Shown: in pieces, positions 1 to 64,000 of the stretch
Position numbering within the stretch: position 1 is the stretch's first letter
Layout: every line of letters starts with the position of its first letter
Source: Escherichia phage YJin-2024a
Strand: one strand, 5' to 3'
DNA: 64,000 bases
Sequence record: PP534475.1
Position numbers and translations under genes: made by a program
The notes under the pieces: generated by a model
Databases searched by the model: none
What the model was told of the DNA's origin: nothing
What the model saw: only the letters and a program-made list of their open reading frames with translations

Positions 1-306
1 TTTACCACTAGAAAGTGCATGCCATAACATATAGTCAGGAACAATTTGTTTGCTAGTAGTTTTGTCTTTATATGGCAGGATATAAGTAGAGAAACTCCAC
101 TCAGCTGCGTTTAAAGAGTCGTTAAAACGTTTAGAACCACGAGTTGGACGCGGACCAGCTTCATTAACAGTAATATCTGTTGAATTACTGTCCTGACCCC
201 AAGAAATATCATCCTGAACTAGAATCTCTTGCGTGTTGGTCTTATTATGACCAGTCTTAACCGTAGACACGAAGATTCGAGTATTACGTAATAGTTGTAA
301 AGACAT
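1..306 (-). CDS. major tail tube protein, N-terminal part (CDS runs off the window start)
   Basis: ATG at 304-306 preceded by AGGAG; lies immediately downstream of the neck genes in the late operon; product inferred from gene order. Confidence 0.5.
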   Translation of the reverse strand, partial: MSLQLLRNTRIFVSTVKTGHNKTNTQEILVQDDISWGQDSNSTDITVNEAGPRPTRGSKRFNDSLNAAEWSFSTYILPYKDKTTSKQIVPDYMLWHALSSGK

Positions 307-332
307 TTAATTATTTTCTCCTAATCTGTAAC

Positions 333-821
333 TTATCTGCGAAGTGACCTACGTGGAGGCTGATACCTCACTGTTACATTTATTTCTGCTAAACCATATG
401 GGGCCAGTAGACCCTCATCTGTACTAACTGATGTAATGATCATATCAGTTGCCTCACATGGGAAGGTCGATCCATTAGGTTTACTAACAGTATATTCTAA
501 ATTTCCACCTGTGTCAATAACGGTTTTTATATCCGCTACGAGTTTTTCCAGGGAAGTTTGAATGTCGCCATCTTTCTCTTTATCATACACCAGGATTGGA
601 AGTTCTAAAAACATCCACTGTTGGCCCGAAGGAAGATACTGCCCAGTTTCAGTTCCGATATGAACTGCCACATAAGGAAACTCTCGTATTTCCTCAAATT
701 TATAAGTTTGACGAGAAACGTTTCCGTATAGGTTATTAAAATATTCGTCAGGTTGAGAACCATCCATTTGTTTAGAGATTCGGTCAACCATAGCTTGTGC
801 AATACTTGTTCTATGATCCAT
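333..821 (-). CDS. tail completion / tail terminator-like protein
   Basis: 162 aa ORF between neck genes and the tail tube gene; assignment by synteny only. Confidence 0.45.
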   Translation of the reverse strand: MDHRTSIAQAMVDRISKQMDGSQPDEYFNNLYGNVSRQTYKFEEIREFPYVAVHIGTETGQYLPSGQQWMFLELPILVYDKEKDGDIQTSLEKLVADIKTVIDTGGNLEYTVSKPNGSTFPCEATDMIITSVSTDEGLLAPYGLAEINVTVRYQPPRRSLRR

Positions 822-824
822 TTA

Positions 825-1592
825 TTAAGTTCCTTGATTAACCTTAATTTTATATCTAGAGTGAATCAGGTCTCTTGCAGCTTTTGCTATAGCCTCACCA
901 ATAAGTTTTTGTGGGTTTCTAGCGCCAGGATAAGGTCGTAGAGATAATCTTCTGTATGTAGATACTGCCGGATTGAACACAGAATATGGACGAGTCATAT
1001 AATTATATGTTACGTTCAATTCAGGAGAGCCTTTACTAGTTTCAGAATCACGAAGCATAACATCTTTAATTTTTAAAGAGTTTGCAAAGCGACCGGTTCT
1101 AAATTTTAGTGGTGCTCCTGTCTTTTTCATATCCTTTATTAAGTACTCTTTAGCAACTATCTCTAGTATAACCTTCATATTGCTATTAGACACGAAACGT
1201 CCGGAAGCACCTGTTATTGCACCTGAATATCCATCCTCTACGTCTCTAGGATCCCCAAAGTTTACCTCTACTCTGCCTGTAGAACGTTTTTTACCTACAG
1301 CAGATTTTTTACCTGCGGTTGCCTGTATAAGATTTTCTAGAGCACCTAAATCTCCCGAAAGATCTAAACTAGAGGATACAGCTTTTAGTATAGAGGCTGT
1401 TCTAACATCAAGAAGATTTTGGGATACAGGTTTTGAAAACTTAAAAGATACTTGAGCAACAGTACCATCTCTGGTAGGATCTTTTAGCCCTGTTTCAACA
1501 GAGTACACAACAGTATTCTTATTATTTTCAGATCGTCCTGCAGTATCTAGCTGCTCTTTAATAATTTGTTTAGCTAGATCGGAAAGGGACAT
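825..1592 (-). CDS. structural (neck) protein, function unknown
   Basis: 255 aa ORF tightly packed in the head-tail joining block. Confidence 0.5.
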   Translation of the reverse strand: MSLSDLAKQIIKEQLDTAGRSENNKNTVVYSVETGLKDPTRDGTVAQVSFKFSKPVSQNLLDVRTASILKAVSSSLDLSGDLGALENLIQATAGKKSAVGKKRSTGRVEVNFGDPRDVEDGYSGAITGASGRFVSNSNMKVILEIVAKEYLIKDMKKTGAPLKFRTGRFANSLKIKDVMLRDSETSKGSPELNVTYNYMTRPYSVFNPAVSTYRRLSLRPYPGARNPQKLIGEAIAKAARDLIHSRYKIKVNQGT

Positions 1593-2104
1593 TATACCCT
1601 CCTATATACTTCAATAATAGTACGAATATGCTCTGGAATACCAGACTTAGTGCTATTGAAGGTCACTGTTTCACCACCAAGTGTTTTAGCTTGGCGATAA
1701 TCTTGTTTGTGCCAATGATCTACTAGCATACATGCTGCAAGTTTGAGATCTTCAGGTATTGGATTGAATCCACCTTGTGTATATGCTACGTCCATATAAC
1801 CCTCTGGAGGATTAAATTTGAGAAGGATAATACCGTCAGAGTATAGCTTATACTGCTCTGGGTCAATCTCATTATCGTTAATCGTCACTTTAGTTACGGA
1901 GGTAGCTGAGGGAGAACTTAAAAAGTATTTTTTACGAGTAGGTTTTGTATTGATTAACTGGTCTACCGCATCAGCGTCATCCATGCCTAGAAGGCTTGTA
2001 ATCAGTGCATTGGCAGCAGTAATCATCATTTCTACACCAGATTCTAATTCAGGTCGTTTTAAACCACCATATAATCTATAATCTTCAGCTGTGATGATTT
2101 GCAT
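1592..2104 (-). CDS. head completion / head-tail connector-like protein
   Basis: 170 aa ORF adjacent to 825..1592; synteny. Confidence 0.45.
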   Translation of the reverse strand: MQIITAEDYRLYGGLKRPELESGVEMMITAANALITSLLGMDDADAVDQLINTKPTRKKYFLSSPSATSVTKVTINDNEIDPEQYKLYSDGIILLKFNPPEGYMDVAYTQGGFNPIPEDLKLAACMLVDHWHKQDYRQAKTLGGETVTFNSTKSGIPEHIRTIIEVYRRV

Positions 2105-2156
2105 TTATTTTTCCAATAAAAAAGAGAGCCGAAGCTCTCTTTCGGCTAAAGAGCCG

Positions 2157-2729
2157 TTAACAAGAAAACATATAGTCATAAACTATTTGTTTTATTTCTG
2201 GTAGGTATTTCTCCAGACATGTTTCTGTATACCCATCAGGAAGTAAGGCGGGGGTAAGAAATCCTGAAGGGATGGCCTTTTTCACTAAACTTTCTAATAT
2301 AAATGCCTCTTTCCTGGAGTATAGTTGCACAGATAAGATTAGTTCATGAGAATAGGGGGAATGTCGGGATTGTTCTTTAATTCTAGTGTCAACAGTCCGA
2401 GAGGTGATCCCATACTTTAGAACTGAATAATAGTTATTAGACAACTTTTGAACGTAGAAAATAGTGGGGTTATCCTCTTCGAGTGCTACTTTATCGTCCC
2501 TCATATGTAAAAACCGCGTTTGACAACACTTAGGACATCTAGACCCAGTGTTCACAAAATTACGTATACTAGGTGTCCAACGATTACCATCTTTGGTACA
2601 CTCTAGTAATACTTTAGACTCCGAGTTTTTAAACTCACCAACTACCCCCCTGTACACATACCCCTCTTTTTTGCAAATATCTAGAATTTGTTTTTCTCTT
2701 ATTTCATAGGGTATTGCTTTTCCAGCCAT
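2157..2729 (-). CDS. hypothetical protein with Cys4 zinc finger; possible GIY-YIG-like endonuclease
   Basis: C-x4-C ... CPKCC cysteine cluster followed by YYSVLKYGIT...R...E resembling a GIY-YIG core; weak. Confidence 0.3.
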   Translation of the reverse strand: MAGKAIPYEIREKQILDICKKEGYVYRGVVGEFKNSESKVLLECTKDGNRWTPSIRNFVNTGSRCPKCCQTRFLHMRDDKVALEEDNPTIFYVQKLSNNYYSVLKYGITSRTVDTRIKEQSRHSPYSHELILSVQLYSRKEAFILESLVKKAIPSGFLTPALLPDGYTETCLEKYLPEIKQIVYDYMFSC

Positions 2730-2818
2730 TCGGTAATCTCCATATAAGTATATAGTACAGATATAGTACTATATCTGTACTATATATCCCCTCTAATGAG
2801 GGGATATAGGAACTACTA

Positions 2819-4195
2819 TTAAGATGCAGCGTAAGCACCAGATACAACGCCATTACTAAAGTAACGTTGCAGGTTAACACGCTGAGTAACGTAGTACGCG
2901 TCACGCTGTTTACCAGCTTGGCGCTCACGTTCAACAGTAACAGCACGCTGACGCGGCATTACGAAGTTATCTTTATAAACAATAACTGCGAACTCTGCAG
3001 AGTTAGCTTTAGCCGGGAAGAACTCAGAAACTACAACCGGCAGACCGTAAATACGACCAACCTGACCTTGCAGTTTAACAGCATCATTACCAACCTGGGC
3101 AACATCCTGCCATTCTTCATCTTCCAGCAGATCGTAATAAGCATCCATAGATACGATCAGTACCAGTTTGCTCAGTTTCAGACCATGACGACCCAGTTTA
3201 CGACGCAGTTTAGAGATAGTTTTAGCAGTTACTAGAACAGAACCATCAGCTTTAGCTTCAGTAATAACTTTAGCACTATCGCCTTCAGCCAGTTTCAGCA
3301 GACCCTTAGGCTTACCAGTACCGTCACCAGTCATGAAAGCTTCTTCGATAGAAACAGCGTGTGCTTCAATCAGACGCTTACGAAGCAGCGGCAGTAAGGA
3401 GAAGATTGCATCTTCTTCAGTTTCATCAGTAATGAAGGACTTAGCAGCCAGTTTGTAAGTACTGAAGTGAATTTCTTTAAGAGCACCTTTAACTTCACTA
3501 CCAGTGGTTTCATCAGTACCATAGGTAGAAGCAGCAACCCAAGTAGCTTTACCAGCATCTGGTTCAACCAGCATAGTAAGAATTTTGCTGGACATTGGCA
3601 GTTCTTCAAACAGAGCACCAACTACTAGTTCTTTTTGCAGGTCACGAATAATACGCTGGGAGAAAATAGTTTCATAATTTTCACTAGAAACTTCTACTGA
3701 AGAGGACTGGTTTACAGCTTTCAGGTGTCTCTGGCCATGTTCGGTATCAAATACACCTTTTTCCATCACGTAGGACAGAAGAACCAGTTTCTCCACTTCG
3801 TCTTCAAAGTTTTCTTGAGTACCATACAGTGCTTTAGCTACGCTATCACCGACGAAGGAACGACCTTCACGAGCTGCTAGCAGAGATTTAATTTCATCCT
3901 GAAGACCAACAATAGTTTCCTGCTGTTTTTCTACAGTCTGTGCAAACAGTTCCGCGCTCTTTTTAGATTTTTCATCCAGGGATTTAACCAGTTCCAGAGC
4001 TTCTTCTAGCTTCTGACGATCTTCGCCAACTGCTTTAGAAACCAGATCATTCATACGAGCCAGTTCTTTTTCTTCCTGCTCTTTACGCATACGTTCAGCT
4101 TCCGCAGCTTTCTGAGCAGCAGTCAGACCTTCCAGAGATTTAGCCAGATCACCCAGACCAAGTTCTTCCTTCAGCTTATTAATATCAATAGTCAT
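2819..4195 (-). CDS. major capsid protein with N-terminal scaffolding (delta) domain
   Basis: 458 aa; N-terminal ~150 aa charged coiled-coil region; directly downstream of prohead protease and portal. Confidence 0.85.
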   Translation of the reverse strand: MTIDINKLKEELGLGDLAKSLEGLTAAQKAAEAERMRKEQEEKELARMNDLVSKAVGEDRQKLEEALELVKSLDEKSKKSAELFAQTVEKQQETIVGLQDEIKSLLAAREGRSFVGDSVAKALYGTQENFEDEVEKLVLLSYVMEKGVFDTEHGQRHLKAVNQSSSVEVSSENYETIFSQRIIRDLQKELVVGALFEELPMSSKILTMLVEPDAGKATWVAASTYGTDETTGSEVKGALKEIHFSTYKLAAKSFITDETEEDAIFSLLPLLRKRLIEAHAVSIEEAFMTGDGTGKPKGLLKLAEGDSAKVITEAKADGSVLVTAKTISKLRRKLGRHGLKLSKLVLIVSMDAYYDLLEDEEWQDVAQVGNDAVKLQGQVGRIYGLPVVVSEFFPAKANSAEFAVIVYKDNFVMPRQRAVTVERERQAGKQRDAYYVTQRVNLQRYFSNGVVSGAYAAS

Positions 4196-4212
4196 TTTTA
4201 AATAATTCTCCG

Positions 4213-4845
4213 TTATTCTTTAACGTAGCCTAAAGCTATCGCAAGTTTTTCTAGTTCAGAAAGATTACGTTCTTGAGCTGGGACAGCTTTAGAACTTATT
4301 GCAGTAAAAGATTTACGCCATTCAGTATAATCATGACCATTCATGCTCTTAGCGAGATTGAACGTTGAGTCCTGATTACAAGGTACAGAAACTACCGAAA
4401 CTTCGTATAGTTCTAAATCTTTAATAATAAATATATCAGTAGCTTCATCCCACTCTGCATCTAGGCAGCGGAATCCGATACTAAAAGTTTTCAGTACACC
4501 GTTTTTAATTAGTGAAAAGATAGCCGGATCGGAACTTTCATAGATCTCACATTCGATTTCGAGACCCATTTCAGTAGGGTTAAGATCAATACACTTACCG
4601 ATTGGACGACGATGATCGTGTCCGAAAAGAATAATCGGGTTTTTCATGTAGTTAGTAAGTGCATTAGACGTTTTCCATGCAGAAGCAGGAATTACATCAC
4701 CAGCGCGATCTTTACTAATTGTATTAGCGAATCCACGGATTTTTACAACACCCTCTTTGGATTCGCTATCAATAGATTTAATATAAGCATCTAAATGAAC
4801 CGGTGCTGATTTTAACTTGTTATAGTCAATAGCAGCTTGTGTCAT
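4213..4845 (-). CDS. prohead maturation protease
   Basis: 210 aa between portal and capsid; FGHDHRRPIGK-type motif. Confidence 0.8.
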   Translation of the reverse strand: MTQAAIDYNKLKSAPVHLDAYIKSIDSESKEGVVKIRGFANTISKDRAGDVIPASAWKTSNALTNYMKNPIILFGHDHRRPIGKCIDLNPTEMGLEIECEIYESSDPAIFSLIKNGVLKTFSIGFRCLDAEWDEATDIFIIKDLELYEVSVVSVPCNQDSTFNLAKSMNGHDYTEWRKSFTAISSKAVPAQERNLSELEKLAIALGYVKE

Positions 4846-4848
4846 TTA

Positions 4849-5172
4849 TTAGCCTCCAACACCGGGGTTAACCGTTGCTGTGCCTGCGGTAGAATCCTTA
4901 CTATCCGTCACCGTTGCTCCCTCTTTAACAGGCATGCTAGCAGTTAAATCCTTAGAAGGAGTTAGTGGTGGAGTAGTTGGAACTGCTGTACCATAAGCCT
5001 CTACAAATTTCTTCCATACTTTACGGTTAGTATACTCAGATGAAAGTCCTAGTTCTCTACGCAGAAAAGCACAGCTAGGAACATACTTATGTGCAGCAAC
5101 CGTAGCAAAGAAGATATGAGATTCTGGCAGTTTTTCACCAAAAATGGTCTTTAGACCATTATAATCAATCAT
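4849..5172 (-). CDS. hypothetical protein
   Basis: 107 aa ORF between portal and protease. Confidence 0.45.
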   Translation of the reverse strand: MIDYNGLKTIFGEKLPESHIFFATVAAHKYVPSCAFLRRELGLSSEYTNRKVWKKFVEAYGTAVPTTPPLTPSKDLTASMPVKEGATVTDSKDSTAGTATVNPGVGG

Positions 5173-6386
5173 TCTTTATCTCCCTCGGTGGAACCTTGAG
5201 GTCTACCACCTTCTTGACCAGATACGCCTGTTGCAGAACCAGCAACGTTAGCAGGAATACGAATCTTATTCATCTGCTCATCATCTAAAGGTTCAAGGTT
5301 CAGCTCTAAACGAGCTTCGTTACCAGTCATAATACCATTATTAACCAATGAGGTTAAATGTTTAGCCTCAGCTTCTTTATCTGGTGTTAATGCAGCTACT
5401 TCCTTAGTATTAGGAGTAATCTTATAACCAAAAAAGAAAGTAAGAGAACTAGTCAGCTTGTTCAGCATAGGGATGATAGTCATGTAATAGAACAGTTCGA
5501 TATTTGGTCGAATGTTCGCATTATTACCACCATCAAGTAGCACCTGCGGAACACCAAAGGCTAGACAGATGGATTTATTAAATCCTTCGATGTCTTCCTT
5601 AAAGTCTAGATCTTTAAAAGAGGATATTTGGGAGTACGGTTTAGCTTTCATACCACCATCTAGAATCAGGACAGAGGACTGACCAGTACTAGGATTATAA
5701 TCTAGTTGTAATTCTTCTTGTTTACGCTCACGCAATTTCTTGTTCAGGATTTCATCCGTCTCAAGAATAAGACCAATCACGGTTCCGTTATCGAGGAATT
5801 TCTCTTTAAAGTTAAGCATCTTAGAACGCTTCTCAAGAGAATCGATAACAGTAGCAACACGAGATTGTCCAGAAATTTGAGAATTTGTGCCACACACGTA
5901 ACTGTTATCCTTTATAAAGATAATCTCATCTACGCGATAGTCTATCTGGTTATTAAATATAAATTTTTTGATAAACTTATTGGCATCTGCCTCTACTTGC
6001 ATTAGTGCAGCAGGGACATGGTAAAGTGCTGTGCCATCCCAATAGATGTATGCACAACCTTCAAAAAGTAGGTCAGTGACTACAAGTCTACGGAATGTGC
6101 TTATATCCATGAATGGATTAGGTCGTACATTTAAGAGAGTGTCTAGAGTCTTTGTCTTGATGCCGTTAGCATACGTGACAATATTATATTTATCTCCGAC
6201 AGTATAAGAACACTCCGCCGCACTATCTATAACCATATTAGCAGTTCTATTGAGAATCTCAATTTTACTGTAGGCTTGTCCAGTGGTAAAAGGCTTACGG
6301 TTAGTGCGATGACTAACTGGTTCCATGTCTCTTATAATACGTTGACCCGGATTTAGCTTTTCAGTAATCCAGCTTTTAAAACCCAT
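5169..6386 (-). CDS. portal protein
   Basis: 405 aa; position between terminase and protease. Confidence 0.8.
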   Translation of the reverse strand: MGFKSWITEKLNPGQRIIRDMEPVSHRTNRKPFTTGQAYSKIEILNRTANMVIDSAAECSYTVGDKYNIVTYANGIKTKTLDTLLNVRPNPFMDISTFRRLVVTDLLFEGCAYIYWDGTALYHVPAALMQVEADANKFIKKFIFNNQIDYRVDEIIFIKDNSYVCGTNSQISGQSRVATVIDSLEKRSKMLNFKEKFLDNGTVIGLILETDEILNKKLRERKQEELQLDYNPSTGQSSVLILDGGMKAKPYSQISSFKDLDFKEDIEGFNKSICLAFGVPQVLLDGGNNANIRPNIELFYYMTIIPMLNKLTSSLTFFFGYKITPNTKEVAALTPDKEAEAKHLTSLVNNGIMTGNEARLELNLEPLDDEQMNKIRIPANVAGSATGVSGQEGGRPQGSTEGDKE

Positions 6387-6823
6387 TATAAGAACCTTGC
6401 GAATCCTGATTTTGTTTCAGTCTTGACTTGTGTCTTTTCTTGAGGATTCTGTAATTTGTCTTTCTGCTTTTGAACCCACACTTTTTGCTTATTAGCAGAA
6501 AATAAAGGAGGTTCTTTTGTGTAAACCTTATGTAATAATTGGTGGTGATGCTGGCAGAGTGTTACTACTTCTTCAATTAGCTCTCGCTCATATTGCTTAT
6601 AGAATGCTTCCCTATTTGATAGGGTAACTTCCTCATCAGTGAAATCTAAATGATTTTCTTTAGCGAACTTTTTTACTAATTGAGAAACAGTAAAATAATG
6701 ATGCAACTCTAGGTCATCATTACTAGCACAAATGGCACAGCAATCACCTCTTCTATACCTAGATTTTATACCGTCACGCATGATTGAAATAGCGTCACGT
6801 TTAAACTTTACATTAGTTGCCAT
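6386..6823 (-). CDS. HNH homing endonuclease
   Basis: CCAICASNDDLELHHY HNH-type motif; internal ATG with AGGAG RBS chosen as start; inserted between terminase and portal. Confidence 0.6.
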   Translation of the reverse strand: MATNVKFKRDAISIMRDGIKSRYRRGDCCAICASNDDLELHHYFTVSQLVKKFAKENHLDFTDEEVTLSNREAFYKQYERELIEEVVTLCQHHHQLLHKVYTKEPPLFSANKQKVWVQKQKDKLQNPQEKTQVKTETKSGFARFL

Positions 6824-7083
6824 TAATGCTCCTAACTTTTTTATTATAATACTGTATGCGGTTATTATTAACTCTACTATACAGATTTTTATGCTGCCTC
6901 GGCGGGTATTTTTACCTCTAATATAGGCAACATAGCAAAATAATTTTTCTTGTTTACGTTCTATTATGGGAGAAGTTCTCCCGATCAATGAATATAGTAT
7001 ACATAATCGTATCGAATTTGTAAAGGGGATTTTAAAATGTAGGAATGGGATACCAACTGAGTAGTATCCCATCCTATACTTAT

Positions 7084-8400
7084 TTATTTACCACGGGAAA
7101 TAGAGTAAATTCCGTAGCGCAGAGCATCACAAAGGTGAGAGTTAGCATCATGACGTGGTTTTTCACGTGATAATTTTTCTTCACCTTCTTGGAAATCCCA
7201 CTTATAGTTCTGCAATGCATGGATTAATGAGGAACATGAAGCATCTACAATAATCTTACCTTGCTGGAATAGTGCTTGTAAACATGCTAGACCGTCTAGG
7301 ACAGACTTTTTAGCTGGGGCTGATGCAATTTCATGCTCATAAGCTAAGTCCTGACGGAACTGAGCTGCGGCAGAGTCAACAAAAACACGATCAACTTTAT
7401 AACGATCTATACAGTGCTGAATGTAAGCAGCATGCTGAGCTGTAGTTTTCTCCGCTTGCTGGTACTCCTCTAATACATAGTAAGTATCCGTATCGTAATG
7501 ATATTTAATAGTAAGAACTGCTGTAGGATCACGATAACCCACGTCAATGCCAAGCAATGTTTCAAAGGCTTCATCATCTTTAAAGAAGTGACGCATACCT
7601 TTAAGGTCTTTAACATGATCAATAGCATTAAAGGTATCGAAGATCTGACCTTCGAATACAGAGAAGTCAGCCTCGTATTCTTGGCGGAAGTAGTTTTTAC
7701 TAACAGTACGACGTGCTTCTTCGATATCATTCAGATCAGCACGTGGATTATCACGATATGTACCATGAATAGACACCCAGTTAGGCAACGTATCGTCAAA
7801 CCCATAGGCATAAAACTCTTTAAACCAGTTACCACCACGAGGAGTAGAGATAAATAGAGCCTTAGAGTTTGGTTTATCTAGGGTAGGGCGCAACTGAACT
7901 CTAAAGGCATCACCACCTACATCGGAAATTGCCGCCTCGTCAAAGATGATAAAGTCATATGAACGTCCAACTGCGGAGTCAGCCTGCGCCGCGGAAGCTA
8001 GTTTAAACAGTGAGCCGTTTGCCAGCTCAATCTCTTTATCTTTAGCGTTCTCACGTTCGGTTTGTAGGCCATACTTCTTAATGAGACCACGAATCTGAGA
8101 CCATCCGATGTTGGCCAGTGAATAGTTAGGAGCAACTACTAACACCTTCACGTTAGGTTCCAATAACTTTAGGAACCCAAGTGTGTATGCGATGAAGGAT
8201 TTACCTACACGGCGTGATACACACGCCGTTACAAAACGATGTCTAGGGTCCTCTAGAGCATTAATAATTGCTATTTGAGGACCATTAGGTGTTATACCTT
8301 CTTGTGCTAGTATTCCCGAAACAGGTAGACGAAAGAAACGTTTATCTATTCCGAAATCAATAACATCTACCGTATTAACGTAGGGTCTTGATACTTCCAT
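7084..8400 (-). CDS. terminase large subunit
   Basis: 438 aa; VGKSF Walker A-like N-terminal ATPase region and acidic nuclease region; upstream of portal. Confidence 0.85.
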   Translation of the reverse strand: MEVSRPYVNTVDVIDFGIDKRFFRLPVSGILAQEGITPNGPQIAIINALEDPRHRFVTACVSRRVGKSFIAYTLGFLKLLEPNVKVLVVAPNYSLANIGWSQIRGLIKKYGLQTERENAKDKEIELANGSLFKLASAAQADSAVGRSYDFIIFDEAAISDVGGDAFRVQLRPTLDKPNSKALFISTPRGGNWFKEFYAYGFDDTLPNWVSIHGTYRDNPRADLNDIEEARRTVSKNYFRQEYEADFSVFEGQIFDTFNAIDHVKDLKGMRHFFKDDEAFETLLGIDVGYRDPTAVLTIKYHYDTDTYYVLEEYQQAEKTTAQHAAYIQHCIDRYKVDRVFVDSAAAQFRQDLAYEHEIASAPAKKSVLDGLACLQALFQQGKIIVDASCSSLIHALQNYKWDFQEGEEKLSREKPRHDANSHLCDALRYGIYSISRGK

Positions 8401-8882
8401 TACTTCTTACCTCCAGTAGCTAGGGAAGTAATTAAGTCCATGTAGTTTTGATCCCCAGCTCCAGCAATAATATTGTTCTGGATATTGGTCTGGTTAGCTG
8501 GAGTACGGGCTGCTGCTTTCACTTTCTCCAACTCTACCATCATTTTCATTTCTTCCATTTTCATTTTATGTGCTTTCCAGAGAATATCCATAATATCCTG
8601 GTCAGAACCCATGCCAGTCTCTTCTAGTTCTTCCAGCTTACGTTTAATAACTTCATCTAGAACACCAAATAAACGATCCCTATTACGGAAACCACTTTCC
8701 ATAAAAATATCATTTAAGTAGTTCTTAACTTCACTACGATTCATAATATCTCGAAAAGCAATTTCGGACATTCCAAGGCTACGTGCGGCAGAAGGCACAT
8801 CGCTACCGCACTGTAAATAAGCTTCAATCACATCCATCCCTTCAGGGGACATAAGATCTGGTACTAATACATCATTTGCCAT
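8400..8882 (-). CDS. putative terminase small subunit / HTH DNA-binding protein
   Basis: 160 aa; helix-turn-helix-like [16 protein letters not shown]; TAATG overlap with the terminase large subunit start. Confidence 0.45.
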
Positions 8883-8892
8883 ATTTCCTCCT

Positions 8893-10680
8893 TTAGGTAA
8901 GGCGTTGAACTGTTACTCTTAATCTTGGTAGGAAAATAGCTGCAGCCTCATCTGCATGAATAATTACGCCCAATTCAGCATTACCATTTCCTAGATTTTT
9001 AATAGTATAAATATATCCGTTTCTTCTAAATGTTAACTCATCAGGTCTACTTGCCCAAGTTTGAGTATAACTATATGCAGTAGTGGAGTGATAAGGGACT
9101 AAGTATCCAGGAGGTAAGGTTAATATTTGATGGAATATTCCATCACCTTCCGTGTAACTATGCTGTCTTCTTCCTTGTACTTGCCAAGCAGCACCACCGT
9201 ATGTGCGTATGGCTCCTCCAGCCGTATTAATATTACCCATAATAACTTCCGTAGTTAATATTACCGTTGCGTTAGCGTTAGGCAATCCTAATCCTATGGT
9301 GGCCAAAGCTCTATAGTAGTTGCCTGCTCCAGGATACGCGGGGGTTATATCATCACCAACGTAGGTGCTAGCAACATTATTAGGAAATAGTCTTAAAGGT
9401 ACAGTACTAGGACTCCACACAGCTCCATGCTCATTACCGATAGTGTTATTACTTGAGTTTACGTACCATTGCTTACCTGCTCCGAATTTGTAAATACTGA
9501 TTTGAGACTTGGCTCCTCCATAATCTACAGGAGACCATAAAGATCCATTACTAGATCCTACAATTTCACATCTTGCAGTGGTATCCCCGAAGGCTCCAGT
9601 GTACGCTGCGTTATTTCCAATGTACTCCATATCTGGCCTATAGCCTAAGTTACCAAAAGCATTTTGGTTGATAAACTTATATCCAGTATTTGGTAAACTA
9701 ACCCCTTTTATAGTAAAATTAGATGGAGTTATAAGTATATCTGACCCAGTAAATGGATTACCAGATACACCCATATTACCATTAGAGTACCTTAGATTAA
9801 GTACATACCAAATAACCTTAGTAGGAGTTATGTTATACCAATCCTGCACATACACTTTCTTAGCGGCCTGTGCTGCTAGATTAGATGTTGAACCTTTACA
9901 TATATAAACCTTATCAGGATACGTAGGAGATTGGTATAATAAGTTAACATTAGCTGGTACTGTGCCCTTTTTACCTACGTAACCTCGTATATTAGAGTTA
10001 CAAACATAGAACCAATTATGCCCCCTATGGGCGGCCCCTATAGGAGCTTGCCAATTAGGATGCCAGTAGTCAGCATTACCACCGTCTATAGGTACTGTAG
10101 ATGCTCCTGCTGGAAATCCTGCTAAAGTCCATGCCCTACCTATAGCCTCACCAGCATATGCTCCTCCCGGCCTATATAAATTAAACCCGGAGGCTTGAGA
10201 TATGGTACCACCTGTACCCTGCCTAGCAATTGATTCTTCATGGCCTAAACCAGAGTTATAAATATAGGTGCCATGTGCTAAACTATTACCTGATGCAAAA
10301 GCTGACGTAAGACCTACTTCTGCACCTGCCCTACCAATAGGCGGATCTTCAAAAAATGCAGTAAATTGACCAACTTGAGACTGAGTACCATTAAGAAAAG
10401 CCCTATGAGTACCATTAATCTCAATAGCAGTTAGTATAACTCTACCTGGGTCATTGGATTTAATATTTATTATGTCAGAGGGCATCTGACATACAAAAAA
10501 CCCATTTCCAGCATTTCCTAATCCAGCCTCATAAGTGCCATCAACTAGGACAAATGGCATATCACTATGAAAAATACTATTGGCATTTGGACTATAATGA
10601 CGATTAATGTCACCACCAGATTCAGTATTTAAAGATAGTACGGTCTTACCATCGCTATATTTTCCAGCGAAAAAACCCAT
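8893..10680 (-). CDS. receptor-binding tail protein (pb5/Oad-like) or tail fibre
   Basis: 595 aa, Gly/Asn/Tyr-rich; last late gene before the repeat region; divergent lipoprotein gene next to it, as recalled for T5 oad-llp. Confidence 0.5.
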
Positions 10681-10705
10681 ATAATCTCCTATTATAAAAA
10701 TGTAT

Positions 10706-10734
10706 TTGCTTTCATCCCTCTATTTTGCTATAAT
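10706..10734 (+). promoter_or_regulatory. sigma70 promoter, near-identical to T5 PN25 (TTGCTT-17-TATAAT)
   Basis: aaaaatgtatTTGCTTtcatccctctattttgcTATAATagattcataaatt matches the PN25 core as I recall it. Confidence 0.75.
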
Positions 10735-10765
10735 AGATTCATAAATTAGAAATGGAGAGATAAAT

Positions 10766-11032
10766 ATGAAAAAGTTTGTGATTGCACTAGTTGCCGCAGT
10801 TATGTTATCTGGTTGTGCACCCGCTCCCAAACCATTTTGTACTGGATTTGTAAAATCTTTTGGTGGTGCGGGAGAAGAACATTACGGTCTCAAGATTCAA
10901 AAAGTTCGTATTAAGGGAGATCGCTTCCCAGTAGTACAGCTCCGTACTAAGTTTGGGTGGTGGGATCTCAGTCAGTTTGACCTTAAATATGGTGATTGTA
11001 AATTTAAACTAGAGCAATCTAACTACCTGTAA
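10766..11032 (+). CDS. lipoprotein, candidate Llp-like receptor-blocking (lytic conversion) protein
   Basis: Signal peptide with lipobox MLSGC; 88 aa; divergent from the receptor-binding protein gene. Confidence 0.55.
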   Translation: MKKFVIALVAAVMLSGCAPAPKPFCTGFVKSFGGAGEEHYGLKIQKVRIKGDRFPVVQLRTKFGWWDLSQFDLKYGDCKFKLEQSNYL

Positions 11033-11145
11033 TTAGTATAAAGCAAAAAGACATCCAAGTAAACTAAATTTTTTATTTCTTGAATGGTATATTGGCAGAA
11101 ACCACTATGTAAGAAAAGTAGAAGTCCTTCTAGGAAGTCACAAGC

Positions 11146-11328
11146 ATGGTTGGTTATGCACATATTTTAAAATATCATATTTATTGGAGCATGAAAGATA
11201 TGTCAAACAAAAGAAAGAATAGACGCGGAGAAGTGTATGATAGCTGGATAAATAGTTTTGGGTTCGGAACTATCTTATTCTTTATTTTCGTAGGTTTTTG
11301 GTTAGCAGCTATGGCGGGGTGGATTTAA
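11146..11328 (+). CDS. small membrane protein
   Basis: 60 aa; C-terminal hydrophobic helix; first of four overlapping small ORFs. Confidence 0.4.
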   Translation: MVGYAHILKYHIYWSMKDMSNKRKNRRGEVYDSWINSFGFGTILFFIFVGFWLAAMAGWI

Positions 11329-11435
11329 TGGAATGGGTAATTATTACACTACTGGGGATTGTGATTATTGGGCAGTGTATTTTAGATAATCATCTAGCTA
11401 GAATTGAAACCTTACTATCGGAGAAACGTAAATGA
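11328..11435 (+). CDS. small membrane peptide (35 aa)
   Basis: TAATG overlap with the upstream ORF; single TM helix; not in the ORF track (too short). Confidence 0.3.
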   Translation: MEWVIITLLGIVIIGQCILDNHLARIETLLSEKRK

Positions 11436-11626
11436 TGGAAGTGGCAGTTACACTAATAGTAATATTAGTCTGGGTAATCCTCATTGTCTCTCGTATCGTG
11501 TATCTCCGCCTAAAAACTCTAGAAGCTCAGGTGAAACAACAACAAGTTACTATAGAAAAGCTAGTACTACTGCAACGTTGTGATAGCACCCGTATTCTGC
11601 AAATTGAGAGGGAATTAGATGTTTAG
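11432..11626 (+). CDS. small membrane protein with coiled-coil tail
   Basis: ATGA overlap with the upstream ORF; N-terminal TM helix. Confidence 0.4.
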   Translation: MMEVAVTLIVILVWVILIVSRIVYLRLKTLEAQVKQQQVTIEKLVLLQRCDSTRILQIERELDV

Positions 11627-11864
11627 TATTGTAATTGCTTTTATTATCGGGATACTCGCGGGAGTTTTCGGGACGACTGCGGCAATCAACAAGCATCGGG
11701 AATATATTGTGGGAGTGACGCGAGAGATTGCGGAAAGGGAGCGGAAGTTTGACGAGAAACGTGCGGAGTTTGAGCGGGAGTGGTCGGATGGATCTCGGGC
11801 GTCGCGGAAGAGATTCCGTGAGTTCAGACCAGAACACAGGTTTGATGACCCTTCTATGCGCTAA
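11619..11864 (+). CDS. small membrane-anchored protein, Arg/Glu-rich tail
   Basis: 81 aa; N-terminal TM helix; overlaps the upstream ORF. Confidence 0.4.
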   Translation: MFSIVIAFIIGILAGVFGTTAAINKHREYIVGVTREIAERERKFDEKRAEFEREWSDGSRASRKRFREFRPEHRFDDPSMR

Positions 11865-12015
11865 TTTGACTTTTGCCAAATTTCATAAGATTACACATGG
11901 AGGTGTGCCCAGTGGCCTCCCGGATGAGAATGCGTCTCATTACCGCCCGGTACTTAGCAGACTAATAGTCACGGCATGTTATCATTGCACACCGTGACTA
12001 TTTCAATTTTAATTA

Positions 12016-12750
12016 TTATGCGACTTTTAGTTTCTCAATATATTGTTGCGGGCTGCAACTATATTCCGCGCGTTCTTCCTCGGTCATACTTTCCCAGCAT
12101 AACTTCAATCGATCGGCTAGAAATTGATAATCATTATCATCGTCGAGAGATTCATCAATAAAGGTTCCGCCTATCAATGCCACGCCGATGGATAGAATAT
12201 CATTAACGGCTTGCGCATCTAGCGTTTTAAATCCGTATGACGCCGCCGCTGATAATACACCTTTATGATCATCAATCATTGTAAAATCAGCGTTCGGATA
12301 TAGTTGCTTGAATAGCTCAAAGTAATGGCTTTTATATATATCGTCCTTGCTGTGGTATATCTCGCTAACCTTATCAGCCGTAAAATATTTGTGAAGTGTA
12401 TCGCGGGAAAACACGCGGATATTAGTATCCCCACGCCCGCGCAATCCTTGTTTGCGTAGGAAGTAATAATCTGACTTGCTCATCAGTCGAGCGGTACAAA
12501 TAATGTTTAAAGTGTTTGCGTCATTCATGCACTGGCGCATATATTCCACCAATGGCAATAAGGTATCTTGCATAATTAAATCATGCTTGCAAGCCTCATT
12601 TTTATACTTATTTAAATCTAAATTACCCTCGCTATCAAAGCAAGGTGCTACACGATGGAACGAATTAATGATTGTGCCATCAAGATCCCAGATCATGACA
12701 CGGGAAATATGCGGGAAATTACGGGTAATATTCGTTTTAACTTGATTCAT
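12016..12750 (-). CDS. dmp: 5'-deoxyribonucleotidase (HAD superfamily), Dmp-like
   Basis: HAD motif I WDLDGTI; start placed at the internal Met with GGAGA RBS (244 aa). Confidence 0.7.
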   Translation of the reverse strand: MNQVKTNITRNFPHISRVMIWDLDGTIINSFHRVAPCFDSEGNLDLNKYKNEACKHDLIMQDTLLPLVEYMRQCMNDANTLNIICTARLMSKSDYYFLRKQGLRGRGDTNIRVFSRDTLHKYFTADKVSEIYHSKDDIYKSHYFELFKQLYPNADFTMIDDHKGVLSAAASYGFKTLDAQAVNDILSIGVALIGGTFIDESLDDDNDYQFLADRLKLCWESMTEEERAEYSCSPQQYIEKLKVA

Positions 12751-12830
12751 TTTGTTACGTTCTCCATTAAAGGGATTTAGTTTATCCAGCATTACCCGCT
12801 ATTTATAAGCGGGTAATAATAAATCAACTA

Positions 12831-13223
12831 TTAAAGACCATAAGCCAACGCATCAGCGATGAAGCTAATATCTTCGCCGGATACATGAGAACGAATACCA
12901 GCGCAAGTATACACCTTTGCGCTCGTTAGCTGATCATCAAAGCAAGCTGGACAAGGCGCGACAACTGCAAACGCTAGGCCAGCTTTTACGGCGTCGATGA
13001 TAATCGTTTCCTGCTTCACCGTATCAACATAAACGCCTGCGGCCTTGATGTGACTACTTGCGCGGCCTTGAGTATAGGCAAAGGTAGTAACCTGCAAAGC
13101 GTCATTGAAGTCTAATAATTCATCAATAACGTGCCCCGCCTCAACGTGGTAACGTTCACCATTAGAATAAACCAGAACGATTGAGGATTGAGCGCGATCG
13201 AATGGAATATTTTGCTTTTTCAT
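12831..13223 (-). CDS. hypothetical protein (130 aa)
   Basis: ORF with conserved pre-early leader upstream; contains PCPAC motif but no convincing family assignment. Confidence 0.5.
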   Translation of the reverse strand: MKKQNIPFDRAQSSIVLVYSNGERYHVEAGHVIDELLDFNDALQVTTFAYTQGRASSHIKAAGVYVDTVKQETIIIDAVKAGLAFAVVAPCPACFDDQLTSAKVYTCAGIRSHVSGEDISFIADALAYGL

Positions 13224-13288
13224 GTTTATAACTCCAATTAATTTAATAAGGGATATAAGCGAGGTATATACCCCGCTTATAAAGTTAA

Positions 13289-14959
13289 TTATGCGAAAAA
13301 TTTGCCGTTTTTAAAGTCAATCAAAGTGCGCTGACCGTTCGCATAGGTAATTAAATGCGTTTGCGTCCAGCTTGACGCGCCAACGTTGTAACCCATATCG
13401 AGGGAACCAGCAACGCCCGCGGTATATACACCGCCGTAAATGCTTGCCGTATGCGTATGCCCCGTGTTTAACTTGCCCAATTTTTTAAATTGCTTCGGAT
13501 TGCCACGGCTGCCGTTAATGCCGTTGTGACCGTGTACGCCGCATTCAATGCCTGCAATTTTAAATGATTGGTCAGTCGTTAGGAAAATTGCGTTAAACTC
13601 GCAACCTGCAACCGTACGCAGCGCATAATCTAGCACGTTGAAAGTATCGTCATGATTACCGATTGCCGCGTAAATCGCAGCATTAAGGCGGTGATACAGT
13701 TCCGCGTTGGCTGGATCGTCTTTAATGTTAGCATTGCGATCATCAAGCCAACGAGAAAGCGCCAAATCGTGGTTTGATTCCACAATGATTGTTTGACTAA
13801 AATCACGTTCCATTGATTCCAGCACGCGCCCGGTGTCGATCAGATCATCAATAACCTTATCACGTCCGGCTGCATACTGTTTCGCTAGAAATACACCAGA
13901 CGCGCGGTTGTGATGGTTGCGTGATGTAAAATCATGCACGTCATGGACGAATTGATATTTTGGTTTGAGAATATCCACTAGCCCATAAGTATCACCGTGA
14001 CCCCATGACGCAGCGGCGCACTCCTCGTCTAATTTTTCGGCGTGAATATCGCCATATTGCAAGCCTAAAACATGCCCCGTTGTTTCAAAGCATCCGGTGG
14101 GAGTAGCGCAAACGTTCAGATCGTAAAACATGCCGCTTTCGTCCATTGTTTCAAGCTGGCGCACAAAAAACTCACCGTCTTCGTCGAACTCAACAATCAG
14201 CGCACCGTAATTATGCAATGCTTCCGCTTTTTGCCCTGCTTTCTGCTGAATGTAGTTTTTAAGCGTTGCCGTTCCGGTTGAATACATGCGGCGTACTACT
14301 TCACCTTTGAGAGCTGGGACGCTTTCGGCGGTGATTTTAGCGTGACCAATTGCCAGACCTTCAAGATTAAGCGCCGTTGCAGTTTCTGCAAATCCAGATA
14401 GCGGGTAATCTGCGGTGGGCAAAACATTAATTTCAGCCATGAAAGCGAAACGGCGGTTATTTAAAAACACGTTTTTGCTGCAAATATATTTATCAAATGC
14501 GGAATCATATTTTACACCGTCTGCGCCTTCACCATTTTGAAAGCCGTTTTTGTTATAAATATACTTAGAAACAAGCAAATCAGCGCCGATAAATTGGGCA
14601 TATTGTTCAAGCGAGGCTAAAAAGTTTTTATGAGGGAAAGTATTATTCTGAATCGATGTAATAATAAAGCGTTTGCCTTGTTTTACTTCCCACTGTTCAA
14701 CCGTGCTGGAAATAATTCCAGCCGCTTCGGGGCGCTCGTCGTTTTTAATGGCTTTTACAGCTTTCGCCGCTTTTGGTTTCGCTGGTTTATTTGCTTCTAA
14801 CCAATCGCAAATTGCGGTCGAGTGCTTCGTTGTGTCATATACCGCTTTAGAAATATCGTCACAAACTTCCAGCTTGGTGGCGCGCAGACGTTTACCGTAG
14901 AAATTAAAGTCAGCGGCCAGTTTCAGGATAACGGTTTGTTTTTCTGCGGAAAAAATCAT
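13289..14959 (-). CDS. A1: A1-like pre-early protein, calcineurin-like metallophosphoesterase
   Basis: GDIHA, GHGDTYG, SNHD and GHTH phosphoesterase motifs; 556 aa from the internal Met, the length I recall for T5 A1. Confidence 0.75.
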   Translation of the reverse strand: MIFSAEKQTVILKLAADFNFYGKRLRATKLEVCDDISKAVYDTTKHSTAICDWLEANKPAKPKAAKAVKAIKNDERPEAAGIISSTVEQWEVKQGKRFIITSIQNNTFPHKNFLASLEQYAQFIGADLLVSKYIYNKNGFQNGEGADGVKYDSAFDKYICSKNVFLNNRRFAFMAEINVLPTADYPLSGFAETATALNLEGLAIGHAKITAESVPALKGEVVRRMYSTGTATLKNYIQQKAGQKAEALHNYGALIVEFDEDGEFFVRQLETMDESGMFYDLNVCATPTGCFETTGHVLGLQYGDIHAEKLDEECAAASWGHGDTYGLVDILKPKYQFVHDVHDFTSRNHHNRASGVFLAKQYAAGRDKVIDDLIDTGRVLESMERDFSQTIIVESNHDLALSRWLDDRNANIKDDPANAELYHRLNAAIYAAIGNHDDTFNVLDYALRTVAGCEFNAIFLTTDQSFKIAGIECGVHGHNGINGSRGNPKQFKKLGKLNTGHTHTASIYGGVYTAGVAGSLDMGYNVGASSWTQTHLITYANGQRTLIDFKNGKFFA

Positions 14960-15048
14960 AATAATAAACTCCATTAAAGGGACTAGGTTAATAATGGCAA
15001 TGTTGCCAAATATAACGCCTTGAATAATAGGCGTTATAATTTGCAACA

Positions 15049-15246
15049 TTAATTTAAAGGCATCAGGCTAGAACTAACACCACAAACAATGGCAGCAATA
15101 AAACAAATCAGACCTAAACGCTTTGCCAATATTGATTTACGTTTAAAATAATACGAATCTAAATCATTTTGAAAATATGCGAACAATAATGAAGCCGCCA
15201 TAATAAATAAGCCTAGAATGAGCGATTCAGTGGGGTAAAAGATCAT
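15049..15246 (-). CDS. small membrane protein
   Basis: Hydrophobic 65 aa; start placed at the ATG preceded by the conserved pre-early leader (the ORF track begins at an upstream GTG). Confidence 0.4.
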   Translation of the reverse strand: MIFYPTESLILGLFIMAASLLFAYFQNDLDSYYFKRKSILAKRLGLICFIAAIVCGVSSSLMPLN

Positions 15247-15303
15247 TTTAATAACTCCAATTAAAGGGAAATTATAGTGGGGAATAATCCCCACTAGTTA
15301 AAT

Positions 15304-15711
15304 TTATTCACCTGCGGCCTGTTTTACCTCATCGGCAACGCCTAGCAGTTGCGCCACGGCGTCCAACGTTTCTAATTTTGCGCTTTCCAGTGATGCCAGA
15401 TCATCGGCGTCCTTGATAATGCCGGAATCAATAGCGTGTTTTGCAATTACTCGCACATAGTGAGCTTTACGGATTGAACTACCGCCGCCAACTTTGCGCG
15501 GCTTGTCGCTTTTCTGGTAGGCTTTCGCGCTGGTCAATTTCGAACGAACTGACACGGGAGAAGTAGCGCCCACTGCCTTTGCGATCTCTTTCAAGCCGTC
15601 GCTATTTGCAAAATCTAGCCCGTTTTCATTGATTAGTTGCTGATACATGGAAACAGCCTGCTGGGTGTTTTCTTCGTTCCAGGAAAATTTTGCGGTTTTT
15701 GCGTTAGTCAT
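15304..15711 (-). CDS. A2: A2-like pre-early protein
   Basis: 135 aa, basic C-terminal half; immediately downstream of A1; conserved leader upstream. Confidence 0.55.
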   Translation of the reverse strand: MTNAKTAKFSWNEENTQQAVSMYQQLINENGLDFANSDGLKEIAKAVGATSPVSVRSKLTSAKAYQKSDKPRKVGGGSSIRKAHYVRVIAKHAIDSGIIKDADDLASLESAKLETLDAVAQLLGVADEVKQAAGE

Positions 15712-15811
15712 GATATAAACTCCAATTAATTTAATTTAAGGGATTAAATGATTAACTAATGTTAATCGTTATATACCCCAAACTATCGGGGCATATAAAG
15801 TTAACACTAAT

Positions 15812-16063
15812 TTATAAAACGGCTTCCCATTTTTCGTTGCGTTGAACAACCTTTACAACGTCGCCGGATTTAACGCGAACGTTATAAATCGGCTTGCCGC
15901 TGTTACTGCGTTCTGTTTCAGCGTATACCGCGTCAATTGTATCGAACGGCATGAGCGCCGCGCCTTTAATACGTTCGGCTTTTCCGGTTAATTCGTCCGT
16001 TTTAGTAACGAAAGGAATAAAAACGGATTGACCAATTTTTGGCGCGGTAATAACGTTTTGCAT
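15812..16063 (-). CDS. hypothetical protein (83 aa)
   Basis: ORF with partial conserved leader upstream. Confidence 0.4.
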   Translation of the reverse strand: MQNVITAPKIGQSVFIPFVTKTDELTGKAERIKGAALMPFDTIDAVYAETERSNSGKPIYNVRVKSGDVVKVVQRNEKWEAVL

Positions 16064-16293
16064 AATATAAACTCCTGTTTATTTGCTGGATTGTTCCGCA
16101 TTACCTGCTAGAAAATAACAGGTAATAAGAAAAAATCCGCTCGCCATTGTAAAATCAATTTAAGGAACTCCACGAAGGCCGCTATATCCCAGTTAGGGGG
16201 CGGGGCACATTATGGCAAGTACCGGCCGTCAGATTTTATCAAGTTATCGCTCTTATCGAACTGGGTATATCTTAAAGCCTACCGGCTAGGTTG

Positions 16294-16497
16294 TCAAATA
16301 GTTTTTTGCGCTTTTTTATGATTTTCCTTCAGGTCAATCATAATGTTTCGCCAGATCATTTCTAGTCCTTGCTGGCGGCCTTTCTTGTACTGCTCAAATC
16401 GATATTTTACCGATCTTTGCGCTACTGTCAATAAATTTTTTGTTTTGCTATCCAGTGCCTTGCTAGGTTTACCAGTGATCAATAAAGTTTGTTTCAT
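16294..16497 (-). CDS. hypothetical basic protein (67 aa)
   Basis: ORF only. Confidence 0.3.
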   Translation of the reverse strand: MKQTLLITGKPSKALDSKTKNLLTVAQRSVKYRFEQYKKGRQQGLEMIWRNIMIDLKENHKKAQKTI

Positions 16498-17187
16498 ATC
16501 GTCGATTCCTTATAATGAATAAGTTTACCGCCGATAGGCTTTAAGATATACCCAATTTTTAAAGAGCGCGGCGGTAAACTTCCCGCCGTGTAGTTCGTCA
16601 TTGCCGCCCTACGAGATAAATAATAACAAACAACGAAAAAGGCGCAACCTTATATTTGTAAAGAAATGTAAAGACAAACGCCACCGGACACCGTGCGGCG
16701 ACCTGGGCGCAGCGCATTAAAATTAAAAGAAACGGGCGCGCGAATAACACAAAACATAGCAGATAGGCAAGTGATTTTTTCATTTATATTTGCTTTGGGG
16801 GTATTGACAAAATCTAAAAAGCTCGTGGCAGCGATAAACGGCTTATCCCTTTATGATTGGATGGCTAAAAACTTTATCGCGTTCTGGGGCGTTTTAGGCC
16901 GCCTATTTTCGACTTAACAAATCATTAACAAACGCAAAATTGAAAAATAGTTGGAAAAGGTCTTGACTTTTAAAAATCAAGGGGCGTTGCGTTAATTTAT
17001 TAAATAAAATATTTGACTTTTATTTGTTAGTATGCATCGGAAAGATAGCAGACTAATAATTGCTAGGATGATAATCATGCTGGTGGATTGTAACGGCCTG
17101 AATTATTAGCAGACTATTAATCACGGAAAATCTCATTAGCCAACTAACTATTTCATGATATATAATATACTTATAAATTAATGAGAA

Positions 17188-17270
17188 ATAATAACAATAA
17201 GAAATCATCACCATTATAATAATAACAATAAGAAATCATCACCAATATAATAATAACTATAAGAAACTAT
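17188..17270. repeat. tandem ~30 bp repeat, about 2.8 copies
   Basis: ataataacaataagaaatcatcacca repeated head-to-tail. Confidence 0.7.
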
Positions 17271-17280
17271 CGGCCTAAGT

Positions 17281-17410
17281 GAGAACCACTATCATTTAAG
17301 TTATCCACAACGTTTTCCACAGCACAAAATAACTTGACACGATAGGCGGCGATATGAGGGCTTTTACACATACTTATCCACAGGTTATCCTACTGTATAA
17401 ATATACAGGG
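17281..17410. repeat. inverted repeat arm A with DnaA-box motifs
   Basis: Two perfect TTATCCACA boxes (about 17301 and 17375); reverse complement matches 19575..19710. Confidence 0.75.
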
Positions 17411-17643
17411 TAGAAAGACAGTGTTAACGACTGCAATCAATTTTAAGCGGCTTAAAACGCTTTCTAACGAGCTGAAGGCTGCGGGGTAATATTAAAGTAA
17501 AGCCTCAATGCGTCGCCCTGGTGGCTTCGCCGTGTTTTGCTCTTTATTACACCGCTGCGCGGTTAGCATAAAAATAGGCGTTAGGCAAGAAAAAATTTAC
17601 CAATAACACCGAAAACGAGTAATAACTAGCCTATTGTAAAGTT

Positions 17644-17684
17644 TTGTAAAGGTCGCCTTTTATGGTGGCCTTTTTTGTTATAAT
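17644..17684 (+). promoter_or_regulatory. candidate promoter with extended -10 (TGTTATAAT)
   Basis: tgtTATAAT at 17677-17684, about 25 nt before the first plus-strand ORF. Confidence 0.35.
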
Positions 17685-17707
17685 GCCTTTACACCGTTTG
17701 AGGACGG

Positions 17708-17971
17708 TTGAAAATTTTCCCAAAAATTTGGAGGCTTAAAATGGTTGCTTTTTCTTCTTCTGACGCTCTTTTCACTGGTAAAGGCTGGGTATCAAATCGC
17801 TGGATTATTCAGGAAATGGTGCAAGAATACGGCATTGCTAAAACTTATACTACCATTCAGGCGCTTTATGATAATGATCAAATCGATCAGCAAACAGCGG
17901 GCTTTTTACTGGATACCCTGAAGGCGGAACACTGTACCAAAAAACAAGCCGCCAAAATTGTTTTAATGTAA
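17708..17971 (+). CDS. hypothetical protein (87 aa)
   Basis: GGAGG RBS; first gene of the plus-strand module. Confidence 0.5.
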   Translation: MKIFPKIWRLKMVAFSSSDALFTGKGWVSNRWIIQEMVQEYGIAKTYTTIQALYDNDQIDQQTAGFLLDTLKAEHCTKKQAAKIVLM

Positions 17972-18021
17972 TTAATAACGGGGCGATACTTTCGCCCCCA
18001 CTAACTAGGGGAGTATTAAAA

Positions 18022-18171
18022 ATGGTTATTTTTCGAGCTATTCTGGCGGGTATCTTGGGCGCTATTTTATCTTTGTTTGCAATAGCTTTCGACGTTCACG
18101 CGGTTATTATAGGCGCGGGTATCGCTGTATTTTCTTATCTGCTGGGCTGCATGAATAGTAAAGGAGAATAA
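18022..18171 (+). CDS. small membrane peptide (49 aa)
   Basis: GGGGAG RBS; hydrophobic throughout; not in the ORF track. Confidence 0.35.
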   Translation: MVIFRAILAGILGAILSLFAIAFDVHAVIIGAGIAVFSYLLGCMNSKGE

Positions 18172-18173
18172 AA

Positions 18174-18386
18174 ATGATCCGCAACGTTTCTCTTGCACGT
18201 TCGAAAGGTTTTAAGCTGGTGGACGCTAACACGTTCGAGCGTCCAGATTGTAAAATCGAATATGTAGCACGTAATAAAAATGCCTTTCGTGTTACCGAGA
18301 AAAAATTTGATAAGCGCGGCAACGTGATCCTTGAAACGGTTAGGCACTTTGCCACCTTTTACGCTGCATTTCGTGGGGTACTATGA
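18174..18386 (+). CDS. hypothetical protein (70 aa)
   Basis: AAGGAG RBS immediately upstream. Confidence 0.5.
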   Translation: MIRNVSLARSKGFKLVDANTFERPDCKIEYVARNKNAFRVTEKKFDKRGNVILETVRHFATFYAAFRGVL

Positions 18387-18508
18387 AAAGCGTTATTGTT
18401 GTTCTCCTTGCAATGGCTGGCGGTTTTATCGCCACCTTATTTAAGAATGATCCTCTTTCATTGGGGATCTTTATGTTATTATCAGGCTATCTGATCGGGA
18501 GGTTATAA
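18383..18508 (+). CDS. small membrane peptide (41 aa)
   Basis: ATGA overlap with the upstream ORF; hydrophobic. Confidence 0.35.
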   Translation: MKSVIVVLLAMAGGFIATLFKNDPLSLGIFMLLSGYLIGRL

Positions 18509-18509
18509 A

Positions 18510-18854
18510 ATGGTTATTTATGAGGGCAACCGTTTTGTTGCTAACTGCCGCCCGGCATTGTTAGCAAACTATTTGAACCAGCTTTCGCCAGCTTATAAGG
18601 GCGTTATTAATATTTATGAGGGCAAGGCGCATTATAAAATCAATGCGGTCGTTGCCCGTGAACTAGCGTTTCAATTTTTGACCTTTGCATCTTGCGACGT
18701 TCAGGTTATGGGTGAGGCATTAATCGCAGAAAATGAAGACGATTTTATTAATATTTTCCGTAAGGTGTGCACCGAGCGCCTGATAATGAAAGGCGCGTAT
18801 ATTCAATCCACGGCTGATAGTATTGAAACAGCGTTTCGAAAAATAGGTAAATAA
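18510..18854 (+). CDS. hypothetical protein (114 aa)
   Basis: GGGAGG RBS; largest ORF of the module. Confidence 0.5.
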   Translation: MVIYEGNRFVANCRPALLANYLNQLSPAYKGVINIYEGKAHYKINAVVARELAFQFLTFASCDVQVMGEALIAENEDDFINIFRKVCTERLIMKGAYIQSTADSIETAFRKIGK

Positions 18855-18855
18855 T

Positions 18856-19017
18856 ATGGCTGTTTATATTGCTTTGCTAGGATATGCGTTATCCCTTATT
18901 GTTGGTATGGTTATTTATAGCGCAATCGGCAATATTGTGTTATCCCTTGTTGTCTGCACTATATTAGGGCAGTTTTGCGGAATGTTCGTTATATATAAAT
19001 TAATGCAAGGAAAATAA
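18856..19017 (+). CDS. small membrane peptide (53 aa)
   Basis: Starts 2 nt after the upstream stop; hydrophobic. Confidence 0.35.
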   Translation: MAVYIALLGYALSLIVGMVIYSAIGNIVLSLVVCTILGQFCGMFVIYKLMQGK

Positions 19018-19127
19018 TACTAATGAGATTATATATTTTCGTTGGTAATGCTAGGGCAGCTAATGATTCCGCTGGTGGCGATAACGTTCGCCACTATTGG
19101 CAAAAATATATTTACTAGGGCATTATT

Positions 19128-19322
19128 ATGAGCAATAAAATTATTGTAACCAAAACTAGTACAATGGTTGATATTTTTTACGTGCCCGATACGCCGGAAA
19201 ACCGACAAGCGGTTGAGCGTGGGGAATATGATAAAGTGATCTATGATCACGATGGTTATTATCAGTATTTGGTGGATTCATATGGGGAGGAGGAAAAAAT
19301 CACGCATCGACTACCCGACTAA
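19128..19322 (+). CDS. hypothetical acidic protein (64 aa)
   Basis: ORF with upstream ATG context. Confidence 0.4.
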   Translation: MSNKIIVTKTSTMVDIFYVPDTPENRQAVERGEYDKVIYDHDGYYQYLVDSYGEEEKITHRLPD

Positions 19323-19365
19323 TAATCACGGGGCGCAACTATCCGGAAGTGCCCCCAATTTTCAA

Positions 19366-19384
19366 ATGATAATCATTCTCATTT
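19366..19384. promoter_or_regulatory. palindromic site AATGATAATCATTCTCATT (full-site version of the half-site repeat downstream)
   Basis: Near-perfect dyad built from the AATGAGAAT half-site. Confidence 0.5.
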
Positions 19385-19574
19385 GACCGCGCCCGCGATG
19401 GTTAGCCTGCTAATGGTTAGGGTGTTACGTGTCGCCTTGTGTGATCGTTAGCGGGCTAACTAATTTTCAAGCCTCCTCCAATTTTGCCCTTGTTTTAGTA
19501 CCTCCAACAAAATTAAACGCGTTAGAATGCGTTTGAGGGCGTTTTAACGCTATATTAGAACTATTCACTGCGTA

Positions 19575-19710
19575 GGAATACTGTATATTTATACAGTAGG
19601 ATAAGCTGTGGATAAGTCTGTTGATAACGCCTCAAAATGGCTAGGATTTTGTCAAGTCAAATCGTGCTGTTGATAAGTCTGTGAATAACTTAAATAACAG
19701 TGTTTCTCAC
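19575..19710. repeat. inverted repeat arm B with DnaA-box motifs
   Basis: Reverse complement aligns with 17281..17410 over about 130 bp; TGTGGATAA at about 19607. Confidence 0.75.
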
Positions 19711-19719
19711 TTCCATTCT

Positions 19720-19937
19720 TAAATGAGAATCATTATCGTTCGCATTCCGCTTTTTAAATGAGAATCGTTTCACTTCTTAAATGAGAATCATTCCGCTTTT
19801 TAAATGCGAATCATTATCATTTGCATTCCACTTCTTAAATGAGAATCATTCCGCTTTTTAAATGAGATTGATTCTCGTTTCACTTTCTAAATGCGAATTA
19901 TTATCATTCTCATTCCGCTTTTTAAATGAGAATGATT
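19720..19937 (+). repeat. array of 8 direct repeats TAAATG(A/C)GAAT(C/G)ATT
   Basis: Copies at about 19720, 19755, 19778, 19801, 19836, 19859, 19888, 19923. Confidence 0.8.
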
Positions 19938-19983
19938 CTTATTATCATTCGTATTTAGCGCAGGGCAATTGCCCTGCGCTTTT

Positions 19984-20583
19984 GTGCAAATCCGACATTG
20001 CTCCACGGGTGTTACGTGCGGGTGTATGTGCAAATCCGACAGGATTTTTGGTAGTGTGCAAATCCGACCCGAAAAATTTTTATAGTGTGCAAATCCGACA
20101 ATGAATTTTCCCAAAAACTCCAGCAATCTCGAACTGCGTTCGAATCCTGTGGGGTATGTGCAAATCCGACATGGTTTTTCTAGGATTAAGATGTGCGAAT
20201 CCGACAAGATTTTTATGACTTCGATTGGAGGGTGTGTGATTATGTGAGTTTGGGGAGAAGATGAGAGAGTGAGAGAAACTTGGGGGAACTGTGGGAGAGG
20301 CGCATGTTTGGTGCGGAGCACCCGATTTGCGGGGATTTTGGGGAAGAGTTGAGAAGATTTGGGTTAATTTGAGATTAGTGGAGATAAAGTAAAATTTTAT
20401 TAGCAAAATGGGGCAAAATAGCTTGACAAGTGAAAATTTCTGTGGCTCTAAAAACTCAGGTAAACATGGGCCTTCGGCCCGAAATAATGCTGCTATTTTC
20501 ATGAGATTATATGTTCCTAAAAACTTAGGCAATTGTGCAAATCCGACCATAAATTTCTAGAAACACAATGTGCAAATCCGACA
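19984..20583 (+). repeat. array of 8 direct repeats GTGCAAATCCGAC(A/C)
   Basis: Copies at about 19984, 20028, 20056, 20087, 20158, 20193, 20535, 20570, each followed by a short T-rich tract. Confidence 0.8.
20226..20400 (+). repeat. purine-rich block with several G4-5 tracts, almost no C on the plus strand
   Basis: gggagaag, tgggggaac, gcggggatt, ttggggaag within about 170 nt. Confidence 0.6.
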
Positions 20584-21118
20584 ATAAAATCCAGAAATGT
20601 GTTTTCAAAAAATGTCTCCTAGAAATAACCGCCCTCCCCATAACCGCCCTGTATTAAACCGCCTAGTATATGTTCCTAGAAACTTAGGAGAACCGCCCAC
20701 TAGAAGTATGATATCTCGTGAGAACTCTGGAGTTTCTAGGAAAGTGTTGTGCCATCCTAGCAGATGAGTGGCAACCGGTGTATCATCTTGAATGTAAATT
20801 ATGTGGACAAAAGTTTTACCTTTTATTTAAATAAAAGATCCCCAGGGTTCTCATATAGAGCTTTGCCCCCGCCAGAAGGTCTCGTGGTGTTTCTAGCAAT
20901 TTATATTAAATTACTTATTAACTTGTCCTGTCGCTCCGTATCCTCCGCTACAAGTTAGTAATTTTAAATTACTGAACCACCACACCTTCTGTGTGGCAAC
21001 TCTAAATGGTTAATTCTATTAACTCATAGAGTTATGATAACATACATTTAGCTATCTGTCAACGAGAGTTTGTATTTGAGTCTCGGTACAGGTATTGTGC
21101 ACCGAGACATGCAGGATC

Positions 21119-22003
21119 TTACAGTAACTCTTGGTATGCTTTTTGATACGCCTCAGTGTCAGTAGGTGTACCTTTTGCTAGTGCAATTAATTCATCTGTT
21201 ATCTGAATATTCGTATTATAACGTGTGTGGAACTCGTTAGGAATTTCTAGGTATCTATTGATGAATGCTGCAGCAAGCGGTGTGACTAAACCAATCTCTA
21301 GAGATAGCTTAACTTGTTTTTCGTAGATTAAATATTGAGAATCAGATGGGATTGGTTGGGTTACGTCAGTTTTCTCCGGTTCTTTTTCTGGAAGCAATGG
21401 ATTATTATATAATGCTTCATCTGGAAGCACAGATTTACGCTCTTTAAATATATAAGTTTCTAGATCCGATGCTTTAGATCCTGAGTATACCGCAAAGACG
21501 CTAGCTTTACCCTGGGATGCCCTAACTGGTAAATAACTAGTAGGATAGCTTCTTAATGCATCATGGAATGGACTTCCTGAGTACTTGTACGTATCCCCAT
21601 AGAGATCATCAATATTCATTCGTTCATCTTCAAAAATGTGAAAAGAGCTAAATGATGGGATAGTAAAGTATTCCATCTGTAACCCATAAACTAAGAAACG
21701 GTGTGCATATGCGCTAATCTTTAAGACTGTGAATGCTTTTTCACCTTCCTTATAAGAATTGCCCTTTGAAGTAACTTGATAACGTTTACAAAACATCTCT
21801 ACTAGACGTTTCTCATTAATATTAAGGGTGGAGTACAGTCGTCCACTTAATCCTATAAGTGCATCGAACATAAATGCTAGTTTATCTTTTTCTTCCTGAG
21901 ATAGTTCTGGAAACGGTAATACTTTCGCATTAGGAACATTATTGTTCTCTTTAGGTTTTGTTTTACCAGCATTTTGTCTTAGTTTATCTTTAAAGTTATA
22001 CAT
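21119..22003 (-). CDS. hypothetical early protein (294 aa)
   Basis: ATG with GGGAG RBS; first gene after the repeat region. Confidence 0.6.
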   Translation of the reverse strand: MYNFKDKLRQNAGKTKPKENNNVPNAKVLPFPELSQEEKDKLAFMFDALIGLSGRLYSTLNINEKRLVEMFCKRYQVTSKGNSYKEGEKAFTVLKISAYAHRFLVYGLQMEYFTIPSFSSFHIFEDERMNIDDLYGDTYKYSGSPFHDALRSYPTSYLPVRASQGKASVFAVYSGSKASDLETYIFKERKSVLPDEALYNNPLLPEKEPEKTDVTQPIPSDSQYLIYEKQVKLSLEIGLVTPLAAAFINRYLEIPNEFHTRYNTNIQITDELIALAKGTPTDTEAYQKAYQELL

Positions 22004-22082
22004 TATTATCTCCCGTTTTTAAGGTCTGGATGACCTTCTTTTTATTTTAGAGCCTCCGTAGAGGCTCATGTATTAGGAATTA

Positions 22083-22685
22083 TTAATCCTTTTTACTTTC
22101 ATTAATAGCAGCTCCCAACGCCTCCATAATAGCATCCTCTAAACTCCCATGTTTACTAGGATTATTAAAATGAATAGTACAAACAGAACTCCTAGAAACT
22201 CCAGCATCTGCAGGTGCTACGCTTCGCATATCAGATTCAAAAGCTTCTTGAGTATGTTTCAACTGCACAGAAGGGCCATAATCTTCCACAAACTTATATG
22301 ACTGCGTACTACTTACCACACCCCCACAAGGAACATTGTGCATATCCGGTGATTTATTTAGCATTGAGATTGTCCCTGGCTGCCACGGATCCCGAATAGT
22401 TACTGGAGTACTAGGGCGGTTCACCTCAGCCTTCACAAGTTTATATCCAGCGTCTATTAATGCATTAATAAGGTTATCAGCTGGAATGCGAGCCTTGCCA
22501 AAAATCTCACGAGCGTTGTTGAGCCTACCTTCAAAACCTTTACATGCTCTAATATTAGTGTGTGCAAAGGTTAGCTTCATAGATTTGAATTGTACAGTAG
22601 CAGTTAAATCTTTAAAGCTATAATCCCATGTATTCAGTTCATGGTCTGGTACTACTTGAATAGGTTGTTGTACATTAAAAGTCAT
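22083..22685 (-). CDS. hypothetical early protein (200 aa)
   Basis: ORF with ATG start. Confidence 0.6.
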   Translation of the reverse strand: MTFNVQQPIQVVPDHELNTWDYSFKDLTATVQFKSMKLTFAHTNIRACKGFEGRLNNAREIFGKARIPADNLINALIDAGYKLVKAEVNRPSTPVTIRDPWQPGTISMLNKSPDMHNVPCGGVVSSTQSYKFVEDYGPSVQLKHTQEAFESDMRSVAPADAGVSRSSVCTIHFNNPSKHGSLEDAIMEALGAAINESKKD

Positions 22686-22870
22686 TATTTATTCTCCAGT
22701 TTGTCTAACAGTTTATGGGCTGCGATGTTATATTGTTTAAGTTCACTATTAAGGATTTGGTTCTCACTCTTTAGCTCTAGATTCTTATTATTAAGAATAC
22801 TGCAGATTAGTAGAAGTGCTAGTATAACCAGCAAGGAGCCTACGAGCATTAAAAGAAAAAGAGTTTCCAT
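22685..22870 (-). CDS. small membrane protein
   Basis: 61 aa; N-terminal TM helix plus coiled coil. Confidence 0.4.
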   Translation of the reverse strand: METLFLLMLVGSLLVILALLLICSILNNKNLELKSENQILNSELKQYNIAAHKLLDKLENK

Positions 22871-23115
22871 TATTTAACTCCCATGTAACGTTTGGGATAC
22901 ACAATGAAGTCTTCTGCTGTATGCGCTGTGCTACCTTGAGCTACGAATAGCTTGAGAGCTTCACGTTGTAGTTTTAGACCCGCTACCTCACCGCGTAATT
23001 TTACTAGATCTTCTGCTAGTTCTCTAGCTCTACGCATAATAGCAAAAGATACAAGTACTACGATGAATAACATAACTACTAAAATAATTGCTATGATTTC
23101 CATATTAACATCCAA
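22870..23115 (-). CDS. small membrane protein
   Basis: 81 aa; N-terminal TM helix plus coiled coil. Confidence 0.4.
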   Translation of the reverse strand: MDVNMEIIAIILVVMLFIVVLVSFAIMRRARELAEDLVKLRGEVAGLKLQREALKLFVAQGSTAHTAEDFIVYPKRYMGVK

Positions 23116-23381
23116 CTTTTATCACACATTTGGGCATGCTCTATCAATTCATTCATTGATATACCGGCATCATAAATACTCTCTAGTATATACCTTCTGT
23201 CAAATTCGTCAACCAAATATTCTACGTTATTTATTATTACTTTATACAGATCTGGGACTAGAGAGCATGTATTTGGTATGGGGCGACTGCTTAAGTCTAT
23301 TTCATTATAGCCCCACGTTGTTTTAAATAGTTTGTTACTAAGTGCTGCTAATGGATTTGACCATATAATATAGCTACTCAC
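23091..23381 (-). CDS. hypothetical protein (96 aa)
   Basis: ORF only. Confidence 0.4.
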   Translation of the reverse strand: MSSYIIWSNPLAALSNKLFKTTWGYNEIDLSSRPIPNTCSLVPDLYKVIINNVEYLVDEFDRRYILESIYDAGISMNELIEHAQMCDKSWMLIWKS

Positions 23382-23922
23382 TATTTATCTCCATTCTTAA
23401 CTTTGAAAACTTATTATACCAAACTATATGATTATCGTCAATTACAAATTTATGATAACATGCTGGTACGGTATAAGTTCCATAATCCGTGACACGCTGC
23501 ACAACCTTGTGTGCACACAGTCGACAACCATGCCCTTCTAAATGAGATCTAGCAGTTTGCCAGTAATAACCATCATGGTCTGGACAGTAGATCTCTACTT
23601 GCTGTTGCATTGTTTTATAATTTACACGCTCATACCCGAAGAAAGCTCCATGAACTGCAACAGCTTTCTTGATAAATATAAGATTTAGTGCTTCTTGTTG
23701 AAAGTCGGGATGTAGCTGCTTAATCTTAGTTCTATTAATAGAACCATCAGATTTGATAAACCTATTTATTGGGAAGTTGTTAGCTTCCTCTATTAATAAT
23801 TCATTTACCTTTTCTCTCATATTAGATACTCTCACAGCTAAGGTAGAAACATTCGTAAGCATCACCAGTAAACTCTTTATCTTGTAGTATACACTTAGCC
23901 TGGTCTTCTGGTACTCCAGCAT
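23374..23922 (-). CDS. hypothetical protein with Cys/His cluster (182 aa)
   Basis: C-terminal CPDHDGYYW...H..HGC..C..H cluster; zinc-binding likely. Confidence 0.5.
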   Translation of the reverse strand: MLEYQKTRLSVYYKIKSLLVMLTNVSTLAVRVSNMREKVNELLIEEANNFPINRFIKSDGSINRTKIKQLHPDFQQEALNLIFIKKAVAVHGAFFGYERVNYKTMQQQVEIYCPDHDGYYWQTARSHLEGHGCRLCAHKVVQRVTDYGTYTVPACYHKFVIDDNHIVWYNKFSKLRMEINSE

Positions 23923-24046
23923 CTAATAATTGTTGTTTACTTGGCTTTTCAGCGAATACCTTTACAAAATATTCGCCATCCTGATTATACTCATTTATAT
24001 CTCTAGTAAGGACATATACTTGCATTTGAAGTTCCTTGAAACACAA
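23822..24046 (-). CDS. hypothetical protein (74 aa)
   Basis: ORF; 3' part overlaps the next gene, true extent uncertain. Confidence 0.3.
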   Translation of the reverse strand: MCFKELQMQVYVLTRDINEYNQDGEYFVKVFAEKPSKQQLLDAGVPEDQAKCILQDKEFTGDAYECFYLSCESI

Positions 24047-24079
24047 AAGGCCAGAACAATTAAGCCCTGGCCTCTAGAA

Positions 24080-24451
24080 TTAATGAAGTTGTTTACCACT
24101 TCTTAAAATAGTGGCCGTTTCCATAAGATTTAACGTTGTATCACGCTTTTTGATTTGTTTGTCGAGTTCATCGGTACGTTTGCCAATGTAAGCGTTAATA
24201 GCCATATTCATAGCTGAGGCGAGATCTTCTTTGGTTATCTCTTCATCATCTAAAGCTAATTTAGCCAAAGAATCGAAAGTACTAGAAAGTCCTATAAGAT
24301 CAGAAGCTTCCCCCGCCAAAATAGGGTTGAGATTATCTATTGTTACTTCTAACATAGAGTTAACAATATCTTCTCCGTCTACTAGACCAGATTCAATATT
24401 ACTCTCCCATTCCTTCATCTGCTCCAGCAATGGATTTTTCTTTTCTGTCAT
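24080..24451 (-). CDS. hypothetical acidic protein
   Basis: Start moved to the internal Met to limit overlap with 24399..24860. Confidence 0.4.
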   Translation of the reverse strand: MTEKKNPLLEQMKEWESNIESGLVDGEDIVNSMLEVTIDNLNPILAGEASDLIGLSSTFDSLAKLALDDEEITKEDLASAMNMAINAYIGKRTDELDKQIKKRDTTLNLMETATILRSGKQLH

Positions 24452-24860
24452 GGTAGAGGTTTCCTGTGTCAGTTGGTAAGAAGGATGATTGAGCTTTAGG
24501 TGGATGTTGTTTAGCAATCCAGTTAAGAATCAGTACACGACTAGGAACAATATCAGTGTTGTACCAGAAATCATGAACCCATTGACGAGCATCCTCAAAC
24601 TTACCAAATTTATATGCTTTCTTAAACAATTTAAACCCAAAACAATCTGGTGTAAAGTCTACTTCACGATACTGAACTACTTTAGAACCAGTTAGGTCTT
24701 GGATCGCTGCATTAATTTCTGTATGCGAGAATTTTGTCTCGTGAAACTTATTAAAGAATCGGTAGTTGAAGCGTCCGTTCGTTTCGACAAACAACTGGAT
24801 AAAGAGATCGTTAAATTGATTATCAAACCAGTAATTCTGTAGTTGTTGTAGTGCTGTCAT
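24399..24860 (-). CDS. hypothetical protein (153 aa)
   Basis: ORF only. Confidence 0.45.
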   Translation of the reverse strand: MTALQQLQNYWFDNQFNDLFIQLFVETNGRFNYRFFNKFHETKFSHTEINAAIQDLTGSKVVQYREVDFTPDCFGFKLFKKAYKFGKFEDARQWVHDFWYNTDIVPSRVLILNWIAKQHPPKAQSSFLPTDTGNLYHDRKEKSIAGADEGMGE

Positions 24861-25057
24861 TTACGAACTCCGTTAATTGCCACGATGATGCCTTCGTACA
24901 TAAAAGGAAGTAGTCCAGAAGTGTAGAAGATATTTTCCGTTATTCCTAGATGTCGAAAAAGTATATTAAATAATGCTGTTAGAAATACAATCTGAGGCAG
25001 TAATACAAAATACTCAGTTACAATCTTTGGTGCCTGATAAACAAGACGTTTTATCAT
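24857..25057 (-). CDS. small membrane protein (66 aa)
   Basis: Two hydrophobic segments. Confidence 0.4.
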   Translation of the reverse strand: MIKRLVYQAPKIVTEYFVLLPQIVFLTALFNILFRHLGITENIFYTSGLLPFMYEGIIVAINGVRK

Positions 25058-25156
25058 TGTTTTTAAGTCTCCTTATTACTTTGGCCTGCTCCACAATAAT
25101 AAAAGCTGCAAGCACTAATAGTGCTATTAGCCCCGCAGTAATTGGTACTAAATCAA

Positions 25157-25483
25157 TCATGGGAGACGCCATACGTAATTAGCTGTCTGTAGAGTTTTAG
25201 CAGTATCATCATGGTACATTACTACAGACTTTGGTGAATAACTATCCGCTAGTTCTTTACGAATCATTTTACACTCTTCACCAGTATCGATATTTTTAAC
25301 TATCACTTTCATATTAAGAGGTGTTAATATAGAAAGTGGTTTCCAGGAGTCCTCAATCTCAATTCCTACCTTTTTCTCAATTATCCTGAGAACTTCTAAT
25401 GTATCATCTGGAATACTAGTATTATTATTCACAAACTGTAATATCTCATGCAAGGTATTTAATTCATTAAAATTAAGCTTCAT
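25157..25483 (-). CDS. hypothetical protein (108 aa)
   Basis: ORF only. Confidence 0.45.
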   Translation of the reverse strand: MKLNFNELNTLHEILQFVNNNTSIPDDTLEVLRIIEKKVGIEIEDSWKPLSILTPLNMKVIVKNIDTGEECKMIRKELADSYSPKSVVMYHDDTAKTLQTANYVWRLP

Positions 25484-25718
25484 CTTTAAGAATGTCCTCT
25501 ACCATATCACAAGACTGTTGCAATTCATCCGCAATTCGTTTAATATCGGTTTTTGTTACTTTACCAACTAACATCACCAGTAGCATAGAAAAGATAATAA
25601 GTGGAACTGGAATAACAAATAAAGCTACCTTAACAACATTCTTTGGCGTCCATGTGTGGTATTTAGTAACCAGTACACCAACCACAATTAGATAAAACGC
25701 TAGAATAAACATCATCAT
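25473..25718 (-). CDS. small membrane protein (81 aa)
   Basis: Two TM helices. Confidence 0.4.
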   Translation of the reverse strand: MMMFILAFYLIVVGVLVTKYHTWTPKNVVKVALFVIPVPLIIFSMLLVMLVGKVTKTDIKRIADELQQSCDMVEDILKDEA

Positions 25719-25996
25719 TTTTTAATCTCCGTAATTATCTGTGCACGCATTACTTTATTAGGTAATTTTGTATTCCCAGCTATTGCTTCAATATTGTTTA
25801 GTTTTTCTTTTAGAATATCTGAGCGTCTTTGCGCTAGTTCAATATCTTGTTCTTGTTCTATTAAGCGGCAGTGAAGTCCACTATTAGTGGTAAGCATACT
25901 CTCCATGTTTTTTCGTATGCTTACAATACCAATAACCCCGCCAATCGCTGCTAGTGTCATAAGCACTAACAATCCAATAAGAATTTCAATTAACAT
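25715..25996 (-). CDS. small membrane protein with coiled coil (93 aa)
   Basis: N-terminal TM helix. Confidence 0.4.
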   Translation of the reverse strand: MLIEILIGLLVLMTLAAIGGVIGIVSIRKNMESMLTTNSGLHCRLIEQEQDIELAQRRSDILKEKLNNIEAIAGNTKLPNKVMRAQIITEIKK

Positions 25997-26159
25997 TAAA
26001 TACCCCTACATTTTTCGTTATTTGGAGTTACTTTGCAAATCTCTACATTTAGCTCATGGAGAGATTTGTCTACTTCAGTTAATCGCATGTTAAGAGCAAC
26101 CATATTATATATTAGTATTCCTATAAGGAATGACAGTATTGAAATTGATACTCTTTCCA

Positions 26160-26411
26160 TTATTTCTTACCTTTCAGTTGCTTAACTTCACGCTCAAAAG
26201 ATGCTGCACGACGTTCGGCAGTTGCCTGATGTTCTTTAGCAAAACGTGCTTCCTGTTTAGCGAGGTTGAATGCCATAGCATTCTTATTCAGGGAATCATA
26301 CATCTTTTTCATTGCTGGAATAGACATCTTCATGAGCTGGCCTTCAAAACCCTGCATGTCGAGGAGAATTGCCAGAACGTTAGCCATTTCATTTTTAGTC
26401 ATGTTTTCCAT
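26160..26411 (-). CDS. hypothetical protein
   Basis: Start at the ATG preceded by GAGAGG and a PN25-like promoter. Confidence 0.5.
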   Translation of the reverse strand: MENMTKNEMANVLAILLDMQGFEGQLMKMSIPAMKKMYDSLNKNAMAFNLAKQEARFAKEHQATAERRAASFEREVKQLKGKK

Positions 26412-26443
26412 TAGAATTTCCTCTCTCATTAATTTATAAACTT

Positions 26444-26472
26444 ATTATACAGAATTTTAAGGCTTAAAGCAA
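26444..26472 (-). promoter_or_regulatory. early sigma70 promoter, PN25-like family
   Basis: TTGCTT-17-TATAAT read on the minus strand, followed by the conserved ATAAATTAATGAGAGAGG leader. Confidence 0.65.
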
Positions 26473-26489
26473 CTGAATTTTTTAATTAC

Positions 26490-26921
26490 TTACCAATCGT
26501 TAACAACGCCGGAGAACTCAGAAGCAAAAACTTTTTCAAATTTCTCAGCAATTTCAGGATGATCTTTGCAGATCAGCTCAATACAGGCTTCTGGAGTCAT
26601 TCCTTCATCTTCAGGATCACCATAGTATTTATCCCAAAGATCATCAGGAATGATATGCTCCGCCAAATCTTGGAAAGAGATTAACTGATAACGTTCTGCC
26701 TCCTCAGGGATAAGAATTTCGCACAGATCTTTATCTATATCGCTACGATAATCCGCAATTAATAGGGCATTGCAAGCATGACATTCCCAGACCATCAAAC
26801 GTTCAGAGATAGGGTTAGACTTATTCTGAACGTAAGACTGGAACAAGGTTCGGAAAGTTGCCTTAACTTGTTCAAACTTATCTGCTGCTGCGAAAACTAG
26901 AGCTTTATCAACTTTGTTCAT
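26490..26921 (-). CDS. hypothetical acidic protein (143 aa)
   Basis: ORF with promoter and RBS upstream. Confidence 0.55.
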   Translation of the reverse strand: MNKVDKALVFAAADKFEQVKATFRTLFQSYVQNKSNPISERLMVWECHACNALLIADYRSDIDKDLCEILIPEEAERYQLISFQDLAEHIIPDDLWDKYYGDPEDEGMTPEACIELICKDHPEIAEKFEKVFASEFSGVVNDW

Positions 26922-26951
26922 TTTGATTCCTTCTCATCAATTTATAAAGTA

Positions 26952-26980
26952 ATTATACAGAAACTTAAGCATTTTAGCAA
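26952..26980 (-). promoter_or_regulatory. early sigma70 promoter, PN25-like family
   Basis: TTGCTA-17-TATAAT on the minus strand. Confidence 0.55.
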
Positions 26981-27088
26981 ATAAAACTTTTAATTAAAAT
27001 GCCTAATCCTGTGCCAATAGCAATACAAATGATTATAAGTATTGCTATCGCTTGTATGCTTCGTTTAATAATAGCCTCAGCTATACAC

Positions 27089-27610
27089 TTAGCCATTTAA
27101 CATCCAGCTAGTTTTATCGTGCGAAGTGTACTTACCACTCATGATGTCTTCCAGACGTACTGGTGATTTTGCATACTCGACACAAACGTTAATATAACGA
27201 GGATCCCCCATTAGCTCAAAGTGAGTATGCCCATGTAAGTTCTTCTTACCTCTCAGCTCCCCAGGGTGTATTGGAGCATGGGAAAGCCAGAAGTTTTTAT
27301 ACTTAACTAGTGATTGTACGTTATCTACAATCCCTATTAAGTCTTTGAAAGATAATCCTTCTCGTTCTAAGTCGTGGTTTCCTAAAACTAACGTAGTTCT
27401 AACATTGCCAAAGAGTTTTTCGAACTTCTCCAAACCATTTCTAGATACAAATGCGTCTCCTAAAATATAGAATACTGTACGCTTATCTTTCACGGATGTA
27501 ATAGTATCCATAATAAATTCGTCATGCTCTTCCATAGTAGAGAAGATTGGTCTGAATTTAGTAATATTTGTATGTCCTAAGTGGAGATCACTCCAAAAGC
27601 AAACTTTCAT
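27089..27610 (-). CDS. metallophosphoesterase / Ser-Thr phosphatase-like (173 aa)
   Basis: GDAF...GNHD...HGHTH motifs. Confidence 0.7.
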   Translation of the reverse strand: MKVCFWSDLHLGHTNITKFRPIFSTMEEHDEFIMDTITSVKDKRTVFYILGDAFVSRNGLEKFEKLFGNVRTTLVLGNHDLEREGLSFKDLIGIVDNVQSLVKYKNFWLSHAPIHPGELRGKKNLHGHTHFELMGDPRYINVCVEYAKSPVRLEDIMSGKYTSHDKTSWMLNG

Positions 27611-28485
27611 TAAAGAATCCTCTGTACACCGCAGCTATTATTTTTATCTGTGGTAAATGTGGTGATTTTGCCAGTTTCATCGTTAACTTGCGCAACCGTC
27701 AACTGCCCGTTGAAAACACCGCCAGTATCAAGATAAACACGGTTTTTATGAAGTATTGGGTAAGGAACCCCAGTATGTCCGTGAAACACGAAATCTACCC
27801 CTTTAACTTCCGGCACTTCTACCATGTATTTTTCTTTAAATCCTGCGTAACGCTGGAAATATGGGTGTTCCTCACCATTTTTGGACAAGTAGAAGCCTAT
27901 TTCTTGGATTACATCTCGATCCCATAAATATGGTTCAATATGGTATCCAGGATGGTCATGTGGGTCTTCCTTAGCTGCTTCTACTTGTGCAATAAGATTA
28001 TCCCATATTGGGGTTTCTACTTCATTACCACATTCTTTGTATGTAAAAGGTACACCACCGTGAACAACACCAAATTTCTTACCACGATGTCTAACAGTTA
28101 GGAATACTGGCATTTTTTCAGCCATATCTTCGGCAATATTTTTAATGGTGTCTGCATCTAGTTCATTCATAGCCCACATACCCCCATTATACATCCAATT
28201 AGCCCAATCTCCTGCAATCATAAATTGGTCATGATTACCACGGACACTGATAAAATGTGGATTATACAGGAATTTGGCTAAAACTTGTAGGTTTTGTGTG
28301 CCTCGGTCAATTAAGTCACCAACACATACTAAGCAATCTTTTTTGCCATTATACCCTGCTAATTTCAACGCATCTTCTAGCAAATCATTGCATCCATGAA
28401 TATCACCGACGAAAAACAAGTTGGCGTCATCCGGCACTACTAGAGTTTTATGTACATTAAATTCTTTTTTCATAATTATTCCCAA
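27610..28485 (-). CDS. Ser/Thr protein phosphatase (PPP family, lambda-phosphatase-like)
   Basis: GDIHGC, GDLIDRG, RGNHD motifs. Confidence 0.8.
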   Translation of the reverse strand: MGIIMKKEFNVHKTLVVPDDANLFFVGDIHGCNDLLEDALKLAGYNGKKDCLVCVGDLIDRGTQNLQVLAKFLYNPHFISVRGNHDQFMIAGDWANWMYNGGMWAMNELDADTIKNIAEDMAEKMPVFLTVRHRGKKFGVVHGGVPFTYKECGNEVETPIWDNLIAQVEAAKEDPHDHPGYHIEPYLWDRDVIQEIGFYLSKNGEEHPYFQRYAGFKEKYMVEVPEVKGVDFVFHGHTGVPYPILHKNRVYLDTGGVFNGQLTVAQVNDETGKITTFTTDKNNSCGVQRIL

Positions 28486-28721
28486 ATAACAGTTAAAATA
28501 GTTGTGCCATAATCATTAGATATTTGGAGAGTATAACCCTCTTTATAGAGGGCTTTTATAGCTTCATAACTAATTTCATCACGATTAAACTGTACAAAAG
28601 AGCCTCCAATCTCCACAGAAGAAACTATTCTCTTTTTAACATACTTATATGGTTTCTTTCTGCTATTAAGAAGTGCAGCTCTATTTATCCTGGCTAAACG
28701 TTTTGCTTGTTCCGCTAACAT
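28476..28721 (-). CDS. hypothetical protein (81 aa)
   Basis: ORF only. Confidence 0.45.
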   Translation of the reverse strand: MLAEQAKRLARINRAALLNSRKKPYKYVKKRIVSSVEIGGSFVQFNRDEISYEAIKALYKEGYTLQISNDYGTTILTVIWE

Positions 28722-28725
28722 TTAA

Positions 28726-29103
28726 TTATCTCCAGTGGTTAGTATGCTTCTCAGCTTCCTCATCGTTAGGCTCAAAGACAACATGGCAGTCAACTGCTTC
28801 CCAAAAAGCCTCACGGATTAAAGAGTTTTTAGCTGAAATGTCTAATTCTCCCCACTCTTCTAAAGTCTCTAGGTCTGTATCAACTTCGGTATCACAGCCA
28901 ACCAGCCCCAAAGAAACAACAATAGTAACGCGATCTTCACGTTGTTCGGGATAAACATCAGCATATTCCCAAGCAGCTTCTTCAACATAATATTGTTGTT
29001 CCTTTTCTGGAAGTGACTTATACTTTTCTTCTGTAATACCCATCTCAACAGCGCGAGTACCACAAACTACATTGTTATTAATAATTAGATATGCATAGTT
29101 CAT
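28726..29103 (-). CDS. hypothetical acidic protein (125 aa)
   Basis: ORF only. Confidence 0.5.
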   Translation of the reverse strand: MNYAYLIINNNVVCGTRAVEMGITEEKYKSLPEKEQQYYVEEAAWEYADVYPEQREDRVTIVVSLGLVGCDTEVDTDLETLEEWGELDISAKNSLIREAFWEAVDCHVVFEPNDEEAEKHTNHWR

Positions 29104-29212
29104 CGTAATACTCCTATTTCTTGAGTGGCAAAGATGGCTATTAATATGACTAAAATCCCTACAAAGATATGTGACATAATCATATTAATGTCTCTCATTA
29201 ATTTATATAAGT

Positions 29213-29241
29213 ATTATATCAAAATTTTTAGCAAAAAGCAA
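29213..29241 (-). promoter_or_regulatory. early sigma70 promoter, PN25-like family
   Basis: TTGCTT-17-TATAAT on the minus strand. Confidence 0.6.
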
Positions 29242-29282
29242 GTAAAATAAAAGCCTGATCAGCTAAGATCAGGCTTTGTTTA

Positions 29283-29573
29283 TTAGTCCTCTGGATTATC
29301 ATCCAGGAAATTTTTAATAGCTTCGTGCATAGTTTCTTTACGAAGCTGACGTCCAATCAGAATATGATTAGCTTCTACTCGACCATTAGGTAAGCGATCT
29401 GCCAGAACTACTACAGGAACTTGACGCACACCAAATTTCTGCATTAATTCTGTATTATCAGTCTCTTTATGGATTTCCAAATTATAGTCACTGACTACTT
29501 TATCAAATACTGGCTCAAACATTTTGCAAGGATTACAAGTGGAACCTTTCAATAGATATACTAATTTACTCAT
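29283..29573 (-). CDS. thioredoxin/glutaredoxin-like protein
   Basis: CNPC redox motif near the N-terminus; 96 aa. Confidence 0.6.
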   Translation of the reverse strand: MSKLVYLLKGSTCNPCKMFEPVFDKVVSDYNLEIHKETDNTELMQKFGVRQVPVVVLADRLPNGRVEANHILIGRQLRKETMHEAIKNFLDDNPED

Positions 29574-29997
29574 AGTTATTAATGGCCTCTAAGAAGTTTC
29601 TCATAGTTTTTACGGTTGCGGTGCTTAGATCAAGATTTACACCCAAACACTCGGTTAATGCCTCCTGATAAGGAGCCTTCAATCTGCCTTCTGGGACTTC
29701 TACCTTTTTATACTCTTTATTTTTGACCTTTTTAATCATAGTCTCTAGTACAAGGAGAGGTAATTTAGCACCTTCAATATCAGTACCCAAAAGTTTAGTT
29801 AAAATTTTATTAAGATCAAGACGAGTTAACTTTTTGCCCTTAGACATAGATGCACCTACCTTTGTATCAATAGATTTTTCCGCTTTCTTTTCGAGCTTTT
29901 TGTACTCAGGAGAGTCATGATCACGGAGTGCAATGTTTAGCTCGTAATGTGGTATACGAAAATGTTCCGCCATTTGAGTATAGAAACGATCAGACAT
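29566..29997 (-). CDS. hypothetical protein (143 aa)
   Basis: ORF only. Confidence 0.5.
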   Translation of the reverse strand: MSDRFYTQMAEHFRIPHYELNIALRDHDSPEYKKLEKKAEKSIDTKVGASMSKGKKLTRLDLNKILTKLLGTDIEGAKLPLLVLETMIKKVKNKEYKKVEVPEGRLKAPYQEALTECLGVNLDLSTATVKTMRNFLEAINNYE

Positions 29998-30072
29998 AAT
30001 ATATACCTCTCTTAACTAATTTATGTATATATTATATAATAACTAGGGCTAAAAGTCAACTACTTTTTTATC

Positions 30073-30489
30073 TTAATCTACTGCATGGATAAATCTTTTC
30101 CTAACTAGATACATAGTTATTGGGTAAATTGAGTACATAAGTATCGGGGAGAAAAGGGTGAAATAAGCTGTAACTCCCCCAGCTAACATCAAAGGTATTA
30201 ATGCTAGAGTAAGGGCCATAAGAATCATGCCGAATGAAACAGCCAAAGCTATGGATATAGGATTCTCTAGTTCCATCCATAACCAACAATATTTCGTATC
30301 TCTATGGCAATTGCATTTACAAACGCCGAATGAACCCATAATTATATACTCTAGTCCGTGAATAACCTTTATTAATAAGCTATTTCGGGTAGTTAATGCA
30401 AGGATAGTAAAGACTATCATTAAAACGAATACTACTAGACTTATTTTCCAGATACCTAGCAGCATCATAGTGAATAGTTCTGCAAACAT
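30073..30489 (-). CDS. multi-pass membrane protein (138 aa)
   Basis: Four hydrophobic segments. Confidence 0.5.
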   Translation of the reverse strand: MFAELFTMMLLGIWKISLVVFVLMIVFTILALTTRNSLLIKVIHGLEYIIMGSFGVCKCNCHRDTKYCWLWMELENPISIALAVSFGMILMALTLALIPLMLAGGVTAYFTLFSPILMYSIYPITMYLVRKRFIHAVD

Positions 30490-30530
30490 GGCTTTCTCCT
30501 ATCTTCAAAAATTATTAAAGCCCCCTTTGC

Positions 30531-30555
30531 CTAAAAAGGCGGGAATAGTCCCGCC
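30531..30555 (-). terminator. rho-independent terminator downstream of endolysin
   Basis: GGCGGGA-loop-TCCCGCC hairpin followed by a T-run on the minus strand. Confidence 0.5.
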
Positions 30556-30566
30556 TCAGTTATTAA

Positions 30567-30980
30567 TTAAACTAGTTCGACATGACCGCCATCATAGGTA
30601 CCACGTTTTATTTCATCGTGATAGTCTCCCGAAGCATTCCAATCAGCACCAAAACGAAGTTTAATGCCTAGTTCTTTACCTGCTTGTTCAAAAGCCTTTT
30701 TAACTGCCCAAAATGCTTCTAAGTCATTCCAATCAATCTTGCCATTAATGTATGGGGCAAAATCAAGAGCATCTCCAGTAATATGCTTGCTTTTACTAGG
30801 ATCTTTTAAAAATGAAGTACCGTTAGCAATATTCTGGGCACTTTGTGCTACTGTACGAATACCCTGTACGATCGTGAAATCATATGGAGATAATTCTAAA
30901 GCTCTACGAGCTACTTTTTGTAGCTCTGGCTTAACGGTAGCTAATTGTTTTTCGCTATTTTTACCAAATTTAAAACTCAT
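30567..30980 (-). CDS. endolysin, L-alanyl-D-glutamate peptidase (M15-type)
   Basis: 137 aa; HITGDALDF and DGGHVEL zinc-peptidase motifs. Confidence 0.8.
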   Translation of the reverse strand: MSFKFGKNSEKQLATVKPELQKVARRALELSPYDFTIVQGIRTVAQSAQNIANGTSFLKDPSKSKHITGDALDFAPYINGKIDWNDLEAFWAVKKAFEQAGKELGIKLRFGADWNASGDYHDEIKRGTYDGGHVELV

Positions 30981-31633
30981 ATTGATCTACCTAAAGATCT
31001 CTGTTGTGGGGAACAGAGCTTTGTTAAATACTCGTTAAATTTCTCAGAATCGGCTGCATCTACAGGATTATCTTTCCAAGCAATACCAATATATCCAGCA
31101 TAGATATTGTTTAGATTGAAATACGGACAAGTGTATATGTAATTAAAAGTAACGTTCTTAAACGCAGGTATATTTAACCCCATGTATTTATTTACTTTTA
31201 CACTTAAATCCGATGCGTAGTTAAAGCCGTCTAAGTGACGTCTATATAGCTCAGACGTCTTATTTACCGCTTTATCGGCCAAGTCAGCCCTATCTAATTG
31301 CGCATTGCTTTCCCATGCAATAATGTTAGAATAATCATTAATGGCATCGGGTTTATACTTGACTACAAAAACAGCATCCGCACCCGTTTGGGAAAAAAGC
31401 ACCATGCTCTTTTCTCTAGCTACGTTAGGAAAATTACTTATCCTTTGAGTTTGAACATCCTGTAGAACCGCAGACGTGGAGAAAGTCTTTAAGAATGACA
31501 TCACCTCACTAGTATTACTAACAAATAAGAAAATAATGACAGCAACTAAGATAGTTAGCAGACGTTTAAGAAGCGATGCTGGATCTTTCGCTTCTTGGAG
31601 CAGTACCGTTAATAATTGTAAGAACTTTTCCAA
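30977..31633 (-). CDS. holin-like membrane protein
   Basis: 218 aa with TM helix, immediately upstream of and overlapping the endolysin gene; apparent TTG start after GGAGG. Confidence 0.55.
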   Translation of the reverse strand: MEKFLQLLTVLLQEAKDPASLLKRLLTILVAVIIFLFVSNTSEVMSFLKTFSTSAVLQDVQTQRISNFPNVAREKSMVLFSQTGADAVFVVKYKPDAINDYSNIIAWESNAQLDRADLADKAVNKTSELYRRHLDGFNYASDLSVKVNKYMGLNIPAFKNVTFNYIYTCPYFNLNNIYAGYIGIAWKDNPVDAADSEKFNEYLTKLCSPQQRSLGRSI

Positions 31634-31657
31634 TTGTAACCTCCTCTAACCAGTACC

Positions 31658-31686
31658 ATTATACTAATTTTGGAGGAAAATTACAA
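31658..31686 (-). promoter_or_regulatory. early sigma70 promoter upstream of the lysis genes
   Basis: TTGTAA-17-TATAAT on the minus strand. Confidence 0.45.
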
Positions 31687-31789
31687 TGTGTTTTTAAAGA
31701 TCACTTCTGGAGCATAAAATTTTGTCGTTGTCAAGAAGAATTTTAGATAAAAGAAAAGCCAGGGTCGTTAAACCCTGGCTTAAAATTAC

Positions 31790-32389
31790 TTACTCTTCTT
31801 TATGCTCCTCTGATTGAGGTAACTGGGCTTTATTATATTGCTCAGATCGATATTTTGCCAAGATTTCAATACGCTTATGGATTTCTTTGCTATCTAGATA
31901 GATATTTTTGTTGTCTTTTACCATCTCGTCGATTTCGTCTATTGAGAAGAACGGATAGTAGACATCTAGCATCATATCTTCTACGAACTTGTTGTAAGAT
32001 TCATAGGCTTTCTTGATTTCTTGACCTTTCTCGCAGAACCCGCCAGAGAACGTGTGTCCCATTAGCGTAGCATGCGGATGTACTACCCATCCATGACAGG
32101 ATAGGAAAATTGTGCAGTAAGCAGAAGCACTAGGACCAACCAGATGTCCTATAACTGTTCCACGGCAATTAGCAATTAAGTTAGATAACTGTGCAGCAGT
32201 ATCAACATAACCACCTGGACCATTAATCATCAGATTAATTTCGTCGTCCTCATTTGCCTGCATAAGTACCATTGATAAATCACGGTATTCATCCGGCGGG
32301 CCTAATTCTTCATCAAAGAAAAAGGTATACTCATTAGATTGGCGAATGGAGTGAAACAGGTTAGTCTTTTCTTCTTTTTTATTAGTCAT
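31790..32389 (-). CDS. ClpP-like serine protease
   Basis: INGPGG and GPSAS motifs aligning with ClpP INSPGG and GQAAS. Confidence 0.6.
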   Translation of the reverse strand: MTNKKEEKTNLFHSIRQSNEYTFFFDEELGPPDEYRDLSMVLMQANEDDEINLMINGPGGYVDTAAQLSNLIANCRGTVIGHLVGPSASAYCTIFLSCHGWVVHPHATLMGHTFSGGFCEKGQEIKKAYESYNKFVEDMMLDVYYPFFSIDEIDEMVKDNKNIYLDSKEIHKRIEILAKYRSEQYNKAQLPQSEEHKEE

Positions 32390-32401
32390 AGCGATCCTTG
32401 A

Positions 32402-33154
32402 TTATCCAACTAGTGGTTCTAGCTCTAAGTCACAGAAGTTATAAACTTCTAGTTTAAGGTTATTGATACCATCGAATTTATTAACTAATTCGTGAGTAAT
32501 ATATTTTGCAGGAATACCACTTTCAGATGGATGATCTGATTTAATAGTGAACTTCTGCTCAGCGGGTACTACATTTACTATCAAAGAATCCATATCTAAA
32601 TGGTTTGTTTCTCTGAGTAACTCTCCTTCATTGGGGAATCTAACATCTGTTATTACGGCGACATCTGGGTCGTCTTTAGCGATGGATTGCTCCAGAATTA
32701 TGAGCCAAATGCGTTCATGCACCAGCTGCCTTCCTAGCTCTGTTCCTACGAGCTGTAACATTTTTCTCGGAGAAATAAATAAACTATAAAGTCCGTCTTC
32801 TTTACTCTCTGAGATAAGTTGTTGAGGATTAAGATATTTTTCCTCAAAAATAGGCCAAACGTGCGAGAAGTCTTCAAACTTATCGATACCGTACTTAAAC
32901 CACACATCTCTGGCTCGCTCCAATTGAGATTGTGTGACCGTAAACCATTGGTCAATCTCTTTTCCCCTGCGCTCTCCTAGAAACTCTGGAGTTACACCGA
33001 GGATTACGGATGCAAGTTCATAAACGGGCTTAGCAAAACTATAACGACGGGATAAACACGTTGGATACGTGTCATTACACCAATCGATAATTAATTTTGC
33101 AACGGTATCTTTTCCCGAACCAGCTTCACCATGTAAACCGACTAATACTGACAT
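32402..33154 (-). CDS. deoxynucleoside monophosphate kinase
   Basis: P-loop GEAGSGKDT; 250 aa. Confidence 0.7.
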   Translation of the reverse strand: MSVLVGLHGEAGSGKDTVAKLIIDWCNDTYPTCLSRRYSFAKPVYELASVILGVTPEFLGERRGKEIDQWFTVTQSQLERARDVWFKYGIDKFEDFSHVWPIFEEKYLNPQQLISESKEDGLYSLFISPRKMLQLVGTELGRQLVHERIWLIILEQSIAKDDPDVAVITDVRFPNEGELLRETNHLDMDSLIVNVVPAEQKFTIKSDHPSESGIPAKYITHELVNKFDGINNLKLEVYNFCDLELEPLVG

Positions 33155-33507
33155 TAATCTTTCCTATTGTTAATTGGTGGATAATATACTAAACAACGTT
33201 TTTCTTGCAAATCTTGACGATAGAAGCAAACCATACCTGTCAGTCGTGAAATATATGAATATTCTGCCTCACGGCATTTTGCCAACATATTCCAATCTTT
33301 ATATGGTACAACAACTACTACGCCATCTTCTCCATTTGTAGCTAATTTCTTTTCAAACTTAAAGTCAAAGCTACAAGGTTGGAGTCCTTTAGGCCAATCT
33401 ACATGAGCTGTTGGTAACTCATGTGAGGGTTCTGGCTTTATTTCTTGCGCACAGCCTGTGATTGTGATTGCGGCTGCGAGCAGTATTCCACACTTCCAGA
33501 AAGACAT
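33154..33507 (-). CDS. lipoprotein, o-spanin-like
   Basis: Signal peptide with lipobox ITGC; overlaps the 3' end of 33438..33881. Confidence 0.45.
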   Translation of the reverse strand: MSFWKCGILLAAAITITGCAQEIKPEPSHELPTAHVDWPKGLQPCSFDFKFEKKLATNGEDGVVVVVPYKDWNMLAKCREAEYSYISRLTGMVCFYRQDLQEKRCLVYYPPINNRKD

Positions 33508-33881
33508 GCTAATCTCTCCTCAAATTCTTTACTCTGCTTTTTAGCAATTAATGTTACCAATCCAGGCTTTGCAGCTATAATGTCTTGACGACTAAGTGCT
33601 TTATCAAGCTGACTAATCTTTTTGTCTAGATCTGCTTGCGAAATATTATTCATTGTGAAATACTGATTCATTCTAGTCTCACGAAGTTCGCTTTCAGCTT
33701 TCACTTTATTAAGGGAAGTCTCTAGAGAAGAAATCTTTTTAGTAGCTACCGCAAGATCTCCCGCCAAAGTCTCCACTTTATTTACTAAGTGATAAGCACC
33801 GAATCCGATGCCTATCGCTAGACCTGCTCCCAGGATATACCACTTACCTTTCCATAGAGAACCGATAAAGTTTTTTATCAT
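33438..33881 (-). CDS. membrane-anchored coiled-coil protein, i-spanin-like
   Basis: N-terminal TM helix plus long coiled coil; overlaps the downstream lipoprotein gene. Confidence 0.45.
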   Translation of the reverse strand: MIKNFIGSLWKGKWYILGAGLAIGIGFGAYHLVNKVETLAGDLAVATKKISSLETSLNKVKAESELRETRMNQYFTMNNISQADLDKKISQLDKALSRQDIIAAKPGLVTLIAKKQSKEFEERLACLSGSVEYCSQPQSQSQAVRKK

Positions 33882-34558
33882 CTTTTCATATTCCTGAATG
33901 ACGTAACCGTATCAAATCCATGTGCTGCTAGACGGTCTTTATCTGATACAGTAATCATATCAGGCTCGCCCGTCCCTAACACGCCCCAGATATATTGCTC
34001 GATCATCTGGTGCAAACGGTATAAGTTACTTTCAATTTCCTGCCACGGAATACCTGATAGGTGTAGACGCGGATTAGTTATAATCTTGAAGTATTTATTG
34101 CTATCTTTATCATTTGGAACTAATGAATCTAGAACTGCTAGCGGTACTCTTAGCTCAGATAAGGCTTCTTTAGCTTTCGGGGTAACTTCTTCTTGCCACG
34201 ATAAGATCGACTCTTTTGGCTTCCCTCTGTTTATGTCTAGCAAAGAAAACCCTGTTGACCATCCCTTCTCATCTAAAATTTCTAACGCCTTGTCCAGACT
34301 GAAGGTTTTTACTTGGGTATCCAGTACATCAATGTGGTATAACCAGTAAATCTCCCCAGCTAGGAAGAAAGGCAAAATTTTAAAGTAGCCAATCTTCCCC
34401 TCAATACGAGCAATCCTACGTTCTTGCATGATCATATAGTTGCCCTCATCTGGGGCTTTTATTGTTAGCTCTTCAGTTTTACGTTCCCAAACACGATCTG
34501 CGTCAAATAAACTGTTCTGCAAATCATACACATCTACGAATTTAGAGATGATTCTCAT
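33878..34558 (-). CDS. hypothetical protein (226 aa)
   Basis: ORF with PN25-like promoter upstream. Confidence 0.55.
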   Translation of the reverse strand: MRIISKFVDVYDLQNSLFDADRVWERKTEELTIKAPDEGNYMIMQERRIARIEGKIGYFKILPFFLAGEIYWLYHIDVLDTQVKTFSLDKALEILDEKGWSTGFSLLDINRGKPKESILSWQEEVTPKAKEALSELRVPLAVLDSLVPNDKDSNKYFKIITNPRLHLSGIPWQEIESNLYRLHQMIEQYIWGVLGTGEPDMITVSDKDRLAAHGFDTVTSFRNMKR

Positions 34559-34589
34559 ATTTAATCCTCTTGCCTCAATCTATGAGTAT

Positions 34590-34618
34590 ATTATACAAAA
34601 GTTTGGGCATCTAAGCAA
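34590..34618 (-). promoter_or_regulatory. early sigma70 promoter, PN25-like family
   Basis: TTGCTT-17-TATAAT on the minus strand. Confidence 0.55.
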
Positions 34619-34712
34619 CTAAAATTTTATTATAAAAATAGCCCAGTCGCAAAAGTGCAGGCTGGGCTTTGTCATTATTTGCTTTTGCTAGTAAGTTGAT
34701 TTAGCATCAATC

Positions 34713-35093
34713 TTATGTAATATTAGTTTCTCTAGCTTTGCGTAGTACCCCTGCATTTCTCCACAATTTGATGTCAGCAACTGTTTCTTTATAAGGAGCT
34801 ATGGTAAAACCTAGTGGGCCAGCACCAAATAATCCTAAGAATCCTATTGCACGCATGTAGAATAAACATTCTTCGCCTGTCATTTCTTCAACTGCTTTTC
34901 TTTGTTTTTCGTTTTCAAACCCGTGCTCCTTGTTGTCTATACGAAGGTGTTTAATGAACCATTCAGCAGAATATTCATCTAAGTGTCTAAGTATAGCTAT
35001 TGCATATCCAGCGCCAATTAAAAACCAAGCGGTAACAAGAATTAGTACTATAGTCATATAATCTCCAGTTAAGGTCAGCGACCAACTCACCAC
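34713..35093 (-). CDS. membrane protein (126 aa)
   Basis: Hydrophobic segments. Confidence 0.45.
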   Translation of the reverse strand: MVSWSLTLTGDYMTIVLILVTAWFLIGAGYAIAILRHLDEYSAEWFIKHLRIDNKEHGFENEKQRKAVEEMTGEECLFYMRAIGFLGLFGAGPLGFTIAPYKETVADIKLWRNAGVLRKARETNIT

Positions 35094-35168
35094 TTACCGC
35101 ACTAAGGGGGCACGACTCCCTTATCCGTAACAGTTGCAGGTGACGCAACTCGGTCCTACGCGAGTTCT

Positions 35169-35453
35169 TTAGGTATTCTGCATTTCAGCTTTAAATTTTT
35201 TCATATTACGAGTCTTTCTATAAAAGAAAAACACAGATGTTGGGCCTAGAAGAATATCCACAATAAATATCATAGATCTAGCACATCTGAGTAATGTTTT
35301 ATCATCAAGAGGAGGCAGATCTAACGGTCGAGTTTTATGTATAACGTATAATATTACATCTTTATTCTTAGAAACATACAGATCATCAACCAAGCTGTAA
35401 ATAGCTACTATAGATCCAATGACGAACCAAAGAGCAAATGGAGAGATAATCAT
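35169..35453 (-). CDS. membrane protein (94 aa)
   Basis: Hydrophobic N-terminus. Confidence 0.45.
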   Translation of the reverse strand: MIISPFALWFVIGSIVAIYSLVDDLYVSKNKDVILYVIHKTRPLDLPPLDDKTLLRCARSMIFIVDILLGPTSVFFFYRKTRNMKKFKAEMQNT

Positions 35454-35746
35454 TTCAGATCCTTTTCATTAATTAGAATATTAGTAAACAGTGGAGTAAC
35501 TCCTAGACTCATAGTAGGTCCAAACGTATTCATGGCTACCCACAATTGCATAGTGATCATCCCATCTTTAATCTCTGGATCTTTATATTCTTCGATACGT
35601 TTTTTGGCAAAGGCAACTACATCTGGAGTACTACCGTTCTTTACAACATGATCATGCCAAAACTGAGCGTTTTCACTCCGTAGGAATGTTAAAACATCCT
35701 TAGTTGCTGGAATCTGCACTGTGCTATTGATGTTTAGTCTTTTCAC
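35450..35746 (-). CDS. hypothetical protein (98 aa)
   Basis: ORF only. Confidence 0.45.
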   Translation of the reverse strand: MKRLNINSTVQIPATKDVLTFLRSENAQFWHDHVVKNGSTPDVVAFAKKRIEEYKDPEIKDGMITMQLWVAMNTFGPTMSLGVTPLFTNILINEKDLK

Positions 35747-36143
35747 GTTCTTCTCTCCGACGTTTGCGTTCTTTCATCATATGAGCTGCTACAACTTCAT
35801 GGTAGTAGTCATTAATGTTACCTTCTGGTAAGAAATGCTTAATAGTCTCTAACTGACAAATAACTCGATGAAGATGGTTATTTGGTAGACATAATTTTAT
35901 ACCTGCAACAAATCCAGAGAAGCCTGGAATACTGAACATGGGTTGGGCTTCTGCTCTACCTTCAGAGTTGATATTAAGCTCAATTGAGATACCCATTTTC
36001 ATACTATAAAGCTGGCAATATTCTCCATTACCAGACCTTGACCAAACAGTGAAATCCTCATCAATTTGATCTTGAATTTCCGTAATTGCAAATTTAATTC
36101 TAGGGTCTAAATTATTCATCTTCACCTTCAAAGTCGCAATCAT
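35724..36143 (-). CDS. hypothetical protein (139 aa)
   Basis: ORF only. Confidence 0.45.
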   Translation of the reverse strand: MIATLKVKMNNLDPRIKFAITEIQDQIDEDFTVWSRSGNGEYCQLYSMKMGISIELNINSEGRAEAQPMFSIPGFSGFVAGIKLCLPNNHLHRVICQLETIKHFLPEGNINDYYHEVVAAHMMKERKRRREEREKTKHQ

Positions 36144-36411
36144 AACGACAAGTAAAAGAACTGGAGCTATTAGTACGTTGAGTGGTTATTTCACCACGTT
36201 TGCTAATAGTAACGGCTGGAGTAGAGAAGTTTTTATTAGTATAGATCTCTACTTTACCATTACGTTCCTTAACATCACGAACTTTACCATACTCGGTAAT
36301 AATGCCGTTCTGTTGGACTTTAACATTACCATTTTTCATAGAAACTTTGGTAGATGCCAGAGAACCGAAACTAACTGCGGAGATCATCAGTGCAATAATA
36401 AACTTATTCAT
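36112..36411 (-). CDS. secreted periplasmic protein
   Basis: Signal peptide MNKFIIALMISAVSFGSLAS from the internal start. Confidence 0.45.
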   Translation of the reverse strand: MNKFIIALMISAVSFGSLASTKVSMKNGNVKVQQNGIITEYGKVRDVKERNGKVEIYTNKNFSTPAVTISKRGEITTQRTNSSSSFTCRYDCDFEGEDE

Positions 36412-36685
36412 CTTCATCCTCGCCACTACAATCACGACATACATCATAATCGTTGAAAGAACGTTCGTGAGCTTCACACCACCAAGAACAAGAATCGCAG
36501 AGAAACATTTCGGTTTTCTCCAGTGCTTGACCTAAAAGATCATCAGCTTCCTCAGCAGGAATCTTCAATCCGCACACATCTGCCACACGTTCTTTAATTA
36601 AACGACCTGCTTCGTGGTAAGACATACAGGTTCCCGTAACATCATGTTCAAGAACATGAACAGCACAGTCTAGACGAGTTTTCAT
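36404..36685 (-). CDS. zinc-ribbon protein (93 aa)
   Basis: CDSCSWWC ... CRDC cysteine pairs. Confidence 0.5.
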   Translation of the reverse strand: MKTRLDCAVHVLEHDVTGTCMSYHEAGRLIKERVADVCGLKIPAEEADDLLGQALEKTEMFLCDSCSWWCEAHERSFNDYDVCRDCSGEDEDE

Positions 36686-36715
36686 TTCAAACCTCTCTCA
36701 TCAATTTATAAACAT

Positions 36716-36744
36716 ATTATAGCAAGAAAAGAGAGGTTTAGCAA
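36716..36744 (-). promoter_or_regulatory. early sigma70 promoter, PN25-like family
   Basis: TTGCTA-17-TATAAT on the minus strand. Confidence 0.55.
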
Positions 36745-36761
36745 ATGAATTATTTCAGAAT

Positions 36762-37109
36762 TTAGTCATAGCACCACCATAACCCATGCTTACGCATGTC
36801 ATGATCGCGATTATAATCATAATTTTCTGGATCTTTCATCACGCGGTGGAGTTCTTGACGATTCCCTTGACGAACCATTTTATTAGAATGCCACTTAACA
36901 TTCTTACTAATAGAATTCCAGTTATAACCATCCTTTTTCTCATTACGAATGGTTGCTTCCTTCATTTCCTGTTCTACATCATCCCAGGATTTAGCATAAA
37001 TAACACGAATCCAGTAGCCATTTTCTTTGAGGAAAGAATATTCTTGAGAGAAGTGTTCTTTAGACTTCCACCACTGATCACCAGATTGTCTACGATAAGT
37101 ACGGCTCAT
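36762..37109 (-). CDS. hypothetical protein (115 aa)
   Basis: ORF only. Confidence 0.5.
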   Translation of the reverse strand: MSRTYRRQSGDQWWKSKEHFSQEYSFLKENGYWIRVIYAKSWDDVEQEMKEATIRNEKKDGYNWNSISKNVKWHSNKMVRQGNRQELHRVMKDPENYDYNRDHDMRKHGLWWCYD

Positions 37110-37230
37110 ATTACCTCCATTAAGTCTTTTAAATTAACCTAATGTGGATGAATTTTATTATACATAAACTATTTTCCTGTATACAGAAAAACCCCAGACT
37201 ACTTATTCAATAGCTGGGGTTTGTTATTAA

Positions 37231-37545
37231 TTACAGATCGGGGCGTTCATCTTCGAAACAGCCTGAGCTAATTCCTTCTCCGAATCCTACAAAGCCATCA
37301 AATTCATCATTTGAGATGCCCATAATCATTGCTTCCATTTTCCTAATCTCCGAGATTTTCATGCCTGCTTTACTATTCTTATAGTACTTGCGAGGGTTCC
37401 CACACATCCAACAAGAACAGATGCAAGGAGTAGTAGTGATAATACCTAACCGTTTAGGGCTTTCTTCATGTGGGAAGACTGTCCAATACTTTTTGCGATT
37501 GTTCTTCACACGTTGCCGGTGATGACGTCTTAATGCTCGATCCAC
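37231..37545 (-). CDS. Cys-rich hypothetical protein (104 aa)
   Basis: CICSCWMCGNP cluster. Confidence 0.45.
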   Translation of the reverse strand: MDRALRRHHRQRVKNNRKKYWTVFPHEESPKRLGIITTTPCICSCWMCGNPRKYYKNSKAGMKISEIRKMEAMIMGISNDEFDGFVGFGEGISSGCFEDERPDL

Positions 37546-37626
37546 ACATTTCTCCTAAAACTTGGGAGATAAACGGAGTTTGCTCGACTACCTTGCGTAG
37601 CTGGTAGAAATCGTATCCAAACCCCA

Positions 37627-37995
37627 TTACATCGCCTGAGTAAATGTACGACTAATAACGTCGTTCTGTTGTTCACGCGTCAATGCATTAAATCGAACAG
37701 CATAGCCAGAGACACGGATTGTCAGCTGAGGATATTTTTCAGGATGTTTCTGCGCATCCAAAAGCTGATCACGGCTTAATACATTGACATTTAGGTGCTG
37801 ACCACCTTCGATTTGAGGGGCGACTTCCACTTTGACTTCACGGAAGGCTTCGGGATCGAATTGTGGTGTGATACCTTCTAGATCTTCAACTAGAACTTTC
37901 TGTTTAAGTTCACCGTTGTCGGAGTATAGCTGAATAATCTGATTTTCATGGACAAGGTTAATTACGCCAGATTTAAGATTTTGATATGCTTTCAT
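37627..37995 (-). CDS. autonomous glycyl-radical cofactor, GrcA/YfiD-like
   Basis: C-terminus [25 protein letters not shown] is the glycyl-radical signature and closely resembles E. coli GrcA as I recall it. Confidence 0.75.
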
Positions 37996-38037
37996 TAGAT
38001 CTCCCCGATGTTAGAATTTGGCTCAGCTATTTATTCT

Positions 38038-38232
38038 TTATACTTTTCCATAGTATACGGAAACTGTCTTACCAGTTTGGTTCATAACATATGCTACTTC
38101 ATCTTCTTTTAAAAAGATAGCTTGGTCTACTCCAACTATAGCCAATCTTTTATTTCTAGGATTAAAGCTTACACTTTTGCCTGTATGAATCTGTTCCCCA
38201 TTCTTGGCTGACATTATTTTAATTGTTAACAT
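38038..38232 (-). CDS. hypothetical protein (64 aa)
   Basis: ORF only. Confidence 0.4.
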   Translation of the reverse strand: MLTIKIMSAKNGEQIHTGKSVSFNPRNKRLAIVGVDQAIFLKEDEVAYVMNQTGKTVSVYYGKV

Positions 38233-38269
38233 AGCTGCTCCTAAAGTTAGCTATCTCTAGCTCTTTTAA

Positions 38270-38345
38270 TGGTAGTTAGTAGTGGATTTGAACCACTGTA
38301 GTCGCTCCGTATGAAGGAGGTGCATAACCACTCTGCCAACTAACT
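38270..38345 (-). tRNA. tRNA with CAU anticodon (Met or Ile2)
   Basis: T-arm, 7-bp acceptor pairing, CCA encoded; anticodon loop UUCAUAC. Confidence 0.7.
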
Positions 38346-38441
38346 GTTATGTTTTACTAGACTAAGTAAGTATTCTTTATACTCTTTAGACCAACTAGCT
38401 TTTTTAAACTTTCCTGGACGCATAGTCTTAATTCCTAAATT

Positions 38442-38518
38442 TGGTACTCCGGGAGGGATTTAAACCCCCGATCTCTCGGTTATCAGCCGAGTGCTTTAGA
38501 TCGCTAAGCTACCGAAGC
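38442..38518 (-). tRNA. tRNA-Ile (GAU)
   Basis: Acceptor and T-arm pairing, CCA encoded; loop CUGAUAA. Confidence 0.7.
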
Positions 38519-38519
38519 A

Positions 38520-38726
38520 TTAATATTTAATTGCAGAACGTTTACCATTTCTAGGCGCACCTGGAAGTCGTGCACGTTCTGCCATTCTTCGCTTAATCTT
38601 TGAGATATTTTCTAGTGTTTGTTCTTCAGGCTTAATACCTGAAACACTACACCACTGATTACCATCCCATGCGATAATGATCATAACACCATTACCCATA
38701 ATCTTTTCTGTGAAAGTAATTCTCAT
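38520..38726 (-). CDS. hypothetical protein
   Basis: ORF between tRNA genes; start at internal Met. Confidence 0.35.
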   Translation of the reverse strand: MRITFTEKIMGNGVMIIIAWDGNQWCSVSGIKPEEQTLENISKIKRRMAERARLPGAPRNGKRSAIKY

Positions 38727-39019
38727 TATAGCAACTCGTCTAAGCAAGAGGTATATTTAAGTTTACCATCTTTATCTACTTTGATTTCGACTTCCGCTCG
38801 TGGTACTTGACGAACTACACCATGAATCATCTTATAGCGAATGCCTTTAGCTGGTTCACGATCTTTTGGAAATACTTGCTTAACCGTTACTACCTTGAAA
38901 CCCTCACGCGGTGTTAACACTACTACTTGATCACCTTCTTTGATCTTCCAAGAGCTAGGAAATTCATAGGTATAGCGTTGACCACCAGTTTGGAACACAA
39001 CAGAAAGATAACGTTTCAT
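38726..39019 (-). CDS. hypothetical protein (97 aa)
   Basis: ORF with PN25-like promoter upstream. Confidence 0.5.
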   Translation of the reverse strand: MKRYLSVVFQTGGQRYTYEFPSSWKIKEGDQVVVLTPREGFKVVTVKQVFPKDREPAKGIRYKMIHGVVRQVPRAEVEIKVDKDGKLKYTSCLDELL

Positions 39020-39049
39020 TTGGTTTCCCTCTCATTAATTTATATAAAT

Positions 39050-39078
39050 ATTATAACAAGAAATAAGAGAGAAGGCAA
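39050..39078 (-). promoter_or_regulatory. early sigma70 promoter, PN25-like family
   Basis: TTGCCT-17-TATAAT on the minus strand. Confidence 0.5.
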
Positions 39079-39086
39079 ATGAATTT

Positions 39087-39254
39087 TTAATAAAGTTTAG
39101 TCACTTCATAAACTATACTACGAGATTCTTTATTACGTTGTATTAAATTAGCGTATGCTTCTTCAGCTTCATTTTTAGTATTAAAGTCTATAACGTGAGA
39201 GGTATTAGCTCTATTTGATTGGCTATACCAGATAACTACTAGGAGTTTAAACAT
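39087..39254 (-). CDS. hypothetical protein
   Basis: Start moved to the internal Met with AAGGAT RBS to avoid the adjacent tRNA. Confidence 0.35.
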   Translation of the reverse strand: MFKLLVVIWYSQSNRANTSHVIDFNTKNEAEEAYANLIQRNKESRSIVYEVTKLY

Positions 39255-39268
39255 ACTAATCCTTAAAT

Positions 39269-39355
39269 TGGTGCTGGGCACAGGATTCGAACCTGCAACG
39301 GGATTACTCCTCCTGATTACAAATCAGGTGCATTCAACCATTCTGCCAACCCAGC
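39269..39355 (-). tRNA. type II tRNA (long variable arm), anticodon loop UUUGUAA, isotype uncertain
   Basis: 87 nt; 3-bp D stem and 15-nt variable arm; anticodon reads UGU, which is atypical for a type II body. Confidence 0.5.
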
Positions 39356-39520
39356 AGAACCCGTTATTTCAACGGGATTTCTTTTTCAATAACAAGAGAC
39401 TTGTCAGTCATAACTGTCATTGCCATTTGTTGTAGAAATTCAAAGGTGAAGGCTACACGTTCTTCACCAATCTCTACTTCTACACGTTTCTTTTGTTTAT
39501 CGATCTTGACTTTTAGGTTA

Positions 39521-39742
39521 TCAGCCATCTTCGGGTTCTCGTTGCTGCGCTACTTCTAGCCAGTCTGGTAGAAGAAACTTTGTACGAAATTCTTCGTAAG
39601 TTTCTTTGGGATAAAAGCTAAAACCTCCTTTCTCGTCATTCAGGATAACAGAGCCGTCAGTTTGTTCGTATGCTCGGTATGTTTCTCCAATAACAATAAC
39701 TCGTTTATCGGTACTTTTATTACGAAATTCAAAAACGTGCAT
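39521..39742 (-). CDS. hypothetical protein (73 aa)
   Basis: ORF only. Confidence 0.45.
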   Translation of the reverse strand: MHVFEFRNKSTDKRVIVIGETYRAYEQTDGSVILNDEKGGFSFYPKETYEEFRTKFLLPDWLEVAQQREPEDG

Positions 39743-39758
39743 AACGTTTCCTTAAAGT

Positions 39759-39834
39759 TGGAGCGGCTAGAGGGAATCGAACCCTACTCAGCGAGGCTTG
39801 GAAGGCCTGCGACACAACCCGTGTGCTTAACCGC
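39759..39834 (-). tRNA. tRNA-Gly (UCC)
   Basis: Acceptor and T-arm pairing; loop CUUCCAA. Confidence 0.7.
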
Positions 39835-39842
39835 TTATTGTT

Positions 39843-39919
39843 TGGCTGGAGAAGGAGGAATCGAACCTACCATTAACGGAGTCAAAGGCCGTTGTGCTAA
39901 CCGTTACACTACTCTCCAA
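39843..39919 (-). tRNA. tRNA-Gln (UUG)
   Basis: Acceptor and T-arm pairing; loop CUUUGAC. Confidence 0.7.
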
Positions 39920-39924
39920 TTATT

Positions 39925-40000
39925 TGGCTGGAGTGCCTGGGATCGAACCAGGAACCTTCGGAGTCAGAGGCCGACGATCTGCCAATTGATCTACACTCCA
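39925..40000 (-). tRNA. tRNA-Gln (CUG)
   Basis: Perfect acceptor pairing; loop CUCUGAC. Confidence 0.7.
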
Positions 40001-40008
40001 ATAATCCT

Positions 40009-40209
40009 TTACTCTACAGGAACCGTGGCTATTGGTTCTGGTTCTTCTAGACGTTTGCCTTCATGATCTACACGAATAACACCACAACCTTCACAGATTA
40101 CAACAGCACCGTAGCCTTCTTTAACTTCGGCTTCTGTAATCAAACCAGAAAGATCACCAGTATCTTTACCCCACATATCAATGGAGCATTGTTTGCAGAA
40201 ATCAGCCAT
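40009..40209 (-). CDS. zinc-ribbon protein (66 aa)
   Basis: CKQC ... CEGCG cysteine pairs. Confidence 0.45.
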   Translation of the reverse strand: MADFCKQCSIDMWGKDTGDLSGLITEAEVKEGYGAVVICEGCGVIRVDHEGKRLEEPEPIATVPVE

Positions 40210-40234
40210 ATTTTATTTCCTATTTAAGTTAATT

Positions 40235-40311
40235 TGGGGTGGCTAGTGGAATTCGAATCCACATAGGCCTGATTCACAATCAGGATCATTAACCAATTAT
40301 GATATAGCCAC
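40235..40311 (-). tRNA. tRNA-His (GUG)
   Basis: Perfect acceptor and T stems; loop UUGUGAA. Confidence 0.7.
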
Positions 40312-40680
40312 AATTGAAAACTCGCAGGGTTAGCGAAACCTTCCTCAATTAGCATGTTCTAGAATACTAATCAAGTTATCTCCTATTGCACGCAGCTCAA
40401 GACGAGTACGAGTTTTCAATTGTGGCGGCTCTCCGAAACTCTTCTACTCTAGCCTTAGCAGCTTACTCCCGAACGCATGTCGGGAAAGTCTTACTAAGAG
40501 CATCAAATAGCTCCGTTACACTTTGAGCCATAGATGTATCAAGAAGCAGAAGGACTTGAACCTTCACGAGATAGACCATTTATCTCAGCCGCTTTATGAG
40601 GTATGTTGTAGAGAGTGGATGTTCTCTATAAACCTTTTAGGCAGCCCCGTCTACCAATTCCGGCATACTTCAAGAATTTC

Positions 40681-40863
40681 TTATAAACCAGCAGAAGCCT
40701 CATTTAAAGCATCAACAATAGCCTGTTGTTGCGTCCATCCTCTACCAGTAGAATTAACATGTGGAAGATATACTTCCCAATAACCGTCCTCTAGTAAGGT
40801 TATTTGTGCACTAAACTCTGTGCCATCAGTTAGTGTAACCTTCACAGTTTTTGTTAAAGACAT
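40681..40863 (-). CDS. hypothetical protein (60 aa)
   Basis: ORF only. Confidence 0.4.
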   Translation of the reverse strand: MSLTKTVKVTLTDGTEFSAQITLLEDGYWEVYLPHVNSTGRGWTQQQAIVDALNEASAGL

Positions 40864-40879
40864 ATATTATCCTATAAGT

Positions 40880-40969
40880 TGGCAGAAGATAATGGAGTCG
40901 AACCATCACCGTATCGCTACAGCGGGCTGGTTTTCAAGACCAGTTACGTACCACTACGTCCTATCTTCT
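40880..40969 (-). tRNA. tRNA-Ser (UGA), type II
   Basis: 90 nt; perfect acceptor pairing; loop CUUGAAA. Confidence 0.7.
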
Positions 40970-40975
40970 ATTGTT

Positions 40976-41066
40976 TGGCGGAAGAGGAGAGATTTGAACT
41001 CTCAAGCCGTTTTACCAGTCAGCCACTTTCCAAGCGGTTTTCGTCGCCAATTCGATTTGCTCTTCC
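40976..41066 (-). tRNA. tRNA-Ser (GGA), type II
   Basis: 91 nt; perfect acceptor and T stems; loop UUGGAAA. Confidence 0.6.
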
Positions 41067-41178
41067 AATAATAAGATGATGCCTCTATCACACCAGGCAG
41101 TTACGCCTCGCTGGGATTCGAACCCATTAAAACAGCTCAACCGAGATAGTAGGTTTAATTTACTCTGACCATCAAATT

Positions 41179-41255
41179 TGGTGCGTGACAAGGGATTCGA
41201 ACCCTCAAAACCCGACTTCTAAGGACGGTATGTATGCCAATTCCATCAATCACGC
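41179..41255 (-). tRNA. tRNA, anticodon UAG (Leu-like) with short variable arm
   Basis: Acceptor and T-arm pairing; GAATTGG D-loop; loop CUUAGAA. Confidence 0.55.
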
Positions 41256-41260
41256 ATGTT

Positions 41261-41339
41261 TGGTGGAGAATAACGGAATCGAACCGTTCTGATGTCCTCG
41301 GTGCAAGCGAGGTGTCCACTCCATGCAGACCCATTCCCC
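41261..41339 (-). tRNA. tRNA-Ala (UGC)
   Basis: Acceptor and T-arm pairing; loop CUUGCAC. Confidence 0.65.
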
Positions 41340-41671
41340 AAATTCTTTAGTTTACTAAGGCTATTAGCTCGGCGTAACTACAGCACCTTCGCTTCAAGCG
41401 GAAGGAACCGCGTCATCTCGCAAACCCGATACACTATTCAGTTGCCACTGAATCTAGTGGACTAATCTAGAACTTCTCCCGAATCGTAGGGATCGTGCTT
41501 TTTGGCAGCCAGTCCTAGGTCGAGCTAATACCTTAGTGAACTAAATTGATGGATACCAGACTAATTTTGCTACGACGTTTATCCTGGGGATCTCTTTTTC
41601 GGTAGCTCTGCTAGTGTAGACGTCATACACCTGGTATCTAGGCAGCTATTTTCGCATCAATTTATATAAAT

Positions 41672-41700
41672 ATAATAACAAGAAATTAAGCATCAAGCAA
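41672..41700 (-). promoter_or_regulatory. early sigma70 promoter feeding a tRNA operon through a ~330 nt non-coding leader
   Basis: TTGCTT-17-TATTAT on the minus strand; no ORF downstream before the tRNAs. Confidence 0.45.
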
Positions 41701-41718
41701 CTACGTTTTTCTTGAAAT

Positions 41719-41797
41719 TGGTAGATCGCCTGGGACTCGAACCCAGAACCTTCCGATTAAAAGTCGGATGCTACTAAACCTATTGAGCTAGCGATCT
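41719..41797 (-). tRNA. tRNA-Lys (UUU)
   Basis: Perfect acceptor, T and anticodon stems; loop CUUUUAA. Confidence 0.7.
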
Positions 41798-41986
41798 ATT
41801 AGTAACCATTGTATACTTCTTTAATAGAGTGAACTTTCAGGTAATGGTGATTAGTACTAAACTCTACCATTACTTCATCCCAATTTTTACCATAATGGGC
41901 AAGTAAGGATTTTGATGTATTCTTACCTAACCGTTTGTCACTTACTACTAATCGAAATACTTTCATTTCGAAATCCTCTATTAAAA

Positions 41987-42064
41987 TGGAAGCGGGTGCA
42001 GGAATCGAACCTACCTCTTTCTAGCTTATGAGACTAGCGATCTCTACCAGAGATCTAACCCGCA
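41987..42064 (-). tRNA. tRNA with CAU anticodon (second copy; Met/fMet/Ile2)
   Basis: Loop CUCAUAA; 1-72 position unpaired, as in initiator-type tRNAs. Confidence 0.6.
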
Positions 42065-42070
42065 ATTGTT

Positions 42071-42148
42071 TGGTCTCCGTGAGAGGATTTGAACCCCCGA
42101 CCCTATCGCCCCAAACGAAACGCTCTGGCCAAACTGAGCTACACGGAG
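42071..42148 (-). tRNA. tRNA-Pro (UGG)
   Basis: Perfect acceptor pairing; loop UUUGGGG. Confidence 0.65.
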
Positions 42149-42150
42149 AA

Positions 42151-42310
42151 TATTATTTCTTCAACCACAACAAAGATAAGCCCAGCATACTAAAGCCGCT
42201 AACTAATCCGATACATTTTTCTTCTATAGTAAAAGTATCTAGATTAAATGCTGTTATAGCTATTGGCATACACCATAATGCCATAAAAACTTGAGCTATC
42301 TTGTGTTTCA
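42151..42310 (-). CDS. small membrane peptide (53 aa)
   Basis: GAAGGAAAG RBS; hydrophobic; behind a PN25-like promoter; not in the ORF track. Confidence 0.35.
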
Positions 42311-42343
42311 TTTTGCTTTCCTTCTCTTCACTTTATAAAATAT

Positions 42344-42372
42344 ATTATACAGAGAATTAAGCAGAATAGCAA
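42344..42372 (-). promoter_or_regulatory. early sigma70 promoter, PN25-like family
   Basis: TTGCTA-17-TATAAT on the minus strand. Confidence 0.55.
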
Positions 42373-42764
42373 ATGAATTTTTAATAAATTTACTTATTGT
42401 GTAGGCCACCTGGAGGCTATGAACCCCACGGCTGACAAAGAAGTTTGCGAGACCTCTCTTAAATGCCAGAATAGACCCGCCGATCTATCGGAACCTACAT
42501 AATAAGTAAACTTTATAGTGTCATTCTAGACAGGACTCGAACCTGTTATCACTTGTGCGGACTTACGAGAACCATTCTTTCACTCGAATCGAACGAGCTT
42601 CTGCCCTAGCCAAGCTGGTTTCCCCATCAACCACGCTAGAATGTTTGATTGTTTTCAGTGCAAGAGTCCGAGTCTTGGACACGACCGCTTCGCAAGTACA
42701 TAGGCAGCTTATCATGAGTCAGCACTTCCGAATTGCTAGCTCCGTGTTCTGCACTGAAATTTTG

Positions 42765-43112
42765 TTAATTTAATAGTAAAGTACGATCTACTTCACCATT
42801 AATTGTTCGGCATTCTTCTGGGATTGCTGGTGTAGTCTTATATTCCCACCATTCAGAACCATCATATTCACCACGTTCTAACCAAGTTCCGTCAGTAAAC
42901 CATACATTACCATAAAGCAATTGCCCACCGAAACCCGAGTCATATTTAAAGTCTAGATTATTTAGAAAATCTTCAATATCTTTTTCTGTATAACCTACGG
43001 GCAATACCCAAACTTCTTTGTCTCCATAATAACCGAATTCTATCTTAATACACTTAACTTCAGAATTAGTATTCTTTAGGGCAAGTAACAACTCTTCTTT
43101 AGCATTAATCAT
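42765..43112 (-). CDS. hypothetical protein (115 aa)
   Basis: ORF only. Confidence 0.5.
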   Translation of the reverse strand: MINAKEELLLALKNTNSEVKCIKIEFGYYGDKEVWVLPVGYTEKDIEDFLNNLDFKYDSGFGGQLLYGNVWFTDGTWLERGEYDGSEWWEYKTTPAIPEECRTINGEVDRTLLLN

Positions 43113-43138
43113 AGCATATTTCTCGTGCTAGTTTAATT

Positions 43139-43215
43139 TGGCGCGACCGATGGGATTCGAACCCACATTCTCTCCCGTGACAGGGGAGTACCATTACCAA
43201 GCCAGCCCCGGTCGC
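43139..43215 (-). tRNA. tRNA-Asp (GUC)
   Basis: Perfect acceptor pairing; loop CUGUCAC. Confidence 0.75.
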
Positions 43216-43224
43216 ATAATTCAT

Positions 43225-43410
43225 TTACTCAGCTTTGAGTTTTTCAATAGCTGCATTAAGTTCCTTAAGAAACTCTTTTCGTACATTAAGACGATTAAGA
43301 CTTACTAGTATATCATGTTTAAGTTCTTCGATGTATTTCTTCTCAACTTCAATATTGTTGATAGTGCTATCACGATGAACTTCTAGCTGCGCAATTACAT
43401 TCTTGGACAT
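43225..43410 (-). CDS. hypothetical coiled-coil protein (61 aa)
   Basis: ORF only. Confidence 0.4.
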   Translation of the reverse strand: MSKNVIAQLEVHRDSTINNIEVEKKYIEELKHDILVSLNRLNVRKEFLKELNAAIEKLKAE

Positions 43411-43512
43411 GCTTGTTTCCTCAGTTATTAATGAAAATGGTATCTGTGGCTGAATTCGATGTCAGCAATGATAGCTGGTTGGCTACCGGTTTACTTAACT
43501 CTACACAGAATT

Positions 43513-43595
43513 TGGCGGGCCGTGTAGGATTCGAACCTACGTTGTCTTTCGACATGGATTAACAGTCCACCGCCAAACCGCTTGGCTAACGACCC
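43513..43595 (-). tRNA. tRNA with GUU anticodon (Asn) on a body carrying a 13-nt variable hairpin
   Basis: 83 nt; acceptor and T-arm pairing; loop CUGUUAA; extra arm GTC-GAAA-GAC. Confidence 0.55.
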
Positions 43596-43747
43596 TAAAT
43601 TTATATTGCTGACTAGGATTTTCACCTAGACGGAGTTAGCACCGTAGCGTGTAGCGGCATACCTCTCCAAACCGTGCCTCATCTTTCAATTACGGAGACA
43701 GTGTTCCTACGCGTGCCTGAATTGTTTTAACAATTCTTTCAGCAAAT

Positions 43748-43823
43748 TGGACGACCGCATGAGATTTGAACTCACATAAAAAGGATTTGCAATCCTTCGC
43801 CTAAGCCATTCAGCCAACGGTCG
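43748..43823 (-). tRNA. tRNA-Cys (GCA)
   Basis: Acceptor pairing; perfect anticodon stem; loop UUGCAAA. Confidence 0.7.
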
Positions 43824-43871
43824 ATTTATCTTATTCTATCATGTTGCTTCTCCAGTTCAATTTATGTAATT

Positions 43872-43900
43872 ATTATACAGAACTTTTGGAAACTAAGCAA
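43872..43900 (-). promoter_or_regulatory. early sigma70 promoter upstream of tRNA-Cys
   Basis: TTGCTT-17-TATAAT on the minus strand. Confidence 0.5.
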
Positions 43901-44180
43901 CTACATTTTTTAAGAATTTGATGCCTTTCTTTTTCTTCTTATATTTCCACGTTAATGGATTCTGTCGATTGTGAACGCTTGAGATCTTTGTCTCGTCAAA
44001 GTTCTTCAATATCATGTAATCACAAGATAATTGTTCTAATGGAATGTGATCACCGTCAAAAGCGTATACATAAGGCTGTTGACTAGCACGATAATGATAG
44101 ACTTTGTTAATTCTACGTTTCAGCGACTTATCCGCGCAGTAAATAAAGAAGTTTTCAGGATGCATCAGCAGCTCCTTCAA
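43893..44180 (-). CDS. hypothetical basic protein (95 aa)
   Basis: ORF only. Confidence 0.45.
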   Translation of the reverse strand: MKELLMHPENFFIYCADKSLKRRINKVYHYRASQQPYVYAFDGDHIPLEQLSCDYMILKNFDETKISSVHNRQNPLTWKYKKKKKGIKFLKNVVA

Positions 44181-44263
44181 ATTGGTGCACCCTGTTCGTA
44201 TCGAACGAACCTCTCAAGCTCTTCAGGCAAGCGCTAATCCATCTCAGCTAAAGGTGCAAATTT

Positions 44264-44340
44264 TGGCAAACCTACTAGGACTCGAACCTAGACCGTACGG
44301 TTTTGGAGACCGACATGCTGTCCAGTAACACTCTAGGAAT
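44264..44340 (-). tRNA. tRNA-like, anticodon loop CUCCAAA (Trp CCA) but acceptor stem does not pair
   Basis: Perfect T-arm and anticodon arm; CCA encoded; no complementary 5' acceptor strand found. Confidence 0.4.
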
Positions 44341-44348
44341 GCAGGAAT

Positions 44349-44425
44349 TGGCGTCCTGTGCGGGGATCGAACCCGCAAATCCTACCTTGAAAGGGTAGTG
44401 ACTTTACCAGTTTGTCTAACAGGAC
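44349..44425 (-). tRNA. tRNA-Glu (UUC)
   Basis: Perfect acceptor, T and anticodon stems; loop CUUUCAA. Confidence 0.75.
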
Positions 44426-44431
44426 TTAAAT

Positions 44432-44519
44432 TGGTGGGGAAAGATGGAGTCGAACCACCCGAGTCGCAATGACAACTGATTTACAGTCAGCTCTGCTACC
44501 ACTTACAGAATATTTCCCC
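44432..44519 (-). tRNA. tRNA-Tyr (GUA), type II
   Basis: 88 nt; perfect acceptor pairing; loop CUGUAAA. Confidence 0.7.
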
Positions 44520-44650
44520 ATATTTAGAAGTATTCAAAAAATTCTAATTTAAACACTTTTAAATATGTTTCCAAATTAGATAACTATTATACCAAGTTTT
44601 AAGGCACTGAGCAAGTCAAATTTTAAAGAACTTGCTCAGTGCTGTATTAG

Positions 44651-44926
44651 TTAGTCGAACTTAGGAGCGACAGTTAAGGAGAACGGAAGTTCGAAAACTT
44701 CTTCGCCCTCATCACTAACAGTAATTACACGACCTTTAAGTTCAGACATTGAAATATCAATATCAGCTTTTGCATCTGGAGCCATGCCAGCTTCAACACA
44801 TTTAGCTTTAATTTCCGGCAGAAGTTCTACATCGTAGAAATAAAGCCATTCAATCTCACCTTCCCAGCCTTCCCAGGATTTACAGATTGCACTTTCAATA
44901 CCAGTTGCTATAACACGATTTTGCAT
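44651..44926 (-). CDS. hypothetical acidic protein (91 aa)
   Basis: ORF with promoter upstream. Confidence 0.5.
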   Translation of the reverse strand: MQNRVIATGIESAICKSWEGWEGEIEWLYFYDVELLPEIKAKCVEAGMAPDAKADIDISMSELKGRVITVSDEGEEVFELPFSLTVAPKFD

Positions 44927-44956
44927 TCGTTAACTCCTTCATCAATTTATATAACT

Positions 44957-44986
44957 ATTATACCAGAAATTTAAAGCAAAAGGCAA
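44957..44986 (-). promoter_or_regulatory. early sigma70 promoter, PN25-like family
   Basis: TTGCCT-18-TATAAT on the minus strand. Confidence 0.45.
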
Positions 44987-45016
44987 GTACATTTTTAAAA
45001 ATTCTGTTTGGAGGAG

Positions 45017-45223
45017 CTAAACTCCAGATTCTTCAGCCAAGTCTAGACTAATAAGAGATATAGCCATAATTGCCGCTCCATGTTCTTTTTCTCCAGTCTC
45101 TTTAGCTAGAGTTATAATGTCAAGAAATTGCTTATGAAAATCTGCAACCTCTTGAGTTATACCTGCCTCAGCAATCATACCTTTAAGCATGAAACGTTGT
45201 GCGGTAATTTCAGGATTAGCCAT
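45017..45223 (-). CDS. hypothetical protein (68 aa)
   Basis: ORF only. Confidence 0.4.
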   Translation of the reverse strand: MANPEITAQRFMLKGMIAEAGITQEVADFHKQFLDIITLAKETGEKEHGAAIMAISLISLDLAEESGV

Positions 45224-45398
45224 GTTGTTTCTCCAGTTTCATCTTTAATAGTCTACAAATAAAATCAATGTCTTCATCCGTGCCTAGATCTCTATCTTCA
45301 AGAGTTGCCTTGAAGTTTTTAGTCAATTCCATAAGGATGACTTCCCTAGAACGACGTGTTGGCGGAGGTGGATGTCTATACATCTTATTTCCTTAATT

Positions 45399-45475
45399 TG
45401 GTAGGGGTGGTGGGATTCGAACCCACAAAACCTGAATTTTAAGTCCAGTACCTATGCCAATTCGATTACACCCCC
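45399..45475 (-). tRNA. tRNA, anticodon UAA (Leu-like) with short variable arm
   Basis: Acceptor and T-arm pairing; GAATTGG D-loop; loop CUUAAAA. Confidence 0.55.
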
Positions 45476-45576
45476 GTGTAATCAGTTTATTAGTTGATAC
45501 ATATTATAGCCTAGTGAAAATCCTACTACTAGTCCCACAAACCAACCAATATAATAATCTTTTAGTTTCACAGGTA

Positions 45577-45762
45577 TTATCCTCGTTCAATATCTAGGGA
45601 AATACCACAGTTAGGATTAATACCTGTACCACTGCAATTTGGGCAAACCCAGATATTGCAAAAAGTATCTCCTGCTTCTGCATCAGAACTTTCACCAATT
45701 CCCCTACACTCAGGGCAGACACATTCTTCTAGCTCTTGCTTGAGTTCTTGAAACTTAGACAT
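45577..45762 (-). CDS. small zinc-finger protein with two CxxCxGxG motifs (DnaJ-type zinc centre)
   Basis: CPECRGIG and CPNCSGTG. Confidence 0.5.
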   Translation of the reverse strand: MSKFQELKQELEECVCPECRGIGESSDAEAGDTFCNIWVCPNCSGTGINPNCGISLDIERG

Positions 45763-45770
45763 ATAGTCTC

Positions 45771-46172
45771 CTAATTAAGTTTTTCAAAACGACCTAGAGA
45801 ATCTCTAGTCATCTTATTTAAGATTTTTCCCATATTCTGCTTTCTTGTGAATAATTCTAGGTTAGGTAAAGCATTATTAGACTTATCATCATCTTTGTGC
45901 TCTATTTCATAGCCTTCCGGTATTTCACCGTTGAAAGCCATCCATACGAGTCTGTGCACATATTCATTTTTACCTAGTCCCTTATTGCAAATTTTCACCT
46001 GAAAATATCCAGATTTACCATTGCAACGTGGAGATAATACCTTTCCTTTTATAGTTCTAGTGTACTCGCTATATTGATTTCGTTGTGTTATTATTCTATC
46101 CTTAGTTTCTATTGTACCATTTAAGTGTACAATTAAAATAACACCAAAGTACTCAAATTCAACCTTTTCCAT
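45771..46172 (-). CDS. HNH homing endonuclease
   Basis: EIEHKDDDKSNNALPNLELFTRKQN HNH-family motif. Confidence 0.65.
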   Translation of the reverse strand: MEKVEFEYFGVILIVHLNGTIETKDRIITQRNQYSEYTRTIKGKVLSPRCNGKSGYFQVKICNKGLGKNEYVHRLVWMAFNGEIPEGYEIEHKDDDKSNNALPNLELFTRKQNMGKILNKMTRDSLGRFEKLN

Positions 46173-46186
46173 ACGTAATACCTAAT

Positions 46187-46261
46187 TGGTGGGTCGGAGG
46201 AGAATCTAACTCCTACTCATTAGCTTATGAGGCCACCGCTTTAACTTTAAGCTACCGACCC
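46187..46261 (-). tRNA. tRNA-like with non-canonical anticodon loop and T-loop
   Basis: Perfect acceptor and T stems, CCA encoded, but a 6-nt anticodon loop between perfect 5-bp stems and a TTAGATT T-loop. Confidence 0.4.
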
Positions 46262-46267
46262 TATGTT

Positions 46268-46361
46268 TGGAGGAAGATGCCAGACTCGAACTGGCACACC
46301 GTGTTTCCACAGTTACTGGCTGTTTAGCAAACAGCTCCCTTACCTTTAGGGTTAATCTTCC
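46268..46361 (-). tRNA. tRNA-Ser (GCU), type II
   Basis: 94 nt; perfect acceptor and T stems; loop UUGCUAA. Confidence 0.65.
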
Positions 46362-46382
46362 AAATTTATAAGATATATTATA

Positions 46383-46844
46383 TTAGAAATTTAGCTTCAT
46401 AGCAAGAAAATTTTTCAAGTTTTCGGTAGACATCTCATCCACATCTATAGGAGAAACAAAGCCGTTTAATTTTCTAGCAAATTTTTCACCTGCAGGGTCA
46501 TTATCCCCGACAGCTACCAATTTAAAAGGTAGTAATTTCAGTTGCTTTAATAACGCAACTGCCTTAAATACAGATTCAGCAATCAATACTACTTTTTCAT
46601 CTCCATTGAGAGTTTCTAGTCCCCATACACACTGGGTAGTAGAATGAGTAAAGTATTTAGCTTCAAAGGGGCACTTACCATGACCTTTTGGAGCAGAAGG
46701 ATTATAAGTTTGATAGCCCCTCAACATCCCAGAGAAGTCATATAACGGGACTGTTAGCCATCCTTCCGGACTTAACCAGCAATGATATTTATCTGTATCA
46801 AATCCTCTAGATAAGAGGTGCTGTGTTAGCTCATCAACATTCAT
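46383..46844 (-). CDS. Toprim-like domain protein
   Basis: VVLIAESVF ... VAVGDNDPAG resembles the Toprim acidic motif. Confidence 0.45.
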   Translation of the reverse strand: MNVDELTQHLLSRGFDTDKYHCWLSPEGWLTVPLYDFSGMLRGYQTYNPSAPKGHGKCPFEAKYFTHSTTQCVWGLETLNGDEKVVLIAESVFKAVALLKQLKLLPFKLVAVGDNDPAGEKFARKLNGFVSPIDVDEMSTENLKNFLAMKLNF

Positions 46845-46874
46845 ATTTGGTTCCTCTCTCAAATTTATAGATAT

Positions 46875-46903
46875 ATTATACAGAGAATTTAGCATTCAAG
46901 CAA
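46875..46903 (-). promoter_or_regulatory. early sigma70 promoter, PN25-like family
   Basis: TTGCTT-17-TATAAT on the minus strand. Confidence 0.55.
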
Positions 46904-47019
46904 TCAAATTTTTTAACTTTTTAGAGAAAAATCATAGGGCACTTAAGGATAGCAGATAAGTGGTGAGGACCAAAATTTGTGACCCCACTAAAAATCCGGG
47001 GGTAATTTTTAAAGACCCC

Positions 47020-47048
47020 TTGACATTTTCGCTGGGGTAGTGTAAAGT
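47020..47048 (+). promoter_or_regulatory. sigma70 promoter for the plus-strand island (TTGACA-17-TAAAGT)
   Basis: Perfect -35 TTGACA at 47020-47025; weaker -10. Confidence 0.5.
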
Positions 47049-47110
47049 ATATGTTATGGATGAGTGATCAAAGAGACACACATTTTCTATATACTAGGAG
47101 GTGTCAAAAA

Positions 47111-55909: not shown

Positions 55910-56190
55910 TTTTTACGCCCCGCATCTTTAGCCTCCTCGGCGGTATAGATATACTGATAAGCCCCTTTGGAGTAGGCTGGAGCAGTACACATTTTCTTAC
56001 GCTCAATCTCTTCTTGAGCTTTTCTTTCGCGTTCCGCTAATTCTTCGTCCAGATAAACTAAACGTTGTTCTGGAGGAGGTGGAAGACGTGTTTCTGGCTC
56101 ACCAATATTAGCCTTTCTTATTTGACGAGGCGATTGTGCACGTTTTCTCAATGGTTTAAATCCTAATGAATTTGAGTTATAAATCCGCAT
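55906..56190 (-). CDS. hypothetical protein (94 aa)
   Basis: ORF only. Confidence 0.45.
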   Translation of the reverse strand: MRIYNSNSLGFKPLRKRAQSPRQIRKANIGEPETRLPPPPEQRLVYLDEELAERERKAQEEIERKKMCTAPAYSKGAYQYIYTAEEAKDAGRKK

Positions 56191-56266
56191 AAAGCCCTCC
56201 TCACTTTCAATACGAATATTATACTAAATTAGAGGGCTTTAAGCAAGAAAATTTTTAATTTATTTA

Positions 56267-56743
56267 TCACATCTCAGCCATTTCAGCTTCAGTAATAACT
56301 GTATTACACAATGCATCTACAGCTTCATTACCACTAATACCAGAATGCCCTTTAACCTTAATAAAGGTAGGATTAGTATTATGAAAGTTGATATACTGCT
56401 GTGTTAATTTAAATGCTTCCTGCCAAAGTTCTAGATTAAGAGGAACTTCACCATCTGCTTTCTTCCAGCCTTTCCTTTGCCAAGAAAACATCCAACTTTC
56501 CATGCCATTTTTGCAATAAGCAGAGTCAGTATAGATAGCAATTGGTCTATTATCTTTTTTAACAGACCAACGTAGAGCTTCTACAATAGCTGTGAGTTCC
56601 ATCTCATTATTTGTAGTTTTAGGATTATAACCAGATTTAGAACCCAAACGATCGTCGTTATCATTATAGACAATAAAACCCCAAGCACCTGGACCTGGGT
56701 TAGACTTACAAGCACCATCTGTGTAAATGTGGAAAACCGACAT
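56267..56743 (-). CDS. rnh: ribonuclease H
   Basis: VFHIYTDGACKSNPGPGAWG ... TNNEMEL RNase HI motifs; start at the ATG with GGGAGG RBS. Confidence 0.8.
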   Translation of the reverse strand: MSVFHIYTDGACKSNPGPGAWGFIVYNDNDDRLGSKSGYNPKTTNNEMELTAIVEALRWSVKKDNRPIAIYTDSAYCKNGMESWMFSWQRKGWKKADGEVPLNLELWQEAFKLTQQYINFHNTNPTFIKVKGHSGISGNEAVDALCNTVITEAEMAEM

Positions 56744-57024
56744 TATACCTCCCAACTAATTTTAAGACCCATGTCCACAAAGGCAGCTTCTCGGTAATAT
56801 TGAGAGATATGATACCCCTTATCCGATAAGGTTTTTAGTACCGATTTAGCTGCTCCTGGCATTTCTCTAGGATTATATAGCCACCTAGCGTAAGGATTAT
56901 CTCGAATAATTATTTCTGTATTTCCAGACTTAGCAGCTTCTACAATCTTTTCTTCTATAAACTTTAGAAATGCGGGTACTTCTGTTAATCCTGCAAGTTC
57001 TTGAGCTTCTTTGGCTGAAATCAC
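56743..57024 (-). CDS. hypothetical protein (93 aa)
   Basis: ORF behind a PN25-like promoter. Confidence 0.5.
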   Translation of the reverse strand: MISAKEAQELAGLTEVPAFLKFIEEKIVEAAKSGNTEIIIRDNPYARWLYNPREMPGAAKSVLKTLSDKGYHISQYYREAAFVDMGLKISWEV

Positions 57025-57049
57025 TATATACCTCCAATTTATAAAATAT

Positions 57050-57078
57050 ATTATATTTAAATTTCACTAAATAAGCAA
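57050..57078 (-). promoter_or_regulatory. early sigma70 promoter, PN25-like family
   Basis: TTGCTT-17-TATAAT on the minus strand. Confidence 0.55.
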
Positions 57079-57117
57079 ATGAAATTTAAATATAATAGCC
57101 CCGAAGGGCTATTTGAG

Positions 57118-57471
57118 CTAAATTATAATTAAGATTATGAGAGCATAGGTTAAGTAATGGAGTAACTGATCAAATCCTAAAGCTATCCAAAACCTGGAAT
57201 CACTTATATCGTATTTACAGCATTGTGCTTTCCAGTAATCTATGATAAAGTGTAGAATTAATTCCATTATAGCTAAAGTTATAGCCATTCCTAGTGATGT
57301 GAACATAGTAAGAATTATAAAGGTTAGTCCAGCATGTACTAGAGAATGGGTTAGTAATGGAAGTTTCCACCCTATTTTGTGGGTCTTCCTTAACATGTAT
57401 GGAGTTTGGAGTGGATAATCAGCCATAAAATGTTTCAGGAAGAATACAACAAATAATAATATTGTCAACAT
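57118..57471 (-). CDS. multi-pass membrane protein (117 aa)
   Basis: Three to four hydrophobic helices. Confidence 0.5.
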   Translation of the reverse strand: MLTILLFVVFFLKHFMADYPLQTPYMLRKTHKIGWKLPLLTHSLVHAGLTFIILTMFTSLGMAITLAIMELILHFIIDYWKAQCCKYDISDSRFWIALGFDQLLHYLTYALIILIII

Positions 57472-57474
57472 ATA

Positions 57475-58329
57475 TTATACCGTAAAGGGATATGCAATAG
57501 CAGGGTGGTGTTCGTAACCACGAACAGTAAAATCATCCTTGCTTACCCAGGTCAATACATCCTCCAGAGTTCGGATATTTGGATTGATTTCTAGAGTAGG
57601 AGGTGCAAAAGGTTCACGATCGAATTGCTTATGCTCCATCAAAACATTATACTGATCCTCATAGATATGAAGATTGATAATCTTCTGGCGTGCAATTCCT
57701 GGTTTAAGGCCTGTAATTTGTGCCATTAATGCTAGAAGCGTATAACACTGAACCATGTTAAATACTTGGCCTAATAGGAAGTCATTAGATCTCTGGAAAG
57801 AGTTCAGGTATAATGTATCTCCCAAAATAGAGAACTGATGAGTGTGCATACATGGACGTAAGCAACCCTTTGAGAACTCCCCAGGATTCCAGAAGGTTAG
57901 AATTTCCCCCCGATCATCAATGCCCTTCTTCAGATTATGATAAATCTTGGCTAGTTGGTCAAACATAAGACCATCGGAATTAGTCCACTGACGTCCTTGA
58001 ACACCATAGACTCGTCCCATATCATCCTCACCTTTACGGTATGGATTGTCTAGCCAAGCTAAGTTTTCATTTGCATTAGCATTCCATGTGTTAACACCAA
58101 TAGCGCGGAATTGTGCTGCTGAATCATACCCACGTAGATACCCAATCATTTCCATTATTGCTTGTTTTGCAAACGCCTTACGAGTAGTAATAAGTGGAAA
58201 TTCCCCTGCACCTACGTTAAAAGTAAAGTCTGCATCAATAATAGTGAGGCAACGAACCCCTGTTCTAGGATTCGTTACCCACTGACCCTCTGATAAAATA
58301 CGTTTTCCAACTTCAATATACTGATCCAT
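57475..58329 (-). CDS. thymidylate synthase
   Basis: CHTHQF-type motif region (PCMHTHQF); 284 aa. Confidence 0.85.
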
Positions 58330-58862
58330 TAATAAGTAACCAATTCCTGTACAAATCGCAGGCTGTTATCACTGTTTGCGCCAGTTGCGTAAACTAAACG
58401 AGTAGATTCATAGTTGTAATCTAGAATCGTATTATCCAGATGTACATCTGCCTCTAGTTTTTGATTACTAAAGATTGTGGATACAAAAGCACTTTCAATA
58501 TGTCCATGAATATACATTTCGTACAATAATGTTGCGCCACCTAAAACCACTGTCTGTTGATCTTTTAAGAATGTAGGTAATGTATCCCCAATCTTAGAAA
58601 TTGGGGTATAGATACCATGTTTAATATCATCAGGCAGAGGACGATCTGCACGAATAAAGAGGTCAGATTCTCCAATCATACGTTGTCGAACAACTTCTGG
58701 AAGTGCTAAATAAGTACCAGCACCAATGATGATGTTATCTGGATTCAACATGTCCAGTTGAGAATAGAAAGCATCTAGTTCTTCTTTGAAGGAACCCCAT
58801 GGAAGTTTACCGCGGAGGCCGAACTCCCCATTCGGCCCAACTGCATACATTGCTGTAATCAT
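58329..58862 (-). CDS. dihydrofolate reductase
   Basis: 177 aa; N-terminal [15 protein letters not shown]; ATGA overlap with thymidylate synthase. Confidence 0.75.
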
Positions 58863-60004
58863 AAGAAATCTCCAAATTCATTACCCAGATCTTTCAGAGT
58901 ATCAGTAGAGGTTTCGGTGACTTGACCTACACGATATGCTGCACCAATCTGGATTTCTTGTGGAGCAGGCTGTAAAGAAGTGGTATCCAGCCAGTTCATG
59001 ATCCATGGAATAGGGTTCTTGGTGATTACCGGCAGGTTACTTGGCCATTCTACACCAATGTGCATAAACGCATTACGTCCCACAAAATATAGGTACTCTT
59101 CTAGAAGTTCTGCGTTCAAACCAATCAGACTACGACCTTTGAAAATGAAATGACCCCACTCAATTTCAGTTTTCAGAGTTTTCAGGAGCTGTGCTGGTGC
59201 TTTAGCTACTGCTTCATCTACCAGATCTTTGTCAAATTGTTGAAACATAATCTGGATGATTGCTTTGGACATCTGGGTGTGCAGAGCTTCATCTTTAGCG
59301 ATTAATTGTAGATTTTTAGCAATACCTTGCAGAATATCGTTCTCTGCTAATGCAAAGGTACATGCAAAGGATGCGTAAAACTGCATTGCTTCCAGACCGT
59401 AGATCGCAAAGTAAGCGTCTAATAGTTTAGCCTGAGTTTCACGTTTAACTTCAGGGAACTCAGTTTCTGGATATGTATTGTCACCACGATGATCGCGTAC
59501 TGCGATGAAATACTGACCTAACTGGTACAGTTCATCAAATAGTTCAACAGAATCAGCGATGCGTGCGAATGCTTCTTGGTTTTTGGTTACAGAATCAATA
59601 AATTCTGCTGGATCAGTTAACACATTACGAATAATATTGCTATAAGCACGACTATGCAGATCTTCGAAGTAGCTCCACTGTTTGAGCATACCCTCTAATT
59701 CTGGACGACTTACAAGCGGCATAATAGCTGCTTCAGGAGCACGACTGATAAAGGAATCAGTTTGAGTCTGCCATGCTAAGTTCAGGAGTGTAATTTCCTG
59801 AATTTCACGTGGGAGGTTAGGCCATTGTTTCTTATCTGCTTCCAGACTGATTTCAGTTTCAGTCCAAAATTGAGAGCGTTGCAGAAGTGCCAGACGTTCT
59901 AGTTCTGGATGTGCTACACGTACATAATCTGCGATACCGAGAGAATCTCCCAGGAAAAGGTCAGCGTTAGTATGATCCCAATTCAGGTTTAGTAAAGTAG
60001 TCAT
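58859..60004 (-). CDS. nrdB: ribonucleotide reductase small subunit
   Basis: 381 aa; diiron-ligand region (EALHT, EAMQF); overlaps the DHFR start. Confidence 0.85.
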   Translation of the reverse strand: MTTLLNLNWDHTNADLFLGDSLGIADYVRVAHPELERLALLQRSQFWTETEISLEADKKQWPNLPREIQEITLLNLAWQTQTDSFISRAPEAAIMPLVSRPELEGMLKQWSYFEDLHSRAYSNIIRNVLTDPAEFIDSVTKNQEAFARIADSVELFDELYQLGQYFIAVRDHRGDNTYPETEFPEVKRETQAKLLDAYFAIYGLEAMQFYASFACTFALAENDILQGIAKNLQLIAKDEALHTQMSKAIIQIMFQQFDKDLVDEAVAKAPAQLLKTLKTEIEWGHFIFKGRSLIGLNAELLEEYLYFVGRNAFMHIGVEWPSNLPVITKNPIPWIMNWLDTTSLQPAPQEIQIGAAYRVGQVTETSTDTLKDLGNEFGDFL

Positions 60005-60077
60005 TGATTTTCCTCTTTCTCACTATTTCAGGAATATTATAGCAAATCTGGTAGCGATTAGCAAGTAAAATTTCAAA

Positions 60078-60110
60078 GAAAAAAGGAGACCCGAAGATCT
60101 CCTTGTTTTT
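60078..60110. terminator. hairpin flanked by A-run and T-run between nrdA and nrdB
   Basis: AGGAGA-loop-TCTCCT with aaaaaa upstream and tgttttt downstream. Confidence 0.45.
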
Positions 60111-60111
60111 A

Positions 60112-62442
60112 TTAAATAGTACAACCACCGGATGCACAACCGGCTGCTTCTTCTCCAGCACCTCCACCATTTGCGGTATTGAAGTTAGCATAATACCAAG
60201 TTTTCCACCCATACTTAACAGCAGTCATGAAATCACGAACTACTACTGGGCCAGGAATGATTTCATTCTCAAACTTGGTGTAGTCATAGTACATATTCGT
60301 ACTGATAGACTGACTGAAGAATTTCTGCATAGTTGCTACCCACTTGATCCACTCGATACGATCTACATCATAAGCCAGTTTATAGCTCATTAACATTTCC
60401 CAATCGGTTGCACCTGGAGCAATTGCAATTACTTTATTAACTGCACTACCCTTGATAGATACAATCTTACGAGGTGGTTCGATAGAGTTAGTAACACCTA
60501 ACAGAACAGAAGAACTTTCTCCCGGCATCTGAGCAGTCAGAACAGAGTTACGCATACCATATTTCAGAATATCTGCACGTAGAGACTCCCAATCCATTTC
60601 TAGACCTACGGATACCAGTTCATCAACAGTTTTCTTGTACGTGTCGATTACCAGAATTCCTTTAGATGGTTTAGTACGATCAAACCACTCACATGCGCCC
60701 TGTTCTTTAGCTAGGCGTACAGAGGCTTTATGCAGGAAGTAAGACAGTTTTTCAGCCTCACGGTGAATCCAGTTACGGGCTTCAATACCTTCATAAGCCA
60801 GACCTTCTGCTGCCATTGCACCTGCTGCGTTCATCAGGCCAATACCCACATTACGACGTTTCTTAGCCGTATATTCCATAGTTGGGAACGGATAATCCTG
60901 AATTTCAATAATTGTATCAACGAATTTCAGGAGGATGTAGCAAGTTTTTTCCCACTCGGCCAGAGATTCCATGCGTCCAAGTACAACACCACCTAAGTTA
61001 CACAGAGATACTTCACCAATATCCTCCGGCTTCATTTGATCAAGCTGCTCTTTTGTCTTGTACAGCTCTGTAATGTGATGGAACGGGCGTGTAGGCTGAG
61101 TAATTTCAACACAAAGGTTTGTCATACGGATCGGATCAAGGAAGTTACCGTGACGATTAGATTCCCCAATGTGGTGAGCATACATACGTCCTGTTTCCAT
61201 TCGGATACGTAGCCAAGTATCTAGGATTTCTTTTGCAGAGACTTTAGGAGCTGCAGGAACTGTTTTTCCTTCGTGGTCGATCTTTGTAAGAGATGCCACA
61301 CGTTTCTCCGCTGCCACGTAGATTTCTTCAAATTTAGCCTCGTCATCACTATAAAACGCTTCATGAACTTCTGGAGCATAGAAGTATGACATTAGCGTAA
61401 TATCTTCGTTTTTAAGATAACGTTTTAACAAAAGATTGTTAAAGCTCAGAGAATAATCCATCTTATCGATTTTATTCTCATCTGTAGCACGTTGTTGCTT
61501 AACCTGCATCAATTGAATGATTTCAGGGTCGAAGTACGGATAAGACACTGTGGCAGAACCACCACGAGTTTGCTGAGTATTGGCCTTTACTGAGCGGTCA
61601 ATGTGTCGATAATATGGCAGTTTTCCGGAATGCGGGAATGCCCCATTTCGCACCGGATCAGCAATTGATCGGCTTTCAAGATGATACCCGATTCCCGCTC
61701 TGGCTGCGACCATTTTGAAGACGATGTGCTCGGCGGTGTCGATTGAATCCAACGTGTCAGTGGAATCCACGAGGCAGCAACTAGCAAATCCACGGTCACT
61801 AGAGCGCAGACCAACCAGTGGCGGCGTAGGAACGTTGATTTTGTGGAGTGACATTGCGTTATAGAGGTCGATTGCATCTAGAATTGTCCAGTTAGGTTGA
61901 GATAACATCGCCATTGCCATACCCATGTAGGCGAACTGCGGAGTTTCATAAATTTCACCAGTGGCTATGTTACGACGGGAATACTTATCAAAGAACTGTT
62001 TCAGTCCACCACTAGTAAAAAGACGATCACGATCATGGTCGATAACTTGATTCAGAGCTTCAAATTGCTCATCGGTAATCCATGCACTCATGTTTTCCCA
62101 TGCACCTACGCTAACCATGTGGTCATGGAAGAAGCGTAGAGAAGGTGGTTCGAAAGAATCATAAAGGCGTTTACGCATTTGCGCAAGACGTAATTCCTTT
62201 GCTGGCACATCATATGCTGGATTATCTTTGATAAGACTTTCAGCAGCTTTAATTAATGCATCCATCAGAGTGTCGGAATCTACAACCCCTTTAGGCAGAG
62301 TTTTTTGAGCAGCCATAGTAATGGCTGACCAACTTACATCAACTGTTTTGCAACCATACTCCGCCCAACCATTGAGTTTTTCAGGAGCAAAGTCTTCTAC
62401 AGTACCGTCACGTTTAATTACTTTTTCAATGCGATGGCTCAT
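60112..62442 (-). CDS. nrdA: ribonucleotide reductase large subunit
   Basis: ATP-cone N-terminus (VIKRDGTVEDF), C-terminal redox cysteines; start at internal Met with AAGGAAAG RBS. Confidence 0.85.
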   Translation of the reverse strand: MSHRIEKVIKRDGTVEDFAPEKLNGWAEYGCKTVDVSWSAITMAAQKTLPKGVVDSDTLMDALIKAAESLIKDNPAYDVPAKELRLAQMRKRLYDSFEPPSLRFFHDHMVSVGAWENMSAWITDEQFEALNQVIDHDRDRLFTSGGLKQFFDKYSRRNIATGEIYETPQFAYMGMAMAMLSQPNWTILDAIDLYNAMSLHKINVPTPPLVGLRSSDRGFASCCLVDSTDTLDSIDTAEHIVFKMVAARAGIGYHLESRSIADPVRNGAFPHSGKLPYYRHIDRSVKANTQQTRGGSATVSYPYFDPEIIQLMQVKQQRATDENKIDKMDYSLSFNNLLLKRYLKNEDITLMSYFYAPEVHEAFYSDDEAKFEEIYVAAEKRVASLTKIDHEGKTVPAAPKVSAKEILDTWLRIRMETGRMYAHHIGESNRHGNFLDPIRMTNLCVEITQPTRPFHHITELYKTKEQLDQMKPEDIGEVSLCNLGGVVLGRMESLAEWEKTCYILLKFVDTIIEIQDYPFPTMEYTAKKRRNVGIGLMNAAGAMAAEGLAYEGIEARNWIHREAEKLSYFLHKASVRLAKEQGACEWFDRTKPSKGILVIDTYKKTVDELVSVGLEMDWESLRADILKYGMRNSVLTAQMPGESSSVLLGVTNSIEPPRKIVSIKGSAVNKVIAIAPGATDWEMLMSYKLAYDVDRIEWIKWVATMQKFFSQSISTNMYYDYTKFENEIIPGPVVVRDFMTAVKYGWKTWYYANFNTANGGGAGEEAAGCASGGCTI

Positions 62443-62584
62443 TTGGCTTTCCTTTTTATAGTTATCAGGATTTAAGGAATATTCTACTTTATTATCGGTC
62501 ATTAGGCAAATAAAATTTTCTGATAGAAAAGGCCCGAGTATTTTCATACCCAGGCCCTGTATATTACCAGTCTAGCTTTTTAGC

Positions 62585-62806
62585 TTATTCAATTACTTTA
62601 GCTCTAGCTACTTCTTTTAATAGAATATCTATGGAGGTGCTCAGCTCGTTATAATTGAATGGTTTATTTGGATTTGAGGTTACAATTTTCCACGCTAGGG
62701 TTGTCTTAGGACTTTCTTCCCCTTCCTTACGTGTAATCATATTAGCAGCACTCAGTGAAGTACGATGTATTTTAGTTTTACGGCTCAGATGAACGACGTT
62801 TCCCAT
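62585..62806 (-). CDS. hypothetical protein
   Basis: ORF downstream of phoH; start placed at internal Met to avoid overlap. Confidence 0.3.
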   Translation of the reverse strand: MGNVVHLSRKTKIHRTSLSAANMITRKEGEESPKTTLAWKIVTSNPNKPFNYNELSTSIDILLKEVARAKVIE

Positions 62807-62807
62807 A

Positions 62808-63560
62808 TTACACCTTCCCCATGTCTTTAAAAATATCATAGAATGCTTTAGACTCAACAGAACGAACGTTATCAATCAGTTCGATCATTGAGAATGGGGC
62901 ATTTTCGTATTTCTCATAGACTTCCATAAGGAGTGCTAGACCTGAGTCACCTTTAATGTCTTTCTGAGCTATATCTCCGCAGATAATTAAACGGCAGTCT
63001 TGTCCTACACGAGTTAGGAGACAAATCATTGCCTCAACGGAAATATTCTGAGCTTCATCGACAATTACATAGGAGTTGTTGAAAGTTCTGCCACGAGCAT
63101 GTTCGATAGCCAAAAATTTAATTTTCTGACGTTCGACATATCCCTTATAGGCATGATCGCCGATGGCCCATTTCATACCATCAGCTATTGGCTCCAACCA
63201 AGGCTCTAGCTTTTCTGCTAGATCACCAGGAAGCATACCAAGAGACTTACCTAGAGGTTCATTAGGACGTACGAGAATCACCTGCTCAATATCTGAGTGA
63301 ATGTCTACGAGTTCCTGAGCTGCAAGAACGGACGGAATAAAGGTTTTACCAGTACCTGGCTCACCGATACCCACAGTCACTGTGTTGTTCTTGATCATAT
63401 TGATATATGATTTTTGCTCGCGGTTTTTACCTACTAGGGATTTAGCAACTGGGTTAGCGTAATCATTAGAAAAATCAGCCTGAATTACGTTATTCTCATA
63501 TTTGTTGCCACGCTTTCTTGAACCATTGCGGTTCTCTCTTTTTTGACGTGCTTTTCCCAT
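62808..63560 (-). CDS. phoH: PhoH-like ATPase
   Basis: Walker A GEPGTGKTF; start at the ATG with AGGAG RBS (the ORF track begins at an upstream GTG). Confidence 0.85.
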   Translation of the reverse strand: MGKARQKRENRNGSRKRGNKYENNVIQADFSNDYANPVAKSLVGKNREQKSYINMIKNNTVTVGIGEPGTGKTFIPSVLAAQELVDIHSDIEQVILVRPNEPLGKSLGMLPGDLAEKLEPWLEPIADGMKWAIGDHAYKGYVERQKIKFLAIEHARGRTFNNSYVIVDEAQNISVEAMICLLTRVGQDCRLIICGDIAQKDIKGDSGLALLMEVYEKYENAPFSMIELIDNVRSVESKAFYDIFKDMGKV

Positions 63561-63636
63561 AAATAACACTCCTATAGTGTACTTCGCTTCTAACAGAGGA
63601 TCAACAAAGAGATCTTGTTTATCAACTTACAAATAC

Positions 63637-63665
63637 ATTATAACAAGGTTTACAGCAAAAAGCAA
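63637..63665 (-). promoter_or_regulatory. early sigma70 promoter upstream of phoH
   Basis: TTGCTT-17-TATAAT on the minus strand. Confidence 0.5.
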
Positions 63666-63837
63666 GTATAATTTTAAATAAACCTATGATATTGCTTTTA
63701 AATAAAAAATTTACTTGCTTATAAAGGTAGAAGTATGATACTAGATAATCATTTATTTATATGTAAAGATATTATGCTGTATAGCATCAATAAAAATTGA
63801 TAAAAATCAAAAGTCAAATAGTATTAGAAAAATGTAG

Positions 63838-63866
63838 TTGACGTATGGGGTGGAATTATGTATAAT
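63838..63866 (+). promoter_or_regulatory. sigma70 promoter (TTGACG-17-TATAAT) for a plus-strand gene
   Basis: Good -35 and perfect -10 followed by AAGGAG and ATG. Confidence 0.6.
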
Positions 63867-63887
63867 ATGTAAATTAAGGAGAATTTA

Positions 63888-64000
63888 ATGGTAAGAAAGA
63901 GAATAACTACAGAAGATGTGAACTTAGCACTTGCTCCTAGAGGAATAGTTATGCTAAGCACGTATATATCAGCTAAATCCAACGCTATATTTAAGTGCTC
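63888..64000 (+). CDS. hypothetical protein, N-terminal part (runs off the window end)
   Basis: AAGGAG RBS 7 nt before the ATG; divergent from phoH. Confidence 0.5.
   Translation, partial: MVRKRITTEDVNLALAPRGIVMLSTYISAKSNAIFKC

What the first reader, a model, noticed from the sequence alone, without database searches (positions are those of the whole stretch)
40320..42765. Several promoter-fed non-coding stretches inside the tRNA cluster
Regions 40323-40680, 41340-41655, 42300-42520 and 42650-42765, and also 49920-50420 and 50500-50715 further along, contain no credible ORF yet lie downstream of PN25-like promoters (for example 41672-41700 and 50716-50744) and contain T-arm-like hairpins and other stems. 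They may encode stable non-tRNA RNAs or long structured leaders of tRNA operons.
Basis: seen in the sequence. Interest (0 to 1): 0.5.

Follow-up and report, generated by a model that had tools for sequence, protein, structure and literature searches.

The report
T5-type stable RNAs among tRNAs
The gene-free gaps in this T5-like phage's tRNA cluster are copies of phage T5's long-known stable RNAs of unknown function, and several are tRNA look-alikes whose anticodon loop is replaced by a conserved folded module, so the finding is real but not new.

Summary
The window is a T5-like phage (Tequintavirus), and its tRNA cluster lies on the minus strand. Every flagged stretch maps at 86-100% identity onto features annotated in the T5 GenBank record AY543070 as 'stable RNA with unknown functions'. 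These are RNAIII, RNAI and RNA1 (40313-40674), RNA2H (41348-41543), RNAIV and RNA2 (42398-42643), and RNAX (49919-50697). The orthologues of T5 promoters P13b, P13a and P16-17 are also present.

No sense-strand ORF survives comparison with relatives. The RNAs are conserved like tRNAs and better than the neighbouring small ORFs. Compensatory base changes support the folds:
- RNA1: 11 of 36 pairs.
- RNA2: 19 of 35 pairs.
- RNA2H: 11 of 61 pairs, with a 22-bp closing stem and z = -5.3.

RNA1, RNA2 and the element inside RNAX are tRNA bodies without a usable anticodon loop. RNAI and RNA3 end in an encoded CCA.

One result goes beyond the annotation. RNA2 belongs to a phage-specific family found in the tRNA clusters of unrelated phages (a T4-like Acinetobacter phage and jumbo-phage contigs), and it has no Rfam model.

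Function remains unknown. T5 deletion variants lacking most of these RNAs (not RNAX) are viable. Verdict: observation confirmed, interpretation supported, already known in kind, moderate interest.

The parts
40313..40418 (-). RNAIII orthologue. It has a 12-bp closing stem (UGAAAACUCG.../...CGAGUUUUCA), and its 3' end abuts the 5' end of tRNA-His.
   Evidence: 98% identical to T5 rnaIII. z = -3.60. Only 9 sequence variants among loci, and the C/U change at position 7 keeps the pair with G. Found in Tequintavirus and SH9 only.
40423..40529 (-). RNAI orthologue. The 5' GGCUC pairs with GAGCC and is followed by an encoded GCCA-3' end. It has an internal hairpin CCCGA-CAUGCGU-UCGGG.
   Evidence: 91% identical to T5 rnaI. 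98-99% identical in Epseptimavirus SE3 and vaffelhjerte. RNAalifold predicts 32 pairs, and the changes are almost all wobble-compatible. z = -2.19.
40530..40674 (-). RNA1 orthologue, a tRNA mimic with a long variable arm (class II type). It has an acceptor stem, a tRNA-Leu-like D-arm, a variable arm and a T-arm (40549-40565). The anticodon loop is replaced by an arm of about 45 nt that ends in the invariant loop ACAUCCAC (40615-40622).
   Evidence: 86% identical to T5 rna1, which is annotated 'tRNA-like stable RNA'. Rfam tRNA scores 25 bits, below the gathering score of 29, with a 45-nt insert in the anticodon loop. Of 36 pairs, 99.3% of cells are paired, 11 pairs and 43 cells are compensatory, and 0 of 500 shuffles reach this. 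Present in Tequintavirus, Epseptimavirus and Sugarlandvirus.
41348..41543 (-). RNA2H orthologue. It is a multi-helix RNA of about 195 nt closed by a 22-bp stem, lying just 5' of tRNA-Ala.
   Evidence: 98% identical to T5 rna2H. MFE -75.7 kcal/mol, z = -5.28. Of 61 pairs, 98.9% of cells are paired against 28-43% when the partners are slid. Helices 4 and 7 differ in sequence between Tequintavirus and Epseptimavirus but stay paired. No Rfam match at E<=10.
41544..41654 (-). Structured leader module between promoter P13b and RNA2H. It is absent from T5 and closed by AGAUACCAG/CUGGUAUC.
   Evidence: Present in 84 of 426 matching phage records. About 96% identical in Obesumbacterium phage Ob_P, with one compensatory C-G to U-A change in the long-range stem. 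z = -0.70.
41655..41719 (-). Orthologue of T5 early promoter P13b (-35/-10 at 41696-41669).
   Evidence: 91% identical to the annotated T5 promoter. Scan match TTGATG-16-TATATT.
42317..42391 (-). Orthologue of T5 promoter P13a (-35/-10 at 42372-42344). It drives the small ORF 42153-42311 and tRNA-Pro and tRNA-fMet, not the RNAs upstream of it.
   Evidence: 92% identical to T5 P13a. TTGCTA-17-TATAAT.
42398..42500 (-). RNAIV orthologue, a three-hairpin RNA closed by the stem GUAGGUUCC/GG.GGCCUAC.
   Evidence: 96% identical to T5 rnaIV. 89% identical in Epseptimavirus. 35 pairs, 3 with double changes and few broken. z = -2.70.
42519..42643 (-). RNA2 orthologue, a tRNA mimic. It has an 8-bp acceptor stem, a D-arm, a 5-bp anticodon stem and a T-arm. 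The anticodon loop is replaced by a module of about 55 nt containing a second T-loop hairpin (GCUCG-UUCGAUU-CGAGU), a conserved YGG, and CGUAAGUCCGCA.
   Evidence: 96% identical to T5 rna2, which is annotated 'tRNA-like'. On the alignment built with covariance model R1, 35 pairs show 95.5% of cells paired against 27-41% when slid. 19 pairs and 57 cells are compensatory, and 0 of 500 shuffles reach this. Family members occur in Sugarlandvirus, Hongcheonvirus, Acinetobacter phage 133 and jumbo-phage contigs.
42644..42764 (-). Structured spacer that is not annotated in T5, closed by UUUCAGUGCA/UGCACUGAAA. It is possibly a further processed RNA.
   Evidence: 98-100% identical in 20 Tequintavirus loci. 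Absent from Epseptimavirus, which has tRNA-Lys(CUU) at this position. z = -1.62. The ORF 42563-42715 across it carries stop codons in several relatives.
43438..43510 (-). It is a putative tRNA-like RNA ending in an encoded ACCA, immediately 3' of tRNA-Asn.
   Evidence: 100% identical to T5 rna3. 92-97% identical in Epseptimavirus. z = -3.02.
49919..50697 (-). RNAX orthologue, a transcript of about 780 nt running from promoter P16-17 to tRNA-Arg.

Its conserved islands are:
- the tRNA-like element 50421-50492 with flanks (50394-50528);
- the island 50211-50283;
- the 17-bp hairpin 49924-49961 just 5' of tRNA-Arg.

The segment 50549-50697 is missing in T5.
   Evidence: 92-99% identical to T5 rnaX, which is 719 nt and annotated 'stable RNA'. 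Conservation is mosaic, with islands retained in Sugarlandvirus and in Hongcheonvirus DU_PP_V. Rfam tRNA scores 34.2 bits with the anticodon arm unaligned. The 3' 502 nt give z = -2.15. The hairpin gives z = -2.83.
50698..50755 (-). Orthologue of T5 promoter P16-17 (-35/-10 at 50744-50716).
   Evidence: 95% identical to the annotated T5 promoter. TTGCTA-17-TATAAT.

Best explanation
The stretches are genes for stable, highly structured non-coding RNAs. They are the orthologues of phage T5's RNAIII, RNAI, RNA1, RNA2H, RNAIV, RNA2, RNA3 and RNAX.

**Shown here**
- They are non-coding.
- They lie in the same order as in T5.
- They are conserved at least as well as the tRNAs around them.
- Their helices are maintained by compensatory changes.
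- RNA1, RNA2 and the element inside RNAX keep a tRNA's acceptor stem, D-arm and T-arm but have no usable anticodon loop. RNA1 and RNA2 carry a conserved folded module in its place.
- RNAI and RNA3 end in an encoded CCA.

**Inferred from layout and from established tRNA-operon processing**
- The RNAs are made by host sigma-70 RNA polymerase from the early promoters (P13b, P16-17 and one further upstream) as parts of long tRNA-mRNA precursors.
- They are then cut out by the host tRNA-maturation enzymes. RNase P would cut at the 5' side of each acceptor-like stem and of the next tRNA. RNase E or RNase III plus exonucleases would trim back to the closing stems.
- Their compact folds make them stable.

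**Inferred, with low confidence (about 0.3)**
- The tRNA mimics act in trans as competitors or decoys for a factor that recognises the tRNA body. Candidates are a tRNA-targeting host defence nuclease or a processing or modification enzyme.
- They do not act as decoders.
- RNA2H and RNAX are trans-acting structured RNAs of unknown partner.
For: **Orthology and synteny with annotated stable RNAs**
- (86-100% identity).

**Non-coding**
-.

**Conservation**
- 96-100% identity in 20 or more Tequintavirus loci.
- RNA1, RNA2 and the RNAX islands are found in other genera and in another subfamily where the neighbouring ORFs are not.

**Covariation**
- RNA1: 11 of 36 pairs, 99.3% of cells paired.
- RNA2: 19 of 35 pairs, 95.5% of cells paired.
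- RNA2H: 11 of 61 pairs, 98.9% of cells paired.
- RNAIV and RNAI changes are compatible with pairing.
- The leader module has one compensatory pair.

**Thermodynamic stability**
-.

**tRNA scaffold**
- Rfam tRNA scores 25 bits for RNA1 with an insert in the anticodon loop.
- Rfam tRNA scores 34 bits for the RNAX element with the anticodon arm unaligned.
- The RNA2 covariance model also matches every genuine tRNA end to end at 18-35 bits.

**Head-to-tail layout without spacers**
- The order is RNA1 | RNAI | 4 nt | RNAIII | tRNA-His.

**RNA2 family in unrelated phages**
- It occurs inside tRNA clusters, on the same strand as the tRNAs.
- It is essentially absent from bacterial genomes.

**Context from the literature**
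- The T5 tRNA region serves counter-defence (PMC11464382; PMC11555353).
Against: - No transcript data were available here. Stability rests on the T5 GenBank annotation, not on a paper I could read.
- T5 variants with deletions of 29,191-32,442 and 30,661-38,625 are viable. Together these remove RNAIII, RNAI, RNA1, RNA2H, RNAIV, RNA2 and RNA3, but not RNAX, which lies at 40,848-41,566.
- Variants lacking about 8 kb of the tRNA-rich region are also viable. Their sensitivity to retrons Eco2 and Eco7 was rescued by an ORF and tRNA-Tyr alone.
- Sensitivity to PARIS was rescued by tRNA-Lys alone. No phenotype so far points to these RNAs.
- RNA1, RNA2 and the RNAX tRNA-like region do not fold better than shuffled sequence (z = -1.4, -0.9 and +1.4). 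This is usual for tRNA-like RNAs.
- Much of the RNA2H covariation comes from one or two clade-level helix swaps.
- The decoy idea has no direct support. A search for targets complementary to the invariant RNA1 loop found nothing above chance.
Confidence: 0.75

Rival explanations
1. The elements act only in cis, as punctuation and insulation. Their acceptor-like stems and closing helices exist to direct RNase P, E or III cleavage and to block exonucleases. This would release the interspersed tRNAs and small mRNAs correctly. The excised pieces would be by-products with no function of their own.
For: - The units abut each other and the tRNAs without spacers.
- Every unit is closed by a 5'-3' stem.
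- A conserved 17-bp hairpin sits directly 5' of tRNA-Arg in three genera.
- The module 41544-41654 and RNA2H sit between a promoter and the first tRNA.
- Deletion variants are viable.
Against: - Punctuation needs only a minimal tRNA-like fold. RNA1 keeps an invariant 8-nt loop on a covarying stem.
- RNA2 keeps a module of about 55 nt with invariant motifs across unrelated phages whose tRNA bodies and neighbours differ.
- The T5 record calls them stable RNAs, meaning they accumulate.
Confidence: 0.25
2. RNAX is a divergent member or analogue of the large ornate phage RNAs GOLLD and ROOL. These lie near tRNA islands, and GOLLD can carry tRNAs in its linker region. On this reading RNAX works as a multimeric RNA assembly.
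For: - RNAX is about 0.7-0.8 kb and phage-encoded, starts at its own promoter, carries an embedded tRNA-like element and ends at a tRNA.
- It has conserved islands separated by variable stretches.
- GOLLD and ROOL are described as phage or prophage RNAs near tRNA islands, with tRNAs sometimes in the GOLLD linker (PMC12286853).
Against: - No GOLLD or ROOL match in Rfam, even at E<=10.
- Overall folding is only moderately better than shuffled sequence (z = -2.15).
- Conservation is mosaic rather than an ornate conserved core. RNAX may instead be processed into several smaller RNAs.
Confidence: 0.1
3. The elements are decaying tRNA pseudogenes and scars of homing-endonuclease traffic. They would be transcribed because they sit in tRNA operons but evolve neutrally.
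For: - The cluster is mosaic. T5 has the homing-endonuclease genes hegC and hegD and a tRNA-Val that the window lacks. tRNA-Ser(GGA) is degenerate here.
- Other records label some of these elements tRNA-OTHER, pseudo-tRNA, tRNA-Ser or tRNA-Leu.
Against: - Compensatory changes keep 95-99% of cells paired.
- Loops and modules are invariant across genera.
- Conservation equals or exceeds that of genuine tRNAs and exceeds that of flanking ORFs.
- The RNA2 family is retained in unrelated phage lineages.
Confidence: 0.04
4. RNA1 and RNA2 are intron-containing tRNA genes. The insert in the anticodon loop would be spliced out to give functional tRNAs.
For: - The inserts sit exactly where the anticodon loop should be.
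- In RNA2, removing the module would leave a 7-nt loop, GCUA+GCA (read directly from the sequence).
Against: - The inserts are 45-62 nt, far shorter than group I introns. No intron family matches in Rfam.
- The residual loops lack U33 and a purine at position 37.
- T5 annotates the stable species at full unspliced length, 144 and 125 nt.
- The acceptor stem is 8 bp and no CCA is encoded.
- Bacteria have no known enzyme that splices short anticodon-loop inserts in the way the archaeal tRNA-splicing endonuclease does (established knowledge).
Confidence: 0.04
5. The stretches encode small proteins that ORF callers miss or call only occasionally.
For: - Several GenBank records place 'hypothetical protein' features over these regions.
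- One ORF (50317-50454) matches phrog_19105 at E = 1e-35.
Against: - Every candidate ORF is interrupted or loses its start in close relatives.
- Substitutions are not concentrated at third codon positions.
- The PHROG ORF starts inside the T-arm of the tRNA-like element.
Confidence: 0.02

Closest known systems
Phage T5 stable RNAs RNAI, RNAIII, RNAIV, RNA1, RNA2, RNA2H, RNA3 and RNAX (misc_RNA features of GenBank AY543070)
   Same: Same sequences (86-100% identity), same order relative to the tRNAs and to promoters P13b, P13a and P16-17, and same strand. These are the same genes in a sister phage.
   Different: - The window has an extra leader module of about 110 nt upstream of RNA2H.
- It has an extra 149 nt at the 5' end of RNAX.
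- It has a deletion of about 65 nt inside RNAX.
- It lacks T5's hegC, hegD and tRNA-Val.
Phage T4 species 1 and species 2 RNAs (rnaC and rnaD)
   Same: - Small stable RNAs of 139 and 119 nt, with function still unknown.
- Encoded inside the phage tRNA cluster next to tRNA-Arg and co-transcribed with tRNAs.
- rnaC carries a canonical T-arm. The genomic sequence continues as CCA at the 3' end of rnaD.
   Different: - No sequence similarity by blastn.
- Not detected by the RNA2 covariance model at E<=1.
- They are therefore analogues, not demonstrated homologues.
- A different T4-like phage, Acinetobacter phage 133, does carry a true RNA2-family member (81 bits).
Canonical tRNA (Rfam RF00005)
   Same: Acceptor stem, D-arm with conserved GG, T-arm with the GGUUCRAnUCC loop, and location in tRNA operons.
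   Different: - No 7-nt anticodon loop.
- RNA1 has an extension of about 45 nt, RNA2 a module of about 55 nt, and the RNAX element a 3-4 bp stem with a 6-nt loop.
- The RNA2 family has an 8-bp acceptor stem and no encoded CCA.
- ARAGORN calls none of them.
GOLLD and ROOL large ornate RNAs of phages and prophages
   Same: Large, phage-encoded, near tRNA islands, sometimes with embedded tRNAs, and of unknown function (PMC12286853). RNAX shares these traits.
   Different: No match to the Rfam models. RNAX is smaller, less uniformly conserved and only modestly structured overall.
Other non-decoding tRNA mimics: the tRNA-like domain of tmRNA and bacterial YrlA Y RNAs
   Same: RNAs that copy the acceptor and T-arm part of tRNA and use tRNA-processing or tRNA-binding proteins without decoding. 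This comparison rests on my own knowledge of these families.
   Different: - ARAGORN finds no tmRNA.
- No Y RNA or YrlA match in Rfam.
- In YrlA the free ends lie in the Ro-binding stem, whereas here they lie in the acceptor stem.
- There is no tag reading frame.

Membership tests
T5 stable RNA set (AY543070 misc_RNA features) | Sequence orthology to each annotated RNA | tested here: met
   blastn identities: rnaIII 98%, rnaI 91%, rna1 86%, rna2H 98%, rnaIV 96%, rna2 96%, rna3 100%, rnaX 92-99%.
T5 stable RNA set (AY543070 misc_RNA features) | Same position relative to tRNAs and to promoters P13b, P13a and P16-17 | tested here: met
   Feature order compared with the mapped coordinates. The promoters are 91-95% identical.
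T5 stable RNA set (AY543070 misc_RNA features) | Accumulation as discrete stable RNA species during infection | not testable with these tools
   Only the GenBank note 'stable RNA with unknown functions'. No expression data were available.
tRNA (RF00005) | Score at or above the Rfam gathering threshold of 29 bits | tested here: inconclusive
   RNA1 scores 25 bits, below threshold. RNA2 has no hit. The RNAX element scores 34.2 bits, above threshold.
tRNA (RF00005) | 5-bp anticodon stem with a 7-nt loop presenting an anticodon | tested here: not met
   RNA1 has a 45-nt insert. RNA2 has a module of about 55 nt. The 18-nt arm of the RNAX element is left unaligned by the model. ARAGORN makes no call.
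T4 rnaC/rnaD (species 1 and 2 RNAs) | Sequence or structure homology to T4 rnaC or rnaD | tested here: not met
   blastn finds only chance-level words. Covariance model R1 hits the T4 tRNAs but not coordinates 1409-1672 of locus L074.
T4 rnaC/rnaD (species 1 and 2 RNAs) | Small non-tRNA RNA genes embedded in a phage tRNA operon | tested here: met
RNA2-type anticodon-replaced tRNA mimic (family defined here by model R1) | tRNA body plus an inserted module with GGGY, a GUUCGAUUC hairpin, YGG and CGUAAnUCCGCA | tested here: met
   The window copy scores 153.6 bits. Other phages score 35-154 bits. The alignment is shown.
GOLLD / ROOL | Match to the Rfam covariance models | tested here: not met
   No hit at E<=10 in 38000-51000 or in 49919-50715.
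tmRNA | tRNA-like domain plus a tag reading frame | tested here: not met
   ARAGORN reports no tmRNA in the window. No Rfam tmRNA hit.
Group I intron in a tRNA gene | Group I intron core inserted in the anticodon loop | tested here: not met
   No intron family in Rfam at E<=10. The inserts are only 45-62 nt.

The most novel reading that the evidence does not exclude
RNA2 is the founding member of a widespread, phage-specific class of 'anticodon-replaced' tRNA mimics that has no Rfam model.

I found it in tRNA clusters of Demerecviridae, of a T4-like Acinetobacter phage and of several jumbo-phage contigs of 150-360 kb.

Its conserved module carries a second T-loop hairpin plus a conserved GG, which could form a second tRNA-elbow-like knob. 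On this reading the module gives the RNA a specific trans-acting role in the phage-host conflict over tRNAs. One example would be soaking up a defence nuclease or a processing factor that docks on the tRNA body. RNA1 would be a T5-lineage-specific analogue.
Probability: 0.3. Interest if true: 0.8.

Novelty: already known. Interest (0 to 1): 0.45.

Why it matters
Phage tRNA clusters have recently been shown to be counter-defence arsenals. T5 tRNA-Lys counters PARIS (PMC11464382), and tRNA-Tyr counters retron Eco7 (PMC11555353). A T6 study reports the same for Septu (PMC13096335).

The non-tRNA RNAs that share these operons have had no assigned function: T5's RNAI-IV, RNA1-3 and RNAX, and T4's species 1 and 2.

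This analysis adds no new gene. It does turn vague 'stable RNA' annotations into testable objects:
- It gives covariation-supported secondary structures.
- It recognises that at least three of them are tRNA bodies with the decoding end replaced.
- It shows that one of them (RNA2) is a conserved family spread across unrelated phages but essentially absent from bacterial genomes.

That pattern argues for a selected function tied to tRNA biology, and it identifies exact constructs for knock-out, complementation and pull-down experiments.

It also flags annotation errors. Spurious 'hypothetical protein' and 'tRNA-OTHER/Ser/Leu/Sec' calls, and one PHROG family, sit on these RNAs in hundreds of T5-like genomes.

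Tried and rejected
1. **Rfam at relaxed thresholds** on each region. Nothing appeared beyond weak tRNA matches. I discarded the Hrs13, ZFAT-AS1 and sR35 hits as chance: they are on the wrong strand or lack base pairs, and their E-values are 0.04-5.

2. **Coding potential**. Rejected. The phrog_19105 match is an ORF-calling artefact that overlaps the tRNA-like element.

3. **Homology to T4 rnaC and rnaD**. Not found. A 15-nt resemblance (UCGAUUCGAG-GAAA) between the 5' end of rnaC and the RNA2 module has E = 0.2, so I did not rely on it.

4. **Target search for the invariant RNA1 loop.** Its complement GTGGATGT occurs 4 times in the window against 1.2 expected, and one of the four is the site itself. 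No lead.

5. **Which tRNA the mimics derive from**. No phage tRNA is clearly closest. The RNA1 D-arm resembles bacterial tRNA-Leu, but that comparison sequence came from my memory, so this is only a lead.

6. **RNA1 outside T5-like phages.** Two pattern scans of IMG/VR returned only the same 27 T5-like contigs.

7. **RNA2 in bacterial genomes.** The scan gave 30 pattern hits. My own estimate of the chance expectation is about 48. Only 2 were confirmed by the covariance model, both on large metagenome-assembled contigs that may be phage.

8. **blastn with a divergent RNA2 member** against cultured phages. It lacked the sensitivity to find non-T5 members.

9. **Literature.** I found no open paper describing the T5 stable RNAs directly. 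Three papers checked by term search (the anticodon-loop evasion study, the CRISPRi-ART screen and the SegB study) did not mention these RNAs.

10. **Generic promoter scan.** It is not enriched over shuffled sequence, so the promoter claims rest on orthology only.

Full report
**What the window is**

The flanking 2.6 kb is 94-99% identical to many T5-like phages of Salmonella and Escherichia, with 591 matching records. ARAGORN finds 23 tRNA genes between 38270 and 49918, all on the minus strand. Rfam adds a 24th tRNA-like hit at 50421-50492. Everything below is therefore read on the minus strand.

**The decisive comparison**

The T5 GenBank record AY543070 annotates a series of misc_RNA features in its tRNA region, in addition to tRNAs, small ORFs and promoters:
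- rnaIII, rnaI and rna1 ('tRNA-like stable RNA with unknown functions') between a small ORF and tRNA-His.
- rna2H between promoter P13b and tRNA-Ala.
- rna2 ('tRNA-like') and rnaIV just upstream of promoter P13a.
- rna3 next to tRNA-Asn.
- A 719-nt rnaX between promoter P16-17 and tRNA-Arg.

blastn of these features against the window places them as follows:

| T5 feature | Window coordinates | Identity |
|---|---|---|
| rnaIII | 40313-40418 | 98% |
| rnaI | 40423-40529 | 91% |
| rna1 | 40530-40674 | 86% |
| rna2H | 41359-41530 | 98% |
| P13b | 41655-41719 | 91% |
| P13a | 42317-42391 | 92% |
| rnaIV | 42398-42500 | 96% |
| rna2 | 42519-42643 | 96% |
| rna3 | 43438-43510 | 100% |
| rnaX | 49919-50548 | 92-99% |
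| P16-17 | 50698-50755 | 95% |

**Checking the observation**

*Non-coding.* The only sense-strand ORFs of at least 38 aa inside the stretches acquire stop codons, frameshifts or lose their start codon in close relatives. Their substitutions show no third-position excess. One ORF (50317-50454) matches phrog_19105. It starts inside the T-arm of the tRNA-like element and is broken in SE3, rutana and vaffelhjerte, so that PHROG family is most likely an ORF-calling artefact.

*Promoters.* The consensus scan recovers TTGCTA-17-TATAAT at 50744-50716 and at 42372-42344, and TTGATG-16-TATATT at 41696-41669. Such sites are not enriched over shuffles in general, so the evidence is their orthology to T5's annotated promoters.

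- 42317-42391 is itself promoter P13a, which fires away from RNAIV, RNA2 and the spacer. Those RNAs must be transcribed from a promoter further upstream.
- 40313-40680 lies about 1 kb behind P13b, after three tRNAs, a degenerate tRNA-Ser remnant and a small ORF.

**Conservation**

Across about 20 Tequintavirus loci from IMG/VR, the RNA units are 91-100% identical. In a feature-by-feature table:
- RNA1, RNA2, the RNAX tRNA-like island and the hairpin before tRNA-Arg are still found by nucleotide BLAST in Klebsiella Sugarlandviruses (74-90%). RNA2 and the two RNAX elements are also found in Pectobacterium phage DU_PP_V, which belongs to a different subfamily (70-93%).
- Only one of the eight protein-coding ORFs compared in and around the cluster is detectable there.
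- RNA2H, RNAIV, RNAI and RNA3 are shared by Tequintavirus and Epseptimavirus.
- RNAIII and the spacer 42644-42764 are essentially restricted to Tequintavirus.

**Structures**

*RNA1 (40530-40674).* RNA1 aligns to the Rfam tRNA model at 25 bits. The match covers a 7-bp acceptor stem, a D-arm GCCGGAAUUGGUAGACGG, a long variable arm, a T-arm and a 45-nt insertion in the anticodon loop.
- On 15 distinct sequences, RNAalifold predicts 36 pairs.
- 99.3% of cells are paired, against 42-48% when the partners are slid.
- 11 pairs and 43 cells show changes on both sides, and none of 500 shuffles reaches these values.
- The acceptor stem reads GAAGUA/UGCUUC here, GGAAUA/UGUUCC in T5 and GAUGCCG/CGGGGUU in Klebsiella phages.
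- The inserted arm ends in a hairpin whose stem covaries (AGAGA, AGGGA, UAGGA, GCAGA) while its loop ACAUCCAC is invariant.

*RNA2 (42519-42643).* RNA2 has an 8-bp acceptor stem, a D-arm, a 5-bp anticodon stem, a 4-nt variable loop and a canonical T-arm. The anticodon loop is replaced by a module of about 55 nt. The module contains a second T-loop hairpin (GCUCG-UUCGAUU-CGAGU), a conserved YGG and CGUAAGUCCGCA.
- I built a covariance model (R1) and aligned 20 homologues to it.
- 35 pairs show 95.5% of cells paired, against 27-41% when slid.
- 19 pairs and 57 cells are compensatory, and 0 of 500 shuffles reach this.
- This alignment is fitted to the model, so it leans towards the structure. The compensatory changes are nevertheless visible in the plain MAFFT alignment.
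- R1 also matches every genuine tRNA end to end at 18-35 bits. This shows that the scaffold is a tRNA.

*RNA2H.* RNA2H folds to -75.7 kcal/mol with z = -5.28.
- It is closed by a 22-bp stem, and 61 pairs show 98.9% of cells paired against 28-43% when slid.
- Two helices have entirely different sequences in Epseptimavirus yet stay paired. That is only one or two evolutionary events, so the statistical weight is modest.
- Two compensatory changes in phage SE3 favour a local hairpin (UCUAG/CUAGA to UCUGA/UCAGA) over part of the consensus. This hints at alternative conformations.
- RNA2H has no Rfam match at E<=10.

*RNAIV, RNAI and RNAIII.* These vary little. Their changes are compatible with the predicted folds, and their z-scores are -2.7, -2.2 and -3.6. 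RNAI ends in ...GAGCC-G-CCA and RNA3 ends in ...ACCA, so both have encoded tRNA-type 3' ends.

*Spacer 42644-42764.* This unannotated spacer has a 10-bp closing stem and is 98-100% conserved in Tequintavirus.

*Leader 41544-41654.* This promoter-proximal segment is absent from T5 but present in 84 of 426 matching records. It is closed by a long-range stem that shows one compensatory change in phage Ob_P. The 'structured leader' reading therefore applies here.

*RNAX.* RNAX is mosaic. Its conserved parts are:
- A tRNA-like element with flanks (50394-50528). Rfam tRNA scores it at 34 bits but leaves the anticodon arm unaligned.
- An island at 50211-50283 with a covarying hairpin (UAGAA/UUCUA in the window, UAGGC/GCCUA in Klebsiella phages).
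- A 17-bp hairpin at 49924-49961 directly 5' of tRNA-Arg.

The 149 nt at 50549-50697 are missing in T5 but present in most relatives.

**A result beyond the annotation**

A search with the RNA2 region hit an unannotated 105-nt gap between tRNA-Gly and tRNA-Cys of the T4-like Acinetobacter phage 133. A motif scan of IMG/VR (TTCGATTC-N14-24-CGTAANTCCGCA) then returned 42 stretches, about 16 of them from contigs that are not T5-like. These include contigs of 155-364 kb.
- R1 scores them at 35-82 bits.
- ARAGORN shows that nearly all sit inside tRNA clusters on the tRNA strand.
- In these members the tRNA body differs and covaries, while the inserted module keeps its invariant motifs.
- The same scan of one genome per bacterial species gave 30 hits. 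My own estimate of the chance expectation is about 48. Only two were confirmed by the model, both on large metagenome-assembled contigs.
- The family is therefore essentially phage-specific and has no Rfam model.
- RNA1, in contrast, is confined to T5-like phages.

**How it most likely works**

*Shown.* These are non-coding, structure-constrained RNA genes interleaved head to tail with tRNAs.

*Inferred from the layout and from established knowledge of tRNA-operon maturation.* They are transcribed by host RNA polymerase from T5-type early promoters as parts of polycistronic precursors. RNase P cuts at each acceptor-like stem and at the next tRNA. For example, the 3' end of RNAIII is the 5' end of tRNA-His. 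Endonucleases and exonucleases then trim back to the closing stems.

*Inferred with low confidence.* The tRNA mimics act in trans on something that recognises the tRNA body. The context favours this. The T5 tRNA region is a counter-defence locus (PMC11464382; PMC11555353), and a tRNA body without an anticodon loop cannot decode or be cut by an anticodon nuclease, but it can still be bound.

*Evidence against.*
- T5 variants with deletions of 29,191-32,442 or 30,661-38,625 are viable. Together these remove every one of these RNAs except RNAX.
- Their known defence phenotypes were rescued by single tRNAs or an ORF.

**Comparison with what is known**

- The features are members of the T5 stable-RNA set, and orthology and synteny were tested and met.
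- They are analogous to T4's species 1 and 2 RNAs (rnaC and rnaD), which also sit next to tRNA-Arg in a tRNA operon and also lack a known function. Homology was tested and not found.
- RNAX resembles GOLLD and ROOL in size, in phage origin and in its association with tRNA islands (PMC12286853), but it does not match their models.
- None of the elements is a canonical tRNA, a tmRNA or an intron-bearing tRNA by the tests run.

**Verdict**

The remaining interest lies in three things: their unknown function, the structures now supported by covariation, and the breadth of the RNA2 family.

Noticed in passing
L073:2452-2575 (Acinetobacter phage 133, NC_015250 about 69544-69667); also L075, L079, L086, L089, L092, L094-L098, L103 and L126: The RNA2-type RNA is a tRNA body with the anticodon loop replaced by a conserved module carrying a T-loop hairpin. 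It occurs unannotated in the tRNA clusters of a T4-like phage and of many unrelated phage contigs, some of them jumbo-sized. It has no Rfam family.
   Followed up: partly
window 39759-39834 (-): A tRNA-Gly(UCC) that is 100% identical to T5 tRNAG1 is missed by ARAGORN. Rfam sees it only as a sub-threshold tRNA-Sec hit (30.9 bits). The cluster therefore holds at least 24 genuine tRNAs.
   Followed up: partly
window 40980-41178 (-): A degenerate remnant of tRNA-Ser(GGA) lies here (79% identity to the first 48 nt of the T5 gene; Rfam tRNA-Sec 19.7 bits). It is followed by about 110 nt containing another T-arm-like hairpin (GGGUUCGAAUCCC). T5 has the homing-endonuclease gene hegC at this place and the window does not.
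   Followed up: no
window 50317-50454 (-): PHROG family phrog_19105 (45 aa, unknown function) corresponds to an ORF that starts inside the T-arm of the RNAX tRNA-like element. The ORF is broken in several relatives, so the family is probably an annotation artefact propagated through T5-like genomes.
   Followed up: yes
window 41179-41339 (-): The window's tRNA-Leu(UAG) and tRNA-Ala(UGC) give no blastn match to the T5 genes of the same specificity. The tRNA-Ala is 90-94% identical to those of Epseptimaviruses and of Pectobacterium phage DU_PP_V. tRNA alleles are evidently exchanged as cassettes.
   Followed up: partly
window 49924-49961 (-): An AU-rich 17-bp hairpin immediately 5' of tRNA-Arg(UCU) is conserved at 86-93% in Epseptimavirus, Sugarlandvirus and Hongcheonvirus. 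It is a candidate processing signal, for example an RNase III site.
   Followed up: partly
window 48807-48838 (both strands): A strong 13-bp GC-rich hairpin with U-tracts was found by the terminator scan. It lies between convergent genes, at a position analogous to the 'efficient bidirectional rho-independent terminator' annotated in T5. I did not map it onto T5.
   Followed up: no
L036 13137-13207; L037 10230-10302; L071 9676-9748 (Epseptimaviruses): Epseptimaviruses carry a tRNA-Gly(GCC) between RNA2 and RNAIV and a tRNA-Lys(CUU) in place of the spacer 42644-42764. The window has only an 18-nt linker between RNA2 and RNAIV.
   Followed up: no
L072 (Obesumbacterium phage Ob_P, PQ664488 23500-36500): This phage appears to have lost most of the tRNA cluster but keeps RNA2H, its leader module and RNA1, close to the YqeY-like gene.
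   Followed up: no
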